Part shown: positions 1 to 64,000 of the stretch, one piece after another
Position numbering within the stretch: position 1 is the first letter of the stretch
How the letters are laid out: every line of letters begins with the position of its first letter
Assembly (NCBI GenBank): GCA_044507815.1
Contig: JBIQIX010000001.1
Location: forward strand, 207,124 to 271,123
DNA: 64,000 nucleotides
Direction: 5' to 3'
Source of the DNA: Flavobacteriales bacterium
Lineage (GTDB): Bacteria; Bacteroidota; Bacteroidia; Flavobacteriales_F; PHOS-HE28
The notes under the pieces: generated by a model
What the model saw: the letters and a program-made list of their open reading frames with translations, nothing else
What the model was told of the DNA's origin: nothing
Databases searched by the model: none
Program-made: the position numbers and the translations under genes

Positions 1-573
1 TTGCTGGGGAAGAAGCTGGTGACGCCGATATCGCCCAGGGTTCCGCTTTTGCGCTTGCCGTTGGTGCCGCTGTGGGTGGAGCCGATGGACTGGCAGGCAT
101 CCTCCACCACGTACAGGTTGTATTCGCGGGCAATGGCCAGCATGGCGTCCATGTCCGCATTCTGCCCGAACAGGTGCACGGGCACAATGGCCTTGGTGCG
201 GGGGGTAACCTTTCGGGCCACGTCGGCCGGGTCGAGGTTGAAGGTGCCGGGCAGCACATCGGCAAATACGGGCACCAGGCCCAGCAGCACCAGCACCTCC
301 ACCGTGGCGGCGAAGGTGAAGGAAGCGGTGATGACCTCATCGCCGGGCCGCAGGCCCAGCGCCATCATGGCGATCTGCAGCGCATCGGTGCCATTGCCGC
401 ACCCGATCACGTGCTTCACGCCCAGGTAGGCGGCCAATTCCTTCTCAAATTCCTTTACCTGCGGCCCATTGATGAAGGCCGTGGAATTGAGCACCTCCTG
501 AATGGCGGCGTCCACCTCCGGCTTGATCTTCTCGTATTGGCCGAGCAGGTCGACCATGTGAATGGGTTTCATG
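1..573 (-). CDS. DegT/DnrJ/EryC1/StrS-family PLP-dependent sugar aminotransferase (N-terminal part; gene runs off window edge)
   Basis: Reverse complement from ATG at 573 reads MKPIHMVDLLGQYEKIKPEVDAAIQEVLNSTAFINGPQVKEFEKELAAYLGVKHVIGCGNGTDALQIA..., a typical DegT-family N-terminus; absent from ORF track because no stop lies inside the window. Confidence 0.75.
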
Positions 574-755
574 GGCACTGTAAGCATCAACGTGCGCTTT
601 CCATGGAAAAAGCAAGGGGCGAAGGTAATGAGCGGTGCAAACGCAGGCACAGAGGCCCGGGGAGGGGCAAACGCGTAATGCGGCGGGTTGGAAGTTGGCC
701 TTGGATGCCGCATCATCGTTGCCCCAGCCCGCCCGCCAGCTACCTTCGCGAACCC

Positions 756-1514
756 ATGAAACTGCCCGTATGGCCCTTGGCGGGGCTTCTGCTTTTCGCG
801 GCGCGGCCGGCACAGGCCCAAAGCGGTATCCAGGATACCAGCATCACCCTGGTGCCGCTCACCATCAGTTATGCCTACCAACTGCCGGGGGGCGACCTGG
901 CGCAGCAATTCGGGGCCAACAGCAACCTGGGCTTCAGCGCCTCGGTGAAATTCAAGAACAATTATTCGCTGGGGCTGGAAGGGAGCTACATCTTCGGCAA
1001 CAAGGTGGTGGACCGCAGCATACTGCGCGAGATGACCACGAGCAACGGTGTGGTGGTGAACCAGGACGGCCGGCCGGCGGGCATCCTGCTGTTTGAACGC
1101 GGCTATACCGTGCTGGCCTTTGCGGGCAAGGTGATCCCCGTGGCGGGCCCCAACCCGAACAGCGGCATTTTGCTGAAGTTGGGCGCGGGCTGGATGTTCC
1201 ACAAACTGCTGGTGCAACACCAGAACGATGTTTTGCCCGCGTTGGAGGGCGAATACCTGAAGGGTTATGACCGCCTTGCGGCGGGCCCCATGGCCATGCT
1301 GTTCGCGGGCTACCAGCACCTGGGGAACAACCGGCTGATCAATTTCACCGTGGGTTTCGAGGTGAATGTGGCCTTCACGCATGCGCTGCGGCCGTGGAAC
1401 TTCGACCAGGGCCGGGCCGATGAGGGCCAGCATGTGGACGGATTGAACGGGCTGCGCTTCGGCTGGACCTTCCCGATCTACAAGCGCCGCGACAACCGCG
1501 AGTACTACCGCTGA
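756..1514 (+). CDS. secreted/outer-membrane hypothetical protein (signal peptide MKLPVWPLAGLLLFAARPAQAQ)
   Basis: In-frame ATG at 756 inside track ORF 72..1514; N-terminal signal peptide; alternating beta-strand-like sequence; stop overlaps kdtA start (ATGA). Confidence 0.5.
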   Translation: MKLPVWPLAGLLLFAARPAQAQSGIQDTSITLVPLTISYAYQLPGGDLAQQFGANSNLGFSASVKFKNNYSLGLEGSYIFGNKVVDRSILREMTTSNGVVVNQDGRPAGILLFERGYTVLAFAGKVIPVAGPNPNSGILLKLGAGWMFHKLLVQHQNDVLPALEGEYLKGYDRLAAGPMAMLFAGYQHLGNNRLINFTVGFEVNVAFTHALRPWNFDQGRADEGQHVDGLNGLRFGWTFPIYKRRDNREYYR

Positions 1515-2782
1515 TGCCGTTGCTGTACGACCTGGGCATCGGTGCGTACCAGGCTGGCATCCGCTTGGTGGCCGCATGGAACCCGAAGGCCAAGGCATGG
1601 GTGCAGGGCAGGAAGAAAAGCTGGGACCGGCTGGAACAGGTGGCCCCGCAACTGCAAGGTTGCCTATGGATGCACTGTGCCAGCGTGGGCGAGTTTGAGC
1701 AGGGGAGGCCTGTGCTGGAGGCGATCAAGGCCCAGCGCCCGGAGCTGCCGGTGCTGCTGACCTTCTTCAGCCCCAGCGGCTATGAGGCGCGGAAAAATGA
1801 ACCGATGGCCACGCATGTGGAGTACCTGCCGCCGGACAGCCGCGCCAATGCCGAGCGCCTGTTGTTGTTGGTGAAGCCGGCCGCCGCCGTGTTCGTGAAG
1901 TATGAGTTCTGGTACCACCATCTGCATGCGCTTTGCCGACACAACGTGCCCGTGTTCCTCATCGCCGCGCTGTTCCGCAGGGATCAACCTTTTTTCCGGT
2001 GGTACGGGCGCGCATGGCGACGCATGTTGGGTTTTTACAAGCGGATCTTCACGCAGGATGAAGCATCCTTGAAACTGCTGGAGGAAGGGCTTGGTCTGGA
2101 ACACGCCGAGGCAAGCGGCGACCCACGTTTTGACCGGGTGGCGGCCATTGCCGCGAACAACGAAGAGTTGCCGCCGGCACGCGCTTTCGCGGGGAATGGC
2201 CCGGTGCTGGTATGCGGCAGCACGTGGCCACAGGACGAGGAGGCCATCGCCGTGGCCCTGCGGGGTTTGGCCTCGGATGCGCCCAAGTGCATCGTCGTTC
2301 CGCATGAGCTGCGTGCCGCGCAGTTGGCCGCGATCGAGCGTGATTTCCCCAAGCCCTTGGCCCGCTGGGGCGAACTGGAGCACAGCCCGGTGCAAAGCGT
2401 GGAAGCCCTGCTGGGCGCAGGGCGCCATGGCACCTTGCTGGTGGACCGCATGGGGCTGCTGGCACGCTTGTACCGCTACGGCCGTGTGGCCTACATAGGC
2501 GGTGGCTTCACGGACGGCATCCACAGTGTGCTGGAAGCGGCGGCCTGGGGCGTGCCGGTGATCGTGGGGCCCCGCCACAAAAAGTTTCCTGAAGTGCAAG
2601 GGCTGATCGATGCAGGGGCAGGGCAGGAGGTGCGTAACGCAGCGGAGCTGCAAGCATCCCTGGGCCGATGGCTGGGGGATCCGCAGGCGCTCAGGAAAGC
2701 TTCCGACGCGGCGGCCCGCTTTGTGAATGAGCGGAAGGGGGGCGCCGGGCGGGTGGCAGGCGCGGTGTTGGCGGCCATGTGA
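1514..2782 (+). CDS. waaA: 3-deoxy-D-manno-octulosonic acid (Kdo) transferase
   Basis: 422-aa ORF with N-terminal WMHCASVGEFEQGRP motif typical of KdtA/WaaA; C-terminal glycosyltransferase fold. Confidence 0.8.
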   Translation: MPLLYDLGIGAYQAGIRLVAAWNPKAKAWVQGRKKSWDRLEQVAPQLQGCLWMHCASVGEFEQGRPVLEAIKAQRPELPVLLTFFSPSGYEARKNEPMATHVEYLPPDSRANAERLLLLVKPAAAVFVKYEFWYHHLHALCRHNVPVFLIAALFRRDQPFFRWYGRAWRRMLGFYKRIFTQDEASLKLLEEGLGLEHAEASGDPRFDRVAAIAANNEELPPARAFAGNGPVLVCGSTWPQDEEAIAVALRGLASDAPKCIVVPHELRAAQLAAIERDFPKPLARWGELEHSPVQSVEALLGAGRHGTLLVDRMGLLARLYRYGRVAYIGGGFTDGIHSVLEAAAWGVPVIVGPRHKKFPEVQGLIDAGAGQEVRNAAELQASLGRWLGDPQALRKASDAAARFVNERKGGAGRVAGAVLAAM

Positions 2783-2804
2783 AAGGCTGCGTAATGGGGT
2801 CCCG

Positions 2805-3170
2805 CTACCTCAACTTCGGATTTTGCCCGTGCCGCAGGGCATCGCGCCGGGTGCGTGTTTCCATCTTCTTCGCCCATGATGCTCCCAGGTCGGTGCCGGT
2901 CTGGTTGGCCAAGCATAGCACCACGAAAAGCACATCCGCCAGTTCCTCGCCGAGGTCCTTGGCCTTGTCGCTTTCCTTTTCGCTTTGCTCGCCGTAGCGG
3001 CGCGCCATGATCCGGCCCACCTCGCCCACCTCTTCGGCAAGCATGGCCATGTTGGTAAGCTCGTTGAAGTAGCGCACGCCCACTTGCTGGATCCATGCAT
3101 CCACCTCGGCCTGCAAGGCGGCCACGTGTTTTTCTGCCGGCATTGGGGCCGGGGCGGGTCGTTTGTTCAT
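2805..3170 (-). CDS. MazG-like nucleotide pyrophosphohydrolase
   Basis: YFNELTNMAMLAEEVGEVGRIMARRYGEQS...KDLGEELADVLFVVLCLANQTG = MazG/NTP-PPase EEXX(E/D) helices; start MNKRP chosen (cat at 3168-3170); 4-nt ATGA overlap with dtd. Confidence 0.7.
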   Translation of the reverse strand: MNKRPAPAPMPAEKHVAALQAEVDAWIQQVGVRYFNELTNMAMLAEEVGEVGRIMARRYGEQSEKESDKAKDLGEELADVLFVVLCLANQTGTDLGASWAKKMETRTRRDALRHGQNPKLR

Positions 3171-3619
3171 TCCTTCAGTCGGCTGTCGATCACAATGGTA
3201 ACAGGGCCGTCGTTCACGAGCGATACCTGCATATCGGCGCCGAACTCGCCGCTGCGCACGGCCCCTGCCACCATGGTGCTGAGCAGTTGCTTGGCGCGCA
3301 GGTAAAGCGGTATGGCCTCCCCGGGCCGTGCGGCGCGGATATAACTGGGCCGGTTGCCCTTGCGGGTGCTGGCGTGCAGGGTGAACTGGCTTACCAGCAG
3401 CACTTCGCCGCGCACCTCGTCCACATCCAGGTTCATCTGGCCCTGGGCATCGGCGAAAATGCGCAGGCGGGCCAGTTTGCCGCAGATCCATTCGACCTCC
3501 TGCAGGGTGTCGCCGGCCTCAATGCCCAGCAACACCAACAGCCCCTTGCCGATGCGCGCATGCTCCGCCCCGCCGATGTGCACGGCGGCATGGGATACGC
3601 GCTGCACCACGGCACGCAT
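3167..3619 (-). CDS. dtd: D-aminoacyl-tRNA deacylase
   Basis: MRAVVQRVSHAAVHIGG...VSQFTL...GNRPSY...NDGPVTIVIDS, near-canonical Dtd sequence; 150 aa from internal Met of track ORF 3167..3700. Confidence 0.85.
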   Translation of the reverse strand: MRAVVQRVSHAAVHIGGAEHARIGKGLLVLLGIEAGDTLQEVEWICGKLARLRIFADAQGQMNLDVDEVRGEVLLVSQFTLHASTRKGNRPSYIRAARPGEAIPLYLRAKQLLSTMVAGAVRSGEFGADMQVSLVNDGPVTIVIDSRLKE

Positions 3620-4434
3620 CAGTAAGCGTCCTTCTTCAGCGCGGCGGCCTTGCCGGCGGCCCGCTGTTCCAAGGGCCGGCCGGTGATGGCATCGAGCCAA
3701 ACGCCGTACATGGGGTTGGGCAGCATGATGAAGTGGCCCCGCAGCGTATCGGCCAGGGCATCCACCAAGGGCTTGCCGTCCGTGGTGCCACGGTCCTTGA
3801 GGCGCTGATCGAAATCGGTGAGCTGGTCGCCGGCCTGGAGCACGATGGTGTGCGTGCGCTGCACCACGGCACGCCGCGCGGTCTTGTCGCTGGTGCCGTC
3901 CATCAGCAGCACGTGCTGCTCATCGGCCATGGGAAAGCCCAGTGCGGCGAGGTTGCGCAGGGTGGGCGCCAGCTCATCCACCTCGCGGTTGGAGATGTAG
4001 AACACGGCGCAGCCCTTGGCCGCGGCATACTGGAGGAATTCCACCGCGCCGGGCAGGGCCCTTGCCGCGCCCTTGGCGGTCCATGCCTTCCAGCCCTCGG
4101 GCGTGTAGGTGCGGCCCAGCACGGCGTTGGTCACCTGATAGGGGCTGTTGTCGAGCACGGTTTCATCGATGTCCACCACCACGGCCGGCGGCAGCGGGTA
4201 GGTGCGCTGCAGGGCCTGGTCCAGCCGGATGCGGGCCAGCTCATAGCCCTGCTGGAAGAGGCGGTGCACCTCTGCGGAATAGTGCTGATAGATGACGGCA
4301 TCCACGTTCTGTTGGGCGAGGATGGCATGGGCATCCGCCCCGGAAGTCCCTTGCGCCACGGGGGCCGGGGTGCGGCAGGAAACAATGGACAGGGCGGCCA
4401 CCGCAACGAGGGGGAGATGTGTTTTATGGTGCAT
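3619..4434 (-). CDS. 5'-nucleotidase / class B acid phosphatase, lipoprotein e(P4) family (HAD superfamily)
   Basis: VVDIDETVLDNSPY motif; lipoprotein signal MHHKTHLPLVAVAALSIVSC; start re-picked at cat 4432-4434. Confidence 0.7.
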   Translation of the reverse strand: MHHKTHLPLVAVAALSIVSCRTPAPVAQGTSGADAHAILAQQNVDAVIYQHYSAEVHRLFQQGYELARIRLDQALQRTYPLPPAVVVDIDETVLDNSPYQVTNAVLGRTYTPEGWKAWTAKGAARALPGAVEFLQYAAAKGCAVFYISNREVDELAPTLRNLAALGFPMADEQHVLLMDGTSDKTARRAVVQRTHTIVLQAGDQLTDFDQRLKDRGTTDGKPLVDALADTLRGHFIMLPNPMYGVWLDAITGRPLEQRAAGKAAALKKDAY

Positions 4435-4864
4435 GCAAGAGCGTTGAACGCCAGGCAAAGTAAGGCACCGGGCTGGGCACGGGCCTGCTTGGCCATGCCG
4501 GTGGCCGGTAGGCGCTGGAAGTGGTGAACCTTCCTGGCGCCTGCGGCACCGCTCCCGCGTGAGGGACAGGAGCGGCGGCCGGCCACTGGCGTGCCGCAAG
4601 GCGTGCAGCGTGCGAGGAGGCTGCGACGCAGGAGCAGACCCCGCAGCCGCATGCACGCCCGGCAGGCCGGGGCCGCCACAGCGGATGGCCCGACCGCTTG
4701 CTTGACGGCCACCGCCGGCCTGCCCCGGTACGCCGGGCCGGCAAGCAAGCGGGCACGCCCAAATACCGCCTGACCCCCTGTTGCGCCGGGTGCCGCAGCA
4801 CGGGCACAGCGATGACCTGCATCAGAAAAGCGGGCCTATCGGTCCCGTACCTTTGCACCTTGAA

Positions 4865-6739
4865 ATGGATACGATCCAACCGACCAGTGGGAAGACCACT
4901 GAAGTACGCGAAAAAGTGGTGATCCTGTTTGCCGGCGACAGTGGCGACGGGATCCAGTTGACGGGGAGCCAGTTCACGGATACGAACGCACTTTTCGGCA
5001 ACGATGTAAGCACGTTCCCCAATTACCCGGCGGAGATCCGCGCGCCACAGGGCACCATTGCCGGTGTTAGCGGCTACCAGCTGCACTTCGGCAGTGTTGA
5101 CGTATTCACCCCCGGCGACCAGTGCGATACGCTGGTGGTGATGAACGCGGCCGCGCTGAAGGCCAACCTGGCCAAACTGAAGAAGGGCGGGACGATCATT
5201 GCGAACAGCGATGGCTTTGACAGCAAGAACCTGCGCTTGGCGGGCTACGCCGAGGAGGCGAACCCGCTGACGGACCACAGCCTGGACAACTACGTGCTGC
5301 ACACGGTGGATGTAACGAAGCTGACGCGCAACGCCCTGGAGGGCACCAGCCTGGGCATGAAGGAAAAGGACCGCAGCAAGAACATGTTCGTGCTGGGTTT
5401 CGTGCATTGGATGTACGGGCGCAAGCTGGACCGGCCGAAGCTTTTCCTGGAGCGCAAATTCAAGAGCCGGCCCGAGCTGCTGGAGGCGAACCTGGCGGTA
5501 CTACAGGCGGGCTACAACTTCGGCGATACGAGCGAGACCTTCACCACGCGGTACGAGGTGAAGCCCGCACCCATGCCCAAAGGGCACTACCGCAACATAA
5601 CGGGCAACCAGGGCGTGGCGATCGGGCTGATCGCCGCGGCGCAGAAGGCGGGGCTGGAGCTGTTCTACGGCAGCTACCCGATCACCCCGGCCAGCGACAT
5701 CCTGCACGAATTGTCGCGCAACAAGCATTTCGGGGTGAAGACCTTCCAGGCGGAGGATGAGATCGCGGCGGTATGTTCCTCCATCGGTGCGAGCTACGGC
5801 GGGGCCTTGGGCGCCACCGCCAGCAGCGGCCCCGGCATTGCGCTGAAGACCGAGGCCCTGGGCCTGGCGGTGATGCTGGAGATACCCTTGGTGGTGGTGA
5901 ACGTGCAGCGGGGCGGGCCCAGCACGGGCATGCCCACCAAGACCGAGCAGGCCGACCTTTGGCAGGCGGTGCACGGCCGCAATGGCGAGGCACCCATGCC
6001 GGTGCTGGCGGCCAGCAGCCCCACCGATTGCTTTGAAATGGTGTTTGAGGCGGCCAAGCTGGCCGTGGAGCACATGACGCCGGTGATGCTGCTGACGGAC
6101 GGCTACATAGCGAACGGGGCGGAGCCATGGCGCTTTCCCGAGGCGAAGGACCTGCCGGCGATCAAGCCGCCCTACGCCAGGCCGCACGAGGGCGGCGAGG
6201 AGGCGCCCTTCCTGCCCTACGAGCGCGATGGGCGCGGGGTTCGGCCCTGGGCCGTACCCGGCATGCGCGGCTTGCAGCACCGGATCGGCGGCATTGAAAA
6301 GGAGGACAAGACAGGCAACATCAGCTACGACCCGCAGAACCACCAGTTGATGGTGCGGCTGCGCGCCGGGAAAGTGGCGCGGATCGCGGATACCTACCGG
6401 CCGATCCGGCTGGACAGCGGCCCGCCCAACGGCGAACTGCTGGTGGTGGGCTGGGGTTCCACATACGGGGCCATACGCACGGCCGTGCTGGAGCTGCAAC
6501 AGGAAGGTTTCAGCGTGGCGCATGTGCACCTGCGCCACATGTTCCCCTTCAACCCGGGCCTGGGCGGCCTGCTGAAGCGCTACAACAAGGTGCTGGTGCC
6601 CGAAATGAACAATGGACAGCTGCTGCAGATGCTGCGCGCCGAATACTTAGTGGACGCGCAGGGCCTGAACAAGGTGCAGGGGCTGCCCTTCACCAGCGAC
6701 GAGATCCGCACCGGGGTGCTCAACTTGTTGACACAATGA
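4865..6739 (+). CDS. korA: 2-oxoglutarate:ferredoxin (2-oxoacid:acceptor) oxidoreductase alpha subunit
   Basis: Long conserved match pattern to KorA (…GYQLHFGS…DTLVVMNAAAL…GPSTGMPTKTEQADL…); start at MDTIQPT (ATG 4865). Confidence 0.8.
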   Translation: MDTIQPTSGKTTEVREKVVILFAGDSGDGIQLTGSQFTDTNALFGNDVSTFPNYPAEIRAPQGTIAGVSGYQLHFGSVDVFTPGDQCDTLVVMNAAALKANLAKLKKGGTIIANSDGFDSKNLRLAGYAEEANPLTDHSLDNYVLHTVDVTKLTRNALEGTSLGMKEKDRSKNMFVLGFVHWMYGRKLDRPKLFLERKFKSRPELLEANLAVLQAGYNFGDTSETFTTRYEVKPAPMPKGHYRNITGNQGVAIGLIAAAQKAGLELFYGSYPITPASDILHELSRNKHFGVKTFQAEDEIAAVCSSIGASYGGALGATASSGPGIALKTEALGLAVMLEIPLVVVNVQRGGPSTGMPTKTEQADLWQAVHGRNGEAPMPVLAASSPTDCFEMVFEAAKLAVEHMTPVMLLTDGYIANGAEPWRFPEAKDLPAIKPPYARPHEGGEEAPFLPYERDGRGVRPWAVPGMRGLQHRIGGIEKEDKTGNISYDPQNHQLMVRLRAGKVARIADTYRPIRLDSGPPNGELLVVGWGSTYGAIRTAVLELQQEGFSVAHVHLRHMFPFNPGLGGLLKRYNKVLVPEMNNGQLLQMLRAEYLVDAQGLNKVQGLPFTSDEIRTGVLNLLTQ

Positions 6740-7815
6740 AGGAAATGAATACCAAACAGAACGGAGCTGTCACTTCGGGCGTAGCCGGGGCGGGAGCTGC
6801 TGTCACTCCGGGCGTAGCCGAGAAGTACAGCAGCGACCAACAGGTGCGCTGGTGCCCAGGTTGCGGCGACTACTCCATACTGAAGCAGGTGGAGACCGTG
6901 CTGCAGCAGAAGGGGAGGCCCAAGGAAGAGATCGTCTTTATCAGCGGCATCGGCTGCTCCTCACGCTTCCCGTACTACCTGGACACCTATGGCATGCACA
7001 GCATACATGGTCGTGCGCCGGCCATTGCCAGCGGCCTGCGAAGCGTGCAGCCGGACCTCAGCGTATGGCTGATCACCGGTGATGGGGATTCGTTGAGCAT
7101 CGGTGGCAACCATTTGATCCACCTGCTGCGCCGCAACGTGGACCTGAACGTACTGCTGTTCAACAACGAGATCTACGGGCTGACCAAGGGCCAGTATTCG
7201 CCCACCTCGCCCGAAGGCGCCGTTACGCGCAGCACCCCCATGGGCAGCACGGACCACCCGTTCAACCCGCTCGCCCTGTGCAAAGGTGCCGATGCCACCT
7301 TTATCGCCCGCAGCATGGACCGTGACCCCAAGCATTTGCGCGAAGTGCTCCTGCGCGCCGATGCCCACCGGGGCACCAGCCTGGTGGAGATCTACCAGAA
7401 TTGCAACGTCTTCAATGACGGCGCCTTTGAGGTGTTCACCGAAAAGGCCAGCAAGGCCCAGCATACCGTATTCGTGGAACATGGCAAGCCTTTGCTCTTC
7501 GCCAACGGCACCAAGGGGATCAAGCTCGATGGCTTTACACCTGTGATCGTGGACCTGACGGACGGCATCCACACCGTGGACGACGTGTGGGTGCACAATG
7601 AGCGGGACAGCTTCAAGGCCAGCATACTGGTGCGCCTGTTCGACGACCCCCGCGTGGAGGGTGCGCTCCCCCGGCCTTTCGGCGTTTTTTATGTGGCCGA
7701 CCGCCACACGCACGAAACCAAATTGAACGCACAAGTGGCCATGGCCAAGCAGAATAAAGGCCCCGGCGACCTGGACGCGCTGTTGAGGGGTGAGAACGTT
7801 TGGACGATCAATTGA
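6736..7815 (+). CDS. korB: 2-oxoglutarate:ferredoxin oxidoreductase beta subunit (TPP-binding)
   Basis: WCPGCGDYSIL…GIGCSSRFPYY…ITGDGD TPP-binding motifs; overlaps korA stop. Confidence 0.8.
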   Translation: MKEMNTKQNGAVTSGVAGAGAAVTPGVAEKYSSDQQVRWCPGCGDYSILKQVETVLQQKGRPKEEIVFISGIGCSSRFPYYLDTYGMHSIHGRAPAIASGLRSVQPDLSVWLITGDGDSLSIGGNHLIHLLRRNVDLNVLLFNNEIYGLTKGQYSPTSPEGAVTRSTPMGSTDHPFNPLALCKGADATFIARSMDRDPKHLREVLLRADAHRGTSLVEIYQNCNVFNDGAFEVFTEKASKAQHTVFVEHGKPLLFANGTKGIKLDGFTPVIVDLTDGIHTVDDVWVHNERDSFKASILVRLFDDPRVEGALPRPFGVFYVADRHTHETKLNAQVAMAKQNKGPGDLDALLRGENVWTIN

Positions 7816-7845
7816 AGGTACCCTTCCGGGTCGGGCCCACAAGAA

Positions 7846-7883
7846 CAAAAGCCGAAGCATGCATAGGCGCGTTTCGGCTTTTG
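7846..7883. terminator. bidirectional rho-independent terminator hairpin between convergent korB and T9SS gene
   Basis: Perfect 11-bp arms CAAAAGCCGAA(7846-7856)/TTCGGCTTTTG(7873-7883) with 16-nt loop, flanked by T/A runs. Confidence 0.55.
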
Positions 7884-7901
7884 TGTGATGAACCGTCAGC
7901 C

Positions 7902-10103
7902 TCACTGCACCATTACGGGCATTCCACCGGCGGGGTGGTCCAAGGGGCGGAGCAGGTACAGGCCCGCGGGTAGGCCGGAAAGATCGAATTGCGCGGGCTG
8001 CGAACGCACCACGTACTCCGCGACCTGCTGGCCATTGGCCGCGTGCAGCCGGAAGGTTTGGCCCAGGCCGGCATTGGTCACGGTGAGCGTGCCCTGCACC
8101 GGCATGGGATAGAGCTGCGGCCCGTTGGCCTGATCTATAGGCTGCATGCCCAGGGTGCCGAAGAAATGGTCCTCGCTTTCCTCAATGCAGCCGTCAGCAT
8201 CGGTGGTGCGCACGGTGTACTGCCCGTTGGCGGCGGGTGTCCATTGCTGCTGAATGGCGCCGGCCAGTTCCGAACCGTCCAGGAGCCATTGGTAGGCCAC
8301 GGCCGGTGAGCTCACCAATTCCATGTTCACCCAGGTGATCTCCGGCGTGGTGCCAAGCGTGGTCACATCAAAGGCATCGCTGTACGTGAAAGAGCCGTCG
8401 GTTACGGTGAGGGTCATGGTTGCCGTGCCGACCGGACGGCCAGGCACTGCGCTGATGGTGGCCTGGAAAAGGCTGTCGTTGACCTGCACCACATGCAAGG
8501 CGGTGTCCGGGAGCACGGCCTGGTTGCTGCTGGCCAGGGCAGGCTGGCCGATGGCATCACCGTTGTTGGTGGCTTTCAGGGTGATCGCCGCACCCGCCGT
8601 ACGGCAGAAGCTTGTGCCTGTGGGCAAGGTGAAGGTGGCATCATCGTCGCGGTTCACCACGGCGAAGTGTGCTGGCGGCATGGCCGCGTAGGCGGGGTCT
8701 GCCGTGGCCGGGTTCATGGCAGCGATCACGTACAGGTTGATGTCGCCATCGTCCTCGGTATCGTCAAGGCCGGTCACGGCCACCTGTTGCACCTGGTCCC
8801 AAGTGCTGGTGGTGAAGGTGAGCTGGGTGGTGCCCAGGGCGGCCTCGTCGGGGTCGCTCATGGAAAGGTCCACCACCACATCACCCGTGGGCTGCGAACC
8901 CAGGCGCAGCGCCAGCATTTGCGTGGTACCGGTCTCATCCACCACCAAGGGCAGTGGGGCGGTGGTGGCCACGCCGGGGAAGAATGCCCTGCCGAAGGCA
9001 CGCGCATACACACCGTCGCTATCACCCTGCATGCCGTTCCCGCCCCACACCATGATGAACCCCCCGTTCGGCAGCTTGGCCACAGCGGGGTTGCGCTGCT
9101 CGCCGCCAACGGTATTGCTGGCCACCTGCCAGCCGGTCTGTGGCCCGTCCGGTGCCGCGATGTAGTTGGCCCGCACGTTGTAATTCTCTGGATCGTTCAG
9201 GCCGGTCATGTAATTGTTGGTGAGCACCATGGCGCCATCGTCGTACAATTCGCAATCGCTATGGTATTGCGCATACGGTGCGGCCATGTCCCCCAGGCCC
9301 TCGGCCAATTCATTGCCATCCGCGTCCAGCAACTTGCCCCAGAAGTGATCGGTCCCGTTCACGCCGAGCTTCGCATAGATCAGGAGTTGGTCGTGTACAT
9401 TGATGGATACGTTGATCACGTTCACCCCACCGCTGCTGCTGAGCAGGATGGTCTCGGGTGTTTGCGCGAGCAGGTCGGCATTGAAGGTCTTGCGGTAGAT
9501 GTTGCGCGTGCCCGATCCGTTGGAGTACACGGCCACGATGTTGCCATCGCTGGTCCACCGTACCTGCGGCAGTTTGTAGTTGTTGGAAGCGGTTTCGCTG
9601 GCCTGTACTGCGGGCCCCATCCATGCGTGTGCAAGCAGGTCCCATTTGCGCAGGTAGATGTGCGGGCTGGAACTATAGGCCACCAACAATACATCGCCCT
9701 GCACATCCAGGTCCATCTCGGGGCTGCTGCCCACCGGGTAGGTCGCGCTCAGGGTGTTGTCCGCCTGCAGCACCTTCAGGCCGGAGGGGAAGCCTTTCCA
9801 ACCGATCAGGAACCGGCCTTGGCCCCAGTGGTACACGAAGGCGCGTTCGCCGCTGGCCACCACCATTTCATCGGTGAGCGCCTGATGATCGGCACCGTAC
9901 CGGCGCGCCATGATGGTATTGGTGCCGCTGGTCCAAACGATCACGTAGCTGCCATCGGCATCGCTGGCCACATGGGGGAGGCCTTGTGGCCCCTCGATCT
10001 GCTGGTTCACCCGGTATTCATTGGTGAGCGGATTGAGCTGTTGGGCGTGGAGAAGTGGCCCGGACAACAGTGCGAGAACAAGGCCGGTGCGTAACAAATT
10101 CAT
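7902..10103 (-). CDS. large secreted protein with T9SS C-terminal sorting domain (Calx-beta-like segment, beta-propeller-like repeats)
   Basis: Signal peptide MNLLRTGLVLALLSGPLLHAQ; C-terminal ~80 aa …GLYLLRPLDHPAGGMPVMVQ resembles Por_Secre_tail; internal …VAVTGLDDTEDDGDINLYVIAAMN… Calx-beta-like. Confidence 0.6.
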   Translation of the reverse strand: MNLLRTGLVLALLSGPLLHAQQLNPLTNEYRVNQQIEGPQGLPHVASDADGSYVIVWTSGTNTIMARRYGADHQALTDEMVVASGERAFVYHWGQGRFLIGWKGFPSGLKVLQADNTLSATYPVGSSPEMDLDVQGDVLLVAYSSSPHIYLRKWDLLAHAWMGPAVQASETASNNYKLPQVRWTSDGNIVAVYSNGSGTRNIYRKTFNADLLAQTPETILLSSSGGVNVINVSINVHDQLLIYAKLGVNGTDHFWGKLLDADGNELAEGLGDMAAPYAQYHSDCELYDDGAMVLTNNYMTGLNDPENYNVRANYIAAPDGPQTGWQVASNTVGGEQRNPAVAKLPNGGFIMVWGGNGMQGDSDGVYARAFGRAFFPGVATTAPLPLVVDETGTTQMLALRLGSQPTGDVVVDLSMSDPDEAALGTTQLTFTTSTWDQVQQVAVTGLDDTEDDGDINLYVIAAMNPATADPAYAAMPPAHFAVVNRDDDATFTLPTGTSFCRTAGAAITLKATNNGDAIGQPALASSNQAVLPDTALHVVQVNDSLFQATISAVPGRPVGTATMTLTVTDGSFTYSDAFDVTTLGTTPEITWVNMELVSSPAVAYQWLLDGSELAGAIQQQWTPAANGQYTVRTTDADGCIEESEDHFFGTLGMQPIDQANGPQLYPMPVQGTLTVTNAGLGQTFRLHAANGQQVAEYVVRSQPAQFDLSGLPAGLYLLRPLDHPAGGMPVMVQ

Positions 10104-10230
10104 GCTGGTCTTAATTTGTTGGGGGTGCAAGATGGATCAATAAAGCATTGGGCGCTTGCGGGCAGTGCCGTTGCCCTTGGGCATCGAGCAAGCGCCGGGG
10201 TCCATCGCCTTGGCGAAGGGCCGCAGGGTG

Positions 10231-10965
10231 CTAAAGCTTGCCGATGGCTTCCATGACCTGCTGCCGTTTGCGCTGCGAAACAGGCACCGTGGAGCCATCG
10301 GCCAGCACCAGTACACCGCCGTCGCGGTTGAGGAATTTGCGCACCTGGAGCAGGTTCACCAAATGGCTCATGTGCACGCGCTCAAAGCGGTGTGGTGCGA
10401 GCAGTTCCTCGAAGTCCTTCAGTGTGCGTGCCGCCACGATGCGCTCCCCGGTGGTGGTGTAAAGTCGTGTGTAGTTGCCATCGGCCTCGCAGCGTGCGAT
10501 GTCGCGGGGGTCGAGCACATGCAGGCCCTCGGCGCAGGGCACCACCACGCGTTCCTCTCCCGGGGCGGCCATGTTGCGGAGCAACGTTTCCATCTGCGGC
10601 GATCGGGCGGTGGGCAACGCGCGGCGCAGGGCACTGGCCAAAAGGCCGGGATCGGCGGGCTTGAGGAGGTAATCCACGGCCGCGAAGCGGAATGCGCGGA
10701 TGGCGTATTGGTCGTAGGCCGTGATGAAGATGATCTTGGCCTGTTTCCAGGCGGCGCGATCGAGCACCTCGAAGCCGGTGCCGTCACCCAACCGAATGTC
10801 GAGCAGCACCACATCGGGGCGCAGGCGGTCGATCAGGGCAACGGCCGCATCGCGCCCATCGGCCTGCCCGATGACCTCATGCGGTACTTCGCAGGTCTGT
10901 AGGGCATCGCGCAGTGCGGCGCGCGCCGGCGCCTCATCGTCCACGATCAACAACCGCAGTTTCAT
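10231..10965 (-). CDS. LytTR-family two-component response regulator
   Basis: N-terminal receiver (LLIVDDE…LLDIRLGDGTGFEVL) plus C-terminal LytTR DNA-binding domain; 4-nt overlap with upstream kinase. Confidence 0.8.
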   Translation of the reverse strand: MKLRLLIVDDEAPARAALRDALQTCEVPHEVIGQADGRDAAVALIDRLRPDVVLLDIRLGDGTGFEVLDRAAWKQAKIIFITAYDQYAIRAFRFAAVDYLLKPADPGLLASALRRALPTARSPQMETLLRNMAAPGEERVVVPCAEGLHVLDPRDIARCEADGNYTRLYTTTGERIVAARTLKDFEELLAPHRFERVHMSHLVNLLQVRKFLNRDGGVLVLADGSTVPVSQRKRQQVMEAIGKL

Positions 10966-12890
10966 GCCCATACACTGTTCAGCACGGTGCGCACGGTCAC
11001 TTTCGTGCCCTGCGCCCTGCCTTGTCCGTCTTCAAGGTCCACGATCTCCAGCCCGGCAAAGTTGCGCGCGCCGCGGTTGAAGTGCCGAAGGCGCTCGGTG
11101 GTGATCTGCAGCCCGCGCGAAGGAAGTGCCTGCCCCGCGCCGAAGGCAGGGCCGCCCCTGCGGCCCACGCCATTGTCGTGCACGGTGCATTCGAGCAGGC
11201 CGTTGTGCCGCGCCACGGTAACCTGCAAATGGCCCCCGCTGCGCCGGGGCACCAGCCCGTGCACAATGGCGTTCTCCACCAGTGGCTGCAGCAGCATGGG
11301 CAGCATCTCCACCGCATCGGGGTCAACGTTGGGGTGCACCGTTACGGCGTAGGTGAACACACCCGGGTAGCGTGCGGCGCCCACATGCAGGTAGTGCGTG
11401 ATCAGGTCCAGTTCCTGCCGCAGGGGCACAGTGACCTGGCGCGAGCTTTCAAGGATCAGGCGCAACAGGTTGGAGAGGTGGCCCACGTAGGCGGTGGCCG
11501 TGCGGGGGTCGGTTTCGGCGTACAGCCCCGGAATGGTGTTGAGCGAGTTGAAGAGGAAGTGCGGGTCCATTTGCGCGCGCAGGGCCTGCTGCTCCAGTTG
11601 CGCCTCGCGCTGCCGGGCGCGGCCGCGTGCGCGTTGCAGCACCAGCCAGGAGGCCATGCCCACCGCCACGGCCATCAGCAGGGCCGCCACCAGCATCCAC
11701 CGCAACTTTTGCCCGCGCGCCTCGGCCAGTTGGGCGTTGGCGAGCAGCCTCTGGTTTTCGTTTTCCTTCTTCTCCACTTCGTATTTCACGTGCAGTTCGC
11801 GCATCACGGCATCCTTCCCGGCGTTCATCAGCGAATCGGCCAATGCGGTATGGGCCAAATGCGCCTCGTAGGCTTCCTTGTGGCGGCCCATGGCGGCCCA
11901 GGTGCGGGCGCGCGAGAGCAGCACATCCTGCTCGGACCTGCGGTCGCCCAGCGCGCGTGTGATGGCCAACGCCGTGTCCAAATGCGCCAATGCGGCGGCA
12001 GGCTGCCCGGTGCGCACGAGCAGGTCCGCCAGGTAGGGCCTCAACTCACCCAACGACCATTCATCGCGTTGCTGGCGGGCCAGGCTGAGCGCCTGCTCGT
12101 AATAGGTGCGCGCCATTCCGAGGTTTCCCAACCCCTCGTAGGCCAACGCCTGGTTGGTAAGCAACGCCGGGATGTTGCGGTTGAACATGCGCTGCGGGCT
12201 CACTTCGCCGGCGCGCTGCAGCAGCGTCAAGGCCGTATCGTACCGCCCGAGGTCCATTTCCACAACCGCCAGGTTCATCAGGCTGCGGTGCCACGATGCG
12301 CTGTCGCCGGTGGGCCGCCCCGTGGCCACCAGCTGGTTGATCGCGATGGCCTGCCGGAAATGATCGCGCGCCTTTAGCGTGTCGTTGGTACGGGCGTAGA
12401 GCATGCCCACGTTGTTCAATGTGCGCGCCATGCCGGTGCTGTCCGCCAGCTGCTCCTTCAGCCGCAGCGCCAGCAGTTGTTGTTCCAGCGCGGCCGCGGG
12501 GTTGCCCAATAGTTCCAGTACAACGCCCAGGTTGATCCGCGCGGTGGATTCCACGTCGGCAAGCCCATGCTGTTGGGCCATGGCGATCGCCATGCGTTGG
12601 CAACTGGCGGCACTGTCCAACAGGTTGCGCCGTTGCAGGATGTTGCCCAATAGCCCCACGGCCATGGCGTTTGGCTTTACCCTGCCCGCCGATGCTTGGA
12701 TCAGGCCGCGCACGCGTGTTTCGGCACCGGTGTCGTTGCCCTCGGCCAATAGCAGCCGCGCGGAATCAAGCGCAAGAATGAACCGGCTACTGTCCGCGCC
12801 ATGTCCGTTGCCACTTGGCGGTGCTTCCGGCCGGCTGCAAGCCGCCAGCAGCGCGGCAAAAATGATCGGCAGGAGGCGGGTCGGCGGCAT
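10962..12890 (-). CDS. sensor histidine kinase with TPR repeats and LytS-type (His_kinase) domain
   Basis: TPR-rich periplasmic region, TM helix, …MDPHFLFNSLNTI… motif, HATPase_c; start re-picked at MPPTRLLPIIFAALLAACS (cat 12888-12890). Confidence 0.75.
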   Translation of the reverse strand: MPPTRLLPIIFAALLAACSRPEAPPSGNGHGADSSRFILALDSARLLLAEGNDTGAETRVRGLIQASAGRVKPNAMAVGLLGNILQRRNLLDSAASCQRMAIAMAQQHGLADVESTARINLGVVLELLGNPAAALEQQLLALRLKEQLADSTGMARTLNNVGMLYARTNDTLKARDHFRQAIAINQLVATGRPTGDSASWHRSLMNLAVVEMDLGRYDTALTLLQRAGEVSPQRMFNRNIPALLTNQALAYEGLGNLGMARTYYEQALSLARQQRDEWSLGELRPYLADLLVRTGQPAAALAHLDTALAITRALGDRRSEQDVLLSRARTWAAMGRHKEAYEAHLAHTALADSLMNAGKDAVMRELHVKYEVEKKENENQRLLANAQLAEARGQKLRWMLVAALLMAVAVGMASWLVLQRARGRARQREAQLEQQALRAQMDPHFLFNSLNTIPGLYAETDPRTATAYVGHLSNLLRLILESSRQVTVPLRQELDLITHYLHVGAARYPGVFTYAVTVHPNVDPDAVEMLPMLLQPLVENAIVHGLVPRRSGGHLQVTVARHNGLLECTVHDNGVGRRGGPAFGAGQALPSRGLQITTERLRHFNRGARNFAGLEIVDLEDGQGRAQGTKVTVRTVLNSVWA

Positions 12891-12979
12891 GCGGGCAGGG
12901 GTGGGCAAACCTACCTCCACGGCCTGGAACGCCCGCGCGTGTTGAGCAATCGCCTGTTTTGATCGAGCGGCGCACGGCG

Positions 12980-13780
12980 TTACTTGCGCAACTTCCCCGG
13001 CAGTACGCATACCGGCACCGGCAGCCATTTGTGCGAGTTGGCCCTGTGCAACCGGTCGTAGATCTGCAGCACCTCGCGTTGCCGGGCGTCCAGTCCGCTT
13101 TCGTCCACTTCGGCCCCGCTATCGCGCAGCGCCATGGCCCATTCCAATTCGGGGTAGCTGGCACCAAGCTGGGCCTCATCGCTGCGGTCGTCGGTGAACA
13201 GGCCATCGCTGGGTACGGCCTGCCGTATGCTTTGGACGATGCCAAGCTGCTGCGCAAGGGCGAACACATCGGTTTTGGTGAGGTCGCCGATGGGGGAGAG
13301 GTCCACGCCGCCATCGCCGTACTTGGTGAAAAAGCCCACGCCGAAGTCCTCGATCTTGTTGCCGGTGCCGGCCACCAGCAGCCGCTGCAGGCCGGCGAAG
13401 TAGTAAAGCGTGGCCATGCGCAGGCGCGAACGCGTGTTCGCCAACGCCAAGGCGTGTTGCGCCGGATCGTTGCCCGGGGGAAGGACCTTGGCCAATTGGT
13501 CGAAAGTGGCGCTGAGGTCCACCGTGCGCGAGCTTACCGCCGGGTAATGCTGTTTCAGCCAAGCGATGTGCTCCTGTGCGCGGCCCACGTGCGCCGGCGG
13601 CTGGTGGATCGGCATTTCCAGGCAGAGCAGCGGCAGGCCGGTGCGGGCGCACAGCGTGCTCACCACGGCGCTGTCCACCCCGCCGCTGATGCCGATCACG
13701 AACCCCTGCTGCCCGGCGCGCTTGCAGTAGTCACCCAACCACGCGGTGATGTGGTCAATAATGCCCTGTGCGTTGAGCAT
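12980..13780 (-). CDS. nadE: NH3-dependent NAD+ synthetase
   Basis: GISGGVDSAVV P-loop-like SGGxDS motif and overall NadE pattern. Confidence 0.85.
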   Translation of the reverse strand: MLNAQGIIDHITAWLGDYCKRAGQQGFVIGISGGVDSAVVSTLCARTGLPLLCLEMPIHQPPAHVGRAQEHIAWLKQHYPAVSSRTVDLSATFDQLAKVLPPGNDPAQHALALANTRSRLRMATLYYFAGLQRLLVAGTGNKIEDFGVGFFTKYGDGGVDLSPIGDLTKTDVFALAQQLGIVQSIRQAVPSDGLFTDDRSDEAQLGASYPELEWAMALRDSGAEVDESGLDARQREVLQIYDRLHRANSHKWLPVPVCVLPGKLRK

Positions 13781-13816
13781 GCTGTGCGCGCCTTTTGGGC
13801 ACGTTGGCCGGTGCGG

Positions 13817-14506
13817 TCAGAAGAAGACGCCGAGTGAGAGCTCGAAGTATTTCAGGTTGGCGTCCAGCTTGGTGGTGTTGCCCGCGCCGTCGGGTATTTC
13901 CACCTTTTTGAGGATGTTGCTGAAGCCATTGTTGTAGGTGATGCCCACCATGGCCGAGGTATTGCCGCTGAAATTGAATTCCAACCCGGCCCCCAGGATC
14001 AACGAGGCCTTGAAAAACTGCGCGTGGTCAAGGAGGTTCTCATCGGTGAGGCGGTCCACTTTCTTGGGGTCGTCGGCATTCACTTGGTCAATGTCGCCTT
14101 TGGCAGAAATGTTGAAGGCCGTGCCGAAACCGATCTGCCCGTAATAGGTCATGTAGCCGATCTCGTTCGTTTTCAGCTTCAGCGTAAGGGGCAGCTCGAT
14201 GTACTGGTAGCGCGTGATCCTTTCCAGGTTCCTGTCCCCGTACGGATAGGTGCTTTTGGTGCCGGTATTGTTGAGGTAGAGGCCGGTGGCAAAGGCGTAG
14301 TTGTGGCTTACGCCGAAGAGGAAATCCGCCATCAGGCCGTAGGAATAGCCCATGCGTGCGCCGTCGTTCTTCAGGTTCTTGGTGTTGGGCTTGATGAAGC
14401 CCAGGTTGGGCGCGGCCTTCAACCCAAAACGGATCGATTTGTCCTGGGCGTTGGCTGCAGAGGTGCCCAATGCGAGCAGAAAGACCACGGCGTAGAGCTT
14501 CTTCAT
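13817..14506 (-). CDS. outer-membrane beta-barrel protein (porin-family/PorT-like small OMP)
   Basis: Signal peptide MKKLYAVVFLLALGTSAANAQ; alternating hydrophobic beta-strands; C-terminal …LSLGVFF aromatic terminus. Confidence 0.6.
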   Translation of the reverse strand: MKKLYAVVFLLALGTSAANAQDKSIRFGLKAAPNLGFIKPNTKNLKNDGARMGYSYGLMADFLFGVSHNYAFATGLYLNNTGTKSTYPYGDRNLERITRYQYIELPLTLKLKTNEIGYMTYYGQIGFGTAFNISAKGDIDQVNADDPKKVDRLTDENLLDHAQFFKASLILGAGLEFNFSGNTSAMVGITYNNGFSNILKKVEIPDGAGNTTKLDANLKYFELSLGVFF

Positions 14507-14523
14507 AGGTTTGCGGCGTTAGG

Positions 14524-15561
14524 ATGAAGGCCAAAAGTAAGCGTGGTCCGGGCAAGGCCGGCTTTGTTGCCATCGCCATTTTGCTGCTGGCCACGGCCGG
14601 TTGCGGGCAAAAGGGCGGCAAGCGCACCGTTGCCCCGGTACCGGTGAACATCTCCATTGAGCGGCTCGATCAGGACCTGTTCCGCAGCGCGAGTTCCACC
14701 GGGGGCAATTTCAGCATGGGGCTTTACGCCAAATACGGGGAGTTCTACAGGATCTATGTGGAGGATGTGCTGCAGGCCGCACCGTACAACGATCCGCGGC
14801 TGCCCTTGGCGCTGATCCAATTCACCCATGACCCCGATTGGGCGGCGGTGCAGGAACTGGCGGACAGCGTGCTGGGGGACCTGGCCCCGCAGCAGGCCGG
14901 TTTCAATGCCGCCTTCGGCCGGTTGAAGGCCTTTTTCCCCGATAGCCTGGTGCCGCGGATCGTGGCGTACAATTCGGGCTTCAACTATGGGGTGCTGCCC
15001 ACGGACAGCGTGCTGGGCTTTGGCGTGGAGTGGTTCGTGGGGCAACAAAGCCCGGTGGTGAAGTACCTCTCGCCCGAGATCTTTCCGCAGTACCGCAAGG
15101 AACGCATGCGCCCCGAACTGCTGCTGCCCAGCGTGGTGAAGGGCTGGCTGCTGGCGCATTACACGCGTGATACCCGCGGCGAGGACCTGCTGAACAACCT
15201 GGTGTCCGTGGGCAAGACCATGGCCTTGTTGGACGCGCTGCTGCCCGATGTGCCGGCCCCGCTCAAGTTCGGGTTCACCGCAGAGCAATTGAAATGGTGC
15301 CAGGAACAGGAGTTCAACATCTGGCGCGAAATAGTGGCCAAGGAAATGCTGTACTCAACGGATGCCAAGGTGGTGGGCCGTTTCATGGATGACGGGCCCT
15401 TTACGCCGGGCCTTCCACGCGAAAGCCCCGGCAACATCGGCGCCTGGATCGGGTACAGGATGGTGGAAAGCTACCTGAAGGCCAACCCGGGGGTGGACTT
15501 CGCTGAATTGTTGGCCATACACGACCCGCAGGCCATTTTGAAAACATACAAGCCGCGCTAA
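14524..15561 (+). CDS. gldB: gliding-motility lipoprotein GldB-family protein
   Basis: Lipoprotein signal …LLLATAGCGQ; ~340 aa; conserved Bacteroidetes synteny nadE / gldB / gldC (established for Flavobacterium johnsoniae); assignment by synteny + architecture, not motif. Confidence 0.55.
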   Translation: MKAKSKRGPGKAGFVAIAILLLATAGCGQKGGKRTVAPVPVNISIERLDQDLFRSASSTGGNFSMGLYAKYGEFYRIYVEDVLQAAPYNDPRLPLALIQFTHDPDWAAVQELADSVLGDLAPQQAGFNAAFGRLKAFFPDSLVPRIVAYNSGFNYGVLPTDSVLGFGVEWFVGQQSPVVKYLSPEIFPQYRKERMRPELLLPSVVKGWLLAHYTRDTRGEDLLNNLVSVGKTMALLDALLPDVPAPLKFGFTAEQLKWCQEQEFNIWREIVAKEMLYSTDAKVVGRFMDDGPFTPGLPRESPGNIGAWIGYRMVESYLKANPGVDFAELLAIHDPQAILKTYKPR

Positions 15562-15566
15562 GCACA

Positions 15567-15899
15567 ATGAAGGAATCCGATATCGTGATCAGTGTAACCA
15601 CGGACGAGAATCATGTGCCCGAGGGCATCGCTTGGTCTGCCCAGGAAGGGGAGAACAAGGGAACGGCCAAGGCCATGCTGCTGAGCCTGTGGGACGCAGA
15701 GGAGCTGAACACCCTGCGCATAGACCTTTGGGCGAAGGACATGACCCTGGACGAGATGAAGGCCTTTTTCCACCAGAACATCCTCACCATGGCCGATACG
15801 TTCGAGCGGGCCACAAACGAGGACAAGATGGCGGCCCAAATGCGCGACTTCGCCGATTATTTCGCGGAGCACATGCTGCCGGAGCTGAAGAAGAAGTGA
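15567..15899 (+). CDS. gldC: gliding-motility protein GldC-like small cytoplasmic protein
   Basis: 110-aa acidic soluble protein immediately downstream of gldB-like gene (6-nt gap), matching known gldB-gldC cotranscribed arrangement. Confidence 0.5.
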   Translation: MKESDIVISVTTDENHVPEGIAWSAQEGENKGTAKAMLLSLWDAEELNTLRIDLWAKDMTLDEMKAFFHQNILTMADTFERATNEDKMAAQMRDFADYFAEHMLPELKKK

Positions 15900-15947
15900 G
15901 CCCAATGCCCGGCCGGGTGCGCGGAGCGGCATGCAGGAACCCGGCGT

Positions 15948-17921
15948 TCACGGAAACTCCAACGCGCCTTTCAGCGGTTGAAAAAAGCCGTAAAGCCACG
16001 GGTTGCCTTTCCGTACCTTCACTTCCAAAGAGCTGATCCGCGCCTGGTTGCCGCCTTCGTTCCATGCGTACACGCGCAGGTTGGCACCGTGCCCATGGCC
16101 CGGTATGTCTGCCAGGGCGATCGCGGAGACCACGGTTACGGCACCACTGCCGGAATAGGATTGGCCACGGTAAAAGATGCTTTCCTCGCCTTGGCGCAAC
16201 TCGGTGATCAGCTTCAGGCCCTGCCCCTCCGCCGATGCCACGTGCATGATCGCCTCGATCACGTCGTTGTCGTTGCCGGTAATGGCATATAAGGGCTTCT
16301 CCAGCAGCAGGCCGTATTCCCTGCCGGTGAGGTCCCACTGCGCCGTGCCGTTGGCGGCAAGGTTATCGCGCCACAAGGGCAGGTTTTCGTCCAGCTTCCA
16401 ACCTTCCCCCCGAATGGCTTCTGGTGCGGCCAGGCTTTTCCACCGGTGGTCGTGCAACACCACCGGTGGCGCGCTGGTGAACAGCCAGGTCTGGCCCTCG
16501 TCCATGTCGTGCCTTTCCGCAAGGAAGGGGAAATAGGCCTGCACCTGTGCCATGCGCTCGGGGTCGGGCGAAGGCGTGGTGCCGAGGAAAACGCTGGACA
16601 GCCGCGGGTCGCGCAGCACACTGTCCACCCAAGCCGCTGGCCGGTTCCGTAGGTTCAAGTACCGCACATCGGCCGGCCGGGCGCCCCAATGGTTGAAATA
16701 GAAGGCCATCACATTGTCCGGCGCATCGGTGATGGCGAGTTGACCGGGATCTTGTTGGGCCTGCAAGATCCCGCGCGCAATGGCCTCGTACTTCGATCGG
16801 TAGAAGATCTCGTAATGCGCACGATCGGTGATCAAGGTGAGGACCGACACAGCGCTGATGCCCACCACCACCGGCCAGGCCCAGATCTTCGGCAAATGGC
16901 GCAACCCGGCGAACAGGCCGATCAGCAGGTAGGGGAAGGAGAACAGGACGGTGGAATATTGGAGCACCGGGGAGCGCCAAATGGAATAGGCGTAGCCCAC
17001 GGCCAAGGGGAGCAGGCCCCACGCCAGGGTGATGGCCCATACCGGTGCCATGCTGCCCTTGTGGCGGATGCGCAGCGCGGCGGAAACAGCGGCCAGCAGA
17101 AGCCATACCGCGGCGAAAAGCCAGGTGCAGTGGGCCAGCCACCACAGGTATTCCGGGATCCACCGGGCGGTGGGGGCGGCCAACCAGAGGTCCAGGCCCC
17201 TTTGCCCGAGCTGCCCCAGGAACAGCGGCACGTTGGGCAGGTACAGGAGCACCACCAGGCCGCAGGCCAGCAGGAATGGTTTGCGCCGCTCTTTTTCCAG
17301 CAGAAAGAAACCGGTGCTGCACATGATGAAGGCGAGCATCAGCGCGAAATGGTGCGTGTAGGCGGAAAGCACGGCCCCGATGACCACGCCGGCCAAGGGT
17401 TTTAGGCCGCCCTTGCCCACATAGCGTGTCAGTTGGTCGGCCAGTAGCGCCGTGGTGAAAAGGCCCGCGGCGTACGGCCGGGCGATCTGCCCGTACATGA
17501 CCATGTACTGCATGGTGGCCAGCAGCGCGGTGGTGATCAGGGCAACCTGTGCTCCGGCCCATGCATGGGCGAAACGGTAAAGGAAGAACAAGGCGGCCAC
17601 CGACATCACCAGGAAGGGGAGCTTCACCGCTGCCTCGCCCATGCCGAAGAGCCGGGTCCACAGCCATTCGAACACCTGCACGCCCGGTGGGTGCGTGTCC
17701 AGTGCTGCCACGCCCGTGCGTAGGGTCTCGCCCAGGCCGGGATAGATGCGGATCAGCGCACTGAGTTCGTCGTGGGTGTATGGGATCTCGGGGAGTTTCC
17801 ACGCCCGCAGCACCAGGGCCAGCAACATCAGCAGGGCCAGGGCGGTGCGTTCAATGGGCGTGCCGGGCAGCCCGCTTTCCGCGGCCGCGGCGAGCCTGGA
17901 GCGCCAATCCGCGTTGTTCAT
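15948..17921 (-). CDS. GT39/ArnT-like (PMT_2) membrane glycosyltransferase
   Basis: Multi-TM N-terminal half with first-loop …IPYTHDELSAL… (DE motif) typical of ArnT/PMT family, large C-terminal periplasmic domain. Confidence 0.6.
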   Translation of the reverse strand: MNNADWRSRLAAAAESGLPGTPIERTALALLMLLALVLRAWKLPEIPYTHDELSALIRIYPGLGETLRTGVAALDTHPPGVQVFEWLWTRLFGMGEAAVKLPFLVMSVAALFFLYRFAHAWAGAQVALITTALLATMQYMVMYGQIARPYAAGLFTTALLADQLTRYVGKGGLKPLAGVVIGAVLSAYTHHFALMLAFIMCSTGFFLLEKERRKPFLLACGLVVLLYLPNVPLFLGQLGQRGLDLWLAAPTARWIPEYLWWLAHCTWLFAAVWLLLAAVSAALRIRHKGSMAPVWAITLAWGLLPLAVGYAYSIWRSPVLQYSTVLFSFPYLLIGLFAGLRHLPKIWAWPVVVGISAVSVLTLITDRAHYEIFYRSKYEAIARGILQAQQDPGQLAITDAPDNVMAFYFNHWGARPADVRYLNLRNRPAAWVDSVLRDPRLSSVFLGTTPSPDPERMAQVQAYFPFLAERHDMDEGQTWLFTSAPPVVLHDHRWKSLAAPEAIRGEGWKLDENLPLWRDNLAANGTAQWDLTGREYGLLLEKPLYAITGNDNDVIEAIMHVASAEGQGLKLITELRQGEESIFYRGQSYSGSGAVTVVSAIALADIPGHGHGANLRVYAWNEGGNQARISSLEVKVRKGNPWLYGFFQPLKGALEFP

Positions 17922-18367
17922 CGCCCGCGGTCCATGTCACGTTTCAGGTCCTTGGCCTTAATGCTCTCGCGCTTGTCGTAGGTCTTTTTCCCCTTGGCCA
18001 GCGCGATCTCCACCTTCACCATGCCATTCTTCGCGAAGTAGGCGCGTACCGGCACCAGCGTTATGCCTTGGTCCTTCAGCTTGCGCTGGAGCTTGTTCAT
18101 TTCCTTGCGGTGCAGCAGCAGCTTGCGGTCGCGCACCGGTTCATGGGCGAAGTTCTTGGCCTTTTCGTAAGGCTGGATGGCCATGTTTCGCAGATACAGC
18201 TCCTCGCCGATGAAGGTGCAGAACGCCTCGGTGATGCTGGCATTCCCCGCGCGGATGCTTTTCACCTCGCTGCCCACCAGCACCACACCGCACTCGAACG
18301 TTTCAAGGAAGAAATAATCGAACGCGGCCCGGCGGTTCTTGATCTCGGGCATGACGGGTGCGGCCAT
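17918..18367 (-). CDS. smpB: SsrA-binding protein
   Basis: …NRRAAFDYFFLETFECGVVLVGSEVKSIR… canonical SmpB; overlaps upstream gene by 4 nt. Confidence 0.85.
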   Translation of the reverse strand: MAAPVMPEIKNRRAAFDYFFLETFECGVVLVGSEVKSIRAGNASITEAFCTFIGEELYLRNMAIQPYEKAKNFAHEPVRDRKLLLHRKEMNKLQRKLKDQGITLVPVRAYFAKNGMVKVEIALAKGKKTYDKRESIKAKDLKRDMDRGR

Positions 18368-18392
18368 GGTGCGAAGATGCGAACGATGCGCC

Positions 18393-19247
18393 TCAACTGT
18401 TCGCGCCCGGCCCGCCGGTCCATTCGATCGCGTCGGGCAACAGCTTTATGCGGCGCGCCTTGTACAAGGCGCCCACGGCCTGTTTGAAGGCCTTCTTGCT
18501 CAACCCGAAAGCGGACCGGATTTCCTGCGGGCTGCTTTTGTCGGTGTAGGGAAGCCTGCCGCCGCTGGCTTGCAGTTTTTCCGCCAGCAATTGCACGTTG
18601 GCATCGTTGTAGTGCTGGTAGCCCAAGGGCTGCACGCTGATGTCCAGCTTATGGTCGGGCCGTATGTGCTTGATGTAGGCGTTGAACCGGTCGCCCGCGC
18701 GGATGTCGCGGTGCACGTCGCTGTGGTGCAGCAGCCCCCGGTGCTTGCCGTTCACCGCCACCGACCAGCCTAGTTCGCTGCGGTGGTAGGGGATCACCTG
18801 CACTTCGTCGCCTTCGGCCACCTGCAATTCGCTGTTGTCCAGGAAGCGGTCGATGCGCGAACTGCCGTAGAGCCGGTCGGTCTTGCGGTCCAGCGCCATG
18901 TACACCACGTAGCTGCGGCCTGCCTGCATGCGCTCCTGTTGCTCGGCGAAGGGAACCAGCAGGTCCTTTTCCAGGCCGATCCGGGCGAAGGCGCCGGTGC
19001 GGTTGACGGCGGTAATGGGCAACAGGGCCAGTTGGCCCGGCAGCAAGGCCGGCCGCTGGGTGGTGGCCACCTGCCGATCCTCGGAGTCGCGGTAAACGAA
19101 CACTTCCATGGGGTCGCCGATGCGGAAGTCGGGCGGAACGTATTTGTTGGGCAACAGCACCTCGTTGCCGTCAGCATCGGCCAGGTACAGGCCCATGGGC
19201 GCCTGGCGCCGCACCGCAAGGGTTTGTATGTGGCCGGTCCTGATCAC
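18393..19247 (-). CDS. S1-domain RNA-binding protein (CvfB/YitL family)
   Basis: Three S1-like segments and C-terminal winged-helix typical of CvfB-family proteins. Confidence 0.55.
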   Translation of the reverse strand: MIRTGHIQTLAVRRQAPMGLYLADADGNEVLLPNKYVPPDFRIGDPMEVFVYRDSEDRQVATTQRPALLPGQLALLPITAVNRTGAFARIGLEKDLLVPFAEQQERMQAGRSYVVYMALDRKTDRLYGSSRIDRFLDNSELQVAEGDEVQVIPYHRSELGWSVAVNGKHRGLLHHSDVHRDIRAGDRFNAYIKHIRPDHKLDISVQPLGYQHYNDANVQLLAEKLQASGGRLPYTDKSSPQEIRSAFGLSKKAFKQAVGALYKARRIKLLPDAIEWTGGPGANS

Positions 19248-21433
19248 TTTTCTGCGGTGCTTTCCTCTTCTTCCTGCCCGTCGGTGGTTTCCTTCTTGAA
19301 AATACTGCCGATGGTCTTGCCGATCTTCTGCACGGCATCGATGCCGATGTGGAGCGGTTCGGCAGAAATGCCGGAGTAATCCTCAATACCGTGGTAGTCG
19401 CTGTACTGTTGCGGGTACACCACCACGCGGTTGTTGGTGGCGAAATACTTCTCCAGCTTGGGCGGCACCTTTTCCAGCTCGCTCATGAAGGAGGCGGCAC
19501 CGCGGCGGGCGGACACAAGGATGAAGACATCCGTTTCGCGGACGCTGCGCGAAAGGATCAGGAAATCCTCCCATTCATCGAACGGCACCACCGACAGCGG
19601 TGCGGTGGACTTCAGGCGCTCCATGGCCTTCATCACGGCCTTGCCGGTGGTGGCGTTGCAGTGCATGATCAGCGGCACGGTGAGTTCCTGCGCCAACTGC
19701 GCCACCTTGGCCACCCACAGCTCGAAGCCTTTTTCGTACTCGGCCAAGGGCGGCACGGCACAAACGATCCGCTTGTGGGCCACCAGGGGCTGCTCGAAAT
19801 GCCCCACGAACACGGTCTTGTCCACGTTCTGGAGGATCACATCGAGCTTGTCGCCGAGGTAGCGGTCGAAGAAGCCTGTTTTTTGCGGCCAGCCCAGCAC
19901 GATGATGTCGGACATGAGCTCGCGTGACATGCGCAGTATGCCGCTGGCCACGTTGTGGTCTATGGTCGTCACCACTTTCAGCTTCGTTTCCGAGGCGGCG
20001 GCCTGGCGCACGTAGGCATCGAGCTTGTTGCGCGCCTTCAGGATGTTCATTTCCGCCTCGGCGTTGTTGGACACCACGGTGAGCACGGAGATGGGGTTGG
20101 GCGAACGCTTGTCCTTGATGTAGATGGCGAACTCCATGAGTTTCTCCATCATGGCCGTGGTGGGGCTGGGCACCAGGATGTGCTCGGTGGGCTGGCCATT
20201 GGCGGGCACCAGGTCCGAGCCGTCGTCGGGTGTTTCCTGAATGATCTTCTTGGCCGCTTTTTCCGTGGCGAACGAGGCCACCATGCAGGTGATGAGGATC
20301 AGCAGGATGGTGCCGTTGAGGATGGCGTCGTCGAGGATGTTCTCGCGGTAGCCCACCAGGATCACGGCCAGGGTGGCGGCGGCGTGGGCGCCGCTGAGGC
20401 CGAAGATCAACCCGCGCTGCGCGTTGCTGAATTTGAAGGTGACCTGGGTGAGCCAGGCGGCCAGCCATTTGCCGGTGATGGCCACCACCGAAAGCGTGCC
20501 GGCCACGATCAGGGCCATGGGGCCGTGGGTAAGCACGCTCACGTCCACCAGCATGCCCACGCTGATCAGGAAGAAGGGGATGAAAAGCGAATTGCCGATG
20601 AACTCAATGCGGTTCATCAGGGCCGAGGAATGTGGGATCAACTTGTTCAGGGCAAGGCCCGCCACGAAGGCGCCGATGATGGCCTCCACCCCCGCCAGCT
20701 CCGCCAGGAAGGCCGCGAGGAACACCACGGTGAGCACGAAGATGTAGTGCGAGTGCTTCTCATTCTCCAGCTTGCGGAAGAACCACTTCGCCACCGGCGG
20801 GATCACCAGGAACATGATGGCGGAGAATACCGCCAGTGAAATGCCCAGCTTCACCCAGAAATCGCCATCCAGCGTGCCCTGGCTGCTGCCGATGATCACC
20901 GCCAGGATGATCAGCACGGCCGTGTCCGTGAGGATGGTGCCCCCAACGGTCACCGCCACGGCCTGGTTCTTCGAAACGCCCAGCCGGCTTACAATGGGGT
21001 AGGCCACCAAGGTGTGCGTGGCGAACATGCTGGCGGTAAGGAAGGCCGCATTGAAATCGTAGCCGAGCAGGAAGTGGCACACCGGATAGCCCACCGCCAA
21101 CGGGATGGCGAAGGTGAACAGGCCGAAGACCAGGCTTTTGTTGCGGTTGGCCTTGAACTCGTTGAGGTCCAGCTCCAGGCCCGCGATGAACATGATGTAG
21201 AGCAGGCCGATGGTGGAGAAGAGGTCGATCGCCGAGTTCTTGTCCAACAGGTGTATGCCATAGGGGCCGATGATCACCCCGGAAATGATCAGGCCGATAA
21301 TGCCCGGGATGTTCAAACGCTTGAGCAGGATCGGCGAGAGCAGGATGATCGTCAGGATCAACGCGAAAACAAGCACCGGGTTCTGCAGCGGCAAATGGAA
21401 ATGGCGCAGGATGGGGTCGAGGTATTCACTCAC
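19244..21433 (-). CDS. CPA2-family cation:proton antiporter with C-terminal regulatory domain
   Basis: 12-13 TM Na_H_Exchanger core (…GLELDL…) followed by ~300-aa soluble domain. Confidence 0.7.
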   Translation of the reverse strand: MSEYLDPILRHFHLPLQNPVLVFALILTIILLSPILLKRLNIPGIIGLIISGVIIGPYGIHLLDKNSAIDLFSTIGLLYIMFIAGLELDLNEFKANRNKSLVFGLFTFAIPLAVGYPVCHFLLGYDFNAAFLTASMFATHTLVAYPIVSRLGVSKNQAVAVTVGGTILTDTAVLIILAVIIGSSQGTLDGDFWVKLGISLAVFSAIMFLVIPPVAKWFFRKLENEKHSHYIFVLTVVFLAAFLAELAGVEAIIGAFVAGLALNKLIPHSSALMNRIEFIGNSLFIPFFLISVGMLVDVSVLTHGPMALIVAGTLSVVAITGKWLAAWLTQVTFKFSNAQRGLIFGLSGAHAAATLAVILVGYRENILDDAILNGTILLILITCMVASFATEKAAKKIIQETPDDGSDLVPANGQPTEHILVPSPTTAMMEKLMEFAIYIKDKRSPNPISVLTVVSNNAEAEMNILKARNKLDAYVRQAAASETKLKVVTTIDHNVASGILRMSRELMSDIIVLGWPQKTGFFDRYLGDKLDVILQNVDKTVFVGHFEQPLVAHKRIVCAVPPLAEYEKGFELWVAKVAQLAQELTVPLIMHCNATTGKAVMKAMERLKSTAPLSVVPFDEWEDFLILSRSVRETDVFILVSARRGAASFMSELEKVPPKLEKYFATNNRVVVYPQQYSDYHGIEDYSGISAEPLHIGIDAVQKIGKTIGSIFKKETTDGQEEEESTAEK

Positions 21434-21549
21434 GATCGGGGAGGTATGTTGGGTTGCGCCAAGGCCGCGGCGGGGATGGCGTGCTTAGGGGTGTAAATAT
21501 AGTTTGGCCCTTTTGGGCCTCTTGGCCGGATGGGCCGCTGCCGGCGGGC

Positions 21550-22095
21550 CTAAAGGGAAAGGCAACCGCGGAAGCCACGGGCCGCGTAGTACGATTGCGC
21601 GCCGTTGTGGTACACGAAAACGCGGCCATAGCGGCGATCGCCGAAAATGGCCCCGCCCTGGGCCCGGACCTCGTCCGGTGTTTTCAACCAACTGGAGGTC
21701 TTTTGGTCGAACATGCCATACTGCTGAAGCTGGTAGTACTGGTCCTCGGTGAGCAGTTCGATGCCTATGGCCGCTGCCTGTTCCACGGCATTGCCGGCAG
21801 GCCGGTGCTCCTTGCGCGAAAGCCAGCCCGCGTGGTCGTAGCAAAGGCTCCGGCGGCCCGCAGGCGATTCCGGCGAGCAATCGATGTACACGACCTGCCC
21901 TTCGTGCCCGTCCAGCTCCACCACATCGGGTTCGCCGCCGCTTTGCTCCATGGCCAATAAGGCATGCAGCTTGGCCGGGTGGGCCTTCAACCGGCCTTCC
22001 ACCGTTTTCCATTCGGTGCGCGGATGCCTGGCGGCGTGCGCGGTGAATCGCCTTTTCAATACTTCAAGCAGCTTCGTGTTGTCCAATACCTGCAT
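21550..22095 (-). CDS. DUF4256-family protein
   Basis: ~180-aa conserved hypothetical; start re-picked at MQVLDNTKLLE (cat 22093-22095). Confidence 0.45.
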   Translation of the reverse strand: MQVLDNTKLLEVLKRRFTAHAARHPRTEWKTVEGRLKAHPAKLHALLAMEQSGGEPDVVELDGHEGQVVYIDCSPESPAGRRSLCYDHAGWLSRKEHRPAGNAVEQAAAIGIELLTEDQYYQLQQYGMFDQKTSSWLKTPDEVRAQGGAIFGDRRYGRVFVYHNGAQSYYAARGFRGCLSL

Positions 22096-22172
22096 GTTCC
22101 GGTTGCGTTTTTGTGCACCGAATGTACTCGTCATGTGCCCTGGCCCCGCGATCCAGCATCGCCCTGCCGGGC

Positions 22173-23057
22173 CTATCCGAATTTGAAGGAGGTCATGGTA
22201 AGCGAGCCGGCCACGGACTTGTCGTTGAACACGGCCACTTCGTCTCGGGCATCCTTCAATGCCATAGTGTACAACAGCGGCAGGAAATGTTCCGGAGTGG
22301 GTATGGCCAGGTCAAAGGCGCGGCCTTGCGCCCTGAAATCGATCAGGGGCCGGCTGTCGCCGGCAAGTACGAGCTGTTTCATGCGTTCGTTGGCTTCCTC
22401 GGCCCAGTCGAAGGCAAAGGGCTCGCCGTGCAGCTTGTCCCAGGCCACCAGGCCCAGGTTGTGCACGATGTTCCCGCTTCCGATGATCAGCACCCCTTTA
22501 TTGCGTAGGGCCGCCAATTCCTGCGCCAGCCCAAAATGGCGGTGTGGAGGCAAGGTGTGGTCGAGGCTGAGCTGCACCACGGGCACGTCCGCATCGGGGT
22601 ACAGGTGCCTGATCACGCTCCAGGCCCCATGGTCCAGGCCCCATTTGTGGTCAAGCGCCACATCGCTGGTGCGCACCATTTGTTTCAGCGCCCCAGCCAA
22701 CTCGGGACTGCCGGGCGCGGGGTATTGCACCTCTGAGAGCGCCTTCGGGAAACCCCGGAAATCGTGTATGGTGGGCGGTTGCGGCATCGCTGTCACCATG
22801 GTGCCGCGGGTTTCCCAGTGGGCCGAGATGCAGAGGATGGCCTTCGGCTTTTCCAGCTCGTTGCCCAGCCGCTTGAAACTTTTGGTGAATGCATTGTCCT
22901 CGATGGCGTTCATGGGACTTCCATGGCCGAGGAAAAGCACCGGCATTTTGCTTGTGTTGCCCAAGGAGCCGGCGAACTTGGCCAGGGCGTGCAGGTTCAT
23001 TGTTTTTGCTGCCAATGGCGCCAGGGCCATCAGCCTTAAGAATTTGTGTCGTTCCAT
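22173..23057 (-). CDS. class III extradiol ring-cleavage dioxygenase (4,5-DOPA dioxygenase YgiD-like)
   Basis: …VLFLGHGSPMNAIEDN…ISAHWET…HFLPLLY… typical LigB/YgiD pattern; N-terminal secretion-like leader. Confidence 0.65.
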   Translation of the reverse strand: MERHKFLRLMALAPLAAKTMNLHALAKFAGSLGNTSKMPVLFLGHGSPMNAIEDNAFTKSFKRLGNELEKPKAILCISAHWETRGTMVTAMPQPPTIHDFRGFPKALSEVQYPAPGSPELAGALKQMVRTSDVALDHKWGLDHGAWSVIRHLYPDADVPVVQLSLDHTLPPHRHFGLAQELAALRNKGVLIIGSGNIVHNLGLVAWDKLHGEPFAFDWAEEANERMKQLVLAGDSRPLIDFRAQGRAFDLAIPTPEHFLPLLYTMALKDARDEVAVFNDKSVAGSLTMTSFKFG

Positions 23058-23089
23058 GGAAATAATCGTGAAGATACGGGTGTGCGCCG

Positions 23090-24955
23090 TCACTTCACCA
23101 CCAGCACGGGCACGTTCACGCGGTGGCGCACGGCATCCACGGTGGCACCGAGGAAAAGGTCCTTCAACCCGCGGTGGCCATGCGAGCCCATCACCAGCAG
23201 CCCGGCGCCGCTCTTGTTCACCAGTTCGGGTATGGCCACCACGGGGCTGCCGTGGCCGATGGCCGCCCGTGCATCGTAACCCGCGTCGCGGAGCTTACCG
23301 GCATACTGCTCCAGGTTGTTCGCATCGTCCACGGCCTCGCGGTCGCCGGTTAATTTGCCCAGGTACCGCGCTGCGGCGCTTTCGGTCACGTGCAACAACA
23401 GGTACGCCGCCTGCCTGCCGCCCTGGGCAATGGCGGCGTTGATCACCTTTTCATCCAGCGGCCTGAATTCCACGGTAATGGCGATGAGCTTGGGCGGTGC
23501 CACGGCGCTCAGCCGCAGGTCGGGCATTTCGGCATCGATGTGGCCATGCGCGGCCTTCCAGCGGGCGAAGAAGGGTTTTATGGTGATGTACGCCAGCAGT
23601 ACCGCCGCCAGCACCGTCACCGGTATGGCCAGGTATTTCACCCAGGGCACATGCGGGCCCCCACTATGCAGCCAGCCACCGATCTCATCCACCACCAGCA
23701 TGGCGTTCAGCAGCACGATCATGAGTGCCACGCCCCACGCCAATGCCTGTGTCCACGGCTTGATCACCCATTCGCCCATGCGGTGCTTGTCCGAGGTGAA
23801 ATGGATCAGCGGGATCACGGCAAAGCCGAGCTGAAGGCTCAGCACCACTTGGCTGAACACGAGCAGCTGGCCCAAGGATTCCTCACCGAACCAGAGAATG
23901 CTGATGATGGCGGGCACAATGGCCAAAAGCCGGGTGATCAGCCGCCGCAGCCATGGCCGGATGCGCAGGTTGAGGTAGCCCTCCATGACGATCTGCCCGG
24001 CCAGGGTGCCGGTTATGGTGCTGCTCTGGCCGGCGCCGATCAGGGCCAGGGCGAACAGCGCGGGGGCCAGGTCGCCGAAGATCTCGCCCAGCAATTGGTG
24101 CGCCTGATCGATCTCCACCACATCGAAATGGCCTGCGGTGTGGAAAGCCGCAGCGGCCAGCACCAAGATGGCGGCATTGACGAAGAACGCAAGGTTGAGC
24201 GCGATGGCGGTATCGAAGAAGTTGAAGCGGATGGCCTCGCGCATGCCCGCCCGCGTGCGCTCGTAACGCCGCGTTTGCACCAGCGAGCTGTGCAGGTACA
24301 GGTTGTGCGGCATTACCGTGGCACCGATGATGCCGATGGCGATGTACAGTTCCTTGCCGGACAAGGCCGAGGGCACCAGGCCCGCCAACACTTCCGCCGG
24401 CCGCGGCTGGGCAATGAACATTTCCACCAGGAAGGCCGTGCCGATCAGGCCCACCATGCCCACGATGAAAGCCTCCATCCACCGCATGCCCTTGTTCAGG
24501 AGCAACAGGATCAGCAGCGTATCCAGCCCGGAGATGATCACGCCCCAGGCCAGGGGCAGGCCAAGCAGCAGGTTGAGGCCGATGGCCAACCCGATCACCT
24601 CGGCCAGGTCGCAGGCGGCGATGGCGATCTCGGCCAGCACGTACAACGGCATGTTTACCACGGCGGGGTAGGTGTGGCGGCTGGCCTGCGCCAGATCGAG
24701 GCCGCGCACGATGCCCAGGCGCGCGCTGAGGCTTTGCAGCAACAGCGCCATAAGGTTGCTCATCAGCAGCACCCACAGCAGCTTGTAACCGAAGGCGCTG
24801 CCCCCGGCAATGTCGGTGGCCCAGTTGCCGGGGTCCATGTAGCCCACGCTGATCAGGTACGCCGGGCCGAGGAAGGCGAAAATGCGCCGCCAACCCTTGG
24901 CCTTCGGGATCTCCACGCTGGAGTGCACCTCGCCCAGCGAACGGCTATACGGCAT
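23090..24955 (-). CDS. mntH: NRAMP-family Mn2+/Fe2+ transporter fused to C-terminal universal stress protein (UspA) domain
   Basis: GPAYLISVGYMDPGNWATD…MPHNLYLHS NRAMP motifs; last ~140 aa …LLVMGSHGHRGLKDLFLGATVDAVRHRVNVPVLVVK = Usp fold; start re-picked at MPYSRSL (cat 24953-24955). Confidence 0.8.
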   Translation of the reverse strand: MPYSRSLGEVHSSVEIPKAKGWRRIFAFLGPAYLISVGYMDPGNWATDIAGGSAFGYKLLWVLLMSNLMALLLQSLSARLGIVRGLDLAQASRHTYPAVVNMPLYVLAEIAIAACDLAEVIGLAIGLNLLLGLPLAWGVIISGLDTLLILLLLNKGMRWMEAFIVGMVGLIGTAFLVEMFIAQPRPAEVLAGLVPSALSGKELYIAIGIIGATVMPHNLYLHSSLVQTRRYERTRAGMREAIRFNFFDTAIALNLAFFVNAAILVLAAAAFHTAGHFDVVEIDQAHQLLGEIFGDLAPALFALALIGAGQSSTITGTLAGQIVMEGYLNLRIRPWLRRLITRLLAIVPAIISILWFGEESLGQLLVFSQVVLSLQLGFAVIPLIHFTSDKHRMGEWVIKPWTQALAWGVALMIVLLNAMLVVDEIGGWLHSGGPHVPWVKYLAIPVTVLAAVLLAYITIKPFFARWKAAHGHIDAEMPDLRLSAVAPPKLIAITVEFRPLDEKVINAAIAQGGRQAAYLLLHVTESAAARYLGKLTGDREAVDDANNLEQYAGKLRDAGYDARAAIGHGSPVVAIPELVNKSGAGLLVMGSHGHRGLKDLFLGATVDAVRHRVNVPVLVVK

Positions 24956-25625
24956 GTGGCGTTGGTTTTTTCGCGGGTTCAACCAGCAAATGGCCCGCAA
25001 CCTGTGCCGAAAGCAGCACCAATGCATGGCCCGCACCGCGCAGCTCCATGCTGCCGTCAAAGGCATGCACCGCCTCCACCGTGTACACATCGCCTATGCG
25101 CATGCCCTTGCGGTCCAGCAATTGCAGCAATTGGTCGTTCCCTTGGTGCACCGCCACCAGGCGCACCGTTTTCCCGGTGGCCACCTCGCCCAGCGGCCCG
25201 GCCGCACGTTCGGGCAGCCGGCCGCGGCGGTCGGGTATGGGGTCGCCGTGCGGGTCGAACAGCGGGTCGCCGAGGAAATGGGCCAAACGGTCGGTGAGCA
25301 CGGCGCTTTGCACATGCTCGAGCTGCTCGGCCAGCTCGTGCACTTCATCCCAGCCGAACTGCAGGTGCTGTACCAGGAAGGTTTCCCACAACCGGTGCTT
25401 GCGCACGAGTTTCAATGCCTCGGCCCGGCCTTTGGGCGTGAGCTTCACGCCATAGTACGGCTCGTGCTTCAACAAGCCCTTTTCAGCCAGCTTCTTCAAC
25501 ATCACCGTTACGCTGCTGGGGCGTATGCCCAGGCGGTCGGCCACGTCCTTGGTGCCGGCGGGGGCACCCTCATCTTGCAGCCGGTGCACGGCCTTTATGT
25601 GGTCCTCCTCGCTACGGCTCAACAT
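24945..25625 (-). CDS. mntR: DtxR/MntR-family metal-dependent transcriptional regulator with C-terminal FeoA-like domain
   Basis: N-terminal wHTH (…EDHIKAVHRLQDEGAPAGTKDVADRLGIRPSSVTVMLKKL…), metal-binding helix, C-terminal SH3-like FeoA segment; overlaps mntH start. Confidence 0.75.
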   Translation of the reverse strand: MLSRSEEDHIKAVHRLQDEGAPAGTKDVADRLGIRPSSVTVMLKKLAEKGLLKHEPYYGVKLTPKGRAEALKLVRKHRLWETFLVQHLQFGWDEVHELAEQLEHVQSAVLTDRLAHFLGDPLFDPHGDPIPDRRGRLPERAAGPLGEVATGKTVRLVAVHQGNDQLLQLLDRKGMRIGDVYTVEAVHAFDGSMELRGAGHALVLLSAQVAGHLLVEPAKKPTPHAV

Positions 25626-25640
25626 GGGGCAAAATTCAAA

Positions 25641-25675
25641 TTGGGCATATCCAAATATCGGGCATCCTCATGCCC
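25641..25675. promoter_or_regulatory. candidate metalloregulator operator: three GGGCAT/ATGCCC half-sites including palindrome GGGCATcctcATGCCC
   Basis: TTGGGCATatccaaatatcGGGCATcctcATGCCC in the 150-bp divergent region between mntR and the TonB-dependent receptor. Confidence 0.3.
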
Positions 25676-25774
25676 ACGTCGGCAGGCCGGGTGAAGCTCT
25701 TTCCCGGCACGGGGCAAAGTTAACCACCTTTCAAATGAAAATTAGGGCCGACTAAAAAATACTTTCTTTGCGCC

Positions 25775-28024
25775 ATGGAAAAAGCAGCGTTCACCGCTTT
25801 CGCCGTGATGCTTGCCTGGTCGGTGCCGGCAACGGCGCAACAGGCTTGGGTGGCCGGGCAGGTAATGGATGGGAATGGCCCGGTTTCCTTTGCCAACGTG
25901 GCCGTGGAGGGCACACGTGCGGCCACGGCCAGCGATGGGGAGGGCAGGTTCGTCCTGGCGCTGGATGCTCCCGGCACCTATACGCTTGTTGTCGCATCCT
26001 TGGCGCATGAACGGTACACCAAGCAGTTCACGGTTGCCGACGGTGAGCGCAAGGAGCTTGGCCAGTTGGGGATCGGGTCCAACACACGGGCCCTCGACGC
26101 GGTCGTGGTAACGGGCGGCCCCAGGCCCATGCGCCGGTCCGATAGCCCAATTGCCGTGGAAGTGATCACGCCGGCCCTGTTCCGCAAGAATCCGGTGCCC
26201 ACGCTACTTGATGCCTTGGGCATGGTGAATGGTGTGCGGCCCCAGATCAATTGCAGCGTTTGCAGTACGGGCGATATTCATATCAACGGCATGGAAGGCC
26301 CCTATACTTTGGTGCTGATCGATGGCATGCCCATCGTAAGCGGGCTCAGTTCGGTCTACGGCCTCAGTGGCATCCCCACCAGCTTGATCGAGCAGGTGGA
26401 AGTGGTGAAGGGGCCGGGTTCCGCGCTGTACGGCAGCGAGGCCATGGGCGGGGTGATCAATGTGGTCACCCAGGATCCGGCCCTCGCTCCTAAAGCCGCT
26501 GCCGACCTGATGGCAACCACATGGAATGAGTACAGCATGGACCTCGGCGCGAGGCTGGGGAACGAGAAGGTTGCGGACCTGTTGGGCATAAGCTTGTTCC
26601 AATATGGTGACCCGCGCGACAACAACGGGGATGGATTCACGGATGCCACGTTGCAGGAACGCTTTTCCGTATTCAACAAACTACGGTTCAGGCGACCGAT
26701 GCGCCGTGTGGCGGATGTGGCAGGCCGGTACGTGCACGAAGACCGTTGGGGCGGCCAAATGGAATGGAACCCCGGCTTTGCCGGAAGCGACAGCATTTAC
26801 GGGGAGTACATACGAACGCGCCGTTGGGAGGTGATCGGGCAATATCAACTGCCCACCAAGGCAGAAGTGGTCCTCCAGTTCAGCGCCAATGGGCACGAAC
26901 AACGTTCGTTCTATGGTGAAACGGCCTACAATGCCGGACAGCACGTCCATTTCGGGCAACTGCATTGGAACAAGCGCGTGGGCATGCGGCACAGTTTGCT
27001 CAGCGGCCTGTCCATCCGGTATACTCGGTATGATGATGATACGCCTGCAACCTTTGATGCCCGTACCGGCCGCAATGCCCCTTCAACGCGCCTGTTGCCG
27101 GGTGTTTTCGTGCAGGATGAATGGACGCTGTCCGAAGCGCACAAGCTGCTTTTGGGCATGCGCGCGGATCATGACCGCGACCATGGTTGGGTGGCTTCGC
27201 CAAGGCTGGCCTACAAATGGAACCCAAGTGGCCGGTGGGCGGTGCGGGCCAACTTCGGCACGGGCTTCCGTGTGGTGAACCTGTTCACCGAGGAACATGC
27301 CGCGCTGTCCGGTTCGCGGCAGGTGGTGGTCGTCGAACGCCTCAGGCCGGAACGGTCGTTGAACGGGATGTTGAATGTTGTGCGCAAATGGCCGGGGGAG
27401 AAATGGTTCCTCGGGCTGGACGGTTCGGTCTTTCATTCCTATTACCACAACCAGATCCTGCCCGACTATACCACGGACCAAGCGCTGATCATCTATTCCA
27501 ACCTGAATGGGCATGCTGTTTCACGGGGTGCGAGCCTGAACGTGGAGGTCCGTGCCGGGGGCCGCTTGAACATGTTGGCAGGCGCCACCGTGCTGGAAGG
27601 ATACAGCAGGCGGGAGGGCCAGCGGCAGCAGCTCTACTTCGCCCCCCGTTGGTCAGGGAATTATGCGATCAGCTATAGCCTGCCGAAGGAATGGTCCGTG
27701 GACCTGACCGGCCAAATGGTGGGGCCGATGCGGCTTCCGGTACAGCCGTTCGACCATCGTCCGGAGTATTCCCCGCGGCATGCCCTGCTCAATATTCAGC
27801 TCAAGCATCGGTTGAACACGCAATGGGAAGTGTACGGTGGCGTGAAGAACCTGTTGGACTTCGTGCCGGCCGATCCCCTGATGCGCCCGTTCGACCCCTT
27901 CGACAAGCAGGTGGATGATCCGGTCGCGAATCCACATGGCCACGTGTTTGACCCATCGTATTCCTATGCGCCCTTGCAGGGTATAAGGGGCTTCGTGGGC
28001 GTGCGATGGGTCCTGGACCGATAA
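25775..28024 (+). CDS. TonB-dependent outer-membrane receptor with N-terminal carboxypeptidase-regulatory-like domain
   Basis: Signal peptide; plug-domain motifs (…VVVTGG…, …GSALYGSEAMGGVINVV…); C-terminal beta-barrel ending …GFVGVRWVLDR. Confidence 0.8.
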   Translation: MEKAAFTAFAVMLAWSVPATAQQAWVAGQVMDGNGPVSFANVAVEGTRAATASDGEGRFVLALDAPGTYTLVVASLAHERYTKQFTVADGERKELGQLGIGSNTRALDAVVVTGGPRPMRRSDSPIAVEVITPALFRKNPVPTLLDALGMVNGVRPQINCSVCSTGDIHINGMEGPYTLVLIDGMPIVSGLSSVYGLSGIPTSLIEQVEVVKGPGSALYGSEAMGGVINVVTQDPALAPKAAADLMATTWNEYSMDLGARLGNEKVADLLGISLFQYGDPRDNNGDGFTDATLQERFSVFNKLRFRRPMRRVADVAGRYVHEDRWGGQMEWNPGFAGSDSIYGEYIRTRRWEVIGQYQLPTKAEVVLQFSANGHEQRSFYGETAYNAGQHVHFGQLHWNKRVGMRHSLLSGLSIRYTRYDDDTPATFDARTGRNAPSTRLLPGVFVQDEWTLSEAHKLLLGMRADHDRDHGWVASPRLAYKWNPSGRWAVRANFGTGFRVVNLFTEEHAALSGSRQVVVVERLRPERSLNGMLNVVRKWPGEKWFLGLDGSVFHSYYHNQILPDYTTDQALIIYSNLNGHAVSRGASLNVEVRAGGRLNMLAGATVLEGYSRREGQRQQLYFAPRWSGNYAISYSLPKEWSVDLTGQMVGPMRLPVQPFDHRPEYSPRHALLNIQLKHRLNTQWEVYGGVKNLLDFVPADPLMRPFDPFDKQVDDPVANPHGHVFDPSYSYAPLQGIRGFVGVRWVLDR

Positions 28025-28039
28025 AGAAGCCCTTCCACA

Positions 28040-29227
28040 TTAGCCGATGGTACGCGGCCGGGCGGCGGTGCTGCCTACCATCAGCTTCACCACCAGCACC
28101 GTGGCCAGCATGCCCAGCACGGGAAGCCACGATCCGCCAAGGTCGAACAGGCTGCCGGCGATGAAGGGCCCTGCGGCCGCGATCAAGTACCCCACCGACT
28201 GCACCATGCCCGAGAGTTCGGTGGCGGTGGCCGCATCGGCCGCGCGCGCACCGATCATGAACAGCGACAGGCTGAAGGCACCGCCCAGGCTCAGCCCCAA
28301 CAGCGTGATCCACACGGCCATTCCGCCCATGCCGGGCAACGCCAGGCCCAGCAGGGCCACCGCCTCCATGGCCACCACGGTGCGCACGATCGTCCGTTGG
28401 TCGCGGCGTTTGGCGGCCCACAGCGGAATGGCCAATGAGCCCATCGCACTGGTGATCTGGGAAAGGGAAAGCATCCATCCCGCATAATGTGCAGTATGCC
28501 CGGCGGCCTGCACCATATCGGGCAGCCAGGCCAGGAAAACGTAGAAGGTAAGCGATTGCAGGCCCATGAACAGCGCCACGGCCCATGCGATGCGCGAGCG
28601 CCCCACATGGCGCATGGCGGCCATGAAGCTCCGCCCGGCGCCGGTGCGGGGCAGTCGCTTGAGCTGGGGCAGCCAAAGCAGCCAGGCCGCCGCGGCCAGC
28701 AGCGCCCAACTGGCCAATGAGCCGCGCCAACCCCAGGCCCAAGCGGCCAAGGGAACGCTGAAGCCCGCTGCCAATGAGGCCCCTACGCTCATGGCGCTGG
28801 AGTAAAGGCTGGTCATGGTGCCGTAATGCCTTCCGAAATTCTCCTTCACCAAACTGGGCATCAGCACATTGGCCAGCGCGATGGCAATGCCCAGCAGCAG
28901 GGTGCCGGTAAGCAGCATGGCCACCGTGGGCCCCGAGCGCAGCAGGATGCCCGTGGCCAGCAGCGCCATGGCCCAGCTCAAGGTGGCGCCCGTGCCAATG
29001 CGCCGGGTAAGCACGGGGGTGAGGGTGGAAATGCCGGCAAACGCCAGCAGGGGCAGGGTGGTGAGCAGGCCAAGCAGCGCGCTGGAAAGCCCCAGATCCT
29101 CGCGCACGGTATCGGCCAATGGGCCCAGCGCAGCCATGGAAGCGCGCAGGTTGAAGGCGATGAGCAACGTGCCCGCCGCCAGCAGCGGTGCGCCCATGAA
29201 CGATGGTGAACCCGTTTGCTTCGGCAT
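28040..29227 (-). CDS. MFS transporter (CynX/NimT-like)
   Basis: 12 predicted TM helices, MFS loop signature. Confidence 0.65.
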   Translation of the reverse strand: MPKQTGSPSFMGAPLLAAGTLLIAFNLRASMAALGPLADTVREDLGLSSALLGLLTTLPLLAFAGISTLTPVLTRRIGTGATLSWAMALLATGILLRSGPTVAMLLTGTLLLGIAIALANVLMPSLVKENFGRHYGTMTSLYSSAMSVGASLAAGFSVPLAAWAWGWRGSLASWALLAAAAWLLWLPQLKRLPRTGAGRSFMAAMRHVGRSRIAWAVALFMGLQSLTFYVFLAWLPDMVQAAGHTAHYAGWMLSLSQITSAMGSLAIPLWAAKRRDQRTIVRTVVAMEAVALLGLALPGMGGMAVWITLLGLSLGGAFSLSLFMIGARAADAATATELSGMVQSVGYLIAAAGPFIAGSLFDLGGSWLPVLGMLATVLVVKLMVGSTAARPRTIG

Positions 29228-29260
29228 GCGGCAGGGGCGCCGAAGGTACTTTTGGCCGCC

Positions 29261-30307
29261 ATGTACAAGCTGCTCCGCCCGCTGTTATTCAGCCTTTCGC
29301 CCGAGCGTGCCCACCATTTCACCTTCAACCTCCTCGAAGCCGCCAAGCGAATTCCCGGGGCGCTGGCGCTTGTGGGCGGGAAACGGCCCCAGGCGCATGC
29401 GGCGGTACAGGTCATGGGACTGCACTTTCCCGGGCCGGTGGGCCTGGCGGCCGGCATGGACAAGGACGCCAAGCATGTGGATGCCTTGGCACGCATCGGT
29501 TTCGGCCATGTGGAAGTGGGCACCCTAACGCCCGTGGCACAGCCAGGGAATGAGCGTCCCCGCCTCTTCCGCCTCAAGGCCGACCATGCCCTGATCAACC
29601 GCATGGGCTTCAACAACGGCGGCGTGCAGGCCGCGGTACAACGCTTGCGGAAACGCGCCCCCGGCATTGTGGTGGGGGGCAACATCGGCAAGAACAAAGT
29701 GACGCCGAATGAGCGGGCCATCGACGATTACGTGAAGTGCTTCGAAGCACTGCACCCGGTGGTGGACTATTTCACGGTGAACGTGAGCAGCCCCAATACC
29801 CCCGGCCTGCGCGCCTTGCAGGAGAAAGGGCCGCTGCTGGAGATCCTGCAGGAACTGAAAAGGCGCGATGCCTCGAAGACCGTGCAACGCCCCATCCTGC
29901 TGAAGATCGCCCCGGACCTGACGGATGAACAGTTGGACGACATTGTTGCCGTGGTGAAGGAAAGCGGCATTGCCGGCGTGATCGCCACCAACACCACCAT
30001 CGCGCGTGCAAGGTTGAAGATGCCAAAGCCGGAATTGGACGCTATTGGGGCAGGTGGATTGAGCGGCCCGCCGGTGCGGGCACGAAGCACCGAGGTGGTG
30101 AGGTACCTGCGGGCTCGGCTGCCCAAGCCCGTGGTCATCATCGGCGTGGGCGGCATCGATAGCGCAGAAGCCGCCATGGAAAAACTGGATGCGGGCGCGG
30201 ACCTGCTGCAGGTGTACACCGGATTGGTCTATGAAGGGCCGGGGCTGCTGGAGCGGATCAATGCGGCCTACGCTGCGCTACGGCTAACAAAGGGGAACCA
30301 CGGATGA
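29261..30307 (+). CDS. pyrD: dihydroorotate dehydrogenase (quinone), class 2
   Basis: …GLHFPGPVGLAAGMDKDA…NVSSPNTPGLR… canonical PyrD; ATG 29261 chosen over track TTG 29216. Confidence 0.85.
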   Translation: MYKLLRPLLFSLSPERAHHFTFNLLEAAKRIPGALALVGGKRPQAHAAVQVMGLHFPGPVGLAAGMDKDAKHVDALARIGFGHVEVGTLTPVAQPGNERPRLFRLKADHALINRMGFNNGGVQAAVQRLRKRAPGIVVGGNIGKNKVTPNERAIDDYVKCFEALHPVVDYFTVNVSSPNTPGLRALQEKGPLLEILQELKRRDASKTVQRPILLKIAPDLTDEQLDDIVAVVKESGIAGVIATNTTIARARLKMPKPELDAIGAGGLSGPPVRARSTEVVRYLRARLPKPVVIIGVGGIDSAEAAMEKLDAGADLLQVYTGLVYEGPGLLERINAAYAALRLTKGNHG

Positions 30308-30494
30308 ACATGGATGAACACGGATTCCAGGGTTTTACCATGGATGAACATGGATGGACACGGATCCGTGGTTGGCATCCATTCGCCGCCAAGCGGCTAA
30401 AAGATCCGTGGTCATCGGTGGGTATCCGTGGTTCGCACTCAATCCGCCGCCAGGCGGATAAATTCGACAAGCCAAATAAAAATCCGTGGTTGCC

Positions 30495-31352
30495 ATGACT
30501 GAAGTGAAACTCATCGAATGCCCCCGCGATGCCATGCAGGGCATCCACCCATTCATCCCCACCCACGTGAAGGTGGATTACCTCAATGGCCTGCTGCGCG
30601 TGGGCTTCGACACCATTGATATCGGCAGCTTTGTAAGTCCCAAGGCCATTCCTCAACTGGCGGACACGGCCGAGGTGCTTGCACGCATCGACATGTCGGC
30701 CACCAAGAGCAAGTTGCTGGTGATCGTGGCCAACGAACGCGGCGCGGAAGAGGCCGTGAAGCATGAAAACGTGGCCTATCTCGGTTATCCGTTCAGCATC
30801 AGCGAAACCTTCCAGCAGCGCAACACCAACACCAGCATCGAGGGCAGTTGGGCGCGCACCGCGCACATCGCGGAAACCGCGCGCAAGGCGGGAAAGGAGC
30901 TGGTGGTGTACATCAGCATGGCCTTCGGCAACCCGTACGGCGATCCATGGAATGAGGACATCGCCATGCAATGGACCGACCGCCTGGTGAATGAGCTCGG
31001 CGTGCGCATCATCGCCCTCAGCGACACCGTGGGCGTGGCCAGGCCGGAAGACATTTCTGCCATGTTCAGCGCGCTGATCCCCGCCATGCCCCAGGTGGAG
31101 TTCGGTGCGCATTTGCACGCCCGCCCGAACAACTGGAAGCCCAAGACCGATGCGGCCTGGGATGCGGGCTGCCGCCGGTTCGACGGTGCGCTCAAGGGCT
31201 ACGGCGGCTGCCCCATGGCCGAGGACGACCTGGTGGGCAACTTGGCGATGGAAGCTTTTGTGAAGGATCTGGAGCAACGCGGTGTGCGTACCGGGCTGGA
31301 CCTAGAACGGTTGCGGAGGAGCGTGTCCGAGGCGGGGACGGTTTTCCCGTAA
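30495..31352 (+). CDS. hydroxymethylglutaryl-CoA lyase
   Basis: …VKLIECPRDAMQG…DTIDIGSFVSPKA… HMGL-like TIM-barrel motifs; ATG 30495 preferred over GTG 30486. Confidence 0.8.
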   Translation: MTEVKLIECPRDAMQGIHPFIPTHVKVDYLNGLLRVGFDTIDIGSFVSPKAIPQLADTAEVLARIDMSATKSKLLVIVANERGAEEAVKHENVAYLGYPFSISETFQQRNTNTSIEGSWARTAHIAETARKAGKELVVYISMAFGNPYGDPWNEDIAMQWTDRLVNELGVRIIALSDTVGVARPEDISAMFSALIPAMPQVEFGAHLHARPNNWKPKTDAAWDAGCRRFDGALKGYGGCPMAEDDLVGNLAMEAFVKDLEQRGVRTGLDLERLRRSVSEAGTVFP

Positions 31353-31518
31353 TACTTGGTGTGTGGCACAGGAAAGATGTAGGGGAGCTTCCCCCTGTGC
31401 AGGCGGCTTTATGATCGTAACTGGCCCTTGTGCTATTTGAACTAATTCACACGGTATCCGATACATTGTATGGACCAGCCTTGATTGGTACCCTCCAATT
31501 CCTATCTTGCGTCTTGTG

Positions 31519-33069
31519 ATGGCTGCCATGCGTTATACCATATTGAGTTGGATCTTGAACCTCTGTTTGGTTCAATGCACCGCGCAGACCGGTGCTGGCA
31601 TAGTCACACCCACGCATGGACAAAGTCTCTTGGAACGATATGCCAACTGGCCCGAGGTATACATGCTGCATCAGCAGCAGGCATTGTTTAGCCCCACGCT
31701 CACCCCGTTCGGCTGGCAGGAAAACCCGGCGGTCACTTCCTTGAAAGAGCAGCTCATGCGTCCCCGCAAGCCCACCATGGCCGAAGAGGTCGCTCAACGG
31801 CAGCAGCAAGCCGCCTTCCCGCCGCAACCGGCGGACCCCAATGCCACCAACGCCAGCCGGAACCCGTGGAACACCCAAGCCCTGCGGAACCCGAACGACG
31901 AACTGCGGGAACTGGCCGCAAACCTCAACGCGGTGGCCACGGTCAATGACCGCATGGACCGCTCGGGTTACTACGCCACGCAAGCGTACAAGGAAGACCT
32001 CCAACGGTACCAGGCCGCCTTCAACCAACTGCAGGACATGCTGGAAGGCCGGGCGGCCCTGTCCATTGCCGATGCCCGCTACATCGTGGAGTCGGCCTAT
32101 GGCGGCCTGCCCATGGACCATCAGGCGTACAAGGCCGAGATCGATCGCTCCGCCAACTTCATCCGGCAATGGATGCACGAGAACGGCATGGACGGCCGGA
32201 ACCCTGATGCCGTCAACCTGGCCATCCAGAAATTCATGGGCGATAGCCTCACCATTCGGAACGGCAAAGGCATGGACCGCTCGCGGACGGCGGGGCTTCC
32301 CACGATGCACGTGCCTTTCAAGTACGACTACATCGACTGCCGGGCCGTTGAGGACCTGCACAACCATTTCCTCACCAAGACCCTGGCCACCGGCACCGGC
32401 CAGTGCCTCACCCTGCCCTATGTCTACCTCGTCCTGGCCGAGGCCCTGGGCGTTGAGGCCCACCTTTCCTTCATGCCGCAGCATGCCTTCATCAAGTACC
32501 GCAACAGCAAGGGCGTCATGGAGAACTACGAGACTACGGTGGACTGGCACATGAGCGACAATGAGTACATGGAAAGGATGCCCGTGATGTCATCCGCACT
32601 GGCCAAAGGGATCTATCTTCAACCCCTGAGCAGGGAGCAAACCGTTGCATCCATGATGATCGACCTCGCGGATTGCTATTACCGGGAACATTGGGTGGCC
32701 GACGGTGCCTTCATGGAGCAGTGCATCGACCATGCCATGCCTTGGTTCAAGAACGGCGAAGGCAACCGGGAGGGATTGTTGCTCCGCAATCTCGTGCGGG
32801 CCTCGCAGTTGGACAGGGTGCTGCAGAAGCAGGGCATAGTTGACCTGGGGCAGATCGCGGGGAACCCGGAGGCGGAACGCGCATACCGCGCTTTCCGCGC
32901 GAGCGCGGATCGTATATCCGAGCTCGGCATCCAGGATTTTCCGGAAGAGGTGTACAATGTCATGCTGGAAGAGCATGATGCGCGGGGGCGATTACAACAA
33001 GCCCAAGGAATAGATACAAAAGCCGCCCGTTCCCTTTTCATTCCTGCAACAAACCCCGCCCACCGATGA
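31519..33069 (+). CDS. secreted transglutaminase-like (papain-like Cys/His/Asp) protein, paralog A
   Basis: Signal peptide MAAMRYTILSWILNLCLVQCTAQT; …GTGQCLTLPYVYLVLAEALGVEAHLSFMPQHAFIKYRN…ENYETT… C…H…acidic pattern; paralogous to next gene. Confidence 0.55.
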   Translation: MAAMRYTILSWILNLCLVQCTAQTGAGIVTPTHGQSLLERYANWPEVYMLHQQQALFSPTLTPFGWQENPAVTSLKEQLMRPRKPTMAEEVAQRQQQAAFPPQPADPNATNASRNPWNTQALRNPNDELRELAANLNAVATVNDRMDRSGYYATQAYKEDLQRYQAAFNQLQDMLEGRAALSIADARYIVESAYGGLPMDHQAYKAEIDRSANFIRQWMHENGMDGRNPDAVNLAIQKFMGDSLTIRNGKGMDRSRTAGLPTMHVPFKYDYIDCRAVEDLHNHFLTKTLATGTGQCLTLPYVYLVLAEALGVEAHLSFMPQHAFIKYRNSKGVMENYETTVDWHMSDNEYMERMPVMSSALAKGIYLQPLSREQTVASMMIDLADCYYREHWVADGAFMEQCIDHAMPWFKNGEGNREGLLLRNLVRASQLDRVLQKQGIVDLGQIAGNPEAERAYRAFRASADRISELGIQDFPEEVYNVMLEEHDARGRLQQAQGIDTKAARSLFIPATNPAHR

Positions 33070-35186
33070 AGGCCGTCCGCGCCCCGCTCCTGTGTCTCGC
33101 CCTGCTGGCCACCACCGCCACATTCGCGGGCCCGGACACGCTTTTCCAACAGGCCTATGCCGAACTGCAGGGCATGCTGGAAGGCAACCAACCCGCCAGC
33201 TTTGAGCGGGCGGTGTACATATCCGAGGCCGCCTACTTGGACGACACGATCGGATATGACAATTTCCGGTCCACGCTGGATGCCTACCAGTACTTCATCG
33301 GGCAGTTGGCCAAGGCGAACGACGGCTCGGACACCATGGACTTCCGCGTGCCGGTACCCCGCACCGGCCGCTTGGACATCCGCACCTTGAAGCATACCGA
33401 GGGGGAGAAGCGGGCGCTCTACCGCAACGTGCTGCACAACTGGGCCATCTTCGCCTTCCTCACCGACACCACCCGGTTCTGGGGCTTTGAGCACCTGCCC
33501 CTCGGCTACCAGTATGCCGACCCCTTCGGCATGCGGGACTGGCGCAATTCACAGGTGACCAACCTCCTTTTCGGCAAGGAGCGCAAGGGCAACTGCTTCG
33601 CGCTGGTGGCGCTGTACAAGATCCTTGCGGACCGCCTGCACAGCGGGGCCTATATCTGCACGGCGCCGCAGCACATCTACATCCAGCACCAGGACCATAA
33701 GGGCGACTGGTACAACGTGGAACTGGCCACCGGCACGCACCCCGGCGACGGATCCATCAAGACCCTGACCTACACGTGGAACGAGGGCATCACGAGCGGC
33801 ATCGCCCTGCGGCGGCTCAAGGAGGAGAGGCAGAACATTGCATTGTGCTTGGTGAACCTGGGCATGGGCCATCAGCACAAATTTGCCAAGCAAGGCGATG
33901 CGTTCGCGCTGCAATGCGCCGACCTTGCACTGAAGCACGACCCGAAGAACCTCAACGCCATGCTGCTGCGCCAGCAGGTGCTGGAAGAGCGGGTGGCCGT
34001 GTATGCTGCGGGGAAGAACCTCACGAAGGTTGAGCAGCTGCGGAAGACTCCTGCTTTCCCGCAACTGGAAGAGCAAGTGGTGCAGTTGAACGCACTGGGC
34101 TACCACCCGATGCCGCGCTACATGCAGGAGATCATCCTGGCTGAATTGGGGCACAGCGACAGGGGGCCGTATATCACCAAGAACCGCACGCCCGATCCCT
34201 TCCCCAGCCTCAAGAACGCGCCCCCCGAGGACAAGCGGTACTCCACGCTCTCGCTCGGGCGGTTTGAGGAAGTGCATGAGCAGAAAAGGGTAGAGGAGTA
34301 TGGCCGGGTGACATTGGATACCGAAGCGAAGCGGATCACGGAGTTCCGTCCCAATGCCCAAGAGGAGCTCCTGATAGACCCGGTGGCCTTCGCGTGGAGC
34401 ATTGACCCGCTGGCGGCGAAGTATCCGATGTATTCGCCGTACCACTTTTCGTCGAACCAACCTATTCATGCCCCTGAATTGGAGGGCATGGAATCCGCAT
34501 GGGACTTGAACTCGCGCGATCCCAACTATCAGAGGATGAGCCCAGCGCAACGCAAGGAGTTTACGGATCGGACCTATGGGCCATTTGCAGATGGGCTTTT
34601 CATGGCAGCTACCGTATCTCCTGCAGGGGTTGCAATGCGTGGTGCATGGGCCGTTGGTGGCTGGCGTGCCCTATTGGGTGTGACAACAAAGGAATTAGTA
34701 GAGGAAGGGGTCAGCCGAGCGTTTCAGAATGTTACGGGCATTCCATTGGTCGTATCGCCGATGGATATGTTACGGGCGGCTCGAAAAGGAAGTAAGTTCA
34801 TCGGCAACCTTGCAGACCTCAAGCCACATGAGCGGCAACGTGCTGCTGAGTATCTGCAAGGTGGTAGTGTGTTGGAGCGCACTGATATCCCAGGTACTGG
34901 GGGGGCTGACTTCAGGATTGATGGAAAGCTGTCGGAGTTCAAATCCCTGCAAGGAGAATCAGTAAATCATACAACTGGGCTGGGGCGACTTCAAGAAGCT
35001 ACAAAAAAACCAGGCGTTCAGGTGATAGACTTAGACATCCGCACTCCAGGGGGGACTTCAAATGACGCAACGACTATCTATGATCGGTTTTCAGGTACCG
35101 ACCAAGGGAAGTCATTCCTTGGTGGAGGCGGGGAAGTACGCATTGCAACACAAGATGGGTTGGTAAGCTTCGGGACTAAACATTAA
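33066..35186 (+). CDS. secreted transglutaminase-like protein, paralog B, with compositionally distinct ~240-aa C-terminal extension (candidate toxin domain)
   Basis: ATGA overlap with paralog A; N-terminal ~450 aa align with paralog A (GNCFALVALYKILADRL…APQHIYIQHQD…WYNVE); from ~34440 GC falls to ~50%. Confidence 0.55.
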   Translation: MKAVRAPLLCLALLATTATFAGPDTLFQQAYAELQGMLEGNQPASFERAVYISEAAYLDDTIGYDNFRSTLDAYQYFIGQLAKANDGSDTMDFRVPVPRTGRLDIRTLKHTEGEKRALYRNVLHNWAIFAFLTDTTRFWGFEHLPLGYQYADPFGMRDWRNSQVTNLLFGKERKGNCFALVALYKILADRLHSGAYICTAPQHIYIQHQDHKGDWYNVELATGTHPGDGSIKTLTYTWNEGITSGIALRRLKEERQNIALCLVNLGMGHQHKFAKQGDAFALQCADLALKHDPKNLNAMLLRQQVLEERVAVYAAGKNLTKVEQLRKTPAFPQLEEQVVQLNALGYHPMPRYMQEIILAELGHSDRGPYITKNRTPDPFPSLKNAPPEDKRYSTLSLGRFEEVHEQKRVEEYGRVTLDTEAKRITEFRPNAQEELLIDPVAFAWSIDPLAAKYPMYSPYHFSSNQPIHAPELEGMESAWDLNSRDPNYQRMSPAQRKEFTDRTYGPFADGLFMAATVSPAGVAMRGAWAVGGWRALLGVTTKELVEEGVSRAFQNVTGIPLVVSPMDMLRAARKGSKFIGNLADLKPHERQRAAEYLQGGSVLERTDIPGTGGADFRIDGKLSEFKSLQGESVNHTTGLGRLQEATKKPGVQVIDLDIRTPGGTSNDATTIYDRFSGTDQGKSFLGGGGEVRIATQDGLVSFGTKH

Positions 35187-35189
35187 GCC

Positions 35190-35432
35190 ATGGCACGCTG
35201 GACCTGTATATGTGGAGAAGTAATGAGCAACTCCAACAATCCTGAAATACAGTACAAGGTGTTTTCGGATGATGAGTGGATTGCATTGATGGATACGCAA
35301 ATCGAAGACCCTGCTCGCGATATCAAATGGCCACGATTTTTCTATTGGCAATGCCCAAAGTGCCGTCGGCTCCATTTCTTCGATCAGAATTTGGATAACC
35401 GGGTCGAAATCTATCGCCCTGAATACCCATGA
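35190..35432 (+). CDS. small zinc-ribbon protein (CxCG…CPKC), tandem paralog 1; candidate immunity/partner protein
   Basis: MARWTCICGEVMSNSNNPEIQYKVFSDDEWIALMDTQIEDP…WQCPKCRRLHFF; ~50% identical to next ORF; low GC. Confidence 0.5.
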   Translation: MARWTCICGEVMSNSNNPEIQYKVFSDDEWIALMDTQIEDPARDIKWPRFFYWQCPKCRRLHFFDQNLDNRVEIYRPEYP

Positions 35433-35508
35433 GCATGCAGTGCCTATCCTCGTGTCCCATTTTGGGAGATCAGATGGCCCTTCAACATTTACTGGACAAT
35501 GAGCTACC

Positions 35509-35790
35509 ATGGCTAGAATCACTTGCCGGTGCGGTCGAGCATTAAGTAACTCAAATCATCCGGAGGTTGAGTATCAGGTATTTAATGATGCCGAATGGCA
35601 TAGGCTAATGGCATCGAAGATTAACGACCCATTAGTCGATATCGAATGGCCCGAACTCTCATTCTGGAAGTGTTCCCGATGTGGCAGACTACACCTGTTC
35701 AATGGGGATAGTGACATGCCAATAGCCGCCTATGTTATCGAGCCCATATCGCCTGGAGAATCAGGTTTGGATTCCCAAGGTCAAGGATGA
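35509..35790 (+). CDS. small zinc-ribbon protein (CxCG…CSRC), tandem paralog 2
   Basis: MARITCRCGRALSNSNHPEVEYQVFNDAEWHRLMASKINDP…WKCSRCGRLHLF; paralog of 35190..35432. Confidence 0.5.
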   Translation: MARITCRCGRALSNSNHPEVEYQVFNDAEWHRLMASKINDPLVDIEWPELSFWKCSRCGRLHLFNGDSDMPIAAYVIEPISPGESGLDSQGQG

Positions 35791-35866
35791 GGGTTGTATA
35801 CCATCGACATGGGCGCAAAAGAAGGCGCTGCCCCTTTGAGCTTCTGCAACATGGAACGTCAAATCA

Positions 35867-36253
35867 TTGATGGTCAGTAAGGCCAAGGATGTAGTGTATT
35901 TGGAAACCGAGTTCGTGAAGTTGGTGCGACACTACTTCGCCTTCCTTAGGGACATAGGCTACGCTGAACCAACCATTGAGTGGCAAGAATCGGCCTTCTT
36001 TGTCTCTTGGATCGACTTAAACTACGCGGCTCCTTCTCTTAATCGAAATTGCTGTGTTTCCCTGTTCCTTAAGCAGGATGAGGGTAGTATACAACTCTCT
36101 CTGTTACAAAACGAGTATCGTACCCTCAACGACTATCTCGACTTTCAGATGTATATGAAGAAGCGCGTTGGAACACCGGTTCCACGGACCTTCCCGTTAT
36201 CAAGCGCTCAGAGAGTGACCTGGTCCGAGCATTCGAGGAGGTCATCCGCTTGA
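35867..36253 (+). CDS. small hypothetical protein in low-GC tract (possibly 3'-frameshifted)
   Basis: 128-aa ORF, AT-richer codon usage; a protein-like reading (…SDLVRAFEEVIRLNAQALREHGRGLVDGSAWEAGYYQRKD) continues in another frame to 36330. Confidence 0.35.
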   Translation: MMVSKAKDVVYLETEFVKLVRHYFAFLRDIGYAEPTIEWQESAFFVSWIDLNYAAPSLNRNCCVSLFLKQDEGSIQLSLLQNEYRTLNDYLDFQMYMKKRVGTPVPRTFPLSSAQRVTWSEHSRRSSA

Positions 36254-36650
36254 ATGCCCAAGCACTTCGCGAGCATGGCCGAGGGCTGGTTGATGGTAGT
36301 GCATGGGAGGCCGGGTACTACCAGCGGAAAGATTAACCGGTAATGTTCCAGATTGTTGCATGACAACTTCCATAAAAACCCAGAATGAGGCTTCAATGAT
36401 GTGCAGGTCAATCGATCCCTTCCCCAGCCTCAATGTAAGCTCCCCCTGATCAGGTACACGGGTTGGTAAAGGTCGGCATTTCGCCGGGATGTTTGTTTGG
36501 TAGTTTCTCGATCTTTGCTGTACCGGTGATAACGGAAGCAGGCACTGCTGGAGAGCAACCTGCCAGGGATAGGCCGGTGACCGGAGGATGAACATGGGTA
36601 TGGGCGATTTGCCCTGCCCCGTCCTTTGGTCCAATGCCTTGAAAAACTCA

Positions 36651-37514
36651 TTACGCGGCAGGCTGGTCCAGCAGGAAGGTTGGAAAGTGCGTCCGGCTCC
36701 CGGTAAATGCGGCCAGCATCGCCCCGTACTTCATCAGGAACTCCCGCGGGGTGAGGTCAAGCAGGGAATCGTGTGGTCGTTCTTGGTTGTAGCTCCAGAT
36801 GAACTGTGCCGTAAGGGCGTGCAGTTGCTCAAGGTCCTCGAACAGGTAGGCATCAAGCACTTCCTCCCGGTAGGTCCTGTTGAAGCGCTCGACCAGACCG
36901 TTCTGCATGGGACGCCCCTTCTCGATGAAGGTCAGCCCGATGCCATTGCGCTCTGCCCAGAGTTCCAATTCATGGGCAATGAACTCCGGGCCATTGTCCA
37001 CGCGCAAACGTTCGGGCTTGCCACGCCACTCGATCAGCTTGTCCAGTGCACGGATCACGTACTGCGACCGGATCGAGGTGTCCACCGTGATGTTCAGGGC
37101 CTCGCGGCCGAAGTCGTCGATCACGTTGAAGGTGCGCACGTTGGTGGCGTTCAAAAGCCGGTCGGCCATGAAATCCATGCTCCAAGTGATGTTCGGACCG
37201 ATGGGAAGGCACAGTGGTTGCTTCACTCGCTCCGGCACGCGTCTTTTGGTGGGCCGGCGCAGGTTGAGCCCGGCCGTGGTGTAGAGCCGGTGCAGCCGTT
37301 TGTGGTTCACCACGCGGCCATCCTTGCGCATGCGCTTGTACACCTTCCAAAAGCCCCAACTGGGCTTCTTCGTCACCCAGGCATTCATGTGCTCGATCAC
37401 CTCTATGTCGTCCTTGGGGCTGGGCACATAGCGGTATACGCTTTGGCTCAACCCCAGCAGTTTGCAGACCCGCCGAACACTGTGCTTGCACTGCGTCACA
37501 AGCCAATGTGCCAT
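36651..37514 (-). CDS. IS3-family transposase OrfB (DDE integrase core)
   Basis: …ITWSMDFM…VDNGPEF…LVERFNRTYREEVLD… rve-domain signature. Confidence 0.85.
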   Translation of the reverse strand: MAHWLVTQCKHSVRRVCKLLGLSQSVYRYVPSPKDDIEVIEHMNAWVTKKPSWGFWKVYKRMRKDGRVVNHKRLHRLYTTAGLNLRRPTKRRVPERVKQPLCLPIGPNITWSMDFMADRLLNATNVRTFNVIDDFGREALNITVDTSIRSQYVIRALDKLIEWRGKPERLRVDNGPEFIAHELELWAERNGIGLTFIEKGRPMQNGLVERFNRTYREEVLDAYLFEDLEQLHALTAQFIWSYNQERPHDSLLDLTPREFLMKYGAMLAAFTGSRTHFPTFLLDQPAA

Positions 37515-37533
37515 TCCCGCTTCTCGACGAGCC

Positions 37534-37800
37534 CTAGGGCTTTTTTCCCAGGATCTCCTTTAGGATGGCCTTGTCCAGGGTGAGGTCGGCCACCTTCAGC
37601 TTCAACTTGGTGTTCTCCTCCCGCAAGGCGCGCAGCTCCTTGAGTTCGCTCACGCCCATGCCGCCATACTTGGCCTTCCACTGGTAGAAGGTGGGCTGGC
37701 TCACGCCATGTTCCCTGCAGATCTCGGCCACCTTGCGGCCTTGTTCATGTTCGCGCAGCATCGCCACGATCTGCGCTTCCGTCCATTTGCTCTTCTTCAT
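37534..37800 (-). CDS. IS3-family transposase OrfA (HTH)
   Basis: MKKSKWTEAQIVAMLREHEQGRKVAEICREHGVSQPTFYQWKAKY… canonical IS3 OrfA; ends …LKEILGKKP at the AAAAAAG site. Confidence 0.85.
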   Translation of the reverse strand: MKKSKWTEAQIVAMLREHEQGRKVAEICREHGVSQPTFYQWKAKYGGMGVSELKELRALREENTKLKLKVADLTLDKAILKEILGKKP

Positions 37801-38050
37801 TGTTCCAAAGTTCAGGTGTTGGTGTGGATCCTACTTATCCACGCACCTGATTTCGGGGGAGCTTACAATGCAGCTCGAATCAGCGGTTGCGCGAACCCCT
37901 TCCCGGTATTGGGCCTAGGCACGGCGGCCAACGCCTTGTGTTGCATTTAGGAGCTATGCTGGAACCATGCACCACCAACTGCCGGATAATCCGTCAGTGC
38001 AAGGTCGGGGAAAGTGTCATAACTTTGCTCTGTCAATACCCATTCACACC

Positions 38051-38881
38051 ATGAGTGCACATCCCTACTTCGGCCCCAACATCAAGCTGCTGCGCACACG
38101 CCGCGGCCGCTCGCAGGAAGAAACCGCCACCGGACTGGACGTGAAACGCTCCAGCTGGAGCGGCTATGAGAACGGCAGCGCCGAGCCCTCGTTGGACCTG
38201 CTGGTGCGCATCAGCAGCTACTTCCGCGTGGGACTCGACCGCCTGCTGAAGGACGACCTTACCCAACTGAGCGAAAGCCAGCTCAGCATCTTGGAGCGCG
38301 GTGGCGATGTGGACCTCAGCGGCAGGCGCCTTCGCGTGCTGGCCAGTACCGTGGACCAGGCCGACCGCGAGAACATCGAGGTGGTGCACGAAAAGGCGAA
38401 AGCGGGGTACGCCCTCGGCTATGCCGATCCCGAGTACATCAGCGTGCTGCCCACCTTCCAAATGCCCTTCCTCAGCCGCGACCGCAAGTACCGCACCTTC
38501 CAGATCAGTGGCGACAGCATGCCACCGGTGGGCGAAGGCTCGTGGGTGACCGGGGAGTATGTGCAGAACTGGCAGACCATCCGCGATGGCCAGCCCTACA
38601 TCATTGTTACCAAGGAGGACGGCATCGTGTTCAAAGTGGTGTACAACCAGCTGAAGACCACCGGAGGGCTGTTGCTGTGCAGCACCAACCCGGCCTATCC
38701 GCCCTACGAGGTGCCCATCGCCGATGTGTTCGAGGTGTGGAAGTTCGTCAACTTCATCAGCAGCGAGCTGCCCGAGCCCAACCTCAGCCGCGATGAACTT
38801 TCGCGCAGCGTGATGGACCTGCGCAAGGAAGTGGGCCAATTGCGCATGGCCATGGAGAAGCAGGGCCGCTTGGCACTGTGA
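38051..38881 (+). CDS. XRE-family HTH regulator fused to S24 (LexA/UmuD-like) peptidase domain
   Basis: N-terminal HTH_3 (…LRTRRGRSQEETATGLDVKRSSWSGYENG…), C-terminal …FQISGDSMPP… Ser nucleophile motif of S24. Confidence 0.7.
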   Translation: MSAHPYFGPNIKLLRTRRGRSQEETATGLDVKRSSWSGYENGSAEPSLDLLVRISSYFRVGLDRLLKDDLTQLSESQLSILERGGDVDLSGRRLRVLASTVDQADRENIEVVHEKAKAGYALGYADPEYISVLPTFQMPFLSRDRKYRTFQISGDSMPPVGEGSWVTGEYVQNWQTIRDGQPYIIVTKEDGIVFKVVYNQLKTTGGLLLCSTNPAYPPYEVPIADVFEVWKFVNFISSELPEPNLSRDELSRSVMDLRKEVGQLRMAMEKQGRLAL

Positions 38882-38948
38882 TGCAGCCGTGGCAGCAAGC
38901 CTTGGGGCGGTGCATACCTTGGCCGCCAATGGGTAAGCAGCACCAGCC

Positions 38949-39155
38949 ATGAACAGGGGAGGCTTTTCCTGGAAGCGGCTCATCGGCATTTCACGGGTGA
39001 AGTCGAACGTCTCACGGAAGATCGGCATACCGCTCACCCGCAGCGGGCGCAACCAAAAGATCGGCCGCATGGCGACCAAGGGCTGCTTCGGTTCACTGTC
39101 CATCTTCGCCGCAGCCCTTGCCTTGGTGCTCTTCATGTTGAATAACTGGCCGTGA
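38949..39155 (+). CDS. small hypothetical membrane-anchored protein
   Basis: 68-aa ORF, basic N-terminus, C-terminal TM helix (LSIFAAALALVLFML); stop overlaps GTG start of next gene (GTGA). Confidence 0.35.
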   Translation: MNRGGFSWKRLIGISRVKSNVSRKIGIPLTRSGRNQKIGRMATKGCFGSLSIFAAALALVLFMLNNWP

Positions 39156-40348
39156 GCACACCCGGGACACAGCACTTGGCCGTGAAGCTGCAGCCTGCGG
39201 CCGAACGCGCCGTGCGTAGCGGGCATCCGTGGGTATTCTCCGATGGAATTGAAAAATTGAGCCCCCAAGGCCGCGCCGGCGACCTGGCCATGATCTTTAG
39301 CCGGGGCACCAACAAGTTGATGGCCATAGGGCTGTTCGACCCGGGCTCGCCCATGCGCATAAAAGTGCTGCACCATGGTGGCCCGCAGCGCATCGACGCA
39401 GACTTTTTCCGCGCGGGCCTGCAACGTGCATGGGAGCGCCGCAGGCCCGTGTTCAGCGTTACCAATGCCTACCGCATGCTTTTCGGCGAAAACGACGGGT
39501 TCCCGGCACTGGTGGTGGACATTTATGACCATGTGGCCGTGATGAAGGTCTATTCCCCGATCTGGTTCACCCGCTTGGGGCTGCTGGCGCATGAAGTGGC
39601 CGCGGTGGCCGGCAGCGGCGCGGTGGTGGTGCGTTTCTCGCGCATGGCGCTTGCCGCCGGCCCGCCCGTGCCCGAAGGCACCGTGCTGATCGGCACCCTG
39701 CCCTCGCCCGAGGTCGTTTTTCATGAGCACGGCGTGCGCTTGAAGGCAGACCTGCTGCACGGCCACAAGACCGGTTTTTTCCTGGATCACAGGGCCAACC
39801 GGCACAAGGTGGGGCACATGGCCCGTGGCAAGCGCGTGCTCGATGTGTTTAGCTACGCCGGGGGCTTTGCCGTGCATGCGCTTTGCGGCGGCGCCGTGGA
39901 GGCCACAAGCGTGGACATCAGCTTACCGGCCCTGCAGGCCGCAGCGGATAACGCCACGCTGAACGGGGTGGGGGAAAGGCTGCGCACGGTGCAGGGCGAT
40001 GCCTTCCAGCGCCTGCGTGAAATGGTGGCGGAGGGCCGACGATACGACATGGTGGTGATCGATCCGCCCGCATTCGCCAAAAGCCGTGCAGAGGCACCGG
40101 GCGCGCTGGAGAAATACGCCGACCTGGCGGTGCTGGGCGCACGCTTGGCCGCACCGGGCGGACTGTTGGTGCTCGCCTCTTGCTCCTCGCGGGTGGCCAC
40201 GGAAGCATTCCTGGACGCCCATGCCAGGGCCTTTCACGAGCAACGCATCAGCACTCACCTATTGGAGGTTACCGGCCACGACATCGATCACCCCATCGGT
40301 TTTCCCGAAGGAGCCTACCTGAAGACAGCCTATTACAAACTGGCCTAA
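39152..40348 (+). CDS. class I SAM-dependent rRNA (cytosine-C5) methyltransferase, RlmI-like
   Basis: N-terminal PUA-like (…RSGHPWVFSDGIEK…), …VLDVFSYAGGFAVHA… SAM motif I, …VIDPPAF… motif IV; GTG start. Confidence 0.7.
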   Translation: MSTPGTQHLAVKLQPAAERAVRSGHPWVFSDGIEKLSPQGRAGDLAMIFSRGTNKLMAIGLFDPGSPMRIKVLHHGGPQRIDADFFRAGLQRAWERRRPVFSVTNAYRMLFGENDGFPALVVDIYDHVAVMKVYSPIWFTRLGLLAHEVAAVAGSGAVVVRFSRMALAAGPPVPEGTVLIGTLPSPEVVFHEHGVRLKADLLHGHKTGFFLDHRANRHKVGHMARGKRVLDVFSYAGGFAVHALCGGAVEATSVDISLPALQAAADNATLNGVGERLRTVQGDAFQRLREMVAEGRRYDMVVIDPPAFAKSRAEAPGALEKYADLAVLGARLAAPGGLLVLASCSSRVATEAFLDAHARAFHEQRISTHLLEVTGHDIDHPIGFPEGAYLKTAYYKLA

Positions 40349-40425
40349 GTACCACGCACGGCCACGATCCACGGCCATGCATGCGGCCCAACGCGGCGTT
40401 CTACCTTTGGGGGAAATCACCGCGA

Positions 40426-41124
40426 ATGCCCAACGCATCGGCCCGCGCCCACGGAAGCCTTCTCAAATTGACGATCATCGCATTGGTGGTGCTGGCCACG
40501 GGCTGCATTACCATTGAGGAACACTACACGTTCAAAAAGAACGGCTCGGGCACCATGGAATACGTGATGGACATGAGCGCCTTCCGCGAGCTGATGAAAT
40601 CGCTTCCCACGGGCGAGGCGGAAAAGAACGGCGGCAAGGACGACCTGCCCCGCGTCGGTTCCGCATTGTCCGATAAGGTGAAAACACTGAAACAACTGGC
40701 CGGCATCAAGAAGGTGAAATTGAAGGAGGAACAGGACGGCTACGTGGAACGGGTGAGCTTTGCCTTTGCCGACTTGCCGGCGCTGAACCGCGCGCTGAAC
40801 GTGCTGATGCCGGACAGCCTCAACCCCCACCAGGAATTTTTCCGCTGGGAAGGGAATGCTTTGGTGCGCAAGGGCAACAGCTACGCCAACCAGTTGGCCC
40901 AGGAGCTCACCACGGATGCCGATTCCGCCATGCAGGCCGATCTTCTCTCGAACATGAAGTACAAGTTCAGCTTTGCCTTCGCCAAGCCCGTGGGCGAGGT
41001 GACCTTGGCGGAAGGCATAACGCGGGAAGACCCGAAACCCAAAACCTTGGAACTTGCCACCGATTGGTCTGTGCTCAGCGGCAACCCCAGGGCATTGGAT
41101 ATGCGCATCACCTTGGCCGAATGA
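40426..41124 (+). CDS. hypothetical lipoprotein
   Basis: Lipobox …IIALVVLATGCITIEE after ATG 40426; no recognised domain. Confidence 0.5.
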   Translation: MPNASARAHGSLLKLTIIALVVLATGCITIEEHYTFKKNGSGTMEYVMDMSAFRELMKSLPTGEAEKNGGKDDLPRVGSALSDKVKTLKQLAGIKKVKLKEEQDGYVERVSFAFADLPALNRALNVLMPDSLNPHQEFFRWEGNALVRKGNSYANQLAQELTTDADSAMQADLLSNMKYKFSFAFAKPVGEVTLAEGITREDPKPKTLELATDWSVLSGNPRALDMRITLAE

Positions 41125-41576
41125 GCAACCCGGTCGATGAACTTGCGCTGGAACGCGGCATACGGCTGGCGGTGAAGGTGCACAAGGGGCAGAAGGACCG
41201 TTTCCACAAGCCCTTCATTTTGCATGTGCTGCGTGTAATGGCGCGCGGCAGGGACCTGGAGGAACAGCTGTTGGGCGTGCTGCACGATGTGCTCGAGCGC
41301 AGTGAGTTGACCCCGGACGACCTGCTTGAAAAAGGCATTCCGCCGCATGTACTGGTTGCACTGGACCACATTTCACGCCGCAGCGACGAGGACTACGCCG
41401 GCTACATTGAACGCGTGGCCCGGAACGACCTGGCGCGGCGCGTGAAGCTGCACGACCTGGCGGACAAGATGGACCTGCAGCAAATGCCCGCGCTGGAGCC
41501 GGCCGACATCAAGCGCTTCAACCGGCAACTGACCGCCTTCCACCGGCTTTCGGCCGCCGGACCGTCCGGCATTTGA
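41121..41576 (+). CDS. small HD-domain protein, (p)ppGpp-hydrolase (Mesh1/SAH)-like
   Basis: …VKVHKGQKDRFHKPFILHVLRV…LGVLHDVLE…KLHDLADKM… resembles RelA/SpoT HD hydrolase motifs; ATGA coupling to upstream lipoprotein gene. Confidence 0.5.
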   Translation: MSNPVDELALERGIRLAVKVHKGQKDRFHKPFILHVLRVMARGRDLEEQLLGVLHDVLERSELTPDDLLEKGIPPHVLVALDHISRRSDEDYAGYIERVARNDLARRVKLHDLADKMDLQQMPALEPADIKRFNRQLTAFHRLSAAGPSGI

Positions 41577-41629
41577 GCCACCCGCCCGTGGACCGCGCCG
41601 TTATATTCGCCTCCCATTCAAAACCGCAC

Positions 41630-43666
41630 ATGCAACGTATTCTCCTGGCCGCAATGGCCGTAACGCTGGTGTCCGCCTGCAGCACACCGGACGGAAAAAA
41701 GAAGGGCCAGCAGGCCGATACCACGGCCGCGGACACCTTCCGGTGGGAAACCGAGCAATTCAGTGATGTGCGCATTCTGCGCTACCAAGTGCCCGGCTGG
41801 GAACAGCTGGACCTGCAGCAAAAGAAGCTGGCCTATTACCTCACCATGGCAGGCCTTAGCGGCCGCGACATCATGTGGGACCAGAACTACCGCCACAACC
41901 TGCAGGTGCGCCGGGCGCTGGAGAAGATCCTGAACGACTACAAGGGCGAGCGAAGCGGCAACGACTGGGACGCCTTCCTGGTGTACGCCAAGGAAATTTT
42001 CTTCGCCAACGGCATCCACCATCACTATGGCATGCAGAAGTTCACCCCGGCCTTCCCCAGGGGTTATTTCGATTCCCTGGTGCAGGGCAGCGGGGCCACC
42101 ATTGACCCCAACGTGGTGGACATCCTCTTCGACCCCGCCGTGGATGCCAAGAAAGTAAGCCTGGACAAGGACAAGGACCTGGTGCTGGCCTCGGCGGTCA
42201 ATTTCTATGGCGACGACATCAACGCCAAGGAAGTGGAGGCATTCTACAAGGCCATGGAAGTGAAAGGGGACACAACGCCGGTGAGCTACGGGCTGAACAG
42301 CAAGTTGGTGCGCGGCGCCAACGGCAAGCTGAAGGAAGAACCTTGGCGCGTGGGCGGCATGTACGGTGCAGCCCTGGCCGAATGCGTGAAATGGCTGGAA
42401 CTGGCCCAGGGCGTGGCCGGGAATGAGCAGCAGCGCAAGGCCATTGGCCTGCTGGCCGAATACTACCGCTCCGGCGACCTGAAGATCTGGGACGAGTTCA
42501 ACGTGGCCTGGGTGCAGGATACCCTGAGCACGGTGGACTTCATACACGGCTTCGTGGAAGTGTACAACGATCCGCTGGGCAAGCGCGGCTCATTTGAAAG
42601 CATCGTGGAGGTGATCGACCCGGTGGCCACCAAGAACATGGAAGTGATCCAGAAAAATGCCCAATGGTTCGAGGACCATGCGCCCCTGATGCCCGAGCAC
42701 CGCAAGAAAAAAGTGGTGGGCATCAGCTACCGCTTCATCAATGCCGTGGGCGAGGCAGGCGATGCCGCACCCGCCACCCCGATCGGGGTGAACCTGCCAA
42801 ACGCCGACTGGATCCGCAAGGACCATGGCAGCAAGAGCATCAGCCTGGGCAACATCATCGATGCCTACAACAAAAGCAGCGGCATGGGTGCCTTGAAGGA
42901 GTTCTGCTATGATCAGGCCGAGATCGACCGGGCCCGCAAGTACGGCACCCTGGGCGACAACCTGCACACCGCCCTGCACGAGGTGGTGGGCCATGCCAGC
43001 GGCCAGATCGAACCCGGCGTGGCCGGGCCCGACGCCACGCTGAAAAGCTACGCCAGCACCATGGAGGAAGGGCGAGCAGACCTGGTGGCGCTCTACTTCC
43101 TCATGGACCCCCACATGGTGGAATTGGGCCTCATGCCTTCCTTGGAGGTGGGCAAGGCCGAATACGAAAGCTACATCCGTAACGGCCTGATGGTGCAGTT
43201 GCGCAGGTTGAAACTGGGCGACCAGGTGGAGGAGTCGCACATGCGCAACCGCCAATGGGTGAGCGCTTGGGCCTACGAGCGCGGCATGGCCGACAGCGTG
43301 ATCGTGAAGACCGTGCGCGATGGCAACACCTATTACAGGGTGCGCGACTTTGATAAGCTCCGCGCCATTTTCGGGGAACTGCTGCGGGAAGTGCAGCGCA
43401 TCAAGAGCCAAGGAGATTTCCAGGCCGCGCACGACCTGGTGGAGAACTATGGGGTAAAGGTGGACCCGGCGCTGCATGCCGAGGTGCTCAAGCGCGCCGA
43501 GAACATCAAGACCGCGCCGTATGCCGGGTTCATTCAACCAGAACTGGTGCCCGTGACCAATGCCAACGGCGAGATCACCGACATCAAGCTGGAATACCCC
43601 ACGGACTTCCTCAAGCAAATGCTCGATTACGGCAAGCGCTTCAGCTTTCTGCCGAACGACAACTAG
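41630..43666 (+). CDS. dipeptidyl-peptidase III (M49 family) lipoprotein
   Basis: Lipobox MQRILLAAMAVTLVSACS; zinc motifs LHEVVGHASG (HExxGH) and EEGRADLVALYF (EExxAE). Confidence 0.75.
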   Translation: MQRILLAAMAVTLVSACSTPDGKKKGQQADTTAADTFRWETEQFSDVRILRYQVPGWEQLDLQQKKLAYYLTMAGLSGRDIMWDQNYRHNLQVRRALEKILNDYKGERSGNDWDAFLVYAKEIFFANGIHHHYGMQKFTPAFPRGYFDSLVQGSGATIDPNVVDILFDPAVDAKKVSLDKDKDLVLASAVNFYGDDINAKEVEAFYKAMEVKGDTTPVSYGLNSKLVRGANGKLKEEPWRVGGMYGAALAECVKWLELAQGVAGNEQQRKAIGLLAEYYRSGDLKIWDEFNVAWVQDTLSTVDFIHGFVEVYNDPLGKRGSFESIVEVIDPVATKNMEVIQKNAQWFEDHAPLMPEHRKKKVVGISYRFINAVGEAGDAAPATPIGVNLPNADWIRKDHGSKSISLGNIIDAYNKSSGMGALKEFCYDQAEIDRARKYGTLGDNLHTALHEVVGHASGQIEPGVAGPDATLKSYASTMEEGRADLVALYFLMDPHMVELGLMPSLEVGKAEYESYIRNGLMVQLRRLKLGDQVEESHMRNRQWVSAWAYERGMADSVIVKTVRDGNTYYRVRDFDKLRAIFGELLREVQRIKSQGDFQAAHDLVENYGVKVDPALHAEVLKRAENIKTAPYAGFIQPELVPVTNANGEITDIKLEYPTDFLKQMLDYGKRFSFLPNDN

Positions 43667-43715
43667 CCCGGCCGCGAAAAATCGGTGCAGCGTGCCGAGC
43701 GATCGAACAGGCAAC

Positions 43716-43723
43716 TATATTTG
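43716..43723 (+). promoter_or_regulatory. Bacteroidetes-type -7 promoter element TATATTTG (TAnnTTTG) upstream of tRNA-Leu
   Basis: Perfect match to sigma-A (Bacteroidetes) -7 consensus ~30 nt upstream of tRNA 5' end. Confidence 0.4.
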
Positions 43724-43753
43724 CGCCCCCGTAGGGAAACCGAGGGGTGACAT

Positions 43754-43840
43754 ACCGGAGTGGCGGAATTGGTAGACGCGCACGTTTCAGGGGCGTGTGA
43801 CCGAAAGGTTGTAAGGGTTCGACTCCCTTCTCCGGTACCA
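43754..43840 (+). tRNA. tRNA-Leu (anticodon CAG), type II with long variable arm
   Basis: Acceptor ACCGGAG/CTCCGGT, D-arm GGCGGAATTGGTAGACGC, anticodon stem CACGT/GCGTG with loop TTCAGGG (U33, CAG, G37), long variable arm TGACCGAAAGGTTGTAA, T-arm GGGTTCGACTCCC, discriminator A, encoded CCA. Confidence 0.85.
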
Positions 43841-43844
43841 GCAG

Positions 43845-43870
43845 AGCGGCGCAAGCCGCTTTGTTGTTTC
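43845..43870 (+). terminator. rho-independent terminator after tRNA-Leu
   Basis: AGCGGC-GCAA-GCCGCT hairpin followed by TTGTTGTTTCC. Confidence 0.6.
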
Positions 43871-43970
43871 CGGTACCTGCGTACGGCCGGCCCAATACCG
43901 ATCTCGCCCGATCAGGAACTGGCCAGTTTGGCAATAGGACGAATGGACGGATTCGCCAATTCGTGGGTGG

Positions 43971-44855
43971 CTACTGCAAGCGCAGGGTTTGGCCCACGCG
44001 CAGCGTACTGCTGGCCGAAATGCGGTTCATCTTGCACAGGCGGTTCACCGCAATGCCCGTGCGCCGCGATATGGCGTACAGCGTATCGCCCTTGCGCACC
44101 CTGTAATGGCCCGCACGGTTGCCGGCCGGGATCTGGAAGCTGCGCGGTGTTACCGAGTAAGTGTCGCAATGCAGGGTGCCTGCGGCCAGGTCAAAGATCT
44201 GTTCGGGGTTGATGGGGTGCCCCAGGTAGCGCGTTTCAAAATGAAGGTGGCTGCCCGTGGACCGGCCCGTGGAGCCGCCGAGCCCAAGCACATCGCCTGC
44301 CTCAACGTCATCGCCCACATCAACCAACCGCTTGCTCAAGTGCCCGTAAAGCGTTTCCAGTCCATTGGGGTGGCGCACCACCACCACATGCCCAAAGTCG
44401 CGGTGGTAGCGTGAAATGCGCACCTTGCCCGCGAAGGCGCTCATTACCGTATCCCCCGTTTGCAGCTTGATGTCAGTACCATAATGGTGCCGGCCGTGCC
44501 GCATGCCGAAGGGCGAGGTTACATGCCCCAAGATCGGCATGGCGTGATCACAGGCGGCCCAGGCCAAGCGAAGGTCCACCGTGTCGGTCACCGACGAGCG
44601 ACGGCCGAAGATCTGGTCCGTGTTCCAATCGCCGTAGGTGCCGTAGGCAGGAATGAAAAATGCCGAGTCGGCGGCGCTCCATTCCATGGCCTCCTCATGC
44701 AGGTCATCCATCACCAATCCCGAGCCAGCCTCCTCGTAACTGCTGCTGTCCTCGGGCCCGCCGATGGCGGTGGTGTCCACTTGCCCCAGAACGGGCTGCA
44801 ACATCGCCGCCCACAGCAACAGCGAGCATGCGATGGAAATGGTTTTTTCCGTCAT
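43971..44855 (-). CDS. M23-family metallopeptidase with C-terminal LysM domain
   Basis: …HYGTDI…GDTVMSAFAGKV…GHVVVVRHPNGLETLYGHL…GSTGRSTGSHLHFE… M23 motifs; C-terminal …YRVRKGDTLYAISRRTGIAVNRLCKMN… LysM; signal peptide after Met at 44855. Confidence 0.75.
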   Translation of the reverse strand: MTEKTISIACSLLLWAAMLQPVLGQVDTTAIGGPEDSSSYEEAGSGLVMDDLHEEAMEWSAADSAFFIPAYGTYGDWNTDQIFGRRSSVTDTVDLRLAWAACDHAMPILGHVTSPFGMRHGRHHYGTDIKLQTGDTVMSAFAGKVRISRYHRDFGHVVVVRHPNGLETLYGHLSKRLVDVGDDVEAGDVLGLGGSTGRSTGSHLHFETRYLGHPINPEQIFDLAAGTLHCDTYSVTPRSFQIPAGNRAGHYRVRKGDTLYAISRRTGIAVNRLCKMNRISASSTLRVGQTLRLQ

Positions 44856-45016
44856 GGCGCGCAAAACTATCCGCGAGGCCGAACCTTGCAACCGGGCATA
44901 CCCATTGATCGTCAACAACTCCGCCTGATTTTTATCACTGTGTGAACTTTCCCTTTATCCACGCACGATCCAGGGCCGCCCACCATCTTTGTGCCCCCGG
45001 TTAAGGATCGTTAAGC

Positions 45017-46684
45017 ATGCCCACTCCGCGCCTCTTCCCCTTGCTCTTCACCCTGCTCTTCCTCGCTTGCGCCCAGCCCGATGCCCCTGGCGGCGACCAG
45101 GACAGCCTCGGTGTGGATCGTGCGAGCATGGATGCACGCGTGCGCCCACAGGTGTACGAGCCGGTGAAGCTTACCGCGGACCTGTCCCAGCTCTCCGCGG
45201 AAGAGCGTGGCATGATCGTGCTGATGGTACAGGCCGCACAGGTGATGGACAGCCTGTTCTGGCAGCAGGCATGGGGGCCGCCGGACAGCCTGCCGGCCAA
45301 GCACCCTTCACCTGAGGTCAAGCGCTTCTTCGCCATGAATTACGGACCCTGGGACCGGCTCGCTGGGAACAGGCCCTTCATCGACGGTGTGGGCGAAAAG
45401 CCCAAGGGTGCACGCTTCTACCCGGCCGATATGGATGCCGGGGAATACGATGCATGGGGCGATCCCGCGAAGAGCGGCATGTACACCATGGTACGCCGCG
45501 ATGCCGCGGGCAAACTGGTGGCGGTACCCTACCACCAGTATTTCATGGGCCCGGTACAACGCGCCGCAGCCCTGCTGGACAGTGCGGCCGCGCTGGCCAA
45601 GGACCCCGGTCTGCGCACCTACCTGCTTGCGCGGGCCAACGCGCTGCGCACCGACCAGTACGCCGCCAGCGACATGGCCTGGATGGACATGCGCAGCAAC
45701 AACCTGGACCTGGTGATAGGGCCGATAGAAACCTACGAGGACCAGCGCTTCGGGCAAAAGGCGGCGTATGAGAGCTATGTGCTGGTGAAGGACAAGGAGT
45801 GGACGCGGCGGCTGGAACGTTTCGCCAAGCTGTTGCCCGAGCTGCAACGGGCCTTGCCGGTGCCCGCGGCCTATAAAAAGGAGCGCCCCGGAAGCGATGG
45901 CCAATTGGGTGCATACGATGTGCTGTACTACGCGGGGGATTGCAACGCGGGCGGCAAGACCATAGCCGTGAACCTCCCGAACAACGAGTCCATCCAACTG
46001 AAAAAAGGCACGCGCCGCCTGCAGCTCAAGAACGCCATGCAGGCCAAGTTCGAGAAGATCGTGGTGCCCATCGCGGCCGAACTCATTGCGGCCGACCAGC
46101 GCGCCCACATCACTTTCGACGCCTTTTTCCAGAATGTGATGTTCCACGAAGTGGCGCATGGCCTGGGCATCAAGCACACCGTGAACGGCAAGGGCACCGT
46201 GCGACAAGCCCTGCTTGATGAGGCGGCCGCGCTGGAGGAAGGGAAGGCCGACATCCTGGGCCTGTACATGGTGGAGCAATTGCGCGCGAAGGGCGAGATC
46301 AACGAAGGCACGCTGATGGACAACTACGTCACGTTCATGGCCAGCGTGTTCCGCTCGGTCCGCTTCGGCGCAGGTTCGGCGCATGGCCGTGCCAATATGC
46401 TGCGCTTCAATTTCTTCATGGAGGCCGGGGCGTTCCAGCGCGACCCCACCGGAAACTACCGCGTGGACGCCGACAAAATGCACCAGGCCATCAGCGACCT
46501 GGCCGCGCTGATCCTGCGCCTGCAAGGAGATGGCGACAGGCAGGGCGTGCAGGAACTCATGGCACGGCAAGGTGGTATCGGCAATGAACTACAACAGGAC
46601 CTGGGCCGTTTGGAAAAGGCCAAGATCCCCGTGGACGTGGTGTTTGAACAAGGATTGCACGTGCTTGGCCTGGGCGAAAAATGA
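45017..46684 (+). CDS. M49-like (DPP III-related) zinc-dependent hydrolase lipoprotein
   Basis: Lipobox …LLFTLLFLACAQ; motifs FHEVAHGLG and EEGKADILGLY paralleling the M49 HExxxH / EExxA(D/E) pair. Confidence 0.55.
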   Translation: MPTPRLFPLLFTLLFLACAQPDAPGGDQDSLGVDRASMDARVRPQVYEPVKLTADLSQLSAEERGMIVLMVQAAQVMDSLFWQQAWGPPDSLPAKHPSPEVKRFFAMNYGPWDRLAGNRPFIDGVGEKPKGARFYPADMDAGEYDAWGDPAKSGMYTMVRRDAAGKLVAVPYHQYFMGPVQRAAALLDSAAALAKDPGLRTYLLARANALRTDQYAASDMAWMDMRSNNLDLVIGPIETYEDQRFGQKAAYESYVLVKDKEWTRRLERFAKLLPELQRALPVPAAYKKERPGSDGQLGAYDVLYYAGDCNAGGKTIAVNLPNNESIQLKKGTRRLQLKNAMQAKFEKIVVPIAAELIAADQRAHITFDAFFQNVMFHEVAHGLGIKHTVNGKGTVRQALLDEAAALEEGKADILGLYMVEQLRAKGEINEGTLMDNYVTFMASVFRSVRFGAGSAHGRANMLRFNFFMEAGAFQRDPTGNYRVDADKMHQAISDLAALILRLQGDGDRQGVQELMARQGGIGNELQQDLGRLEKAKIPVDVVFEQGLHVLGLGEK

Positions 46685-46697
46685 AGAACGCATAAGC

Positions 46698-47621
46698 ATG
46701 GCGGGCGAGGAGCATCCACCGGTGGCCCCTGAAAAGCAATTGACGCTGCTGCCGTGGTCGCTGCGCTTCCTGCTGGCCATGGTGGTGGCGCTGCCGCTGT
46801 GCATGTGGCTATGGCCGCATCTGCCATTGCTACGGGTGCCCGCCCTTTGGGGCATGGGCCTGGACCGGTTGGTGGCGTTTGTGGCGGTGCTGGCGCTGGT
46901 GATGCTGTTGCTGCGCCGTTTTCCCGTGGTGAGCTACGGCGCGCTGGTGGTGGCCCTGGCCGTGCTCACGTGGAAAAGCTTCAGCGGGGGCTACGGCATG
47001 CGCGAGCTCTTCATGTCGTACGGGCAATCGCTGGCAGCGCTCAAGCAAAACACCACGGCGCTGCCCGAAGTGGGCGGCCTCAAGCCGTTCGCGGGGGCCG
47101 AGGAGCTGAAAACGGCCATGAACTACATGGACCCCGAGGTGCGCTCCTTCGCCGTGCGCGCCGCCACCACGTGGTTCAGGGAAGAAGCCAGCGAGGGCGA
47201 CCACACGCTCATACAGGCCTTCAGCATTTTCAAGGTGATCAACTCCTCGTGGGTGTATGTGAGCGACCCCGCCGAGGGCGAATATTTCGCCAAGGCCAGT
47301 GAAAGCGTGCCCCTGCTGGCCGGTGATTGCGACGACCATGCCGTGTTGATGGCCGCCTGCATAAAGGCCATCGGCGGCAAGGTGCGCCTGGTGCGCACCA
47401 CCGGCCACATCTACCCTGAATTGTGCGTGGGCAACGCGCAATCCATGCAACGGGCCGCCTACCTCATCCGCAACGTGCTCTTCCCCGACGAGGCCCGCTA
47501 TGCCGACCTGTACTACCACACCGATGCCAACGGCGACCGCTGGATCAACCTCGACTACACTCGCCATTACCCCGGCGGGCCTGTGATGAACGAGAAGATC
47601 ATCGGCATACTGCACGTTTGA
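46698..47621 (+). CDS. membrane protein with C-terminal transglutaminase-like domain
   Basis: 4 N-terminal TM helices; …LLAGDCDDHAVLMAACIKAIGGKVRLVRTTGHIYPE… Cys…His core. Confidence 0.55.
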   Translation: MAGEEHPPVAPEKQLTLLPWSLRFLLAMVVALPLCMWLWPHLPLLRVPALWGMGLDRLVAFVAVLALVMLLLRRFPVVSYGALVVALAVLTWKSFSGGYGMRELFMSYGQSLAALKQNTTALPEVGGLKPFAGAEELKTAMNYMDPEVRSFAVRAATTWFREEASEGDHTLIQAFSIFKVINSSWVYVSDPAEGEYFAKASESVPLLAGDCDDHAVLMAACIKAIGGKVRLVRTTGHIYPELCVGNAQSMQRAAYLIRNVLFPDEARYADLYYHTDANGDRWINLDYTRHYPGGPVMNEKIIGILHV

Positions 47622-47672
47622 GGGGTGCCGATCCGACCGGCCCGCAACAGCGGTTGAGCTACTTTTGGCCGA

Positions 47673-49427
47673 ATGCCCCCAGAGAAAAAATTGGTGCATC
47701 CGGCCGACCTGGCCAAGGCCAGCCACATGCGGCCCGGCGATCCACGCATTGCGGTGCTCGCGGAGGTGAGCGGCCTGAAACGGCTGGAGCGTTTCTACAA
47801 CGAGATCGAGCTCAGGCCGGGCGGCGATTTCATCGAGGCCCTGTTCGCCAACCTCGACATGCATCTTGAGGTGGACCCGGCCGAGGTGGAGCGCGTGCCG
47901 CAGGAGGGCGGCGTGGCCATTGTGGCCAATCACCCCTACGGCGCCATCGATGGGCTGGCCATGCTGCACGTGCTGCGCCACCGGCGTCCCGACCTGAAGG
48001 TGATGGCCAACTTCATGCTGCAGCAGCTCGAGCCGCTGCGCGACCGCTTCATCGGTGTGAACCCCTTTGAGCAGCTCACCGAGCGCAGCAGCTTCCAGGG
48101 CATGCGCCAGGCGCGCCAGCATTTGGCCGATGGCAAGGCGCTGGGCGTTTTTCCGGCAGGGGAGGTAAGCAGCTACCGCAACGACCTCGATGCCGTGGCC
48201 GACCCGCGCTGGAAAACACCGGTGATCAAGTTGATCCGGCACGCCGATGTGCCCGTGGTGCCGCTGTGGTTCGATGGCGCCAACAGCCTCGTGTTCCAGA
48301 TTTTGGGCATGGTGCACCCCGGCCTGCGCACCCTGCAACTGCCCCGCGAAATGCTGCGCATGCACGGCCGCAGCGTGCGCATGCGCATCGGCAACCCCAT
48401 TCCCACCAAGGAATTGGCGCGGTTCGGCTCCATGGACGACCTGGCCCGGTACCTGCGCGCCAAAACCTATTCCATCGGCAGCGGGGTTCATGTGCGCCGC
48501 GAGCATTTCAGGCCGCTGTTCTTCCCGCGCAAGCCCAAGGAAGTGGTGCCCCCGGTGGACGTGGGGGCCATGGAGCGCGAACTTGCCGCGTTGGCCGACA
48601 AAAAACTGAACACCCAGGGCGAGTTCGACCTGTACCTCAGCCCCAGCGGGCGCATCCCGAACATCCTGCGCGAGATCGGCAGATTGCGCGAGATCACCTT
48701 CCGGGCCGTGGGCGAAGGCACCAACAAGGCCATCGACCTCGATGAGTTCGATCATTATTACGAGCACCTTTTCGTGTGGGACCGCGAGAAGCGGCGGATC
48801 GCGGGGGCCTACCGCGTGGGCGATGGCAAGGTGATCATGGAGCGCTACGGCAAGCGCGGCTTCTACATCACCACCTTGTTCAAGCTGGGCCGACCCATGC
48901 GCGAGGTGCTGGCCGCCAGCTTCGAACTGGGCCGGTCATTCGTGGCGGCCGAATACCAAAGGCATCGGCTGCCGCTTTACATGCTGTGGCGCGGATTGAT
49001 GCTGCACGTGACCTCGCACCCCGGCCACCGCTACCTCATAGGCCCGGTCAGCATCAGCGGCGACTACACGCGCTATTCACGGCGCATGATCATTGAGTTC
49101 GTTCACAAGTACCACTACGACGCTGAAATGGCCAAGCACGTGAAGCCCCGCAACCGCTTCCATATCGGCATAGACAAGCTCGATGGAACAGCCCTGCTGG
49201 AAGCCTCCGGCGAGGACATCAAGAAACTGGACCAGGTGATCGCCGAGGTGGAAAAGAATGGTTCTACGGTGCCAGTGCTGTTGAAGCGCTACCTATCGCT
49301 GAACGCCAAGATCATCGGCTTCAACCGCGACCCGCATTTCAATGATTCGCTCGATGGCCTGGTGGTGCTTGACCTGACCAAGGTGCCGCAGGCAACCTTG
49401 GAAAGCCTGCGCAAGGGCATGGTGTAG
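47673..49427 (+). CDS. bifunctional acyltransferase: N-terminal PlsC/LPLAT domain + C-terminal OlsB-like (GNAT-fold) N-acyltransferase domain (OlsF-like ornithine/amino-acid lipid synthase)
   Basis: …IVANHPYGAIDGLAM… HX4D acyltransferase motif; C-terminal half resembles hemolysin-like/OlsB N-acyltransferases; domain order matches OlsF of Flavobacteria. Confidence 0.55.
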   Translation: MPPEKKLVHPADLAKASHMRPGDPRIAVLAEVSGLKRLERFYNEIELRPGGDFIEALFANLDMHLEVDPAEVERVPQEGGVAIVANHPYGAIDGLAMLHVLRHRRPDLKVMANFMLQQLEPLRDRFIGVNPFEQLTERSSFQGMRQARQHLADGKALGVFPAGEVSSYRNDLDAVADPRWKTPVIKLIRHADVPVVPLWFDGANSLVFQILGMVHPGLRTLQLPREMLRMHGRSVRMRIGNPIPTKELARFGSMDDLARYLRAKTYSIGSGVHVRREHFRPLFFPRKPKEVVPPVDVGAMERELAALADKKLNTQGEFDLYLSPSGRIPNILREIGRLREITFRAVGEGTNKAIDLDEFDHYYEHLFVWDREKRRIAGAYRVGDGKVIMERYGKRGFYITTLFKLGRPMREVLAASFELGRSFVAAEYQRHRLPLYMLWRGLMLHVTSHPGHRYLIGPVSISGDYTRYSRRMIIEFVHKYHYDAEMAKHVKPRNRFHIGIDKLDGTALLEASGEDIKKLDQVIAEVEKNGSTVPVLLKRYLSLNAKIIGFNRDPHFNDSLDGLVVLDLTKVPQATLESLRKGMV

Positions 49428-49442
49428 GGTCACTGGCCGGCG

Positions 49443-50363
49443 TCAGACGGTCCAGGCCACGATGGCCTTATCGTCGCTGGCGGTGAGCAGCGTTGCCCTG
49501 TCCAGCCAAAGCAGGGCATTCACCGAATAGGCATGGCCGCCGCGTGCGCGGTCGAGCCGGGCGAGGGGGTCGAAGCTGCCCGCGCTCCACAATTTGGCCG
49601 TTTTGTCGCGGGAGGCGGAGGCCATGCGGCGGCCATCGGGGCTGAAGGCGATCTGGTAGATGGTGTCGCGGTGGGCCGCGAAGGCGTGCACCTGCTCATA
49701 TTGCCCGCCGGCATTCCACAGGCGGATGTGGCCATCCTTGCCGCCGCTCACCAGGATCGGCTTGGTGGGGTGCCACGCCAGGGAATTGGCGCCGATGTCG
49801 TGCCCGGCCAACGTGAACCGCTCATCCAGCGTGGTGCTGTTGAGCACGCGGATGCGTCCATCGCCACAGGCCACGGCCAATAGCGACCCGTCCGGCGACA
49901 AGGCGAGGCCGCGCACCTTTTCATCGGTCAACGGGATCTTGCGCTGCAACGTAATGCGTAACAGTTCCGCCTCGCGCGCGGTGTCCCAGATCGAAATGTG
50001 CCCATCGCCCGCGGCCACGGCCAATCGGCCATCGGGCAGCTTGGCCATGGCGAATATGCCTTTCACGTGCGCGCGCTCGAGCTGTGTTTCCTGGCGCTGT
50101 TCCAATTGCACCACGTGCAGCCCGCCGTCCTCATCGCCCAGGAACATCCAGTTCCCATCCCAGCGGCAAATCGAGAAAATGGCGCGCCCTGAGCGTGCCT
50201 CCGCCTGGCCCGTGCCGGGCTCGTCAAGGTTCCACCGCACCACGGAACCATCGCCGCTGGCACTGTGGAAGCAGCGTTGGCGGGCATCGGCGCAGAGCGC
50301 GTACACGGGGCCCTTGTGGCCGGTGAGCCGAAGAGTGCCGGGGAAGGTGCGTGGTGTGGGCAT
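49443..50363 (-). CDS. WD40-repeat protein
   Basis: Seven repeats ending …W(N/D), e.g. GSVVRWNL, GHISIWDT, GHIRLWNA, KTAKLWSA. Confidence 0.7.
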   Translation of the reverse strand: MPTPRTFPGTLRLTGHKGPVYALCADARQRCFHSASGDGSVVRWNLDEPGTGQAEARSGRAIFSICRWDGNWMFLGDEDGGLHVVQLEQRQETQLERAHVKGIFAMAKLPDGRLAVAAGDGHISIWDTAREAELLRITLQRKIPLTDEKVRGLALSPDGSLLAVACGDGRIRVLNSTTLDERFTLAGHDIGANSLAWHPTKPILVSGGKDGHIRLWNAGGQYEQVHAFAAHRDTIYQIAFSPDGRRMASASRDKTAKLWSAGSFDPLARLDRARGGHAYSVNALLWLDRATLLTASDDKAIVAWTV

Positions 50364-50438
50364 GTTGCAATGCTACGGTTCCCGCTTTCGGCCAATGTCA
50401 AGAAACGGTCGAATATCGCGCCAGCCGGTGGGGCGCGC

Positions 50439-50575
50439 TCAAAAGGCCTCGCCGAAGGTGAAGAACTAGCCTTGCTGGTCGTGCCCTACACCGTAGTCCA
50501 AGCGCAGGTTCACGCCGGCCTTCAGCGCCAGGCGTATGCCTGCGCCATAGCGTACCCTGGCCGAAAGCAGTGCCG
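50439..50575 (-). pseudogene. C-terminal remnant of an outer-membrane beta-barrel protein with in-frame TAG
   Basis: Reverse frame reads …LLSARVRYGAGIRLALKAGVNLRLDYGVGHDQQG*FFTFGEAF* : beta-strand pattern and terminal …FTFGEAF aromatic end of OMPs, but no N-terminal body and an internal amber. Confidence 0.35.
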
Positions 50576-50790
50576 CCAAGAGCGGCGATCATGCAGCAGG
50601 CGATCGTATGGCGCATATGTGGTCGGAACTGGCCGGTGATCACCGGTGGGCACGTGCCCTCGCAGATCGGCCGCGCAAAGGAAAGTGTGGCAAGCCAGCA
50701 CGGCGCGCGTTGCCCTGCTTCAGCTTCTATTTTTTCGATTTTTTCGGATGAGCGGCTTAGCAGCGCATGCACGCCCCACTGCCCGAGAAT

Positions 50791-50826
50791 GGAAAAAGGG
50801 CCGCTCCTTCACGGAACGGCCCTTTC
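50791..50826 (-). terminator. rho-independent terminator downstream of T9SS/GEVED gene
   Basis: On minus strand AAGGGCCG…CGGCCCTT 8-bp stem followed by TTTCC (U-run). Confidence 0.55.
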
Positions 50827-50845
50827 CCTGTGATGCGCTTTGCGC

Positions 50846-52156
50846 TTAGTCCTTGGTCAGCTTGAAGGTCTTCAGGCTGCCATCGGTGAAGGTGGCCTTG
50901 AACACATACACGCCGGTGGGCAGTGCGGAAAGGTCCACTTGGCCCGCGGTAAGGTTTCCGCTGCCGAACACTTGTTGGCCCACCATGTTGTAGCCTTCCA
51001 GTTCCTTAATGGATTTCTCCGTGGTGATGGAGAGGAAGTCCTTCACGGGGTTCGGGTGGAAGCTGAAGCTGGCGTTGTGCTGGCCCGCTATTCCAACGTT
51101 GCCCACCACCAGGGTGTAATCCTCGCCTTCGCCATAGTTTGCGCTCATGCAGGCGTCCTCCGCGGACACGGGGCCTGCCACCAAGAGTAAGCGCATGGTG
51201 TAGCTTCCCACGCCCAGGTCTGCGGGTATGTCCAAGGTGCCGTCCAAGGTCACGCCTTGCCCGCCTTCGCCAACCTCGCCCATGTATTCATCTGCGCTGA
51301 AAAGGCCGTCGTTGTTGAAGTCGATCCAAACGCCTACATGTTCTGTCCAACCGTCACCCACGGTTACTGAAATGGGATGGCTGGAGCCGGGGGTGATCAC
51401 GGCCGACATGTCGGTGTAGTCGCTGTAACCGCCGTCGCCGCAGTCGCTGCTGTTGTTGATATCCAGGAAGGTGACATTGAGGATCACATCGCCATCGGTG
51501 CAATCCAGCGATGGCACGCAGGGTTCCTCCCCGGGTTCGTCATCGGCGGGGCCCACGTACACATCGTCAATGCCAATGTAGTTCGAGTCATCCCCGCCCG
51601 GTCCTCCGTTGATCACATTGTAGCGGAAGGCGAAACGCATGGCCACCGGGGTGCTCCCTACGTCAGCCACGGTCCATGCATAGCGTGTCCATGTCTCGGG
51701 GTAGCTGAGGTCATAGTTCTCGTTGATCGAGATGAGCAGGTTAGTGAACGAGCCCACATCGGCCGAACCCACGGGTTGCTGCAACGTGCCGGTGCTGCTG
51801 CGCACCTCAAGGTGGTCATTCCACTCCGTGCCCGTGGGTACACGGGTCCAGAACGACAAGATGTCGCCATCCTGCACGTTCACCTCCGGGGTGATGAGCC
51901 AGTTGCTGATATCGCCGGCCCCGGAGGTGTTGTTGAAGTTCGCGCCGATAAAAGCCGTGGCGGGGCCGCTGTGTGCCGGGAACACCGTGGTGCTGCCCTG
52001 GATCCAACCCGTGGAGCCCACAGGGTTGCTTTGGTTGGTCATGATCCAGCCGGCGGCATCCAGGGTGGTGATGTCCTCGAAGCTTTCCTGCAGCGCCTGC
52101 GCCGTGCCCAGCAAGGGCAACGCGGACATGAGGGAATAGAGTAATGGTTTCTTCAT
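50846..52156 (-). CDS. secreted protein with GEVED/choice-of-anchor-type domains and T9SS C-terminal sorting domain
   Basis: Signal peptide MKKPLLYSLMSALPLLGTAQA; …SANYGEGEDYTL… GEVED-like motif; C-terminal …LPTGVYVFKATFTDGSLKTFKLTKD Por_Secre_tail. Confidence 0.7.
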   Translation of the reverse strand: MKKPLLYSLMSALPLLGTAQALQESFEDITTLDAAGWIMTNQSNPVGSTGWIQGSTTVFPAHSGPATAFIGANFNNTSGAGDISNWLITPEVNVQDGDILSFWTRVPTGTEWNDHLEVRSSTGTLQQPVGSADVGSFTNLLISINENYDLSYPETWTRYAWTVADVGSTPVAMRFAFRYNVINGGPGGDDSNYIGIDDVYVGPADDEPGEEPCVPSLDCTDGDVILNVTFLDINNSSDCGDGGYSDYTDMSAVITPGSSHPISVTVGDGWTEHVGVWIDFNNDGLFSADEYMGEVGEGGQGVTLDGTLDIPADLGVGSYTMRLLLVAGPVSAEDACMSANYGEGEDYTLVVGNVGIAGQHNASFSFHPNPVKDFLSITTEKSIKELEGYNMVGQQVFGSGNLTAGQVDLSALPTGVYVFKATFTDGSLKTFKLTKD

Positions 52157-52394
52157 GGTCGTTCGGGTTTAAGGTTTGTAACAGTAACATGGCCAGGGCG
52201 CATGCAGTTCGCACACCGGCCATAGCGGCGCAAGTTACCCATGCCATGCAAGTGCCCTGGCATTGGCCCCAAGAATGATCAACAATGCGTTGGGGATGCC
52301 AGCGTACCAGGCGGCCCGCTTGCGGACCGTTCATGTGATCCCCGCCGCGAAACCCGTATCGTTTCGCATCTTGCCCCTTCCAAACCAAGCCCCC

Positions 52395-53285
52395 ATGGAC
52401 CTGATCATAAAAGGATTGAGCAAAACCTATGCGAACGGCGTGAAGGCGCTGGATGCCGTTGACCTGCATATCCCCACCGGCATGTTCGGTTTGCTGGGGC
52501 CCAACGGCGCGGGCAAAAGCACGCTCATGCGCATTCTCGCCACCTTGCAGGAGGCCGATGCCGGCAGCGCCATGCTGGGTGATATCGATGTATTGAAGGA
52601 CAAGGATGCCGTGCGGCGCGTGCTGGGCTACCTGCCACAGGAGTTCGGCGTGTACCCCAAGGTGGGCGCCCACGAAATGCTGGACCACATCGCGCTGCTG
52701 AAGGGAGTAACGGTGCGCTCCGAAAGAAAGGACCTGGTGGAGGCCCTGCTGCACCGGGTGAACCTATGGGACCAGCGCAAGCGGCGGCTCAGCGGGTTCA
52801 GCGGCGGCATGAAGCAACGCTTCGGCATTGCACAATGCCTGATCGGCGATCCCAAACTGATCATTGTGGATGAACCCACCGCCGGCCTGGACCCCGGCGA
52901 GCGCAACAGGTTCTACAACCTGCTTACCGAGATCGGGGAGAATGTGGTGGTGATCCTCAGCACCCACATCGTGCAGGACGTGAAGGAGCTGTGCAGCAAC
53001 ATGGCCATCATCAACAAGGGCCGCGTGCTTTATGCCGGCCCGCCGGACGATGCACTGCGCGCCATGCACGGCAAGGTGTGGGAGAAGACCATTGTAAAGG
53101 CCGAACTGGAAGGATTTGCACGAAGCGGGAAACTGATCAGCCACCGCCTGGTGGCCGGTACGCCCGTGGTGCACCTGTTGAGCGATGAACGGCCCGGGGA
53201 AGGTTTCGTGCAGGTGGAACCGGGCCTGGAGGATGTGTTCTTCGGGGCCATCAGCCAAAGCAACACCACAGTGCCCACCGCATGA
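52395..53285 (+). CDS. ABC transporter ATP-binding protein
   Basis: Walker A GPNGAGKST, signature LSGGMKQR, Walker B LIIVDEPTAGLD; start at MDLIIKGL (ATG 52395). Confidence 0.85.
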   Translation: MDLIIKGLSKTYANGVKALDAVDLHIPTGMFGLLGPNGAGKSTLMRILATLQEADAGSAMLGDIDVLKDKDAVRRVLGYLPQEFGVYPKVGAHEMLDHIALLKGVTVRSERKDLVEALLHRVNLWDQRKRRLSGFSGGMKQRFGIAQCLIGDPKLIIVDEPTAGLDPGERNRFYNLLTEIGENVVVILSTHIVQDVKELCSNMAIINKGRVLYAGPPDDALRAMHGKVWEKTIVKAELEGFARSGKLISHRLVAGTPVVHLLSDERPGEGFVQVEPGLEDVFFGAISQSNTTVPTA

Positions 53286-56200
53286 CACGCCGATTCTTCC
53301 GTTTCGAGGTGCGCTATTGGCTGCGCCAGCCCATGGTGTACATCTTCCTGCTCATCCTGGGCCTGCTGCCCTTCTTCGCCACCATATCGGACAAGGTGAC
53401 CCTGGGCGGGGGCATGGGCAATGTGTACCGCAATGCGCCCTACGTGGTGTACCAGTTCTACGGCGCCATGAGCTTCTTGGCCATCCTGATGGTGACCGCC
53501 TTCGTGAATGGCACGGCCATCCGCGACTTCGCCAGCGACACCGCGCAGATCATCTTCTCCACCCCCGTGGGCAAGCGCAGCTACCTGCTGGGGAAATTCC
53601 TCGGGAGCACCTTCATTGCCGCGCTGCCCTTGGTGGGTGTTTCGCTGGGCCTGGTGCTGGGCAGCTGGTGGCCGGGCATCGATCCCCTGCGGTTGGGGCC
53701 CAATAAGGTGCTCCCGCACATGGAGGCCTTTCTGGTGATCGGCCTGCCCAACGTGCTTTTCGCGGCCGCAATCGTTTTCGCCGTGGCCATCCTGGTGCGC
53801 TCCACCATGGCCTCGTTCATCAGTGCCATCGCCTTGTTCGTGGGCTACAGCGTGGCGGCCAGCTTCATGAGCGACATCGAGAACCAGCAGCTGGCCGCCC
53901 TGCTCGATCCCTTCGCCGGCGCAACGGTGGACCTGGTGACCAAGTACTGGTCGGTGGACGACCGGAACACCGCCCTGCTGCCCCTCAACGGCGTGCTGCT
54001 TTGGAACCGCTTGCTGTGGATCGGCGTGTCGGCCGTTATCTTCCTTTTCGGCTATGTGCGCTTCCGCTTCACCGATCGTGCCCGCAAGGGCAAGCCAGCG
54101 GCCGGGCCCGAGGCGCCGCCGGCCTATGCCGCGCCGGTGGCATTGCCCCAAGTGGGGCTGCACTACGGAGCCGCCAGCGCATGGAAGCAATACGCCACGC
54201 TCTTCCGCCGCGACCTGCTGGGCATGCTCAAGAGCACACCCTTCATCATCATCATGGCGTTGGGGCTGATCCAGCTCTTCTTCGCGCTCTCCTTCGTTAC
54301 CAGCATGTACGGCAACACCACGTACCCGGTAACCTACAACGTGGCCGACATGATGGCCGGCGTGCTCACCATTTACCTGTTGATCATTGTGGCCTACTAC
54401 GGCGGCCAGCTGGTGTGGAAGGAGCGCGACCCGCGCATGGACGGCATCATCAACGCGCTGCCCATGGCCACGCGCACCAACTTCCTGGCCAAGCTTTCGG
54501 CCTTGGCCGCTGTACTGCTGGCCGTGCTCCTGTTCGCTACGCTGGCCGGCATCGTTACCCAGCTCATCAACGGCTACACGCGCTTGCAGCCCGGGGTGTA
54601 CCTCAGCTACTTCATACTGCCCCAATTCATCTTCTGCCTGTTCTGGGGCGTGGTGTCGCTATTGGTGCATGTGTTGGTGAACAACAAGTACATGGGGTGG
54701 TTCGCGTTCATCCTGGTGTTCGTGCTCAACGCCTTCGTTTGGACAGCGCTGGACGTGCAATCGAACCTGGTGCGCCTGAACGGGTCCAGCGGCCTGGTGT
54801 ATTCCGACATGAACGGTTTCGGGCCGTACCTGGGCAATTGGCTTTTCTTCAAGGCCTATTGGCTGGTGTTCGCGGCCCTGATGCTGTGGGCGGGCTACCT
54901 GTTCGTGCTGCGCGGCAACGACACCGGCATGCGCATGCGGCTGCGCGCCGCTGGGCAGCGCATGCGCGGCTCGTGGCCGCTGGGCGCGGCGCTGGCGGGC
55001 GTGTTCGTGGTGCTGGCGGCCTTGGGCTGGTACAACACCAAGGTGATCAACACCTACCGCACCAGCGACCAGATGGAGGAACGGCAAGTGGCCTACGAAC
55101 GGGGCTACCGCAAATACATCAACCTCGCCCAACCCCACTTCACCGGGCTCGAATACTTCATCGACCTCGATCCAGCCGGGCGCAAGCTGCAGTACGAGGT
55201 GAAGATCACCGTGCAGAACAAGCATCAAGCGCCCATCGACACGCTGCTGTTGGACCTGCCCCAGTACATGAACGTGCAACTGGACATACCGGGCGCGCAA
55301 CTGGTGGTGGATGACAGCGCACTGTACCAACGCATCTACAGGCTGGAGCCGCCCCTGCAACCGGGCGACAGCCTGCGCTTCACCGCAAAGGGCGGCTGGG
55401 CCCCCAAGGGCATAAGCAATGCCGTGGAAATGACCTCCATCGTCGATAACGGCACCTTCCTGAACAATATGCAGCTGATCCCCCGCATCGGCTACGACCC
55501 CGGAAACGAGATCATGGACCGCGAAAAGCGCCGCAAGCATGGCCTGCCGCCCAACGAGCGCATGCCCAAACTGGCCAGCGACCCGGCCAAGCGCATGGAC
55601 AACTACCTGATGCGCAACAGCGATTGGGTGAGCGTGCGCACCACCATCGGCACCGCGCCCGACCAAATTGCAGTGGCCCCCGGCTCGCTGCGAAAGGAGT
55701 GGACCGAAGGGGGCAAGCGCTGGTTCACCTACCAGCTCGACTACAAGGCCCTCAATTTCTACTCCTTCCTCAGCGCCCGCTACGAGGTGGCCCGGGAAAC
55801 CTGGATAGACCCGCTGGGCAAGGAACCCGATGTGGCGCTGGAGGTGTACTACCAGAAGGAACACGGCGTGAACGTGCCCCGCATGCTCAACAGCCTGCAC
55901 CGCTCGCTGGACTACTTCACCGCCAATTTCGGCCCGTACCGGCAAAAGCAGGCCCGCATCATCGAATTCCCGCGCTACGCCTCATTCGCCCAGGCCTTCC
56001 CCGGCACCATGCCGTACTCAGAGGCCATCGGCTTCATCACCGATCTTACGGCCGAAAAGGACATCGACATGGTGTTCTACGTGGTAGCGCACGAAACAGG
56101 GCACCAATGGTGGGCACACCAGGTGATCGGTGCCGCCATGCAGGGCAGCACCCTGCTGAGCGAAAGCATGGCGCAGTACTCCGCCCTGATGGTGATGGAA

Positions 56201-56893
56201 AAGGAATACGGCAAGGCCCACATGCGCAAATTCCTGAAATACGAGGGCGACAAATACCAGAATGCCCGTGGGTCGGAGAGCCTGGCCGAAAAGCCGTTGT
56301 TGAACGTGGAGAACCAGGGCTACATACACTACAACAAGGCCAGCGTGGTGCTGTACGGCCTGCGCGCGTACCTGGGCGAGGACAGCCTGAACAAGGCCTT
56401 CCGCTCGTTAGTGGACACCTTCGGATATGCCGATCCACCCTGGCCCACCTCGCTGGATTGGTACAGCGCCGTGGACAAGGTGACGCCCGACAGCCTGAAA
56501 TACCTGCTGGAGGACGGCATCAAGTACATTACGCTGTACAACAACAAGGTGATCGAGGCCAAGGGCGCCATGAACGCGGACAGCACCTGGACCGTGACCA
56601 TGAAGCTGACCGCCGAGAAGGAGCACGCCGATTCGCTGGGCAAGGGAACGCCCGTGCTGATGGACGATTGGATCGACCTGGCCGTGGAGCGGTGGCCATC
56701 CTTCGGCAAGGAAAAGGAACTGAACGATGTGCCCCTGGTGCAGCAACGCGTGAAGCTGCACACCGGCGAGAACATGTTCACCTTTACCGTGGGCCGCAAA
56801 CCCTCGGCCGTTACCATCGACCCGGACCACCTCTTCTTTGACCGGCACCCGGAGGACAACCGGATGCGGGTAACGCTGGAAGAGGGCAAGTGA
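53282..56893 (+). CDS. fusion protein: ABC-2-type permease (N-terminal, multi-TM) + M1-family aminopeptidase (C-terminal)
   Basis: ~700 aa of TM helices typical of ABC-2 permeases, then gluzincin motif VAHETGHQWWAHQV…LSESMAQY (HExxH + downstream E) of aminopeptidase N family; ATGA overlap with ATPase gene. Confidence 0.7.
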   Translation: MTRRFFRFEVRYWLRQPMVYIFLLILGLLPFFATISDKVTLGGGMGNVYRNAPYVVYQFYGAMSFLAILMVTAFVNGTAIRDFASDTAQIIFSTPVGKRSYLLGKFLGSTFIAALPLVGVSLGLVLGSWWPGIDPLRLGPNKVLPHMEAFLVIGLPNVLFAAAIVFAVAILVRSTMASFISAIALFVGYSVAASFMSDIENQQLAALLDPFAGATVDLVTKYWSVDDRNTALLPLNGVLLWNRLLWIGVSAVIFLFGYVRFRFTDRARKGKPAAGPEAPPAYAAPVALPQVGLHYGAASAWKQYATLFRRDLLGMLKSTPFIIIMALGLIQLFFALSFVTSMYGNTTYPVTYNVADMMAGVLTIYLLIIVAYYGGQLVWKERDPRMDGIINALPMATRTNFLAKLSALAAVLLAVLLFATLAGIVTQLINGYTRLQPGVYLSYFILPQFIFCLFWGVVSLLVHVLVNNKYMGWFAFILVFVLNAFVWTALDVQSNLVRLNGSSGLVYSDMNGFGPYLGNWLFFKAYWLVFAALMLWAGYLFVLRGNDTGMRMRLRAAGQRMRGSWPLGAALAGVFVVLAALGWYNTKVINTYRTSDQMEERQVAYERGYRKYINLAQPHFTGLEYFIDLDPAGRKLQYEVKITVQNKHQAPIDTLLLDLPQYMNVQLDIPGAQLVVDDSALYQRIYRLEPPLQPGDSLRFTAKGGWAPKGISNAVEMTSIVDNGTFLNNMQLIPRIGYDPGNEIMDREKRRKHGLPPNERMPKLASDPAKRMDNYLMRNSDWVSVRTTIGTAPDQIAVAPGSLRKEWTEGGKRWFTYQLDYKALNFYSFLSARYEVARETWIDPLGKEPDVALEVYYQKEHGVNVPRMLNSLHRSLDYFTANFGPYRQKQARIIEFPRYASFAQAFPGTMPYSEAIGFITDLTAEKDIDMVFYVVAHETGHQWWAHQVIGAAMQGSTLLSESMAQYSALMVMEKEYGKAHMRKFLKYEGDKYQNARGSESLAEKPLLNVENQGYIHYNKASVVLYGLRAYLGEDSLNKAFRSLVDTFGYADPPWPTSLDWYSAVDKVTPDSLKYLLEDGIKYITLYNNKVIEAKGAMNADSTWTVTMKLTAEKEHADSLGKGTPVLMDDWIDLAVERWPSFGKEKELNDVPLVQQRVKLHTGENMFTFTVGRKPSAVTIDPDHLFFDRHPEDNRMRVTLEEGK

Positions 56894-57147
56894 GGACCGC
56901 GCTTGCGTGCAATGCCCAGGCACCGCACGCACCGCCGGCCAACCCGGGGTGCATGCGGGTACGAACCACGGGCCCCGCGTAAGGGACAGCAGCGGCGGCC
57001 CGGTGCGGGCGCGGCCCTGCGTGCGCGTGCAGCGAGGAGGTGACCGGAGGGAACCCCTGCAGCGCCGCGCACGCCGGCCGCGGCAAAACGGCCACAGCGG
57101 ATGGCCCGGCCCCGTGCGCAGCCCTGTGGGTGGTGGGGATACGCCCC

Positions 57148-58185
57148 TCAATCACCACCCTCCAGCGTGCCCTTCTCGCTCAGCAATACCGCCGCCCAGT
57201 GCGTGCCCGGGAATTGGGCCATGACCAGCACCATGACCACGGTGATGGGCACCGAAAGGAACATGCCCACAACGCCCCAAAGCCAGCCCCAGAAGGCAAG
57301 GGTGAGAAGGACCACCAGCGGGCTTACGTTGAGTGAGTTGCCCATGAGGCGCGGCTCCAGCACGTTGCCCACCAGCAGCTGCACCGCACCCACGCTGCCC
57401 AGCACCCACAAGGCCGGGCCGAACGCGGCGAATTGCACGCCGGCCACCACCGCCGGGAACAACGTGGCCAGCAGCGAACCCACGGTGGGGATGTAGTTGA
57501 GCAGGAAAATGAGCATGGCCCAGAAGAAGGCGAAATCCACGCCGATGATCAACAGCGCCACGTAGCTGAGCACACCGGTGAGCAGGCTCATGGCGGTCTT
57601 GAGGGTTACGTAATGGCTGAGCGAGGCATCCACGCGTTCGAGCATTTCGCGCGTGCGTTGCACGCCGCCGCCGTTGTGCATGGCCAGCAGCTTGCGGCGG
57701 GCGTGCCGCTCCTCCAGCATGATGAACGCCACGTAGATCAGCACCAGCGTACCGTTGCCCAGCACACTGGTAAGCGCGTTGAGCACCATGGTGAGCACCG
57801 TGCCCACATCCATGCCCTGCAGGAACTTGTCGAACTGGCGGCCCAGGTCGAAGCCGGTGACCTCCTCCAGCTGCCCACGCATGGCCGACAGGTTGCGCTC
57901 GTACTGCGGCAGTACCTCGGCCACGCCGTTGATGTTGGAGATGAGCAGGCTGGTGAAGAACGCCAGCACCAGCGAAATGGTGATGAACGCCAGCGTGCCC
58001 CGCAACCAGCGCGGCAGCATGCGCCCCTTGAAGGTGATGCGCTTGAACCGCACCTGCACAAGGCGGATCATGTACCACACCACCAGGGCCATGGCGAACG
58101 GGATGAGCACCGCCGAGGTGTAGCGGAGAATGATCACCGAGGCGATGACCACGAACAGGCCGAGGGCGATGCGCTTTAGTGCCAT
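57148..58185 (-). CDS. AI-2E-family transporter (PerM/UPF0118)
   Basis: 8 TM helices with conserved …GNSLNVSPLVVLLTLAFWGWLWG… segment; start at MALKRIALG. Confidence 0.7.
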   Translation of the reverse strand: MALKRIALGLFVVIASVIILRYTSAVLIPFAMALVVWYMIRLVQVRFKRITFKGRMLPRWLRGTLAFITISLVLAFFTSLLISNINGVAEVLPQYERNLSAMRGQLEEVTGFDLGRQFDKFLQGMDVGTVLTMVLNALTSVLGNGTLVLIYVAFIMLEERHARRKLLAMHNGGGVQRTREMLERVDASLSHYVTLKTAMSLLTGVLSYVALLIIGVDFAFFWAMLIFLLNYIPTVGSLLATLFPAVVAGVQFAAFGPALWVLGSVGAVQLLVGNVLEPRLMGNSLNVSPLVVLLTLAFWGWLWGVVGMFLSVPITVVMVLVMAQFPGTHWAAVLLSEKGTLEGGD

Positions 58186-58322
58186 GGGGCCAAGATAAAG
58201 GGGGCGCCCGGGAATGCGGGCCGCGGAAGCAGCTGTTTGCGGAGCCGGCCAGCCGGGCGCCCGGCGGAGACGCGTTGCATTGGCCAGGGCTGTTTGGGCG
58301 CGGTTTTTGGAACCGCCGGGCC

Positions 58323-58523
58323 ATGCGCCACGCAATATTCGTTCCCTGCATGGTGGCCATCTGCGCTCTCCTCTGCGCTTGCAGCAACGTGGAGGAGGTT
58401 ACGCTTACCGGGCCTTCCGTAACCGACCAGCTGAACAGCCGGGGCTACATGGCCACAACACGGGATACCACCTTGCCCATGGACACCACGAAATTGCAAT
58501 TGGACAGCCTGGAGCGCAGATGA
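58323..58523 (+). CDS. small putative lipoprotein
   Basis: MRHAIFVPCMVAICALLCACSNVEE… lipobox; 66 aa. Confidence 0.3.
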   Translation: MRHAIFVPCMVAICALLCACSNVEEVTLTGPSVTDQLNSRGYMATTRDTTLPMDTTKLQLDSLERR

Positions 58524-58612
58524 GGGTGCGCCACTGGCCGGACCGTCTGCTTGGGCAATTCAATGAACCGTGGGAACTGCCGGGCGAACGGTGAACACGG
58601 TACCTTGGCCCC

Positions 58613-59557
58613 GTGCCGAACCTTGCCGAAACCGATTTCCTGCGCCTGAAGCTTGGCAACGGGAGCGCACCGCACAAACCGATCCTGTTGTTGGCGGTAT
58701 TGCGTGCATTTGACCGGGGACTGATCATAGAGAACCGGATCGAGCCCAGCGCGGAGTTGATCGATCTGTTCATCGGCCATTGGGCGCGATTGGTACCGGA
58801 AGGCCGCTATCAGCGCCGCTTTTTCCTGCCGTTCTTCCATCTGCGCAGCGAAAGGTCCGGGCTATGGAAGCTGCATGCCATGCCGGGCTTCGAAACGCAC
58901 GCCTTAACACGCGCACGCTCGATCAAAAGCCTCGGGGCGCTTCTCGCATTCCAAGCCTGGGCGGAACTGCGGCCCGACGTATACCAACGGTGGCTGGTGC
59001 CGGAAAATCGCGCGGCGGACCGCTTGCTCATCATGGCGCGCTATTTCCCCGGCCAGTCATTGCCGCACGAGCTGCCCAGCCAGATCGGGCTGTTCGAGCA
59101 GCAGGTACAGCACGATAGCCCCGAGACGTATGTGGCGCGGCAACTGCAGTTGCTGCAGCATGATGAGGAGGAGGAACAAGTGCTGCGCGGCGCGGCATTC
59201 AAGCGCAAGGTGCCCGAGCTGTACACCTACACCTGTGCCTTTACAGGGCTGCACGTGAGCAACGCGCGGAACACCCGCCTGGTGGATGCCTGCCACATTG
59301 TGCCCTGGGCCGATTCGTTCGATGATACGGTCACCAACGGCATTGCCCTTTCACCCACGCTGCACCGTGCATTTGACCGCGGAATGATCGGCATAGCGGA
59401 CGATTACTCCGTGATCGTGGCCCATGACCTCCGCGAAACGGACAGCCCGCATGCCATACGCCCGTTGCACGGACAAAAATTGTACCTGCCCCGCAACAAC
59501 CGCCATTGGCCCGATCGGCGGAACCTGGCCAAACACCGGGAAAGGTGGGGATTGTAG
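58613..59557 (+). CDS. HNH_2-type endonuclease (putative restriction endonuclease) with N-terminal recognition domain
   Basis: C-terminal C(A)FTG…LVDACHIVPW…NGIALSPTLHRAFDRGMIGI matches the HNH_2 pattern (C..TG…aHIvPw…NG..L….H.aFDrG.I); N-terminal …HKPILLLAVLRAFDRGLI… domain; GTG start. Confidence 0.6.
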   Translation: MPNLAETDFLRLKLGNGSAPHKPILLLAVLRAFDRGLIIENRIEPSAELIDLFIGHWARLVPEGRYQRRFFLPFFHLRSERSGLWKLHAMPGFETHALTRARSIKSLGALLAFQAWAELRPDVYQRWLVPENRAADRLLIMARYFPGQSLPHELPSQIGLFEQQVQHDSPETYVARQLQLLQHDEEEEQVLRGAAFKRKVPELYTYTCAFTGLHVSNARNTRLVDACHIVPWADSFDDTVTNGIALSPTLHRAFDRGMIGIADDYSVIVAHDLRETDSPHAIRPLHGQKLYLPRNNRHWPDRRNLAKHRERWGL

Positions 59558-59598
59558 GCCGGTGCAAACCGCTTTGCTGCAAGCCGTTCAAGCCCCGA

Positions 59599-60414
59599 TC
59601 ACTTGCCGAACACCCGTTGGCGATGGTAGGCCAAGTACTCGGGTTTGGGGCCGTGGGACCCAGAAGGAATGGCCAACGGCCTGCCTTCATAGGCCTTGAA
59701 TTGCTGGGCGATGGTGGCATGAACGAAATGATCGCGCAGGGTAGGGGAGCAGACAAGGCGGAAGTGCTGGTCGAACGTGATGAGGCCGCGGTCGAAGGCA
59801 CGGTCGTGGAGGGCATTGAGGGCGATGCCGTTCCGGGGGTCCAGTCGATGTTCTTCCACAGCGTTCCAGGGAATAATATGGGAAGCGATCAGCAGCTCGC
59901 GCACGGCCATGCCGGTGACCGCACACCGGCCATCGTACGCGTTCAAAACGGCCTGGCGGAAAAAGCGTTGGCCCCGGCGGATCTGCACGGCGGCCGTACT
60001 TTCTGTGGGACCTTCAGGCATGGTCAGCGGAGCAATTTTCTCCGGCTGCACTTCTATTGGGCTATCCGCATCCCCAGTGAGCAATTCGGCCAGCAGGCCT
60101 TCGCTCTCCGCCGCCAGCGTGCCGTATTGCTGATGGAATTCGTGCCACACCGTGCGGTCCAATGCACTGGCCCCAGACAAGCCCTTGATCCCGCGAGCAG
60201 CCAGTCGTTCATCCAACGAGGCCAGGTTGCTCAACTTCATCGCCACACTACCGGGCGTACGCCCCATGCGCTGCGCGACGTTGATCAACACCGGATTGCC
60301 CTGATGGTAAAGCCCAAAGGGGATCTTCTCGTACAGGTTGAGAAGGATCAACAACTCTTCCCGGGTCCATGATCTGCGGGTGGTGGCCATCAAAATGCCT
60401 GGCTTTTCCGCCAC
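59599..60414 (-). CDS. HNH_2-type endonuclease (putative restriction endonuclease), paralog with different N-terminal domain
   Basis: …GRCAVTGMAVRELLIASHIIPW…NGIALNALHDRAFDRGLITF… same HNH_2 core; N-terminal …RSWTREELLILLNLYEKIPFG…. Confidence 0.6.
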   Translation of the reverse strand: MAEKPGILMATTRRSWTREELLILLNLYEKIPFGLYHQGNPVLINVAQRMGRTPGSVAMKLSNLASLDERLAARGIKGLSGASALDRTVWHEFHQQYGTLAAESEGLLAELLTGDADSPIEVQPEKIAPLTMPEGPTESTAAVQIRRGQRFFRQAVLNAYDGRCAVTGMAVRELLIASHIIPWNAVEEHRLDPRNGIALNALHDRAFDRGLITFDQHFRLVCSPTLRDHFVHATIAQQFKAYEGRPLAIPSGSHGPKPEYLAYHRQRVFGK

Positions 60415-60434
60415 AATATCGTTAACCTGGCCGA

Positions 60435-60681
60435 ATGAACCACGACAAGGAATACATCATTCGCCTGAATGGCCTCGACCTTGCCCAAGTGATCGATGGG
60501 CTGGAGGTGCGTGCCGACGCATGGCAACACACCGCCGCCTACCTCGAAACCGGCGAAGCCTTCAACCCGGACTTCGTGGTGAGTATGCAATGAGGGAGCA
60601 GAATTCCGGGAGCTTGCCGGACATTACGAACAGATCCTTGCATTGATGAAGGAACAGTTGACTCAACAGGACCAGCCATGA
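60435..60681 (+). pseudogene. small ORF with apparent +1 frameshift near 60580-60595, translationally coupled (ATGA) to downstream gene
   Basis: Frame 0: MNHDKEYIIRLNGLDLAQVIDGLEVRADAWQHTAAYLETGEAFNPDFVVSMQ* (to 60593); frame +1 continues protein-like …AEFRELAGHYEQILALMKEQLTQQDQP* ending in TGA that overlaps ATG 60678. Confidence 0.3.
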
Positions 60682-61040
60682 AAGAATACGTGCGCGCTGC
60701 TTACTTGAAATACGGCTTTCCGATTCCGGAGGAGCACCACTATACGATCCTGTGCCGTTGGCGGCCACCAAAGGAATTATGGCCAACACTTGGAAGGCGA
60801 TGGCGCGACATCGCGGTAGAAGTGCTCGGCGCAAACAAGCCGGACATCCTCGCCGACGAAACCTGCCTCTTCCTGATCGCTACGTATTGCGGCACCGCCT
60901 TGGCGCACCATGTGATCGGACCTGACAAGGAACTGATCCCTGTGCGCTTTCCCACTGAATATGACCGGACATGGTTTCGCGATGTGGTAACATTCGGGGT
61001 GGATGTGGTCCATTGCCCGGACCTATGGGCGGTCGAATAG
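60678..61040 (+). CDS. hypothetical protein (120 aa)
   Basis: Intact ORF, no recognisable domain. Confidence 0.4.
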   Translation: MKEYVRAAYLKYGFPIPEEHHYTILCRWRPPKELWPTLGRRWRDIAVEVLGANKPDILADETCLFLIATYCGTALAHHVIGPDKELIPVRFPTEYDRTWFRDVVTFGVDVVHCPDLWAVE

Positions 61041-61308
61041 AATTCCACTGGTTGGACGGGCAAGACCTGGTGGCGCTGTCCTTTGCGCCGATTGGCGCGA
61101 GCGGCTGAAGCGCCTCAAGAGGCCGATCGAGGAACTAGGGAAGTTGTCAGATATGTGTAACGCGTGAGGGAGTTATCCTCGGACGCGCATTACGCTCCCA
61201 GGCCGGGCCGATCATGCTGTTCATACCGAAAGCATGATCGCAGGCCGCTTCGCCGGCATCGCTGCACGCCTTGCGAACTTCGGTGGCAACCCCATCAAGA
61301 GTTCTTCT

Positions 61309-61443
61309 TCAAGCGTAGTCAATACTGGTGGCGTAGATGTCCGTCACCTTCCGGTAGAACTGCCGCTCGCTGGTGCGGATGTCGCGGATGTGCTCCTGCT
61401 TGCCTTCCTTCACTTGGCCGTCGAGTTGGCGCGTGGCTTCATG
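61309..61443 (-). pseudogene. RhuM-family (Virulence_RhuM-like) gene fragment
   Basis: Minus-strand reading …LDGQVKEGKQEHIRDIRTSERQFYRKVTDIYATSIDYA* resembles the conserved IRDIRxSE(K/R)xFYxKxTDIYATSxDY core of RhuM-family proteins; no upstream body (overlaps promoter/5' region of OMP gene). Confidence 0.35.
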
Positions 61444-61605
61444 CGCCCTCTGCAACCGGCACCGCGTTGCTGGCATTCGGCCCCGATCGGGGGCACGCAC
61501 GCCCCACAGCCCCACCCTTCTGGCCCGGTCACCTGGTTGAGGTGCAAGAGGTTGGTGCCATGGCCCCGCCCTTGCGATGGGACCGACCATCAATTGACCG
61601 ATCAC

Positions 61606-62205
61606 ATGCGCCATCACCATCTCGCACTGCTCCTCCTTTCCCTTATCGCCACCAGCGCCACCGCACAGAAGTGGGGCCTGGGCGTCCGCTTGGGCGACCC
61701 CAGCGGCATTTCCGTGAAGAAATACGGCGAGGGCCATGCCTGGGAATTCAACTTGGGTCGAACCCACCTCTTCAATGGGCATCGCTACTTCAACAACCGC
61801 TATGCTTATTGGTATGACCATCAACACTTCGATCATAAGGAGCATGAATTCATCGGCTATAGTGCCTCTGTACCCTTGGGCCTGCAGGTGCATTACCTCT
61901 TCCAGAAGCCGGTGAAGAATGCCGAGGGCCTTCAATGGTACTGGGGATTTGGTGGGCAGGTCCGCACGCAGCGGGTCTCCTACACCTACCGGTACAAGGT
62001 GAAGAATGGTCCGGACTGGGTGGTGGTGAACGATGCGTCCGTGCAGGAAACGAACTTGGGCTTGGACGGCGTGCTCGGCTTGGAATACAAATTCAAGAAT
62101 GCCCCGTTGGCCATGTTCCTCGATGGCACCCTCTTCATGGAACTGTACGACCAGCCCTTCCTCTTCAGCCTGCAAGGCGGGTTGGGCGTGCGGTATACCT
62201 TCTAG
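61606..62205 (+). CDS. outer-membrane beta-barrel protein (OmpW/OmpA-like small barrel)
   Basis: Signal peptide MRHHHLALLLLSLIATSATAQ; beta-strand periodicity; C-terminal …GGLGVRYTF. Confidence 0.55.
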   Translation: MRHHHLALLLLSLIATSATAQKWGLGVRLGDPSGISVKKYGEGHAWEFNLGRTHLFNGHRYFNNRYAYWYDHQHFDHKEHEFIGYSASVPLGLQVHYLFQKPVKNAEGLQWYWGFGGQVRTQRVSYTYRYKVKNGPDWVVVNDASVQETNLGLDGVLGLEYKFKNAPLAMFLDGTLFMELYDQPFLFSLQGGLGVRYTF

Positions 62206-62354
62206 CCGGGGCAGCGGCCATCTCGTTCCACCTCAGTTGGCCTTCCTCGGTCTGGTGCGAGCGCCCGATGGATAGCGCTCCCTCAACCAACGGATCCCGC
62301 CTGCAGCCTGCAGACGGGATCCGTTTTTGGTAGTTGTAAGCCCTCGGCCACCGC

Positions 62355-63353
62355 TTAGGCGCGGGCCTTGCGCCAGATGGAGCCGTTGCGCGTATCGAGG
62401 CGCTCCAGCTTGCCTTCCTTCACTTGGCCGTTGAGCTCGGCCGTGACCGCTTCCGGCGTGGTGGCCAACATCAGGGCGGCCTCCTGCGCGCACCAGCTGG
62501 GGTGCAGGGCGAAGAGCGCATCCACCGTGGTGGGCAGCGCGGCGGCTTGAACGCCCGGCGCGAGCTGCTTCAGGGCCTGCTCCATCTGCTCATAGGAGCG
62601 GGCACCGTACACCACCTGCCGCTGGCCTTCCGCGTTGCTGAAGAGCATGGTCGGGAAGCCGCGTACACCGGAGGCGCGTGCCAAGGCGAGGTCGGCCTTG
62701 AAGAGGGCATCGCCCGCGCCCTTCATATCGCTTTCCAGGCGCACGGGGTCCAGCCCCACTTGGGCCGCTGCCTCATTGATCACATCCTGTCGCGCGATGT
62801 TGCGCTTCTCCATGAAGACCATTTCGCGCATGCGGCGCATGAAGGCATGGGCCAGGTCCTTGTCCTGCAGTTCCGCGGCCTTGAAGGCGATGCTGGGCGG
62901 GTAGCTGCTGGCCAGGGGATCCTCCAACCACACATCGCCGATGATGGGCATCTTGTAGTGCTGGCTCATTTCATCCCAATGGGTGGCCACGTCGCCGGGC
63001 TTGCTGATGCCGCCGCCGTTGAAGCCATCCCAGCCGGGCAGCAGGCCGCCCATGTGGTATTGCATATCCACGGCCGCACCGTACTCCACCGCCAGGCGGC
63101 GCAGTTGCGGCTCGATGCCCCAGCAGCTGGAGCAGATGGGATCGGTGAAGTATTGGATGGTGACGGTGCTGCCGGCGGTGGGCTGCACGGGGGCCTCGTT
63201 CACCGCCTCTTGCGTGGCGGCACCGGCGACATCACAGGTTCCGGTCTCGATATCACAGATCAGGGGATTCTCGCTTTTCATGGTCTTATCAGGTGTTTGG
63301 GCGCATGCGCCGAACGTGGTGAGCAGAAGAAGAAAGGGGATATGGCGTGCCAT
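62355..63353 (-). CDS. DsbA/FrnE-like thioredoxin-fold oxidoreductase lipoprotein
   Basis: Lipobox …LLLLTTFGACAQ; CSSC active-site motif in …FTDPICSSCWGIEPQL…; FrnE-like helical insertion. Confidence 0.65.
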   Translation of the reverse strand: MARHIPFLLLLTTFGACAQTPDKTMKSENPLICDIETGTCDVAGAATQEAVNEAPVQPTAGSTVTIQYFTDPICSSCWGIEPQLRRLAVEYGAAVDMQYHMGGLLPGWDGFNGGGISKPGDVATHWDEMSQHYKMPIIGDVWLEDPLASSYPPSIAFKAAELQDKDLAHAFMRRMREMVFMEKRNIARQDVINEAAAQVGLDPVRLESDMKGAGDALFKADLALARASGVRGFPTMLFSNAEGQRQVVYGARSYEQMEQALKQLAPGVQAAALPTTVDALFALHPSWCAQEAALMLATTPEAVTAELNGQVKEGKLERLDTRNGSIWRKARA

Positions 63354-63384
63354 TTCGTTAACTTGCCCACAAAGGTCGCCCTCC

Positions 63385-63717
63385 ATGTCCGGCATATCAA
63401 TAAGTCAGAAAAAGCTGACCACTCCCCTACGCACCGCGGACTGCCCGGCGGAAGCCCTGCTGCAAAGCGTTTCGGGCAAGTGGAAACCGGGCATCATCCT
63501 GCTCGCCTCGCAGGGCCCCGTGCGTTTCAGCCAGCTGCTGCGCAAGCTGGAAGGCAGCAACAAGCAGTCCATCACCACGGCCCTGCGCGAGCTGGAGGAA
63601 GATGGCCTGCTGGATCGCGTGGTGATCCGCCTGAAGCCGTTGCACGTGGAGTACACGCTCACGCCGCTCGCGCTGCAGTTGGTGCCTTTGCTGAAGGGAA
63701 TGGAGGGGCTGGGGTGA
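63385..63717 (+). CDS. HxlR-family winged-helix transcriptional regulator
   Basis: …CPAEALLQSVSGKWKPGIILLASQGPVRFSQLLRKLEGSNKQSITTALRELEEDGLLDR… canonical HxlR; divergent from DsbA-like gene 31 bp away. Confidence 0.75.
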   Translation: MSGISISQKKLTTPLRTADCPAEALLQSVSGKWKPGIILLASQGPVRFSQLLRKLEGSNKQSITTALRELEEDGLLDRVVIRLKPLHVEYTLTPLALQLVPLLKGMEGLG

Positions 63718-64000
63718 GGGCGTACGTGTGGTCCTCCTTGCCTTGGTCGATCAACAATTCAACTTTGCTCCTGCTCCCCGCGACCGACGCACTTTTCGTC
63801 AACCACGTTCGGAAAAGATAGTGGCGGGGTGGTGTGTGATGGAGGCCTGTTGAGCTCGGATCACACTTTCAACTTGATGGCGAAGTTGGACGGGTGTTGC
63901 TCACTCAAGTTTACTCCGTCGCCTCCATCAGCACCGCGCACCTGTTCATTTCCGAGCTCCCGGTTTCGCATGGGCGACCACGCGGGTTGCCGATCCTTTC

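Follow-up and report, generated by a model that had tools for sequence, protein, structure and literature searches.

A GC-rich intergenic repeat of an uncultured Flavobacteriales genome as a probable long form of the Flavo-1 element

Two intergenic copies of one element

Two intergenic spacers in the 64-kb window (by which we mean the whole stretch of DNA that was analysed) share a GC-rich sequence, and this raises the question of what kind of element it is, and whether it belongs to a family that is already known. The preliminary description of this DNA had reported two intergenic segments with the same order of conserved blocks in the same orientation, which was borne out by alignment, 27-mer counts, and a profile search. 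The first conserved block, the 27-nt CCCGCGTRAGGGACAGSAGCGGCGGCC, occurs exactly twice in the window (4554-4580 and 56974-57000), where shuffled sequences are expected to yield 0.00 occurrences. The last conserved block lies at 4674-4692 in copy 1 and at 57090-57108 in copy 2. Across the core segments (4554-4697 and 56974-57114), the copies are colinear on the same strand, with a mean column identity of 77% in the pairwise alignment, against an earlier estimate of roughly 70-75%. An nhmmer profile of the pair found these two sites only when run against the 64-kb window (E-values of 1e-38 and 3e-41), with the next best match at E>1. The covariance models R1 and R2, which are introduced below, found no third copy in the 64-kb window.

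The boundaries of the element needed some revision. The coordinates first given for copy 2 (56974-57114) held, but the start proposed for copy 1 (4574) is 20 nt late, since the first block named in the same description lies at 4554-4580, and both elements reach further in the 3' direction. When the copies are aligned with their flanks, the core is followed by a variable hairpin and then by a conserved (G)GG-N-CACGC-CC(C)AA motif, which sets the whole-element extents at ~4557-4760 for copy 1 and ~56977-57147 for copy 2. The element is ~180-215 nt long, with a GC content of 76-78%. Both copies are intergenic. Indels between them are not multiples of three, and within the conserved blocks no codon position varies, the third included. 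A short conserved reading frame was rejected on these last two grounds, and the earlier view that neither copy lies in a credible coding sequence stands.

Copy 1 occupies a 430-nt spacer between the start of a divergent class-B acid phosphatase gene at 4434 (271 aa; 3619-4434, minus strand) and the start of korA at 4865 (624 aa; 4865-6739, plus strand), according to gene calls on the identical public contig L001, where the phosphatase also carries PF03767. Copy 2 lies between the stop of an ABC-2 permease/M1 peptidase fusion gene (1203 aa; 53282-56893, plus strand) and the stop codon (57148-57150, minus strand) of a convergent gene for an AI-2E family transporter. The latter is a maximal open reading frame at 57148-58335 on the minus strand, and its orthologue in locus L069 carries PF01594.

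Other repeats and structures were seen in the window. An inverted repeat, AGGCGCTGGAAG ... CTTCCTGGCGCCT, lies at 4510-4542 between the acid-phosphatase start and copy 1, outside the family consensus. An alternative hairpin, GGGTGGTG...CACCACCC, at 57128-57160 covers both the end of copy 2 and the final AI-2E codons. Here the C-terminus of the AI-2E protein begins to differ from its counterpart in the closest relative, L069, which places a variable-segment junction inside the 3' end of the AI-2E gene. Elsewhere, an intergenic-looking array with a 10-nt periodicity (30287-30365) contains four overlapping copies of (A/G)CCA(C/T)GGATGAACA(T/C)GGAT and similar sequences. At 43754-43895, an 84-nt tRNA (48.7 bits) has directly behind it a match to an L17 ribosomal-protein leader that, at 29 bits, stays below the gathering score of 34.9.

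Counting copies in relatives, a check proposed in the preliminary description, brought up further members in several Flavobacteriales genomes. A scan of a genome collection with the 20-mer GTRAGGGACAGSAGCGGCGG returned 49 loci, among which the element is present only in those from uncultured Flavobacteriales MAGs; Streptomyces and the other loci do not contain it. The window itself carries gldB and gldC. A metagenome scan contributed no more than two further distinct sequences, and in viral contigs two pattern scans gave 7 chance matches, 0 of which were confirmed by a covariance model. Copies number 2 in the 64-kb window and 3-4 within 8 kb of locus L043, and the MAG JAGFIV01 has at least four (the long L004, L005, and L019a and the short L019b). 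R1, a covariance model built from nine long full copies, scores all long copies at 109-174 bits and also recovers two much shorter relatives, L019b (L019 2401-2517) and L043b (L043 3035-3168). Locus L043 holds three confirmed members (882-1076, 3035-3168, and 4464-4648) and one weak match (5438-5535) within 5 kb (882-5535). They surround a gene for a 280-aa protein that, judging from the positions of open reading frames, is apparently absent from the orthologous L054 stretch.

The nine full copies all fit one architecture, a three-way junction formed by a closing helix (P0), a rod (P1-P4), and a hairpin (P5) closed by CCC/GGG. Covariation across aligned copies, which had been suggested as a check on the element, is strong. 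In a MAFFT alignment of the nine copies, the 51 pairs are 87.8% paired, compared with 37-42% when the partners are slid, and double changes are found in 21 pairs compared with 5-9; none of 500 shuffles reached the observed values. P0 consists of 5 bp, GCGUG/CACGC, which in copy 2 has become GCGUA/UACGC through a compensatory double change. P1 is invariant among the GC-rich long copies and contains fixed purine-purine mismatches. Most covariation in the long copies lies in P2-P4, and P0 and the closing pairs of P5 each show a single double change. The short copies L019b and L043b have no P2-P4 and keep P0, P1, and P5, and they add compensatory changes of their own: GCGUU/AACGC, GGGAUAG/..AUAGCCC, and CGGAUU/AAAAGCCG. 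In these copies, pair 17-173 changes from C-G to U-A, and pair 13-177 from G-C to C-G.

These parts can be followed through both window copies on the plus strand. Copy 1 with short flanks (4551-4766) scores 140.3 bits with R1 (E 4e-26). Its P0 5' strand, GCGTG (4557-4561), pairs with CACGC (4754-4758), a pairing that covaries across the family. Then follow the invariant 5' block of P1, GGGACAGGAGCGGCGGCC (4563-4580), and the distal rod P2-P4 (4581-4673), which has GAGGAGG at 4614-4620 and an apical loop in the minimum free energy fold. The rod is variable in sequence, and double changes keep the pairing in helices 4, 5, and 7. The 3' block of P1, CGCCACAGCGGATGGCCCGA (4674-4693), is followed by the P5 hairpin, CCGCTTGCTTG...CAAGCAAGCGG (4694-4752), which folds and whose covarying closing pairs are G-C here and C-G elsewhere. 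The 3' strand of P0 and the CCAAATAC tail (4754-4766) complete the element. Copy 2 with short flanks (56971-57152) scores 123.1 bits with R1. It is made up of the P0 5' strand GCGTA (56977-56981), which pairs with TACGC (57140-57144), the P1 blocks GGGACAGCAGCGGCGGCC (56983-57000) and GGCCACAGCGGATGGCCCGG (57090-57109) with the distal rod P2-P4 between them (57001-57089), and a P5 hairpin closed by CCCC/GGGG (57110-57138). Its P0 3' strand and CCC tail (57140-57147) abut the AI-2E stop codon.

Relationship to the Flavo-1 family

Flavo-1 is already known as a structured repeat dispersed in the intergenic DNA of Flavobacteriia. The motif (Rfam RF01705) was inferred computationally by Weinberg et al. 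(2010, Genome Biol 11:R31; PMC2864571), and its published seed alignment, which reads GCGUGAGGGAUAGAAGCGG...ACAGCGGAUAGCCCGACC, includes a subtype GCGU[GU]A-GGGAUA-GAAGC-GG ... ACAGCGGAUAGCCCGACC (PMC2864571). We consider it likely that both window segments are diverged copies of a long-stem, GC-rich form of this ‘GCGUGA’ subtype of Flavo-1, with a three-way junction architecture.

The conserved strands of P1 agree with those of Flavo-1. On the 5' side, the Flavo-1 strand GCGU[GU]A-GGGAYW-GNAGC-GG corresponds to GCGT[GA]A-GGGACA-G[GC]AGC-GG in the window copies, with the P1 block of copy 1 matching the GGGAYW-GNAGC-GG part. On the 3' side, the P1 block of copy 1 matches AGCGGAWRGCCCGR, and the Flavo-1 strand AGCGGAWRGCCCGRCC corresponds to CAGCGGATGGCCCG[AG]C[CG] in the window copies (CCCGACCG in copy 1 and CCCGGCCC in copy 2). 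The P1 layout with its A.G, G.A, and A.G non-canonical pairs is also common to both. In the joint table, A16.G174 is present in 21/21 sequences, G19.A171 in 20/20, and A21.G169 in 18/20, and pairs 13-15, 17, 18, 22, and 23 are canonical and covary. Across 40 seed sequences, the same three mismatches are near-invariant, and the window copies carry the identical bases at these positions. The pairs around them vary in the seed: pair 13-177 is GC in 24 sequences, CG in 13, and AU in 3, and pair 18-172 is AU in 19, UA in 18, and GC in 3. The host range of Flavo-1 (Flavobacteriia/Bacteroidota, with many dispersed intergenic copies) agrees with that of the element described here.

The likeness extends beyond the published motif. 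The flanks stored with the seed alignment contain the hairpin P5 and then N-CACGC-CC(C)AAA, both outside the published motif and the 76-position Rfam model, so that the CACGC motif and tail of copy 1 have counterparts beside published members. P0 covaries in these flanks as GCGUG/CACGC, GCGUU/AACGC, and GCAUU/AAUGC. When 11 copies found here are aligned jointly with 10 published copies, pairing reaches 95.5% over the 19 core pairs, against 27-43% for slid partners; double changes occur in 12 of these pairs. R2, a joint covariance model of the copies found here and published members, recovers two Bacteroides plasmid seed members outside its training set, at 55 and 62 bits, with P0 and P5 included.

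A covariance model made from published members only (R3; 10 seed sequences and 2 plasmid copies, P0 and P5 included) allows the comparison to be made from the other side. R3 recovers the short sister copies L019b (54.4 bits) and L043b (49.7 bits) and the long copies L025 (37.8 bits, E 4e-6) and L053 (33 bits, E 5e-5), with E-values across the four from 6e-10 to 5e-5. For copy 2, R3 gives 16.1 bits over the full length, with an E-value of 8e-4 in a targeted search of 501 nt and 0.4 in 257 kb. Copy 1 is not found alone by R3, which gives 14.3 bits and a partial alignment with a shifted 5' end. Consequently, the membership of copy 1 is transitive, by way of R1 (140 bits) and the shared invariant bases. 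In the reverse direction, R1, which was made from long forms only, does not recover the AT-rich classical members.

The Flavo-1 identity was missed in the preliminary description, which is understandable given that Rfam's own model gives no score on these copies. An Rfam scan of the window and both copy regions, at the gathering threshold and at E<=10, returned zero matches at the copies. The gathering threshold of 42 bits is reached neither by the window copies nor by the sister copy L043b, which scores 31.5 bits with RF01705 (3036-3110; E 0.009 in 58 kb and 3.9e-5 locally) with the helix and loop layout of P1. Seed members on the plasmids pBF9343 and p5482 likewise fall below it, so we do not regard the 42-bit threshold as discriminating for the ‘GCGUGA’ subtype.

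These plasmid members, at L074 721-800 and L075 2644-2728 (pBF9343 and p5482), are on conjugative Bacteroides plasmids and are not called at the Rfam gathering score. The pBF9343 copy lies between a recombinase gene and a gene for an ArdC-like ssDNA-binding (anti-restriction) protein. Other structured elements were considered and rejected, as they had no Rfam match and their junction strands or ends did not fit: hammerhead, twister, 6S, SRP, 5S, tmRNA, and Y RNA, attC sites, template and variable repeats of DGRs, and fragments of retrons and group II introns.

Genomic context, turnover, and possible roles

The genes beside copies of the family are unrelated: korA, dnaE, an acyl-CoA dehydrogenase gene (orthologous in two species), carB, and genes for a TPR histidine kinase, an Fe-alcohol dehydrogenase, a PKD-domain protein, and the AI-2E transporter. 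Six copies lie in spacers of divergent genes, frequently with 25-55 nt to the left-hand start codon, and four lie 0-25 nt from the stop codon of a convergent gene; convergent genes face two long and two short copies. A -7-like box of the Bacteroidetes type follows the element at korA and at two acyl-CoA dehydrogenase genes, so that the element is not a leader of these genes. At korA this box, TACCTTTG, is at 4848-4855, 9 nt before the ATG, and it is kept in L063 and L067. A similar box, CACCTTTG, lies 11 nt before the start of the LigT-like gene in L043. The -7-like boxes placed 9-11 nt before starts suggest, from the sequence, that 5' leaders in this lineage are very short or absent. When element orientation is set against the local GC skew, no consistent sign emerges: one and the same element yields +0.030 or -0.001 according to the flank taken, and copies in inverted pairs are found within 1-2 kb of each other.

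Close relatives differ in which sites are occupied. In L063, where KorA is 96% identical, there is no copy upstream of korA and only the proximal ~90 nt are shared. Instead, positions 1-430 of L063 hold GC-rich repeats of their own (GCGCAGAG...GAAATGCC and GGCAACTTGGC) that are unrelated to Flavo-1. The korA upstream region is also devoid of a copy in L067 and L068, which have the same synteny and a 114-nt spacer, and in L064-L066. At the other locus, L069, where the neighbour protein is 94% identical, has two genes in place of copy 2 and no copy between the peptidase and AI-2E genes. A scan of ~195 kb from relatives found only one 40-nt stump (L064 12896-12935; TCGCGTGAGGGA..CCTGCCTT..ACGACACGCCCA). 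It is located directly at the 3' end of korB and keeps both ends (the 5' and 3' strands of P0 and the tail) with almost no interior, and R2 and R3 score it at 19-20 bits. This stump could be the footprint of a deletion. Where a copy is absent from a relative, the segment has been replaced and not cleanly excised. In the preliminary description, lack of conservation in relatives had been named as a result that would speak against the element; here the outcome is divided, as the family is conserved but both window insertions are absent from the closest relative.

In L022, two 95%-identical direct copies flank a module of kinase, LytTR regulator, and 781-aa protein genes that is orthologous to window positions 7947-12800. 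In the window, this module (minus strand) encodes a TPR histidine kinase, a LytTR response regulator, and a 733-aa protein and lies between korB and nadE. It is missing from that position in L064, L066, and L067, where nadE follows korB directly or after small genes. Taken over the family, the element is dispersed in multiple copies, is independent of the function of neighbouring genes, and is gained or lost between close relatives.

What role could such an element have? The reading we tentatively put forward, at somewhat less than even odds, is that of a REP-like dispersed structural module whose junction is recognised by a putative trans-acting factor when it is single-stranded or passively transcribed. 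The three-way junction would be a self-contained recognition module for a putative trans-acting protein, and it would form on single-stranded DNA or on a passively transcribed element. The family would then behave like REP-type dispersed repeats, and neither like a gene-specific regulator nor like a promoter-driven sRNA gene. The junction and the fixed non-canonical pairs are conserved from Flavobacterium with 30% GC to these genomes with 62% GC, which implies recognition by a conserved factor. The low copy number and the identity of only 77% between the window copies speak against a recently active repeat. Also counting against this mechanism are the replaced segments at the empty sites, the lack of an orientation bias with respect to GC skew, and the absence of IS200 or RAYT annotation from the F. 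psychrophilum supplementary tables; in addition, G.U cells (10) barely exceed A.C cells (7), which is too little to decide on the strand or between RNA and DNA. A more specific version, in which Flavo-1 with its long forms would be the Bacteroidota counterpart of REP/REPIN, seems possible but doubtful: the repeat would be non-autonomous, its ssDNA junction would be the substrate of a candidate mobilising or maintenance enzyme, and P0 and P5 would belong to the recognition unit. Among the options first raised for the element, a structured multi-copy repeat family has thus been upheld by covariation and further copies. A shared regulatory module is disfavoured by the unrelated flanking genes, and a strict MITE by inverted termini of 5 bp and the lack, by eye, of a target-site duplication.

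The alternative that survives best, though we regard it as unlikely, is that each copy is an independently transcribed gene for a trans-acting sRNA whose binding partners, a protein or target RNAs, would contact the junction and rod. Rfam labels Flavo-1 as ‘Gene; sRNA’. Strong covariation is consistent with this, as are the invariant purine-purine mismatches, which are typical of protein-binding RNAs. Mismatch cells on the plus strand are more often purine-purine (19) than pyrimidine-pyrimidine (9). In addition, three species retain the copy at the LigT-like locus, with only 60-70% identity between their LigT proteins. However, by eye there is no Bacteroidetes -33/-7 promoter upstream of the element and no shared TAnnTTTG/TTG motif, and at several loci just 25-55 nt are free before divergent start codons. 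No U-tract terminator lies 3' of the element, where the tail is A-rich, and the four copies 0-25 nt from the stop codon of a convergent gene are also difficult to reconcile with an sRNA gene. For classical Flavo-1, published arrays and RNA-seq data do not show consistent sense transcription; the 128 F. psychrophilum copies are sense, antisense, or untranscribed, with no pattern. No promoter or terminator is shared by the copies, and together with their packing at gene ends, their gain and loss, and the literature, this argues against a promoter-driven sRNA and strongly against a gene-specific leader. Presence/absence turnover and the published transcriptome data favour a REP-like repeat over a conventional sRNA.

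The remaining explanations fare considerably worse. A classical MITE, moved by a DDE transposase that acts on terminal inverted repeats and duplicates the target site, would account for the presence/absence polymorphism, the recent duplication, the long imperfect palindrome, and the L064 stump with both of its ends. Yet the inverted termini, which are P0, measure only 5 bp where the criterion is >=10 bp, and no flanking direct repeats were seen by eye in 13 copies. Moreover, the rod mismatch positions are invariant across genera and not random, and the fold, with its three-way junction, is more complex than a simple hairpin; we therefore find this origin highly improbable. It is slightly less probable still that the element is a cis-regulatory leader or riboswitch of the downstream gene, which for copy 1 would be korA. 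A co-oriented gene does start 100-220 nt downstream in 7 of the 10 long copies, but these genes are functionally unrelated, and the readable -7-like boxes of korA and acyl-CoA dehydrogenase follow the element. Convergent genes face copy 2 and L053, and korA of close relatives has the same proximal promoter region with no element. Finally, despite the GC content of the element, at which open frames are expected by chance, compositional similarity of GC-rich spacers or a short conserved reading frame is scarcely credible in view of the 27-mer counts, the profile E-values, the non-triplet indels, the conserved blocks with no third-position variation, and the compensatory nature of the differences between copies within helices.

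Comparison with known systems

If these assignments are correct, they add a GC-rich, long-stem form of Flavo-1, present in uncultured Flavobacteriales, that escapes Rfam annotation. They would also make the ‘GCGUGA’ subtype a three-way junction with a closing helix (P0) and a second hairpin (P5) that the published motif does not include and that covary in AT-rich Flavobacterium, on Bacteroides plasmids, and in these GC-rich genomes. A further new aspect is that copies come and go between close relatives at rearrangement junctions. For annotation, a model including P0 and P5 would recover these copies. Flavo-1 is among Rfam's most numerous ‘sRNA’ families, and if the parallel with REP/REPIN were true, one of the most abundant of these families would be a DNA-level element.

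Another Rfam family, DUF2693-FD (RF02926), gives a weak partial match to L043b over UGACGGAUUGxAxCGGCA, at 19.8 bits, which is far below the gathering score of 44.5. Its proposed fold differs, and the window copies have no match to it.

The REP/REPIN and ERIC-type repeats of Proteobacteria resemble the element in being multi-copy, intergenic, imperfect palindromes with a conserved structure. They also occur in any orientation to genes, are passively transcribed, and are gained and lost between relatives. However, there is no sequence similarity, the structure here is a three-way junction and not a hairpin and has no GTAG-type head, and copies within a genome are much more diverged. The terms RAYT and IS200 are absent from the F. 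psychrophilum supplementary tables, a check of annotation and literature only.

Flavo-1 itself remains the closest relative, with clear differences. The distal rod is 103-134 nt here compared with 40-68 nt in published members, making P2-P4 60-90 nt longer, pair 17-173 is C-G instead of U-A, and the GC content reaches 76-78%. Copy number in the sampled sequence is low, whereas the F. psychrophilum genome has 128 matches. The Rfam model omits P0 and P5, and its consensus (uuuUAGCC...ccGAUuG) appears to follow another, ‘UAGCC’ subtype. Against these differences stands a detailed likeness. P1 has the same geometry in both (3 bp, an A.G mismatch, 2 bp, a 3x3 loop of G.A, N.N, and A.G, and 2 bp), and both have a distal GCGAGGA motif. 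P5, (N)CACGC, and the CC(C)AA tail are found in the flanks of published members, and in both cases the element is multi-copy, intergenic, and hosted by Flavobacteriia.

Follow-up and report, generated by a model that had tools for sequence, protein, structure and literature searches.

The locus described here very probably encodes a polymorphic toxin-immunity module with an exchangeable nuclease tip and immunity gene. It lies within a 64,000-nt stretch of Flavobacteriales bacterium DNA (GCA_044507815.1 JBIQIX010000001.1:207124-271123), referred to below as the window, on which all coordinates are counted. The same reading had been put forward in the initial annotation, and it is supported by a conserved body, a swapped tip, a domain of a toxin family and an immunity gene that travels with this domain. 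All the locus features listed there (ORFs, paralogy, GC drop, duplicated genes, IS3 element) were found present. Polymorphic toxins shape which bacteria can coexist, and in Bacteroidota most of what is known of them concerns T6SS and Rhs systems. The features of the locus are as follows.

31507..33069, plus strand: gene A, 520 aa; non-polymorphic paralog of B; N-terminal segment hydrophobic, core transglutaminase-like
33066..35186, plus strand: gene B, 706 aa; signal peptide, body, junction, linker and nuclease
33066..33134, plus strand: predicted Sec signal peptide of B, aa 1-23, MKAVRAPLLCLALLATTATFAGP, by hydrophobicity
33135..34373, plus strand: body of B; transglutaminase-like core, then TPR-like helical domain
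34374..34490, plus strand: junction; distal Rhs-associated core motif, IDPVAFAWSIDPLAAKYPMYSPYHFSSNQPIHAPELEG, read from sequence
34397..34441, plus strand: crossover zone, set by the homology limits of two other loci, L009 and L001
34491..34757, plus strand: linker; helical, partly hydrophobic, travels with the toxin
34758..35183, plus strand: toxin domain; PD-(D/E)xK nuclease of the CdiA_C (PF18451) family
35190..35432, plus strand: predicted cognate immunity gene, 80 aa; zinc-ribbon-like, CxCG...CPxC
35509..35790, plus strand: second immunity paralog, 93 aa, diverged
35867..36337, plus strand: third small gene, apparently frameshifted near 36170-36250, from three-frame translations
36413..36433, plus strand: body-gene remnant; 21-nt exact copy of 34193-34213
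36426..37875, minus strand: IS3-family element, intact; orfA 37800..37534, orfB 37514..36651

Gene A, gene B and the three small genes follow one another on the plus strand in the order given. By their coordinates the A and B reading frames share 4 nt, and the stop codon of B is separated from the start of 35190..35432 by a 3-nt gap. The GC content is about 0.62 in the body of B, 0.52 in its C-terminal region and 0.46-0.49 across the small ORFs, which bears out the drop noticed earlier. At third codon positions it falls from 0.85 in B codons 1-458 to 0.48 in codons 460-706, and this step sits where the DNA homology with the syntenic closest relative, L009, stops. That homology (89% DNA identity) runs from 30404 to 34441 and ends inside the junction motif, hence the break placed near 34440 in the initial annotation was exact. 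Past the junction, the protein encoded in L009 (P0001, 87% identical to B) has a different tip, which contains HExxH and has 40% GC; the ORF after it (145 aa, 32% GC) is lipoprotein-like. A different tip is here paired with a different downstream ORF. In L001, homology of an Rhs-borne toxin cassette with the window starts at 34397.

Cassettes have been exchanged at this locus, and the distal Rhs-associated core motif of B is the recombination joint. The tip of B and its immunity gene came by horizontal transfer, and recombination inside the junction (34397-34441) displaced an earlier tip. Window B had no match in NCBIfam, the Rhs_assc_core model (TIGR03696) included, and by eye no more than the distal motif can be made out in it; family members with a long junction pass the model at 35-46 bits (cutoff 32.5). 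A search of B for RHS_repeat (Pfam, E up to 1) also gave no match and no YD-repeat shell is present. The body had been described as not one of the classic delivery scaffolds such as Rhs or CdiA; it is not entirely without relation to Rhs, as it ends in the distal Rhs-associated core motif. The junction is also a possible site of autoproteolytic release.

The variability of the tip extends over the whole family. At least 241 homologs of B were found, each covering only the N-terminal 62-70% of the query, and the C-terminal tips of 116 family members fall into 54 sequence clusters. The tip of window B is unique among these 116 C-termini, so the C-terminal domain is not common to the orthologs. 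Precomputed Pfam matches on family tips comprise CHAP, M23, M15, Toxin-JAB1, Tox-MPTase3 and M91. In L023, L025 and L029 full genes are followed by orphan B fragments of ~350-380 aa that start near residue 345, and orphan fragments are also present in L038, L040 and L041. All 33 genome loci found belong to Bacteroidota MAGs. The family thus combines a conserved N-terminal region and variable C-terminal domains with orphan or displaced cassettes and recombination at a conserved junction, as polymorphic toxins do.

The C-terminal domain of B, rather than being a benign module, is assigned to the CdiA_C/PF18451 toxin family. Its model has the fold of a PD-(D/E)xK nuclease and resembles CdiA-CT of Burkholderia pseudomallei 1026b most, with about 10% identity in the structural alignment to 4G6V. 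Its own match to PF18451 (18.2 bits, E 0.0029) lies below the gathering threshold of 26.6; PF18451 was matched by all eight toxin-domain homologs (best E 4.5e-07) and is a precomputed annotation on two homologs. Sequence searches of the PDB gave no match. All eight aligned sequences keep the F-x(2)-DGK-x(2)-EFK motif and ERQRAAEY unchanged, and seven of them have the upstream Asp (D615). The catalytic candidates are E595 or E604, D615, E624 and K626, and the stretch GADFRIDGKLSEFKS, which had been tentatively proposed as a PD-(D/E)xK-like motif, does hold the D...ExK catalytic residues.

The characterised PF18451 members CdiA-CTII of strain 1026b and SitA3 are tRNases (PMC9990079, PMC8546572, PMC9086364). 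By analogy with them, the nuclease of B would most probably be a tRNase that stops the growth of neighbouring bacteria without immunity. It may instead be a DNase, since PD-(D/E)xK CDI toxins comprise both kinds (PMC9086364). The linker was modelled as helices with low confidence, reaches a hydropathy of KD 1.1 around residues 515-521 and is conserved along with the toxin on Rhs proteins and in orphan modules. By analogy with the entry domains that CdiA-CT proteins have (PMC9086364), it may serve in translocation or entry.

The protein encoded by 35190..35432 is the predicted immunity protein because in six further settings its relatives are encoded directly 3' of this toxin domain. They are 78-80% identical to it in L001 and L005, and 31-65% identical in L008, L042, L047 and L048. 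The toxin domain and the small protein come after a true Rhs in L001 and L047, in orphan Rhs modules in L008, L042 and L048, and after a short secreted protein in L005. More distant relatives (37-40% identity; L045, L049) have no recognisable PF18451 domain before them. A gene that travels with the toxin domain through these settings is no housekeeping gene, and toxin and immunity gene are co-inherited, the latter immediately downstream of the toxin and co-varying with it. The protein has four cysteines. It has no signal peptide, which fits a toxin acting in the cytoplasm; as a cytoplasmic zinc-ribbon-like protein it would neutralise the nuclease inside the producer by binding to it. The second gene, 35509..35790, encodes a paralog (49% identity, E 2e-30) whose closest database relative is only 55% identical; this gene is probably a spare or an orphan. 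The family of zinc-ribbon-like small proteins comprises at least 150 representative clusters.

The body of B is preceded by a predicted Sec signal peptide: hydrophobicity over 19 residues peaks within aa 1-23 (KD 1.64, the highest value in the protein), and in 58 of 120 family members a lipobox-like signal takes the place of the B-type signal peptide. A transglutaminase-fold domain follows directly, and the body was modelled as a transglutaminase/TPR fold whose best structural match is menin, at 9% identity and for the fold only. Cys177, His203 and Glu219 are unchanged across the B family. The equivalent residues of gene A (Cys300, His326 and Glu342) are unchanged in 27 of 27 A proteins. A and B align with 24% identity over 352 positions (E 2e-21; B residues 27-367 with A residues 168-494); they are paralogs, as had been claimed, over a shorter span than the ~450 aa proposed and at a greater distance. 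Gene A matches Pfam Transglut_core2 (PF13369) at 28.9 bits (cutoff 23.5) and B, though its paralog, gave no match to this model in Pfam. Of 34 loci, 30 have gene A directly before B, and the remaining four are short or truncated contigs. Across the loci no neighbour of B other than A is conserved and no secretion-system genes linked to the locus were found. Gene A would be a dedicated partner for the export, surface display or processing of B.

The invariance of the Cys, His and Glu residues in both proteins also suits another explanation, in which the body itself is the effector, the tip is accessory and B is bifunctional. The body would then be an active enzyme (cysteine peptidase, transglutaminase or amidase) with the cell envelope as its target. 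Active enzymes (LapG, TglA, PeiW, PNGase) are among the structural neighbours of the body, and Tox-transglutaminase toxin domains have been described by Zhang et al. (PMC3482391). We consider this explanation unlikely. With the nuclease tip as the toxin, B would be exported via its Sec signal peptide with the transglutaminase/TPR body as carrier, and the truncated Rhs-core motif joins this body to the exchangeable tip made of the helical linker and the CdiA_C nuclease. With no linked secretion-system gene, the delivery of B to a target cell is conjecture.

The right part of the low-GC island is less well preserved. Coding-looking sequence goes on from ORF 35867..36253 in another frame to about 36337; the frameshift-repaired gene had no match in Pfam, and no relatives were found in the fetched loci or in the metagenome scan. 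The three small low-GC ORFs had been grouped together as duplicated partners, which is correct for the paralogs 35190..35432 and 35509..35790 but not for the third ORF, unrelated to both. The remnant at 36413..36433, which marks the right edge of the island, is what is left of a 3' fragment of the body gene that was either displaced or an orphan. By blastn it extends to a 37-nt match (86% identity, E 1e-4), and L009 has a longer counterpart in the same relative position (8253-8425, corresponding to window 34066-34238, 91% identity). The IS3 element that had been reported is real and lies on the minus strand: orfA has an HTH domain (HTH_Tnp_1) and orfB the DDE/rve domain (Pfam matches to rve and rve_3), the slippery heptamer A AAA AAG was read at the end of orfA as the frameshift site, and 21-nt terminal inverted repeats occupy 36426-36446 and 37855-37875. 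An XRE/S24 repressor gene adjoins the island.

The island is partly decaying, given its frameshifted ORF and the IS3 element. The cassette as a whole could then be a relic, acquired and out of use, with the IS3 insertion and the frameshift as ongoing erosion; the abutment of the IS3 element on the 21-nt remnant and the unameliorated foreign GC point the same way. However, the reading frames of A, B and the two immunity genes are intact, the conserved catalytic and cysteine residues are all present and the translationally coupled spacing is kept (A and B overlapping by 4 nt, B followed after 3 nt by the immunity gene), which makes decay of the entire module distinctly improbable. An intracellular toxin-antitoxin or abortive-infection module would account for a nuclease adjoining a small neutralising protein and for the flanking mobile element and adjacent XRE/S24 gene, but is highly improbable in view of the signal peptides or lipoprotein signals on B and its relatives, the fusion of the toxin to an exported body of 470 aa by way of an Rhs-core junction, the occurrence of the same cassette on Rhs proteins and in orphan arrays, the toxin-then-immunity gene order and the polymorphic tips.

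As a polymorphic toxin-immunity module the locus exposes a large Bacteroidota family of at least 241 proteins and at least 54 tip types, a catalogue of toxin tips most of which are unannotated, and it offers the zinc-ribbon-like small proteins as candidate nuclease inhibitors. A carrier paired with its paralog and free of linked secretion machinery makes the exit and entry of Sec-exported toxins concretely testable. Tentatively, the A/B pair might represent an unrecognised, self-contained route of toxin export, display or release in Bacteroidota, and the four-cysteine protein a new immunity family for PF18451. Such a route would be independent of T6SS, T9SS and CDI, with a logic comparable to MafA/MafB or SitA outer-membrane exchange, and the Cys-His-Glu triad of A and B would be that of a releasing protease or a covalent anchoring enzyme.

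Both the toxin family and the general logic of the system are already known; the A/B carrier with its conserved Cys-His-Glu residues and the immunity family of 35190..35432 are poorly described. The tip of B belongs to the same toxin family as CdiA-CTII of B. pseudomallei 1026b (PDB 4G6V, PF18451) and Myxococcus SitA3, but its carrier is neither a CdiA protein of two-partner secretion nor a SitA lipoprotein. No CdiB/CdiA traits (TPS domain, filamentous haemagglutinin repeats, VENN/pre-toxin motif) were found in B with Pfam, and no cdiB is adjacent to it, gene A being its sole conserved neighbour. The four-cysteine, zinc-ribbon-like protein is presumably unrelated to CdiI of strain 1026b.

With Rhs/YD-repeat toxins B has in common the junction motif ...DPLxxKYPxxSPY...NNPI...DPDG as recombination joint and the same cassette logic with orphan modules downstream, and Rhs proteins (L001, L047, L008) carry the very same toxin-immunity pair. 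In B, however, a transglutaminase/TPR body replaces the YD-repeat shell, only the distal half of the core motif is kept, which fails TIGR03696, and no VgrG, PAAR or T6SS gene is linked to it.

A transglutaminase-fold domain directly after the signal peptide, as in B, is known from Sec-dependent polymorphic toxins, including those of Bacteroidetes, and an anchoring or peptide-binding role has been proposed for it (PMC3482391). The suggestion of an undescribed family is therefore only partly true, N-terminal transglutaminase toxins having been noted by Zhang et al. 2012 (Biol Direct 7:18; PMC3482391). The toxins of that type have lost the catalytic C/H/D residues and continue into an RHS repeat array (PMC3482391), whereas B has an invariant Cys-His-Glu and no repeat array; an obligatory upstream paralog such as A is not part of that description. 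The B family may overlap with this inactive-transglutaminase group, since the change of Asp to Glu could have been scored as loss. Menin, a eukaryotic nuclear scaffold, differs from B in being without a catalytic Cys, and the bacterial Transglut_core2/SirB1-like proteins are of unknown function (PMC10318531).

Finally, no sequence relationship was found between A/B and the MafA/MafB system of Neisseria, and MafA and MafB, unlike A and B, are not paralogs of each other. The likeness is one of gene organisation only: a Sec-exported toxin B whose tips vary while its N-terminal domain is conserved, a dedicated partner A directly upstream, then immunity genes and orphan cassettes. In that system the secretion of MafB needs MafA (PMC7738311).

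ORF calling confirmed the gene positions proposed in the initial annotation, and the locus comprises the following features:

31507..33069, + strand: gene A, an ORF of 520 aa
33066..35186, + strand: gene B, an ORF of 706 aa overlapping gene A by 4 nt
35190..35432, 35509..35790 and 35867..36253, + strand: three small ORFs after gene B
36426-37875, - strand: IS3-family element with orfA and orfB, inverted repeats 36426-36446 and 37855-37875

The GC content decreases from ~0.62 to 0.46-0.52 across 34442-36412, and that of third codon positions within gene B from 0.85 to 0.48, in agreement with the drop reported initially for the C-terminal domain and the small ORFs; the composition of this low-GC island is foreign. 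The suggested paralogy of A and B stands (E 2e-21), but it is a distant one: the 352 aligned positions (B residues 27-367) are 24% identical. The duplication claimed for the small ORFs applies to the first two, whose products are 49% identical to each other, and not to the third, which is unrelated to them.

The exchange of the C-terminal region (tip) of gene B was mapped by comparison with two relatives. The closest locus, L009, shares synteny with the window (MFS transporter, pyrD, HMG-CoA-lyase-like gene, A, B); at the DNA level the two have 89% identity over window positions 30404-34441, where the homology ends. Its B ortholog, P0001, the best match of the gene B product, shows 87% identity through '...LIDPVAFAWSIDPLAAKYP' and then continues into a different domain with a HELGH motif. 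The window tip, in turn, shows 71% DNA identity to a cassette in L001 over 34397-35398. Since the two homologies overlap solely in 34397-34441, which encodes a conserved SIDPLAAKYPMYSPY motif, this stretch is the crossover zone. The tip exchange is shown by a close relative, with the junction mapped, and it substantiates the idea of a C-terminal domain swapped on a conserved body. In L009 the tip has 40% GC; next come a lipoprotein-like ORF of 145 aa (32% GC) and, beyond it, a 173-nt body-gene remnant corresponding to window 34066-34238 (91% identity). The counterpart of this remnant in the window is a 21-nt exact repeat (36413-36433) of body positions 34193-34213, which forms the right edge of the low-GC island and abuts the IS3 end.

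The HELGH motif in the alternative tip of L009 (7151-8217) is zincin-like, with weak Pfam support only, and the 145-aa ORF has no Pfam family; the two constitute a candidate second toxin-immunity pair, so far unannotated. The lipoprotein-type signal on the ORF following this metallopeptidase-like tip would agree with a periplasmic site of action of the toxin, an independent consistency check. In L001 (27-1346) the Rhs gene with the homologous toxin is interrupted by an in-frame stop within the junction motif (...SIDPLTAK*PMYSPY...), at the position that corresponds to the crossover zone of the window; it could reflect an error in sequencing, a pseudogene or recent recombination.

The IS3 element named in the initial annotation was verified by orfA, orfB and the inverted repeats, which are 21 nt long and 86% complementary; an A AAA AAG frameshift heptamer is located at the orfA end. 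The element is apparently intact, with possible AAT direct repeats at both ends, and its GC of 0.58 is nearer to the host than to the toxin island. Directly after it lies a gene (37967-38881, + strand) encoding a LexA/CI-like XRE helix-turn-helix with Peptidase_S24; an Imm-NTF2-2 Pfam match in this protein was below threshold and was taken as noise. Since this gene has no counterpart in L009, where a dicarboxylate/amino-acid symporter-like gene is found instead, the region 3' of the toxin island is also rearranged. On the other flank, a 56-nt intergenic element 5' of the HMG-CoA-lyase-like gene occurs once in the window (30404-30459) and in four copies with 150-nt spacing and 84-88% identity in L009 (2635-3140); it resembles a small repeat of tandem or REP-like type.

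The whole-protein search with the gene B product identified at least 241 proteins, nearly all of 650-800 aa and from Bacteroidota metagenomes and MAGs, which align with the first 62-70% of the query only. Pfam annotations on their C-termini are scattered (CHAP, Peptidase_M23, M15, Toxin-JAB1, Tox-MPTase3, M91), and most of these C-termini have none. When 116 family members were cut after the junction motif, 54 unrelated C-terminal clusters were obtained, the window tip being a singleton among them. The locus scan, covering species-representative genomes, yielded 33 loci, all in Bacteroidota MAGs. The largest cluster of tips has 15 members (including P0010, P0067, P0075, P0080, P0083, P0102 and P0103) and shows two tip starts directly after the junction, a conserved CPICPWLDAVVDIGF..YD motif or a ELPIIPLLLKAGAGGAAD-type hydrophobic start, either of which could serve as a common pre-toxin or entry module. 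Orphan cassettes and remnants are also present in the family: in L023, L025 and L029 extra ORFs of ~350-380 aa lie 3' of the full B gene, begin at about body residue 345, cross the junction and end in a different tip, and similar B fragments occur in L038, L040 and L041. Such orphan cassettes are of the same kind as those known from Rhs and CDI loci.

The junction occurs in two forms among the 116 members. The long form (80/116), IDPVAFAYDFGARMYDARLGRFLSVDP...SPY...NNPI...DPDG, passes the TIGR03696 Rhs-associated core model with 35-46 bits against a cutoff of 32.5. In the short form (36/116), to which the window's own junction belongs, the distal half alone is kept and the model is not passed; the window proteins gave no NCBIfam match. 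The Pfam scan found no YD-repeat shell in the gene B product; the junction represents a fragment of Rhs.

The search with B residues 475-706 returned few homologs, in the following contexts:

L001, similarly L047: end of a true Rhs protein
L008, L042, L048: orphan modules behind an Rhs gene
L005: on a short secreted protein

All eight aligned tip sequences (8/8) match Pfam CdiA_C (PF18451), with a best E of 4.5e-07; the window copy, sub-threshold at 18.2 bits, is assigned to this family. The conserved motifs ERQRAAEY, ADF-x-IDGK and EFK of the alignment point to E595 or E604, D615, E624 and K626 as catalytic candidates, and the stretch suspected earlier of being PD-(D/E)xK-like indeed contains the D...ExK residues among them. 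The structural relationship of the tip came from fold comparison, the PDB sequence searches with the C-terminal region, its profile and the immunity profile having given chance-level matches only. PF18451 members CdiA-CTII 1026b and Myxococcus SitA3 are both tRNases (PMC9990079, PMC8546572, PMC9086364), and by analogy tRNA would be the substrate of the tip; this is inferred only, since other PD-(D/E)xK CDI toxins are DNases (PMC9086364). The nuclease is accompanied in every context by a helical, moderately hydrophobic linker (B residues 476-564), a candidate translocation region by analogy with CdiA-CT entry domains.

The product of 35190..35432 has 80 aa and four cysteines (CxCG...CPxC) and is devoid of a signal peptide. 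In L001 and L005 the gene directly 3' of the homologous toxin encodes a 78-80% identical protein, and in L008 this position is taken by one with 31% identity; in L042-L044, L047 and L048 the same toxin domain is succeeded by relatives at 49-65% identity. Toxin and small protein are co-inherited. Because relatives at 37-40% identity in L045 and L049 have no recognisable PF18451 domain adjoining, demonstration of the pairing is confined to relatives that share 31-80% identity with the first small ORF. On account of its position, its co-inheritance and its cytoplasmic location, the 80-aa product is the predicted cognate immunity protein. Since the word-indexed search gave one match, an exhaustive profile search was needed; it revealed at least 150 representative clusters, mostly of stand-alone proteins of 75-100 aa with some tandem fusions. 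For the locus search the 45-sequence immunity alignment was too diverse, and a 5-sequence alignment led to three loci. This zinc-ribbon-like family is unannotated: Pfam has no model for it, and sequence searches gave no relative of solved structure. Its tandem fusions (~160-175 aa, two domain copies; P0133, P0134, P0154 and others) echo the arrangement duplicated in the window as two separate genes. The product of 35509..35790, whose closest relative is 55% identical, is most simply regarded as a diverged paralog encoded by a spare or orphan immunity gene. The third small ORF looks frameshifted, as a coding-like frame runs on to ~36337 without a start codon; read through the frameshift, the gene (35867..36337, + strand) would encode ~155 aa. 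This gene is part of the low-GC island, with the immunity paralogs on one side and the body remnant on the other. After repair it gave no Pfam match, and neither the metagenome scan nor any collection searched contained relatives; it may represent the decayed remains of an immunity gene from a different cassette.

In the carrier body, Cys177, His203 and Glu219 are invariant in 44/44 B proteins, and the equivalent triad Cys300, His326 and Glu342 in 27/27 A proteins; gene A passes the Transglut_core2 model. About half of the B proteins carry lipoprotein-type signals. NfeD, Fis1 and similar Pfam matches in B were below threshold and were taken as noise. The A-B pairing is conserved, A lying directly 5' of B in 30/34 loci and the other four being short or truncated contigs. 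All ORFs of the 34 loci, with flanks up to 10 kb, were clustered and no flank gene besides the A/B pair was conserved. As the pair alone is shared among these loci, the possibility of linkage to a T6SS, T9SS or CdiB was dismissed. That A and B constitute a distinct delivery route is a tentative and rather doubtful proposition.

The domain architecture of the gene B product (predicted signal peptide, body, junction, linker, nuclease) is established, and the locus very probably encodes a functional or recently functional polymorphic nuclease toxin with its cognate immunity. B would be exported, possibly with the assistance of A, and reach other cells, where the tip, released perhaps at the Rhs-core motif or through the Cys-His-Glu site, would cleave tRNA unless blocked by the zinc-ribbon-like protein.

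The polymorphic-toxin concept and the toxin family are already known, whereas the literature searched offers at most an outline of the carrier family, in which a transglutaminase/TPR body retaining its triad goes together with an obligatory paralog and a shell-less Rhs core. In Sec-dependent polymorphic toxins, Zhang et al. 2012 described 'inactive transglutaminase' domains following the signal peptide and proposed an anchoring role for them (PMC3482391). In that group the triad is lost and an RHS repeat array comes next (PMC3482391), whereas the B family keeps the triad, has no RHS repeat array and is accompanied by the obligatory paralog A. The A/B gene organisation is reminiscent, as an analogy only, of MafA/MafB, in which the upstream partner MafA is required for toxin secretion (PMC7738311).

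Follow-up and report, generated by a model that had tools for sequence, protein, structure and literature searches.

Two small open reading frames (ORFs) stand one behind the other in the 64,000-nt stretch of Flavobacteriales DNA analyzed here (hereafter the window), immediately downstream of a gene for a large, putatively secreted protein. Each encodes a mini-protein with four cysteines, and the locus raises the question of what such a duplicated pair is for. The original prediction, drawn from the sequence alone, took the pair for immunity genes that counter a toxin at the C-terminus of the upstream protein. The features relevant to this question are listed below with their coordinates in the window, their strand, and the evidence on which each is based.

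31507..33069, + strand: stand-alone transglutaminase-like paralogue, 520 aa (Pfam Transglut_core2, E 9e-7, above threshold)
33066..35186, + strand: 706-aa chimeric toxin gene (ORF list; BLASTP matches split in two)
34398..34493, + strand: Rhs-core-end motif IDPLAAKYPMYSPYHFSSNQPIHAPELEGME (six-frame motif scan; GC profile)
34746..35183, + strand: predicted PD-(D/E)xK nuclease toxin core, CdiA_C-like, aa 561–706 (Foldseek; PF18451; conserved columns)
35190..35432, + strand: copy 1, predicted zinc-ribbon mini-protein, 80 aa (ORF list; BLASTP; AlphaFold2 model)
35509..35790, + strand: copy 2, predicted zinc-ribbon mini-protein, 93 aa (ORF list; BLASTP; family alignment)
35867..36253, + strand: third small ORF of the low-GC block, 128 aa (ORF list; no family match; strain comparison)
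36426..37875, − strand: IS3-type insertion sequence (ORFs; 21-nt inverted repeats)
37534–37800 and 36651–37514, − strand: orfA and orfB, respectively, of the IS3-type element (ORF list)

The two mini-proteins align over 75 positions without a single gap, with 37 identical residues (49%) and 69% positives (BLASTP, E 2e-30). This similarity lies far beyond chance, and on the evidence of the alignment they are a true paralogous pair. Coordinates, sequences and the predicted identity of about 50% are thus in agreement with the original description of two adjacent ORFs of 80 and 93 aa. Both copies carry cysteines at positions 6, 8, 55 and 58 (CxCG ... CxxC), and the AlphaFold2 model places them in a hairpin layout compatible with the zinc ribbon that had been proposed. 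The start codon of copy 1 lies 3 nt past the stop codon of ORF 33066..35186, with which it shares the reading frame, so that the pair does sit directly downstream of the large gene; the surrounding DNA, described as AT-richer, has a GC content of 47% in the block versus 62%. All 17 mini-proteins for which we computed an isoelectric point are acidic (pI 4.4–5.7), a charge that is usual for nuclease inhibitors.

We then considered how far the mini-proteins extend beyond this genome. A word-indexed search of 5.8 billion proteins returned only six close clusters. When 1.84 billion cluster representatives were searched exhaustively by HMMER with a 7-sequence profile, 208 clusters (defined at 50% identity) reached E ≤ 1e-3, and 47 of them E ≤ 1e-10. 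Most of these clusters comprise proteins of 75–100 aa that span the whole profile, and in about 22 of the best 150 representatives two copies are fused in one polypeptide. An alignment of 48 family members shows no variation at C8 and C55, and at least 90% of the sequences conserve C6, G9, P18, W53, C58, R60 and Y75. The AlphaFold2 model built on this alignment (mean pLDDT 85.5) predicts a β-hairpin (residues 3–5/11–13) whose turn holds the CxC pair, a strand (21–23) and two helices (27–35 and 41–44) inserted between the knuckles, a second hairpin (50–54/61–65) bearing the CPxC pair, and a final strand (71–75). As modeled, the mini-protein combines a zinc-ribbon fold with an insert specific to this family, and its four cysteines would be expected to bind zinc. 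It shares with zinc ribbons and rubredoxin-like knuckles the two Cys pairs placed on predicted β-hairpins. It differs from them in its first knuckle, which is CxC rather than CxxC, and in the 35-residue strand-helix-helix insert and the C-terminal strand, both of which are specific to the family.

The original prediction had not recognized a Cys4 family of this kind, and the profile libraries bear this out, as none of them recognizes it: neither copy scores above threshold in Pfam, NCBIfam, PADLOC or PHROGs. No Pfam model reaches its threshold for any of the 48 members, although the CPxC knuckle weakly matches many unrelated zinc-ribbon models; the best sub-threshold matches are DUF7479 in eight members (E ≥ 0.0018) and Rubredoxin in one (E 0.0027). 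Sequence searches of the PDB with the single sequence and with the profile (E ≤ 10) returned only chance ribosomal and helicase knuckles. At the level of structure, no significant fold relative was found among the best 50 of 430 Foldseek matches in the PDB, all of which had E > 0.3; the best match had an E value of 0.4, and trivial hairpin matches to WD40 blades were seen. Among viral models (BFVD) there was likewise no significant fold match.

Several other identities were considered and set aside. A rubredoxin is contradicted by the CxC spacing of the first knuckle, the long insert and the lack of any above-threshold match. A fragment of a larger rubredoxin or transcription-factor gene does not agree with the fact that most clusters are stand-alone proteins of about 80 aa. 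Searches against PHROGs and BFVD gave no match that would point to a phage protein, and PADLOC gave only noise (E > 0.01) for a component of a defence system. We also treated weak Pfam matches to Bact_hydrolase and DUF6431 (E 0.05–0.08) as noise.

The 706-aa protein upstream is a composite. It consists of a signal-peptide-like N-terminus (read by eye, and the sole basis of the label "secreted"), a transglutaminase-like domain (aa 15–368), a linker, the Rhs-core-end motif and a C-terminal toxin region. BLASTP divides it accordingly: aa 24–368 match stand-alone transglutaminase-like proteins, namely the 520-aa ORF of the window and two proteins of locus L008 (376/448 aa), and aa 445–706 match the short toxin of L008 as well as short toxins of other Bacteroidota. 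The 520-aa ORF, 24% identical to aa 27–367 of the 706-aa protein (BLASTP), belongs to the context and lies outside the toxin/immunity pair.

The C-terminal part of the 706-aa protein opens with the motif IDPLAAKYPMYSPYHFSSNQPIHAPELEGME. In L008, the Rhs-core-end motif closes a 1807-aa YD-repeat (Rhs) ORF, and the same motif precedes the toxin domain in all homologues P0157–P0172. GC content drops from about 0.62 to 0.46–0.49 between approximately 34400 and 36300, and the fall begins at the motif, which ends at nt 34493. The motif marks the start of an exchangeable C-terminal cassette. Its right-hand boundary is the IS3-type element, assigned by reading the transposase sequences and flanked by inverted repeats at 36426–36446 and 37855–37875. 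Between the mini-proteins and this element lies the third small ORF, which encodes 155 aa in L002 and is frameshifted in the window near 36205; it is an uncertain member of the module. Because the window contains no Rhs repeats, and a six-frame scan of it found no second Rhs-end motif, the 706-aa gene looks like a toxin/immunity cassette joined in frame to a transglutaminase-like gene. This carrier could be a displaced or orphan, undeployed cassette, and no recognizable secretion-system marker was found in the window.

What the cassette encodes at the C-terminus of the large protein is clearer from its relatives. Conservation of the last ~160 residues extends over 16 clusters, in which E589, R592, E595, D615, E624-x-K626, D655, D657 and R659 are invariant or nearly so. 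Expressed in numbering of the C-terminal region (CT; full-length number minus 476), the nearly invariant residues include E113/E119, D139 and E148-x-K150. The AlphaFold2 model of the core (pLDDT 93–98) predicts, in CT numbering, helix 111–122, strands 127–129, 140–142 and 145–151, helix 159–170 and strand 177–181. Its top Foldseek match in the PDB is 4g6v_A, the CdiA-CT of Burkholderia pseudomallei 1026b (E 2e-3, probability 1.00, target-normalized TM 0.66), followed by restriction endonucleases with weak scores. The window CT itself scores only 18.2 bits (E 0.0029) against Pfam PF18451 (CdiA_C), below the gathering threshold of 26.6 bits. However, 11 of 15 close homologues match PF18451 at E ≤ 0.01 (best 5.8e-8), and all eight distant mini-protein-linked toxins that were scanned pass the CdiA_C gathering score (30–45 bits). 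Since its homologues match while its own score remains sub-threshold, the window domain is a divergent PF18451 relative by transitivity. Judged by its modeled fold, the C-terminal 160 aa of ORF 33066..35186 are therefore a PD-(D/E)xK nuclease toxin domain.

With regard to substrate, the 1026b toxin cleaves tRNA-Ala in its acceptor stem in a Mg-dependent manner, a tRNase activity known only for the Burkholderia protein (PMC9086364). Two sister toxins with the same fold, TA271 and YPIII, are DNases. The substrate of the toxin in the window may be tRNA or DNA.

If the mini-proteins are partners of this domain, they should accompany it elsewhere. In all seven close-subfamily loci recovered through the toxin CT (the window, L008, L009, L011, L012/L013, L014 and L015), a mini-protein gene lies 2–11 nt downstream of the toxin. 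Among these loci, L008 comes from a Flavobacteriales metagenome-assembled genome (MAG) and L009 from a Saprospiraceae MAG, and L014 adjoins a DUF6443/Rhs protein. For the distant subfamily, metagenome contigs were scanned with a pattern derived from a narrow 5-sequence alignment. The scan returned 51 loci (42 unique), in which toxins were sought by crude gene calls and local HMM searches. A homologous toxin occupies the ORF immediately upstream in 10 of these 42, and those toxin-linked distant members that were measured are 31–42% identical to copy 1. Taken together, a mini-protein homologue follows the toxin domain directly in 17 independent loci with a gap of −40 to +20 nt, a count that includes L044, where a partial toxin ORF ends at the contig end, and L037, where the upstream ORF is a 75-aa fragment with a weak match (E 8e-6). 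The neighborhood survey suggested along with the original prediction thus finds a mini-protein gene at all seven close loci recovered through the toxin and a toxin at 10 of the 42 distant ones, and the proposal of immunity genes for an upstream C-terminal toxin gains support from both the predicted nuclease CT and the 17-locus adjacency.

The regions that precede the same CT differ widely: Rhs/YD repeats with DUF6443, short signal-peptide forms, transglutaminase-like domains and, in one distant toxin of 644 aa, a Cu_amine_oxidN1 domain. The partner goes with the CT domain and not with the delivery part. Because this adjacency persists down to about 30% identity and behind any toxin N-terminus, it is the signature of an immunity protein rather than an export adaptor. 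Pairwise divergences of toxin and mini-protein also correlate (r 0.80, Mantel p 1e-4), although some correlation is expected for any linked genes.

Not every member has a toxin beside it. The occurrence of homologues as stand-alone genes, named at the outset as evidence against an immunity role, is partly borne out: in the distant subfamily, about 70% of members lack a toxin next to them. Several of these toxin-free members, however, lie in arrays alongside known immunity families. Upstream of the toxin-free loci the genes are heterogeneous (AbiEii, ClpB-like, ROK and others), and downstream we found members of the SUKH group (SMI1_KNR4, SUKH_5, SUKH_6), WapI, Imm70, CdiI_ImmP, an Rhs protein and an EndoU toxin. 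In an isolate of Polycladospora coralii, the family gene is part of a 19-gene array of small ORFs in one direction that also holds ComJ, DUF2750, DUF4291 and an Ntox8 fragment. Placement among known immunity families is normal for orphan immunity genes. A close homologue is also found as an orphan: in L001 it follows an M1-type peptidase-like gene (HExxH motif, by reading) and adjoins a DUF1493-like ORF (weak and sub-threshold, E 0.03) as well as a putative ParD/ParE-type pair, in which only the second gene matches ParE_toxin. Other members occupy what look like ordinary operons. P0050 separates a gyrB/parE-like from a gyrA/parC-like gene in two contigs (L020 and L021), and P0182 is found between two xylose-isomerase-like (sugar isomerase-like) genes. 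Members in such operons fit the description of an orphan immunity gene less comfortably, and the fold may have other uses. One further member overlaps a 147-aa ORF of no assigned family.

The presence of two copies in the window calls for an explanation of its own. Copy 1 is 78–80% identical to the mini-proteins behind the two nearest toxins, whose CT domains are 69–78% identical to that of the window. Copy 2 is only 48–54% identical to the same mini-proteins, and its nearest relative is P0003 (62%). Copy 1 therefore fits the trend of toxin/partner divergence and copy 2 does not. As the identity of copy 1 follows the toxin's own divergence, copy 1 is probably the cognate immunity protein, whereas copy 2, as far as its sequence tells, is an older, diverged and intact paralogue that keeps every family-conserved residue and shows only one amino-acid difference across 10 further contigs.

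A comparison with another strain (Logan contigs) speaks to the history of the block. Positions 34423–35822, which cover the toxin CT and both copies, differ at about 6 of 1400 positions; the 75 nt to the left carry 13 differences, and the third ORF to the right differs at about 113 of 370 positions, so that the flanks diverge by 18–30% between the two strains. From this near-identical block with divergent flanks we conclude that the toxin CT and both copies were kept or moved as one unit. With 0–1 differences per gene between strains, the toxin/zinc-ribbon block offers too few for dN/dS. Double forms recur at other toxins: L028 has two separate mini-protein genes behind its toxin, and L054 has a fused double mini-protein directly behind it. 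In the 161-aa ORF downstream of the L043 toxin only one zinc-ribbon domain was resolved, so that L043 does not count as a confirmed double. In the fused proteins, each half groups with the corresponding half of other proteins, N-terminal with N-terminal and C-terminal with C-terminal, which indicates that the two-domain form is old and maintained. The remaining 13 of the 17 toxin-linked loci (all but the window, L028, L043 and L054) carry a single-domain mini-protein, and this favors dual specificity over cooperation of the two copies.

An uncatalogued family that stands directly behind one nuclease toxin domain in many unrelated bacteria is most likely an immunity family. On the whole of the evidence we hold it to be likely, with good confidence, that the mini-proteins are immunity proteins for CdiA_C/PF18451-type PD-(D/E)xK polymorphic toxins. 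According to this explanation, a low-GC cassette comprising the Rhs-core-end motif, the toxin domain, copy 1, copy 2 and the third small ORF would have been fused, in frame, to a secreted protein of the transglutaminase-like type, with the IS3-type element at its right. The toxin domain would act as a metal-dependent nuclease that is delivered to competitors. Copy 1, presumably translated just after the toxin, would bind the nuclease domain 1:1 in the cytoplasm of the producer and, by analogy with the CdiI proteins that counter the 1026b and E479 toxins, to which it is unrelated, might block either the catalytic E/D/ExK cleft or the nucleic-acid-binding (substrate) face. The producer and its kin would thereby be protected. 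Copy 2 may protect against a related toxin allele of competitors (homogeneous poly-immunity) or act jointly with copy 1.

Joint action leads to a different reading of the pair, in which copies 1 and 2 form a two-domain (hetero-dimeric) inhibitor of a single toxin rather than a cognate protein and a spare. The fused forms among the best representatives, the grouping of their halves as an old and maintained architecture, the double arrangements in L054 and L028, and the conservation of copy 2 together with the toxin and copy 1 in the near-identical block would all suit it. We nevertheless regard it as unlikely, albeit worth keeping in view, because one domain appears to suffice in the single-domain toxin loci, and fused or tandem immunity domains are known from poly-immunity loci without implying cooperation (PMC3482391). 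That copy 2 is merely a decaying, functionless duplicate seems improbable to us. Its cognate toxin is absent from the window, and the frameshift in the adjoining third ORF reveals some decay in the block, but the ORF of copy 2 is intact with all conserved residues retained, it is nearly invariant across the further contigs, and a 62%-identical relative, P0003, exists elsewhere.

Two further readings would deny the family an immunity role altogether, and to both we assign a very low probability. The mini-proteins might be toxin helpers, either an export chaperone or adaptor or an activating cofactor, as gene adjacency would suit an obligate partner too. Against this, the partner stays with the CT domain irrespective of the N-terminal region, whereas adaptors go with the N-terminal delivery module and are usually encoded upstream. 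In addition, orphan copies occur among bona fide immunity genes without any toxin, and the mini-proteins have an acidic charge, with a start only a few nucleotides past the toxin stop. Precedents for a helper do exist, since some CDI toxins need a partner protein for their activity; CysK is cited as such a partner for the UPEC536 toxin (PMC4961446). Equally hard to sustain is a general small zinc-ribbon protein with its own cellular role in nucleic-acid or enzyme regulation, to which toxin adjacency would be incidental or secondary. The position of P0050 between genes for topoisomerase B-like and A-like subunits, that of P0182 inside a sugar operon and the heterogeneous upstream neighbors at non-toxin loci lend it some color. 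Yet a rare toxin domain stands directly upstream in 17 of about 50 independent loci from distant lineages, which excludes chance; Pfam gives no match to a nucleic-acid-binding family among the 48 members, and proteins of such acidic charge are poor candidates for binding DNA or RNA.

There is also a bolder idea: the mini-protein may represent a structurally new class of nuclease-toxin inhibitor, a zinc ribbon with a helical insert and without a solved relative, in which two ribbons clamp one toxin, with non-toxin members recruited as regulators of cellular nucleic-acid enzymes. We consider this rather unlikely. If it were true, the recurrent two-domain form (tandem here, fused elsewhere) would reflect a clamp that needs two ribbons per toxin, and the copy between topoisomerase subunit genes would be an example of such recruitment.

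As immunity proteins, the mini-proteins would join a well-known arrangement. The closest described system is CdiA-CT/CdiI of B. pseudomallei 1026b, which shares the predicted PD-(D/E)xK toxin fold, the Pfam family PF18451 (as judged on homologues) and a small acidic protein that is encoded directly downstream and expected to block the toxin. In that system, the immunity protein of structure 4G6V contacts active-site residues of the toxin, and immunity proteins of different PD-(D/E)xK CDI toxins are mutually unrelated (PMC9086364). The partner described here is unlike that of 1026b in being a predicted Cys4 zinc ribbon with no sequence match to any PDB chain, and 4g6v_B (the 1026b CdiI) was not among the best 50 of its 430 Foldseek matches. 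The carrier differs as well: in place of the CdiA filament of 1026b it is Rhs-type or chimeric in Bacteroidota and of other types in Firmicute-like contigs.

The locus also resembles the Rhs/YD-repeat cassettes described by Zhang et al. 2012 (PMC3482391) in its core-end motif before a variable CT, its downstream immunity gene, its lower GC content and its adjacent insertion sequence, and the family resembles them in its orphan immunity genes and its homogeneous and heterogeneous poly-immunity arrays. Unlike these cassettes, the one in the window is fused to a transglutaminase-like protein and lacks accompanying Rhs repeats. The 2012 catalogue (PMC3482391) mentions no zinc-ribbon Imm family, and its families (Imm1–74, SUKH and others) gave no Pfam match here. 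Among the papers that could be searched, likewise, none was found to report an immunity protein of zinc-ribbon type against Rhs or CDI toxins. We therefore place the mini-proteins as a new immunity family inside the well-known Rhs/CDI toxin-immunity kind, whose working concept they leave unchanged.

This assignment would add a metal-dependent fold, the predicted zinc ribbon, to the immunity repertoire for PD-(D/E)xK toxins. It also widens the range of PF18451-type toxins, which have been characterized only from the CDI systems of Burkholderia, to Bacteroidota and Firmicute-like organisms, where the carriers are Rhs-type or of other kinds. For genome annotation, a family profile would serve to mark toxin/immunity cassettes as well as poly-immunity islands, and about 200 clusters (50% identity) now annotated as "hypothetical protein" in RefSeq would receive a name and a testable function. 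The RefSeq entry of the Polycladospora coralii member bears this very name, and one source labels a homologue "rubredoxin".

Rhs-type toxin cassettes are flanked by tandem Transglut_core2-like paralogues at two loci, in the window and in a Flavobacteriales metagenome-assembled genome (L008), and one of the two window paralogues is joined in frame to the toxin cassette. These putatively secreted, transglutaminase-like proteins may represent a conserved accessory or carrier of Rhs-type cassette toxins in Bacteroidota. The features at and beside the cassettes are as follows.

31507-33069 and 33066-34170, window: tandem transglutaminase-like paralogues
10874-13263, L008: the corresponding tandem paralogues
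35867-36253, window: the third of the small ORFs in the low-GC block (counterparts in the near-identical contig L002, 1566-2033, and in L003)
36426-37875, window, minus strand: IS3-type insertion sequence with two overlapping transposase ORFs
37967-38881, window: 304-aa ORF, just right of the IS3-type element

The third small ORF, which is without a family match, encodes 128 aa in the window versus 155 aa in the 99.6%-identical contig, owing to an indel near 36205. In a comparison of two strains its DNA is ~30% divergent, whereas the adjoining block of toxin and zinc-ribbon (ZnR) mini-protein genes is near-identical. Either the allele has been replaced or the gene is hypervariable, and it is possibly another immunity-type gene. 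Directly to the right of the cassette lies the IS3-type element, bounded by 21-nt inverted repeats (86% complementary). Beyond it, the 304-aa ORF, which was read by eye only, reads like an HTH domain together with an S24 (LexA-like) peptidase. A GDSMxP motif was also noted in this ORF, again by eye only.

Relatives of the cassette components were found in further arrangements.

1-1644, L015: Lipase_3/Tle3-like protein, upstream of a toxin/ZnR pair
240-12258, L073 (Polycladospora coralii JACXAG020000008.1): array of 19 small ORFs, all in one direction
P0012, P0014, P0031, P0033, P0044, P0069, P0115, P0117 and P0153; L050 and L054: fused two-domain mini-proteins
5001-5246, L020, and 444-689, L021: distant mini-protein homologue P0050
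5001-5267, L016, and ~4571-5267, L017-L019: two other distant homologues in non-toxin settings

The Lipase_3/Tle3-like protein contains the same Rhs-core-end motif as the toxin cassettes, and L015 is therefore a locus with several exchangeable toxin modules. Located in the genome of an isolate, the L073 array forms a poly-immunity-like island whose members include a mini-protein homologue, ComJ, DUF4291, DUF2750 and an Ntox8 fragment. Among the fused mini-proteins, N-terminal halves are closest to other N-terminal halves and C-terminal halves to C-terminal halves, a pattern that marks the double architecture as ancient and maintained.

P0050 occupies a stable non-toxin context, with a gyrB/parE-like gene on one side and a gyrA/parC-like gene on the other in two different contigs, which hints at another use of the mini-protein fold. 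One of the two other distant homologues belongs to a sugar-transport operon, where it has a xylose-isomerase-like TIM-barrel gene on either side. The other overlaps by 14 nt with an upstream 147-aa ORF; this ORF, without a Pfam match, could encode an undescribed partner.

Follow-up and report, generated by a model that had tools for sequence, protein, structure and literature searches.

The question raised by this locus is why two genes coding for HNH-type nucleases lie tail to tail in the genome of a Flavobacteriales bacterium, and what kind of DNA each of their products would attack. We analysed them in a window of 64 kb, i.e. the whole stretch of DNA under study. The relevant features are as follows, with coordinates of the window.

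58613..59557, + strand: P1, ORF of 314 aa; SBD-HNH nuclease, predicted phosphorothioate-dependent Type IV restriction endonuclease
58631..59035, + strand: sulfur-binding domain (SBD) of P1, approximately aa 7-141, from the alignment to 8h0l
59234..59395, + strand: HNH_2 catalytic core of P1, aa 208-261 (Pfam PF13391, E 4.8e-13)
59558..59598, no strand: P1/P2 spacer, 41 bp between the stop codons; empty form of the cassette-insertion junction
59599..60390, - strand: P2, 263 aa; novel N-domain, predicted to be all-alpha, followed by an HNH_2 nuclease; the ORF extends to 60414 (271 aa)
59770..59925, - strand: HNH_2 catalytic core of P2, aa 156-207 of the 263-aa form (Pfam PF13391, E 1.5e-12)
60076..60390, - strand: N-terminal domain of P2, aa 1-105; six helices in the predicted model
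60435..60681, + strand: smallA, gene for an acidic two-helix protein, divergent from P2; frameshifted here
60678..61040, + strand: smallB, ORF of 120 aa with no assigned function

A convergent pair of HNH_2 genes

A previous sequence-only reading described two adjacent genes on opposite strands, ending 42 bp apart, which share an HNH_2 core and have unrelated N-terminal domains. The genes are indeed separated by 41 intergenic bases (59558-59598), 42 being the coordinate difference, and the Pfam HNH_2 model scores P1 at 49.2 and P2 at 47.6 bits, for a gathering cutoff of 21. The core motifs listed at the time are present in both proteins, except that the first one reads C-x-x-T-G and not C-x-T-G; the motif strings are CAFTG...ACHIVPW...NGIALSPTLHRAFDRGMI in P1 and CAVTG...ASHIIPW...NGIALNALHDRAFDRGLI in P2. 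The alignment between the two proteins is confined to the nuclease half (~31-36% identity), in agreement with unrelated N-terminal domains. The P2 ORF is as described, but the end coordinate given for the gene, 60414, overshoots by 24 nt. Translation almost certainly begins with the ATG at 60390, giving a protein of 263 aa, since nearly all homologues and all gene calls of identical contigs use that start.

The convergent pair was also found at ~9 other, distinct loci within this Flavobacteriales clade, with the two genes adjacent or with cargo between them; thus, the pairing exceeds chance. It is kept despite divergence to ~60-77% identity, and independent samples yield P1/P2 sequences with 98-100% identity. 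The homologues are patchily distributed and are not universal housekeeping genes. We interpret the locus as coding for two independent, solitary restriction-type nucleases with a shared plan, in which a linker joins an N-terminal sensor to a C-terminal HNH_2 cutter. As the overall best explanation, which we hold with moderate confidence, both would be solitary Type IV nucleases flanking an insertion junction, with P1 sensing phosphorothioate (PT) and P2 sensing 5-methylcytosine (m5C).

The P1/P2 junction in related genomes

The pair had been proposed to form a small defence islet and, in the relatives, the site does behave as a defence/toxin-antitoxin (TA) islet. TA cargo is present between P1 and P2 in three loci (L001-L003), inserted exactly at the junction. 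The 2.3-kb AbiEii/DUF6577 insert of L001 is flanked by a direct repeat of 148 bp (90% identical) that spans the 3' end of P1, the spacer and the 3' end of P2, and both L003 and L011 contain arrays of fragments of the junction repeat. To judge from these relatives, the junction is an insertion point for defence/TA cassettes in related genomes, and P1 and P2 therefore bracket a variable islet and need not be contiguous. A scan for terminators and promoters found no intrinsic terminator in the 41-bp spacer.

P1, a predicted phosphorothioate-dependent enzyme

The NCBIfam model NF045808 (PT-DNA_restrict) matches residues 14-310 of P1 with an E-value of 1.4e-27, over profile positions 15-280 of 284. 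The score is below the curated cutoff (96.6 vs 180 bits) of this model, which is of the NCBI 'exception' type and which we take to be narrow. SBDHga1 (8h0l) is matched with an E-value of 3.4e-6 by P1 as a single sequence and of 2.3e-19 by the P1 family profile, across the domain. The family profile also matches the SBD of ScoMcrA (5zmo, E 1.2e-3) and the HNH domains of VcaM4I and TagI.

P1 has the KPzzLL..PF..L..W motif of the EcoWI family (PMC7461809), and its HKPILLLAVL segment is the signature of the SBD, a domain that typifies PT-dependent Type IV enzymes (PMC7461809, PMC10602919). The sulfur cavity of SBDHga is made up of residues H25, K26, L75, P76 and H79 (PMC10602919), which align with H21, K22, L72, P73 and H76 of P1 (5/5 identical). 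These positions, i.e. the H/K pair of helix 2 and the L/Y-P and H of helix 4, are near-invariant in 43 homologues, across which C208, H228, N242 and H251 are invariant. Because all five cavity residues are identical, P1 is predicted to be a new member of the PT-dependent Type IV restriction enzymes of the EcoWI/SprMcrA kind, with PT-modified DNA as its presumed substrate.

P1 resembles the SBD-HNH enzymes EcoWI, SprMcrA, Ksp11411I and Bsp305I (SBD structures 8H0L, 7CC9 and 5ZMO) in domain order and approximate size, and it likewise ends in an HNH_2 domain and has no dnd genes linked to it. It differs from them by its low identity, the similarity of its SBD to the solved ones being limited to the domain level; its host belongs to the Bacteroidota (a Flavobacteriales MAG). 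The closest solved SBD, that of Hga, has a PD-(D/E)XK nuclease as its natural fusion partner, whereas the partner in P1 is an HNH domain.

The SBD of P1 is predicted to dock on the Rp-PS linkages that foreign dnd/ssp-type systems introduce, after which the HNH domain would cut nearby. Incoming PT-modified DNA would be destroyed and the PT-free host spared, following Type IV logic. The Dnd, Ssp and Pbe models have no match among the 49 proteins of the window, nor in 10 kb of sequence past its edge. Their absence from the 64 kb fits the avoidance reported in PMC7461809. P1 would thus extend PT-sensing restriction into uncultured Flavobacteriales, and it could provide another SBD for PT-mapping tools.

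P2 and its predicted helical N-terminal domain

Two PADLOC models match P2 over its full length, PDLC04132 ('HNH'; E 6.4e-86, residues 9-270 against profile positions 22-273 of 286) and PDLC03546 ('HNH, Type II restriction enzyme'; E 3.7e-37). They are components of the PADLOC system RM_type_HNH. P2 relatives in four phyla match PDLC04132 with E-values of 1e-85 to 1e-119. Given this end-to-end match, the P2 family is already catalogued bioinformatically as a restriction-modification (R-M) nuclease, but the PADLOC HNH system demands an adjoining methyltransferase, and the P2 locus has none. No biochemically characterised member of PDLC04132 or PDLC03546 was apparent in the literature searched.

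The best match of the nuclease half is the 5mC/5hmC-dependent enzyme VcaM4I (6yex, E 7e-15), and it is confined to residues 136-271 of the 271-aa form. Residues C156, H171, N187 and H195 are invariant across 40 homologues. The HNH_2 domains of VcaM4I (EVE-HNH, 6YEX) and TagI (SRA-HNH, 6GHS) are homologous to those of P1 and P2, and these enzymes follow the same plan of N-terminal sensor, linker and C-terminal HNH domain in ~260-310 aa. Their sensors are PUA/EVE or SRA beta-barrels, whereas that of P2 is predicted to be an all-alpha, six-helix domain in which no base-flipping pocket is evident.

The AlphaFold2 model of the P2 N-domain has six helices and no strands (pLDDT 89.9), and the domain is characterized by the signature W8..Y20.K22..F25G26...R44......M51K52L53.N55.A57S58.D60...G67..G70L71...D78...W82. 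A Foldseek search of the PDB with this domain found no solved relative (best match, E 4.6), and Pfam Myb_DNA-binding gave a weak match (E 0.048). The domain alone has 1403 homologous clusters at 50% identity, and its recognition-helix region is near-invariant across phyla, whichever methyltransferase adjoins. The domain is probably DNA-binding. Whether the N-terminal domains have an SRA/SAD-like or winged-helix fold had been raised as a question, and the P2 model corresponds to neither; a winged-helix or SRA/PUA reader was rejected for this all-alpha domain, with no match in sequence or fold.

The wH-HNH 6mA-dependent Type IV enzymes SruGXI and HpaD253I (224-283 aa) are similar to P2 in length, have a helical DNA-binding-type domain before the HNH domain, and are coded by solitary genes occasionally found beside inactivated methyltransferases, like the P2 family (PMC11037411). 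In contrast with those enzymes, the model of the P2 N-domain has no beta-wing, and the P2 family recurs beside C5 methyltransferases and Vsr rather than beside N6-adenine methyltransferases.

Genetic neighbourhoods of the P2 family

We surveyed the neighbourhoods of P2 homologues in ~111 loci. The most frequent neighbours among 298 flanking ORFs are C5 methylases (14), HNH_2 proteins (12) and Vsr proteins (8), and no N6/N4 methyltransferase family is recurrent in this set. The methyltransferases beside P2 homologues are diverse (24-63% identity). P0378 is a single chain made up of HTH_3, a complete C5 methylase, a P2 N-domain and HNH_2. L052 consists of a simple convergent pair of a P2 homologue and a complete methyltransferase, and in L006 a smallA-methyltransferase operon is divergent from the P2 homologue. 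Complete methyltransferases near P2 homologues often have a nuclease of their own (Eco47II in L110, another HNH_2 in L008). Other genes of the sensor-HNH_2 type also adjoin P2 homologues, in keeping with an islet: one for EcoRII-N-HNH_2 in L028 and, in both L095 and L086, distant SBD-HNH genes.

At ~10 loci, C5 methyltransferases truncated at differing points abut a P2 homologue that is itself intact, active site included. Insertion of a P2 cassette within a methyltransferase gene was rejected, as no C-terminal methyltransferase fragment was found past P2/smallA at the loci with truncated methyltransferases. The events were therefore replacements or deletions rather than simple insertions. At the locus under study, profile searches and tblastn confirmed that the window contains no methyltransferase partner, and none was found in the 10 kb beyond its edge either.

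The gonococcal homologue of P2, Q5F9T7 (41% identical), occupies the pheS-pheT hotspot, where it follows Vsr and a methyltransferase whose truncation falls at motif IV. It is intact in >1000 N. gonorrhoeae contigs, beside the dead M.NgoAXIII (cf. bioRxiv 10.1101/630434), and a P2-family gene is present in every gonococcus examined. This pheS-pheT site of Neisseria also houses R.NmeDI, which is of Type II and cleaves DNA at a distance (PMC2095814). Its length is 351 aa vs 263 for P2, and its description mentions no HNH domain (PMC2095814). The Neisseria pheS-pheT cassettes (NmeDI, NgoAXIII) differ from the P2 locus by their co-directional gene order and their small upstream ORF. The one that precedes Q5F9T7 codes for an acidic protein of 81 aa, for which homology with smallA was rejected (hhalign probability 0.2).

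Small partner genes

Conserved small genes divergent from P2, absent from the earlier description of the locus, were also found. The smallA gene is located 42-120 nt upstream of P2 in divergent orientation in ~30 loci across two phyla, including Verrucomicrobiota, and about one third or more of the P2 loci are devoid of it. In the window, a 2-bp deletion near 60580, relative to five homologues, leaves an ORF of 52 aa (60435-60593) instead of ~82 aa. At least six independent assemblies give the same 52-aa call, i.e. the frameshift is fixed; judging from its reading frame, smallA is inactivated in the source organism.

SmallA is modelled as a hairpin of two long helices (pLDDT 88) and is strongly acidic (pI 4.3-4.7, net charge -8 to -11). 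Searches of the PDB by sequence and by fold yielded no match, the Tsi2 immunity protein being at a non-significant E-value of ~8. A role as a controller (C) protein or a ribbon-helix-helix regulator is unsupported for such an acidic two-helix hairpin, which has no HTH; smallA might be a modulator of P2. The start of smallB overlaps the ancestral stop of smallA (ATGA). SmallB has no match in Pfam, NCBIfam or PADLOC, and its homologues follow smallA in L002, L003, L004, L013, L014, L029, L036 and L037.

Type IV or Type II

The sequence-only reading noted that standalone HNH_2 proteins of this type are commonly modification-dependent (Type IV-like) nucleases. The SBD signature bears this out for P1, whereas for P2 the links with C5 methyltransferases and Vsr, the P0378 fusion and the Type II label of a PADLOC model make a methylation-blocked Type II role a serious rival. 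We nevertheless favour a Type IV enzyme over an orphaned Type II enzyme for P2. Its six-helix domain would position the HNH_2 domain, whose closest counterparts belong to known modification-dependent enzymes, and P2 would attack m5C-type modified DNA according to Type IV logic. We infer this direction of dependence on methylation because the family recurs beside C5 methyltransferases and Vsr, and especially beside dead methyltransferase remnants. Against this explanation, the P2 N-domain has no known modified-base pocket or structural relative, and it could even be a protein-interaction domain. Alternatively, although we find it fairly unlikely, P2 may be the nuclease of a classical C5-methyltransferase Type II R-M system, active on unmethylated target sites, blocked by m5C and orphan here, with an unlinked methyltransferase protecting the host or the system decaying; P1 would still be a PT-dependent Type IV enzyme. 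The fusion of a complete C5 methylase with a P2-type module in P0378, the L052 pair, the L006 operon and the full-length match to PDLC03546 with its label fit a methylation-blocked Type II enzyme better than a Type IV enzyme. The rank of C5 methylase and Vsr among the neighbours points the same way, as does R.NmeDI, whose cutting at a distance (PMC2095814) would be expected of the domain build of P2. However, intact P2 homologues are found beside truncated, certainly inactive methyltransferases at ~10 loci and throughout N. gonorrhoeae, and an intact true Type II nuclease next to a dead methyltransferase would be lethal unless another methyltransferase covers its sites. In addition, several of the complete adjoining methyltransferases have their own nuclease, the adjoining methyltransferases are diverse while the P2 N-domain is near-invariant, and no methyltransferase is encountered for ~59 kb to one side of P2 and for 10 kb to the other.

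The tight linkage of smallA with P2 in two phyla would also suit a TA-like or abortive-infection pair, in which smallA binds and silences the nuclease and its loss in infection frees non-specific cleavage. The acidity of smallA, atypical of a DNA-binding regulator, its helical hairpin with Tsi2 among the weak, non-significant fold matches, the acidic ORF that precedes the gonococcal homologue and the abundance of TA cassettes in the islet would all be in keeping with such a pair, which we consider improbable nonetheless. The frameshift of smallA is fixed while P2 is intact and the organism viable, which argues against smallA being essential; many P2 loci are devoid of it, the gonococcal ORF has no homology to it, and such a pair would not account for the association with C5 methyltransferases and Vsr. 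It is very improbable that one or both of P1 and P2 are inactive relics kept by synteny, with an adjacency devoid of defensive meaning. The partner gene smallA is a pseudogene and there are no modification genes nearby, as relics might have it, but the P1 and P2 ORFs are intact with all catalytic and sulfur-cavity residues conserved, their sequences are nearly identical across independent samples, and the pair has been kept through considerable divergence.

The reading of P2 as a Type IV enzyme may be carried further, into a scenario that we consider speculative and quite unlikely as a whole. The compact six-helix domain of P2 would represent a new class of modification readers sensing m5C-type DNA and guiding an HNH_2 nuclease to it, unrelated to SRA, PUA, winged-helix and McrA/McrB; the genes of the family would spread as 'dcm-replacing genes' (cf. 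Neisseria drg), displacing or disrupting C5 methyltransferase genes; and a hitherto undescribed, integrase-less cassette array that accumulates TA modules would use the P1/P2 junction as its attachment site. There is a precedent in Neisseria drg (dam/drg replacement), where a methyl-dependent nuclease gene stands in place of a methyltransferase gene. If true, such a spread would account for the numerous truncated methyltransferases abutting P2 genes, from Verrucomicrobiota to N. gonorrhoeae. Dead methyltransferases beside intact nucleases offer a testable signature of genetic conflict. The P2 family is large and already counted by defence-finding software. Settling its dependence on methylation would alter the reading of 'RM_type_HNH' hits in genome surveys and would assign a function to Q5F9T7, a conserved gene of the gonococcus. 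Finally, the family does not appear to be notably phage-borne, as in IMG/VR a single relative matches over its full length (37% identity) and 11 further matches are limited to the HNH part.

Gene pair and genomic setting

The HNH_2 nuclease genes P1 and P2 converge, with 41 bases between their stop codons, and two small genes, smallA and smallB, lie divergent from P2:

58613-59557, + strand: P1, an ORF of 314 aa
59599-60414, - strand: P2 as a raw ORF of 271 aa; with the start ATG at 60390, 263 aa
60435-60681: smallA, with a deletion near 60580 (2 bp lost relative to five homologues)
60678-61040: smallB

An ORF scan placed the pair where the sequence-only reading had put it. That reading gave the ORF end of P2 correctly at 60414, but 263 aa is the length of nearly all P2 homologues and of every gene call on identical contigs; the real start is thus almost certainly the ATG at 60390, a correction of 24 nt. 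Both proteins contain the HNH_2 core motifs quoted earlier and pass the Pfam gathering threshold for HNH_2 (E 4.8e-13 for P1, 1.5e-12 for P2). They resemble each other in the nuclease half only (~31-36% identity), in keeping with the earlier statement that their N-terminal domains are unrelated.

The window is chromosomal Bacteroidota DNA (G+C ~62%) with housekeeping genes including those of GldB/GldC, SmpB, NAD synthase and KDO transferase. The composition of P1 and P2 is ordinary relative to it, and their nearest relatives occur in Flavobacteriales and Cryomorphaceae MAGs. Between an AI-2E transporter gene and P1 lies an ORF of 66 aa (58323-58523, + strand) whose product has a lipoprotein-like signal (MRHAIFVPCMVAICALLCAC...); the gene calls on all identical contigs include it. 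Elsewhere, the 34000-38000 stretch is probably a mobile insertion, since it combines low G+C (0.48-0.59 vs ~0.62), small ORFs and atypical codon usage and is followed by ORFs that look like parts of an IS3-family transposase (36651-37514 and 37534-37800, - strand).

The claim that no methyltransferase partner is visible in the window held when tested: PADLOC and Pfam scans of its 49 proteins detected no DNA methyltransferase and no Dnd, Ssp or Pbe genes, and tblastn of the window with a C5 methyltransferase query gave no match. Nor is there a methyltransferase in the 10 kb past the window edge in the identical locus of an NCBI MAG contig (L128). Single window proteins match the PADLOC models DrmC (1.4e-26), mad3 (5.5e-26), HEAT-ARM_XIII, AriA, mad8 and HEC-01A, which may be generic domain matches. 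Outside the right edge, ~3.5 kb past smallB, a DUF4160/DUF2442 gene pair (L128, 5799-6445) is suspected to be toxin-antitoxin-like; nearby split MM_CoA_mutase fragments suggest gene decay.

P1 resembles phosphorothioate-dependent enzymes

The NCBIfam model 'phosphorothioated DNA-binding restriction endonuclease' covers residues 14-310 of P1 (E 1.4e-27), with a score of 96.6 bits, under the curated cutoff of 180; we take this model, of type 'exception', to be narrow in scope. A P1 family profile built from 43 homologues aligned with the whole sulfur-binding domain (SBD) of SBDHga (8H0L; E 2.3e-19); it also matched the ScoMcrA SBD (5ZMO; E 1.2e-3), as well as the VcaM4I and TagI HNH domains. The sulfur cavity of 8H0L is formed by H25, K26, L75, P76 and H79 (PMC10602919), and in the HMMER alignment all five positions are identical in P1 (H21, K22, L72, P73 and H76). 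P1 also contains the KPzzLL..PF..L..W motif of active EcoWI-type enzymes (PMC7461809, section 23). EcoWI, SprMcrA, Ksp11411I, Bsp305I and others bind phosphorothioate (PT) sites and cleave a few bases off, and EcoWI restricts dnd+ plasmids in vivo (PMC7461809). Such enzymes avoid dnd clusters (PMC7461809, section 24); P1 has the same architecture and is likewise found without one. On the basis of the model match, the SBD profile, the cavity residues, the motif and the absence of dnd genes, P1 is very likely a new member of the SBD-HNH PT-dependent family, with its substrate predicted from these similarities. This family is already known and characterised.

P2 belongs to a catalogued yet uncharacterised family

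P2 is matched end to end by the PADLOC profile PDLC04132 ('HNH'; E 6.4e-86) and less closely by PDLC03546 ('HNH, Type II restriction enzyme'; E 3.7e-37). With PDLC04132, every relative tested from Verrucomicrobiota, Neisseria and Hymenobacter gives 1e-85 to 1e-119; it is therefore the family's own profile. The family is catalogued yet uncharacterised, and its sensor domain is undescribed. The only solved sequence relative, VcaM4I (6YEX; E 7e-15), a 5mC/5hmC-dependent EVE-HNH enzyme (PMC7897488), aligns with the C-terminal half alone. The ~105 N-terminal residues are very strongly conserved among homologues. The suggestion of an SRA/SAD-like or winged-helix N-terminal domain was not borne out for P2: the AlphaFold2 model (pLDDT 89.9) has six helices without a strand, and Foldseek found no fold relative in the PDB (best match E 4.6). 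The Pfam Myb model matches weakly (E 0.048).

An exhaustive phmmer search with the N-domain alone as query matched 1403 cluster representatives. The domain precedes HNH_2 in nearly all larger representatives scanned, occurs as two tandem copies in P0244 and lies behind an HD domain in one representative. The homologue P0378 (681 aa) joins HTH_3, a complete C5 cytosine methyltransferase, the N-domain and HNH_2.

P2 homologues neighbour C5 methyltransferases and Vsr

We collected 111 loci with P2 homologues; a Pfam census took in ~89 non-redundant loci, with 298 flanking ORFs that were 130 aa or longer. C5 DNA methylase was the top neighbour family (14), ahead of other HNH_2 proteins (12), the Vsr mismatch endonuclease (8) and PIN (6), and no N6/N4 methyltransferase family was recurrent among these ORFs; thus, the P2 family is specifically tied to 5-methylcytosine (m5C) biology. 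Genetically, P2 stands out by its link to dead C5 methyltransferases, to Vsr and to an acidic partner.

About 10 methyltransferase remnants converge on P2 homologues. All start from motif I but stop at varied points: those of L018 and L020 cover Pfam profile positions 1-209 of 324, and those of L023, L025, L056, L061, L065 and L087 are much shorter. They end 14-122 nt from the P2 stop codon (657 nt in L018), and the adjoining P2 homologues keep every catalytic residue. Complete methyltransferases have their own nuclease in L110 (an Eco47II-family gene) and L008 (another HNH_2 protein, in an operon). In Neisseria gonorrhoeae, the P2 homologue Q5F9T7 (41% identical) is located in the pheS-pheT hotspot, preceded by Vsr and by a C5 methyltransferase gene (L114, 3332-3733) that is truncated at motif IV by AT-rich DNA, which also bears an acidic 81-aa ORF; Q5F9T7 is intact in >1000 contigs. 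In an independent methylome study this methyltransferase, NgoAXIII, is described as a non-active remnant (bioRxiv 10.1101/630434). The truncated genes that abut intact members of the P2 family, both in Verrucomicrobiota-type contigs and in N. gonorrhoeae, are a possible signature of conflict between methyltransferases and methyl-dependent nucleases.

A large UvrD-helicase protein, which may represent a separate defence module, also adjoins P2 homologues in a Flavobacteriales MAG (L006, 5355-8582) and a Hymenobacter plasmid (L115, 6086-8980). The L006 protein adds a PD-(D/E)XK nuclease domain, and its gene comes straight after smallA and a complete C5 methyltransferase gene, in that order and on the same strand.

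The P1/P2 junction

The convergent pair recurs in the clade. P1 directly adjoins P2 in L006, L007, L014 and L035; cargo of 0.5-4.9 kb lies between them in L037, L002 (HigB-type toxin-antitoxin), L001 (AbiEii and DUF6577) and L003 (ParE, HigB and ORF6N modules), and ~7 clade members have P2 alone. On either side of the L001 cargo lies a copy of a 148-bp direct repeat (2598-2744 vs 4949-5096; 90% identity), which takes in the spacer together with the 3'-terminal 37 nt of P1 and ~96 nt of P2. Multiple P2 3'-end fragments lie between cargo genes in L003 (9650-13216) and L011 (2064-3310); junction repeats are 75-95% identical, and the cargo has no visible integrase gene. The junction looks like an undescribed cassette array, of which the window, with its 41 bp (59558-59598), holds the empty site. 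Such an insertion hotspot means that P1 and P2 need not be contiguous, and most simply they are independent genes.

Sensor-HNH_2 genes have also clustered independently elsewhere: an EcoRII-N-HNH_2 gene adjoins the P2 homologue of L028, and a distant SBD-HNH gene is in tandem with that of L095 and 4.7 kb off in L086. This recurrence supports the earlier view of the pair as a small defence islet.

Does P2 cut modified DNA?

The sequence-only reading had noted that standalone HNH_2 proteins of this type are commonly modification-dependent. It is supported in part: it agrees with P1 very likely being of the Type IV kind, which cuts modified DNA, whereas for P2 two readings stand. P2 may quite plausibly be an m5C-dependent Type IV nuclease, the likelier of the two. 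Its homologues remain intact beside dead methyltransferases across whole species, and its nuclease domain is closest to known modification-dependent enzymes. In addition, its sensor hardly varies between phyla although the neighbouring methyltransferases are diverse (24-63% identity to the methyltransferase portion of P0378), and it adjoins another Type IV enzyme, P1. Earlier work has noted inactivated methyltransferases next to modification-dependent enzymes (PMC11037411), and the Neisseria dam/drg exchange, in which a methyl-dependent nuclease takes the methyltransferase's place (10.1101/630434), serves as a precedent.

Alternatively, P2 might be a Type II nuclease blocked by m5C and orphaned here. 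The methyltransferase fusion in P0378 agrees with this, as do the short contig L052, which holds only a P2 homologue and a complete methyltransferase, the PADLOC/DefenseFinder labelling and a reader-linker-nuclease build that would also fit Type II enzymes cutting at a distance, for example R.NmeDI (PMC2095814). However, a true Type II enzyme next to a dead methyltransferase would need another protector, and the species-wide persistence of intact homologues beside such remnants makes this alternative rather unlikely. It is doubtful, taken jointly, that P2 is a new m5C reader displacing methyltransferases and that the junction is an integrase-less cassette site. That either gene is a relic is highly improbable, and a small share of the probability falls to none of the readings considered.

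Small partner genes

smallA (~82 aa) is found divergent from P2, 42-120 nt upstream, in ~30 Flavobacteriales and Verrucomicrobiota-type loci, often followed by smallB (~115-120 aa) with a 4-bp ATGA overlap. The product is strongly acidic (pI 4.3-4.7) and modelled as a short extended segment and two long helices (pLDDT 88); it matches no known protein family, and no PDB entry by sequence or fold. In the window, the deletion cuts smallA to 52 aa, with the C-terminal helix still readable in the +1 frame. At least six independent assemblies share the 52-aa call, so the lesion is real, and the smallA of this organism is either a pseudogene or a shortened form that has become fixed. P2 might be a nuclease controlled by smallA, but the truncation is fixed while P2 is intact, which argues against an essential antitoxin here and makes such control improbable. 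Three independent short assemblies of the organism (L031, L032 and L033) end within smallA, ~93-113 nt past the P2 start, a hint of strain heterogeneity or of a repeat at this position.

smallB comes in two divergent types (~40% identity between types). That of the window is 96% identical to its L004 counterpart (9337-9699) and 89% to that of L014 (3514-3921), far above the identities of the adjacent P2 (only 77 and 58%, respectively), which suggests that the smallB segment has recently recombined.
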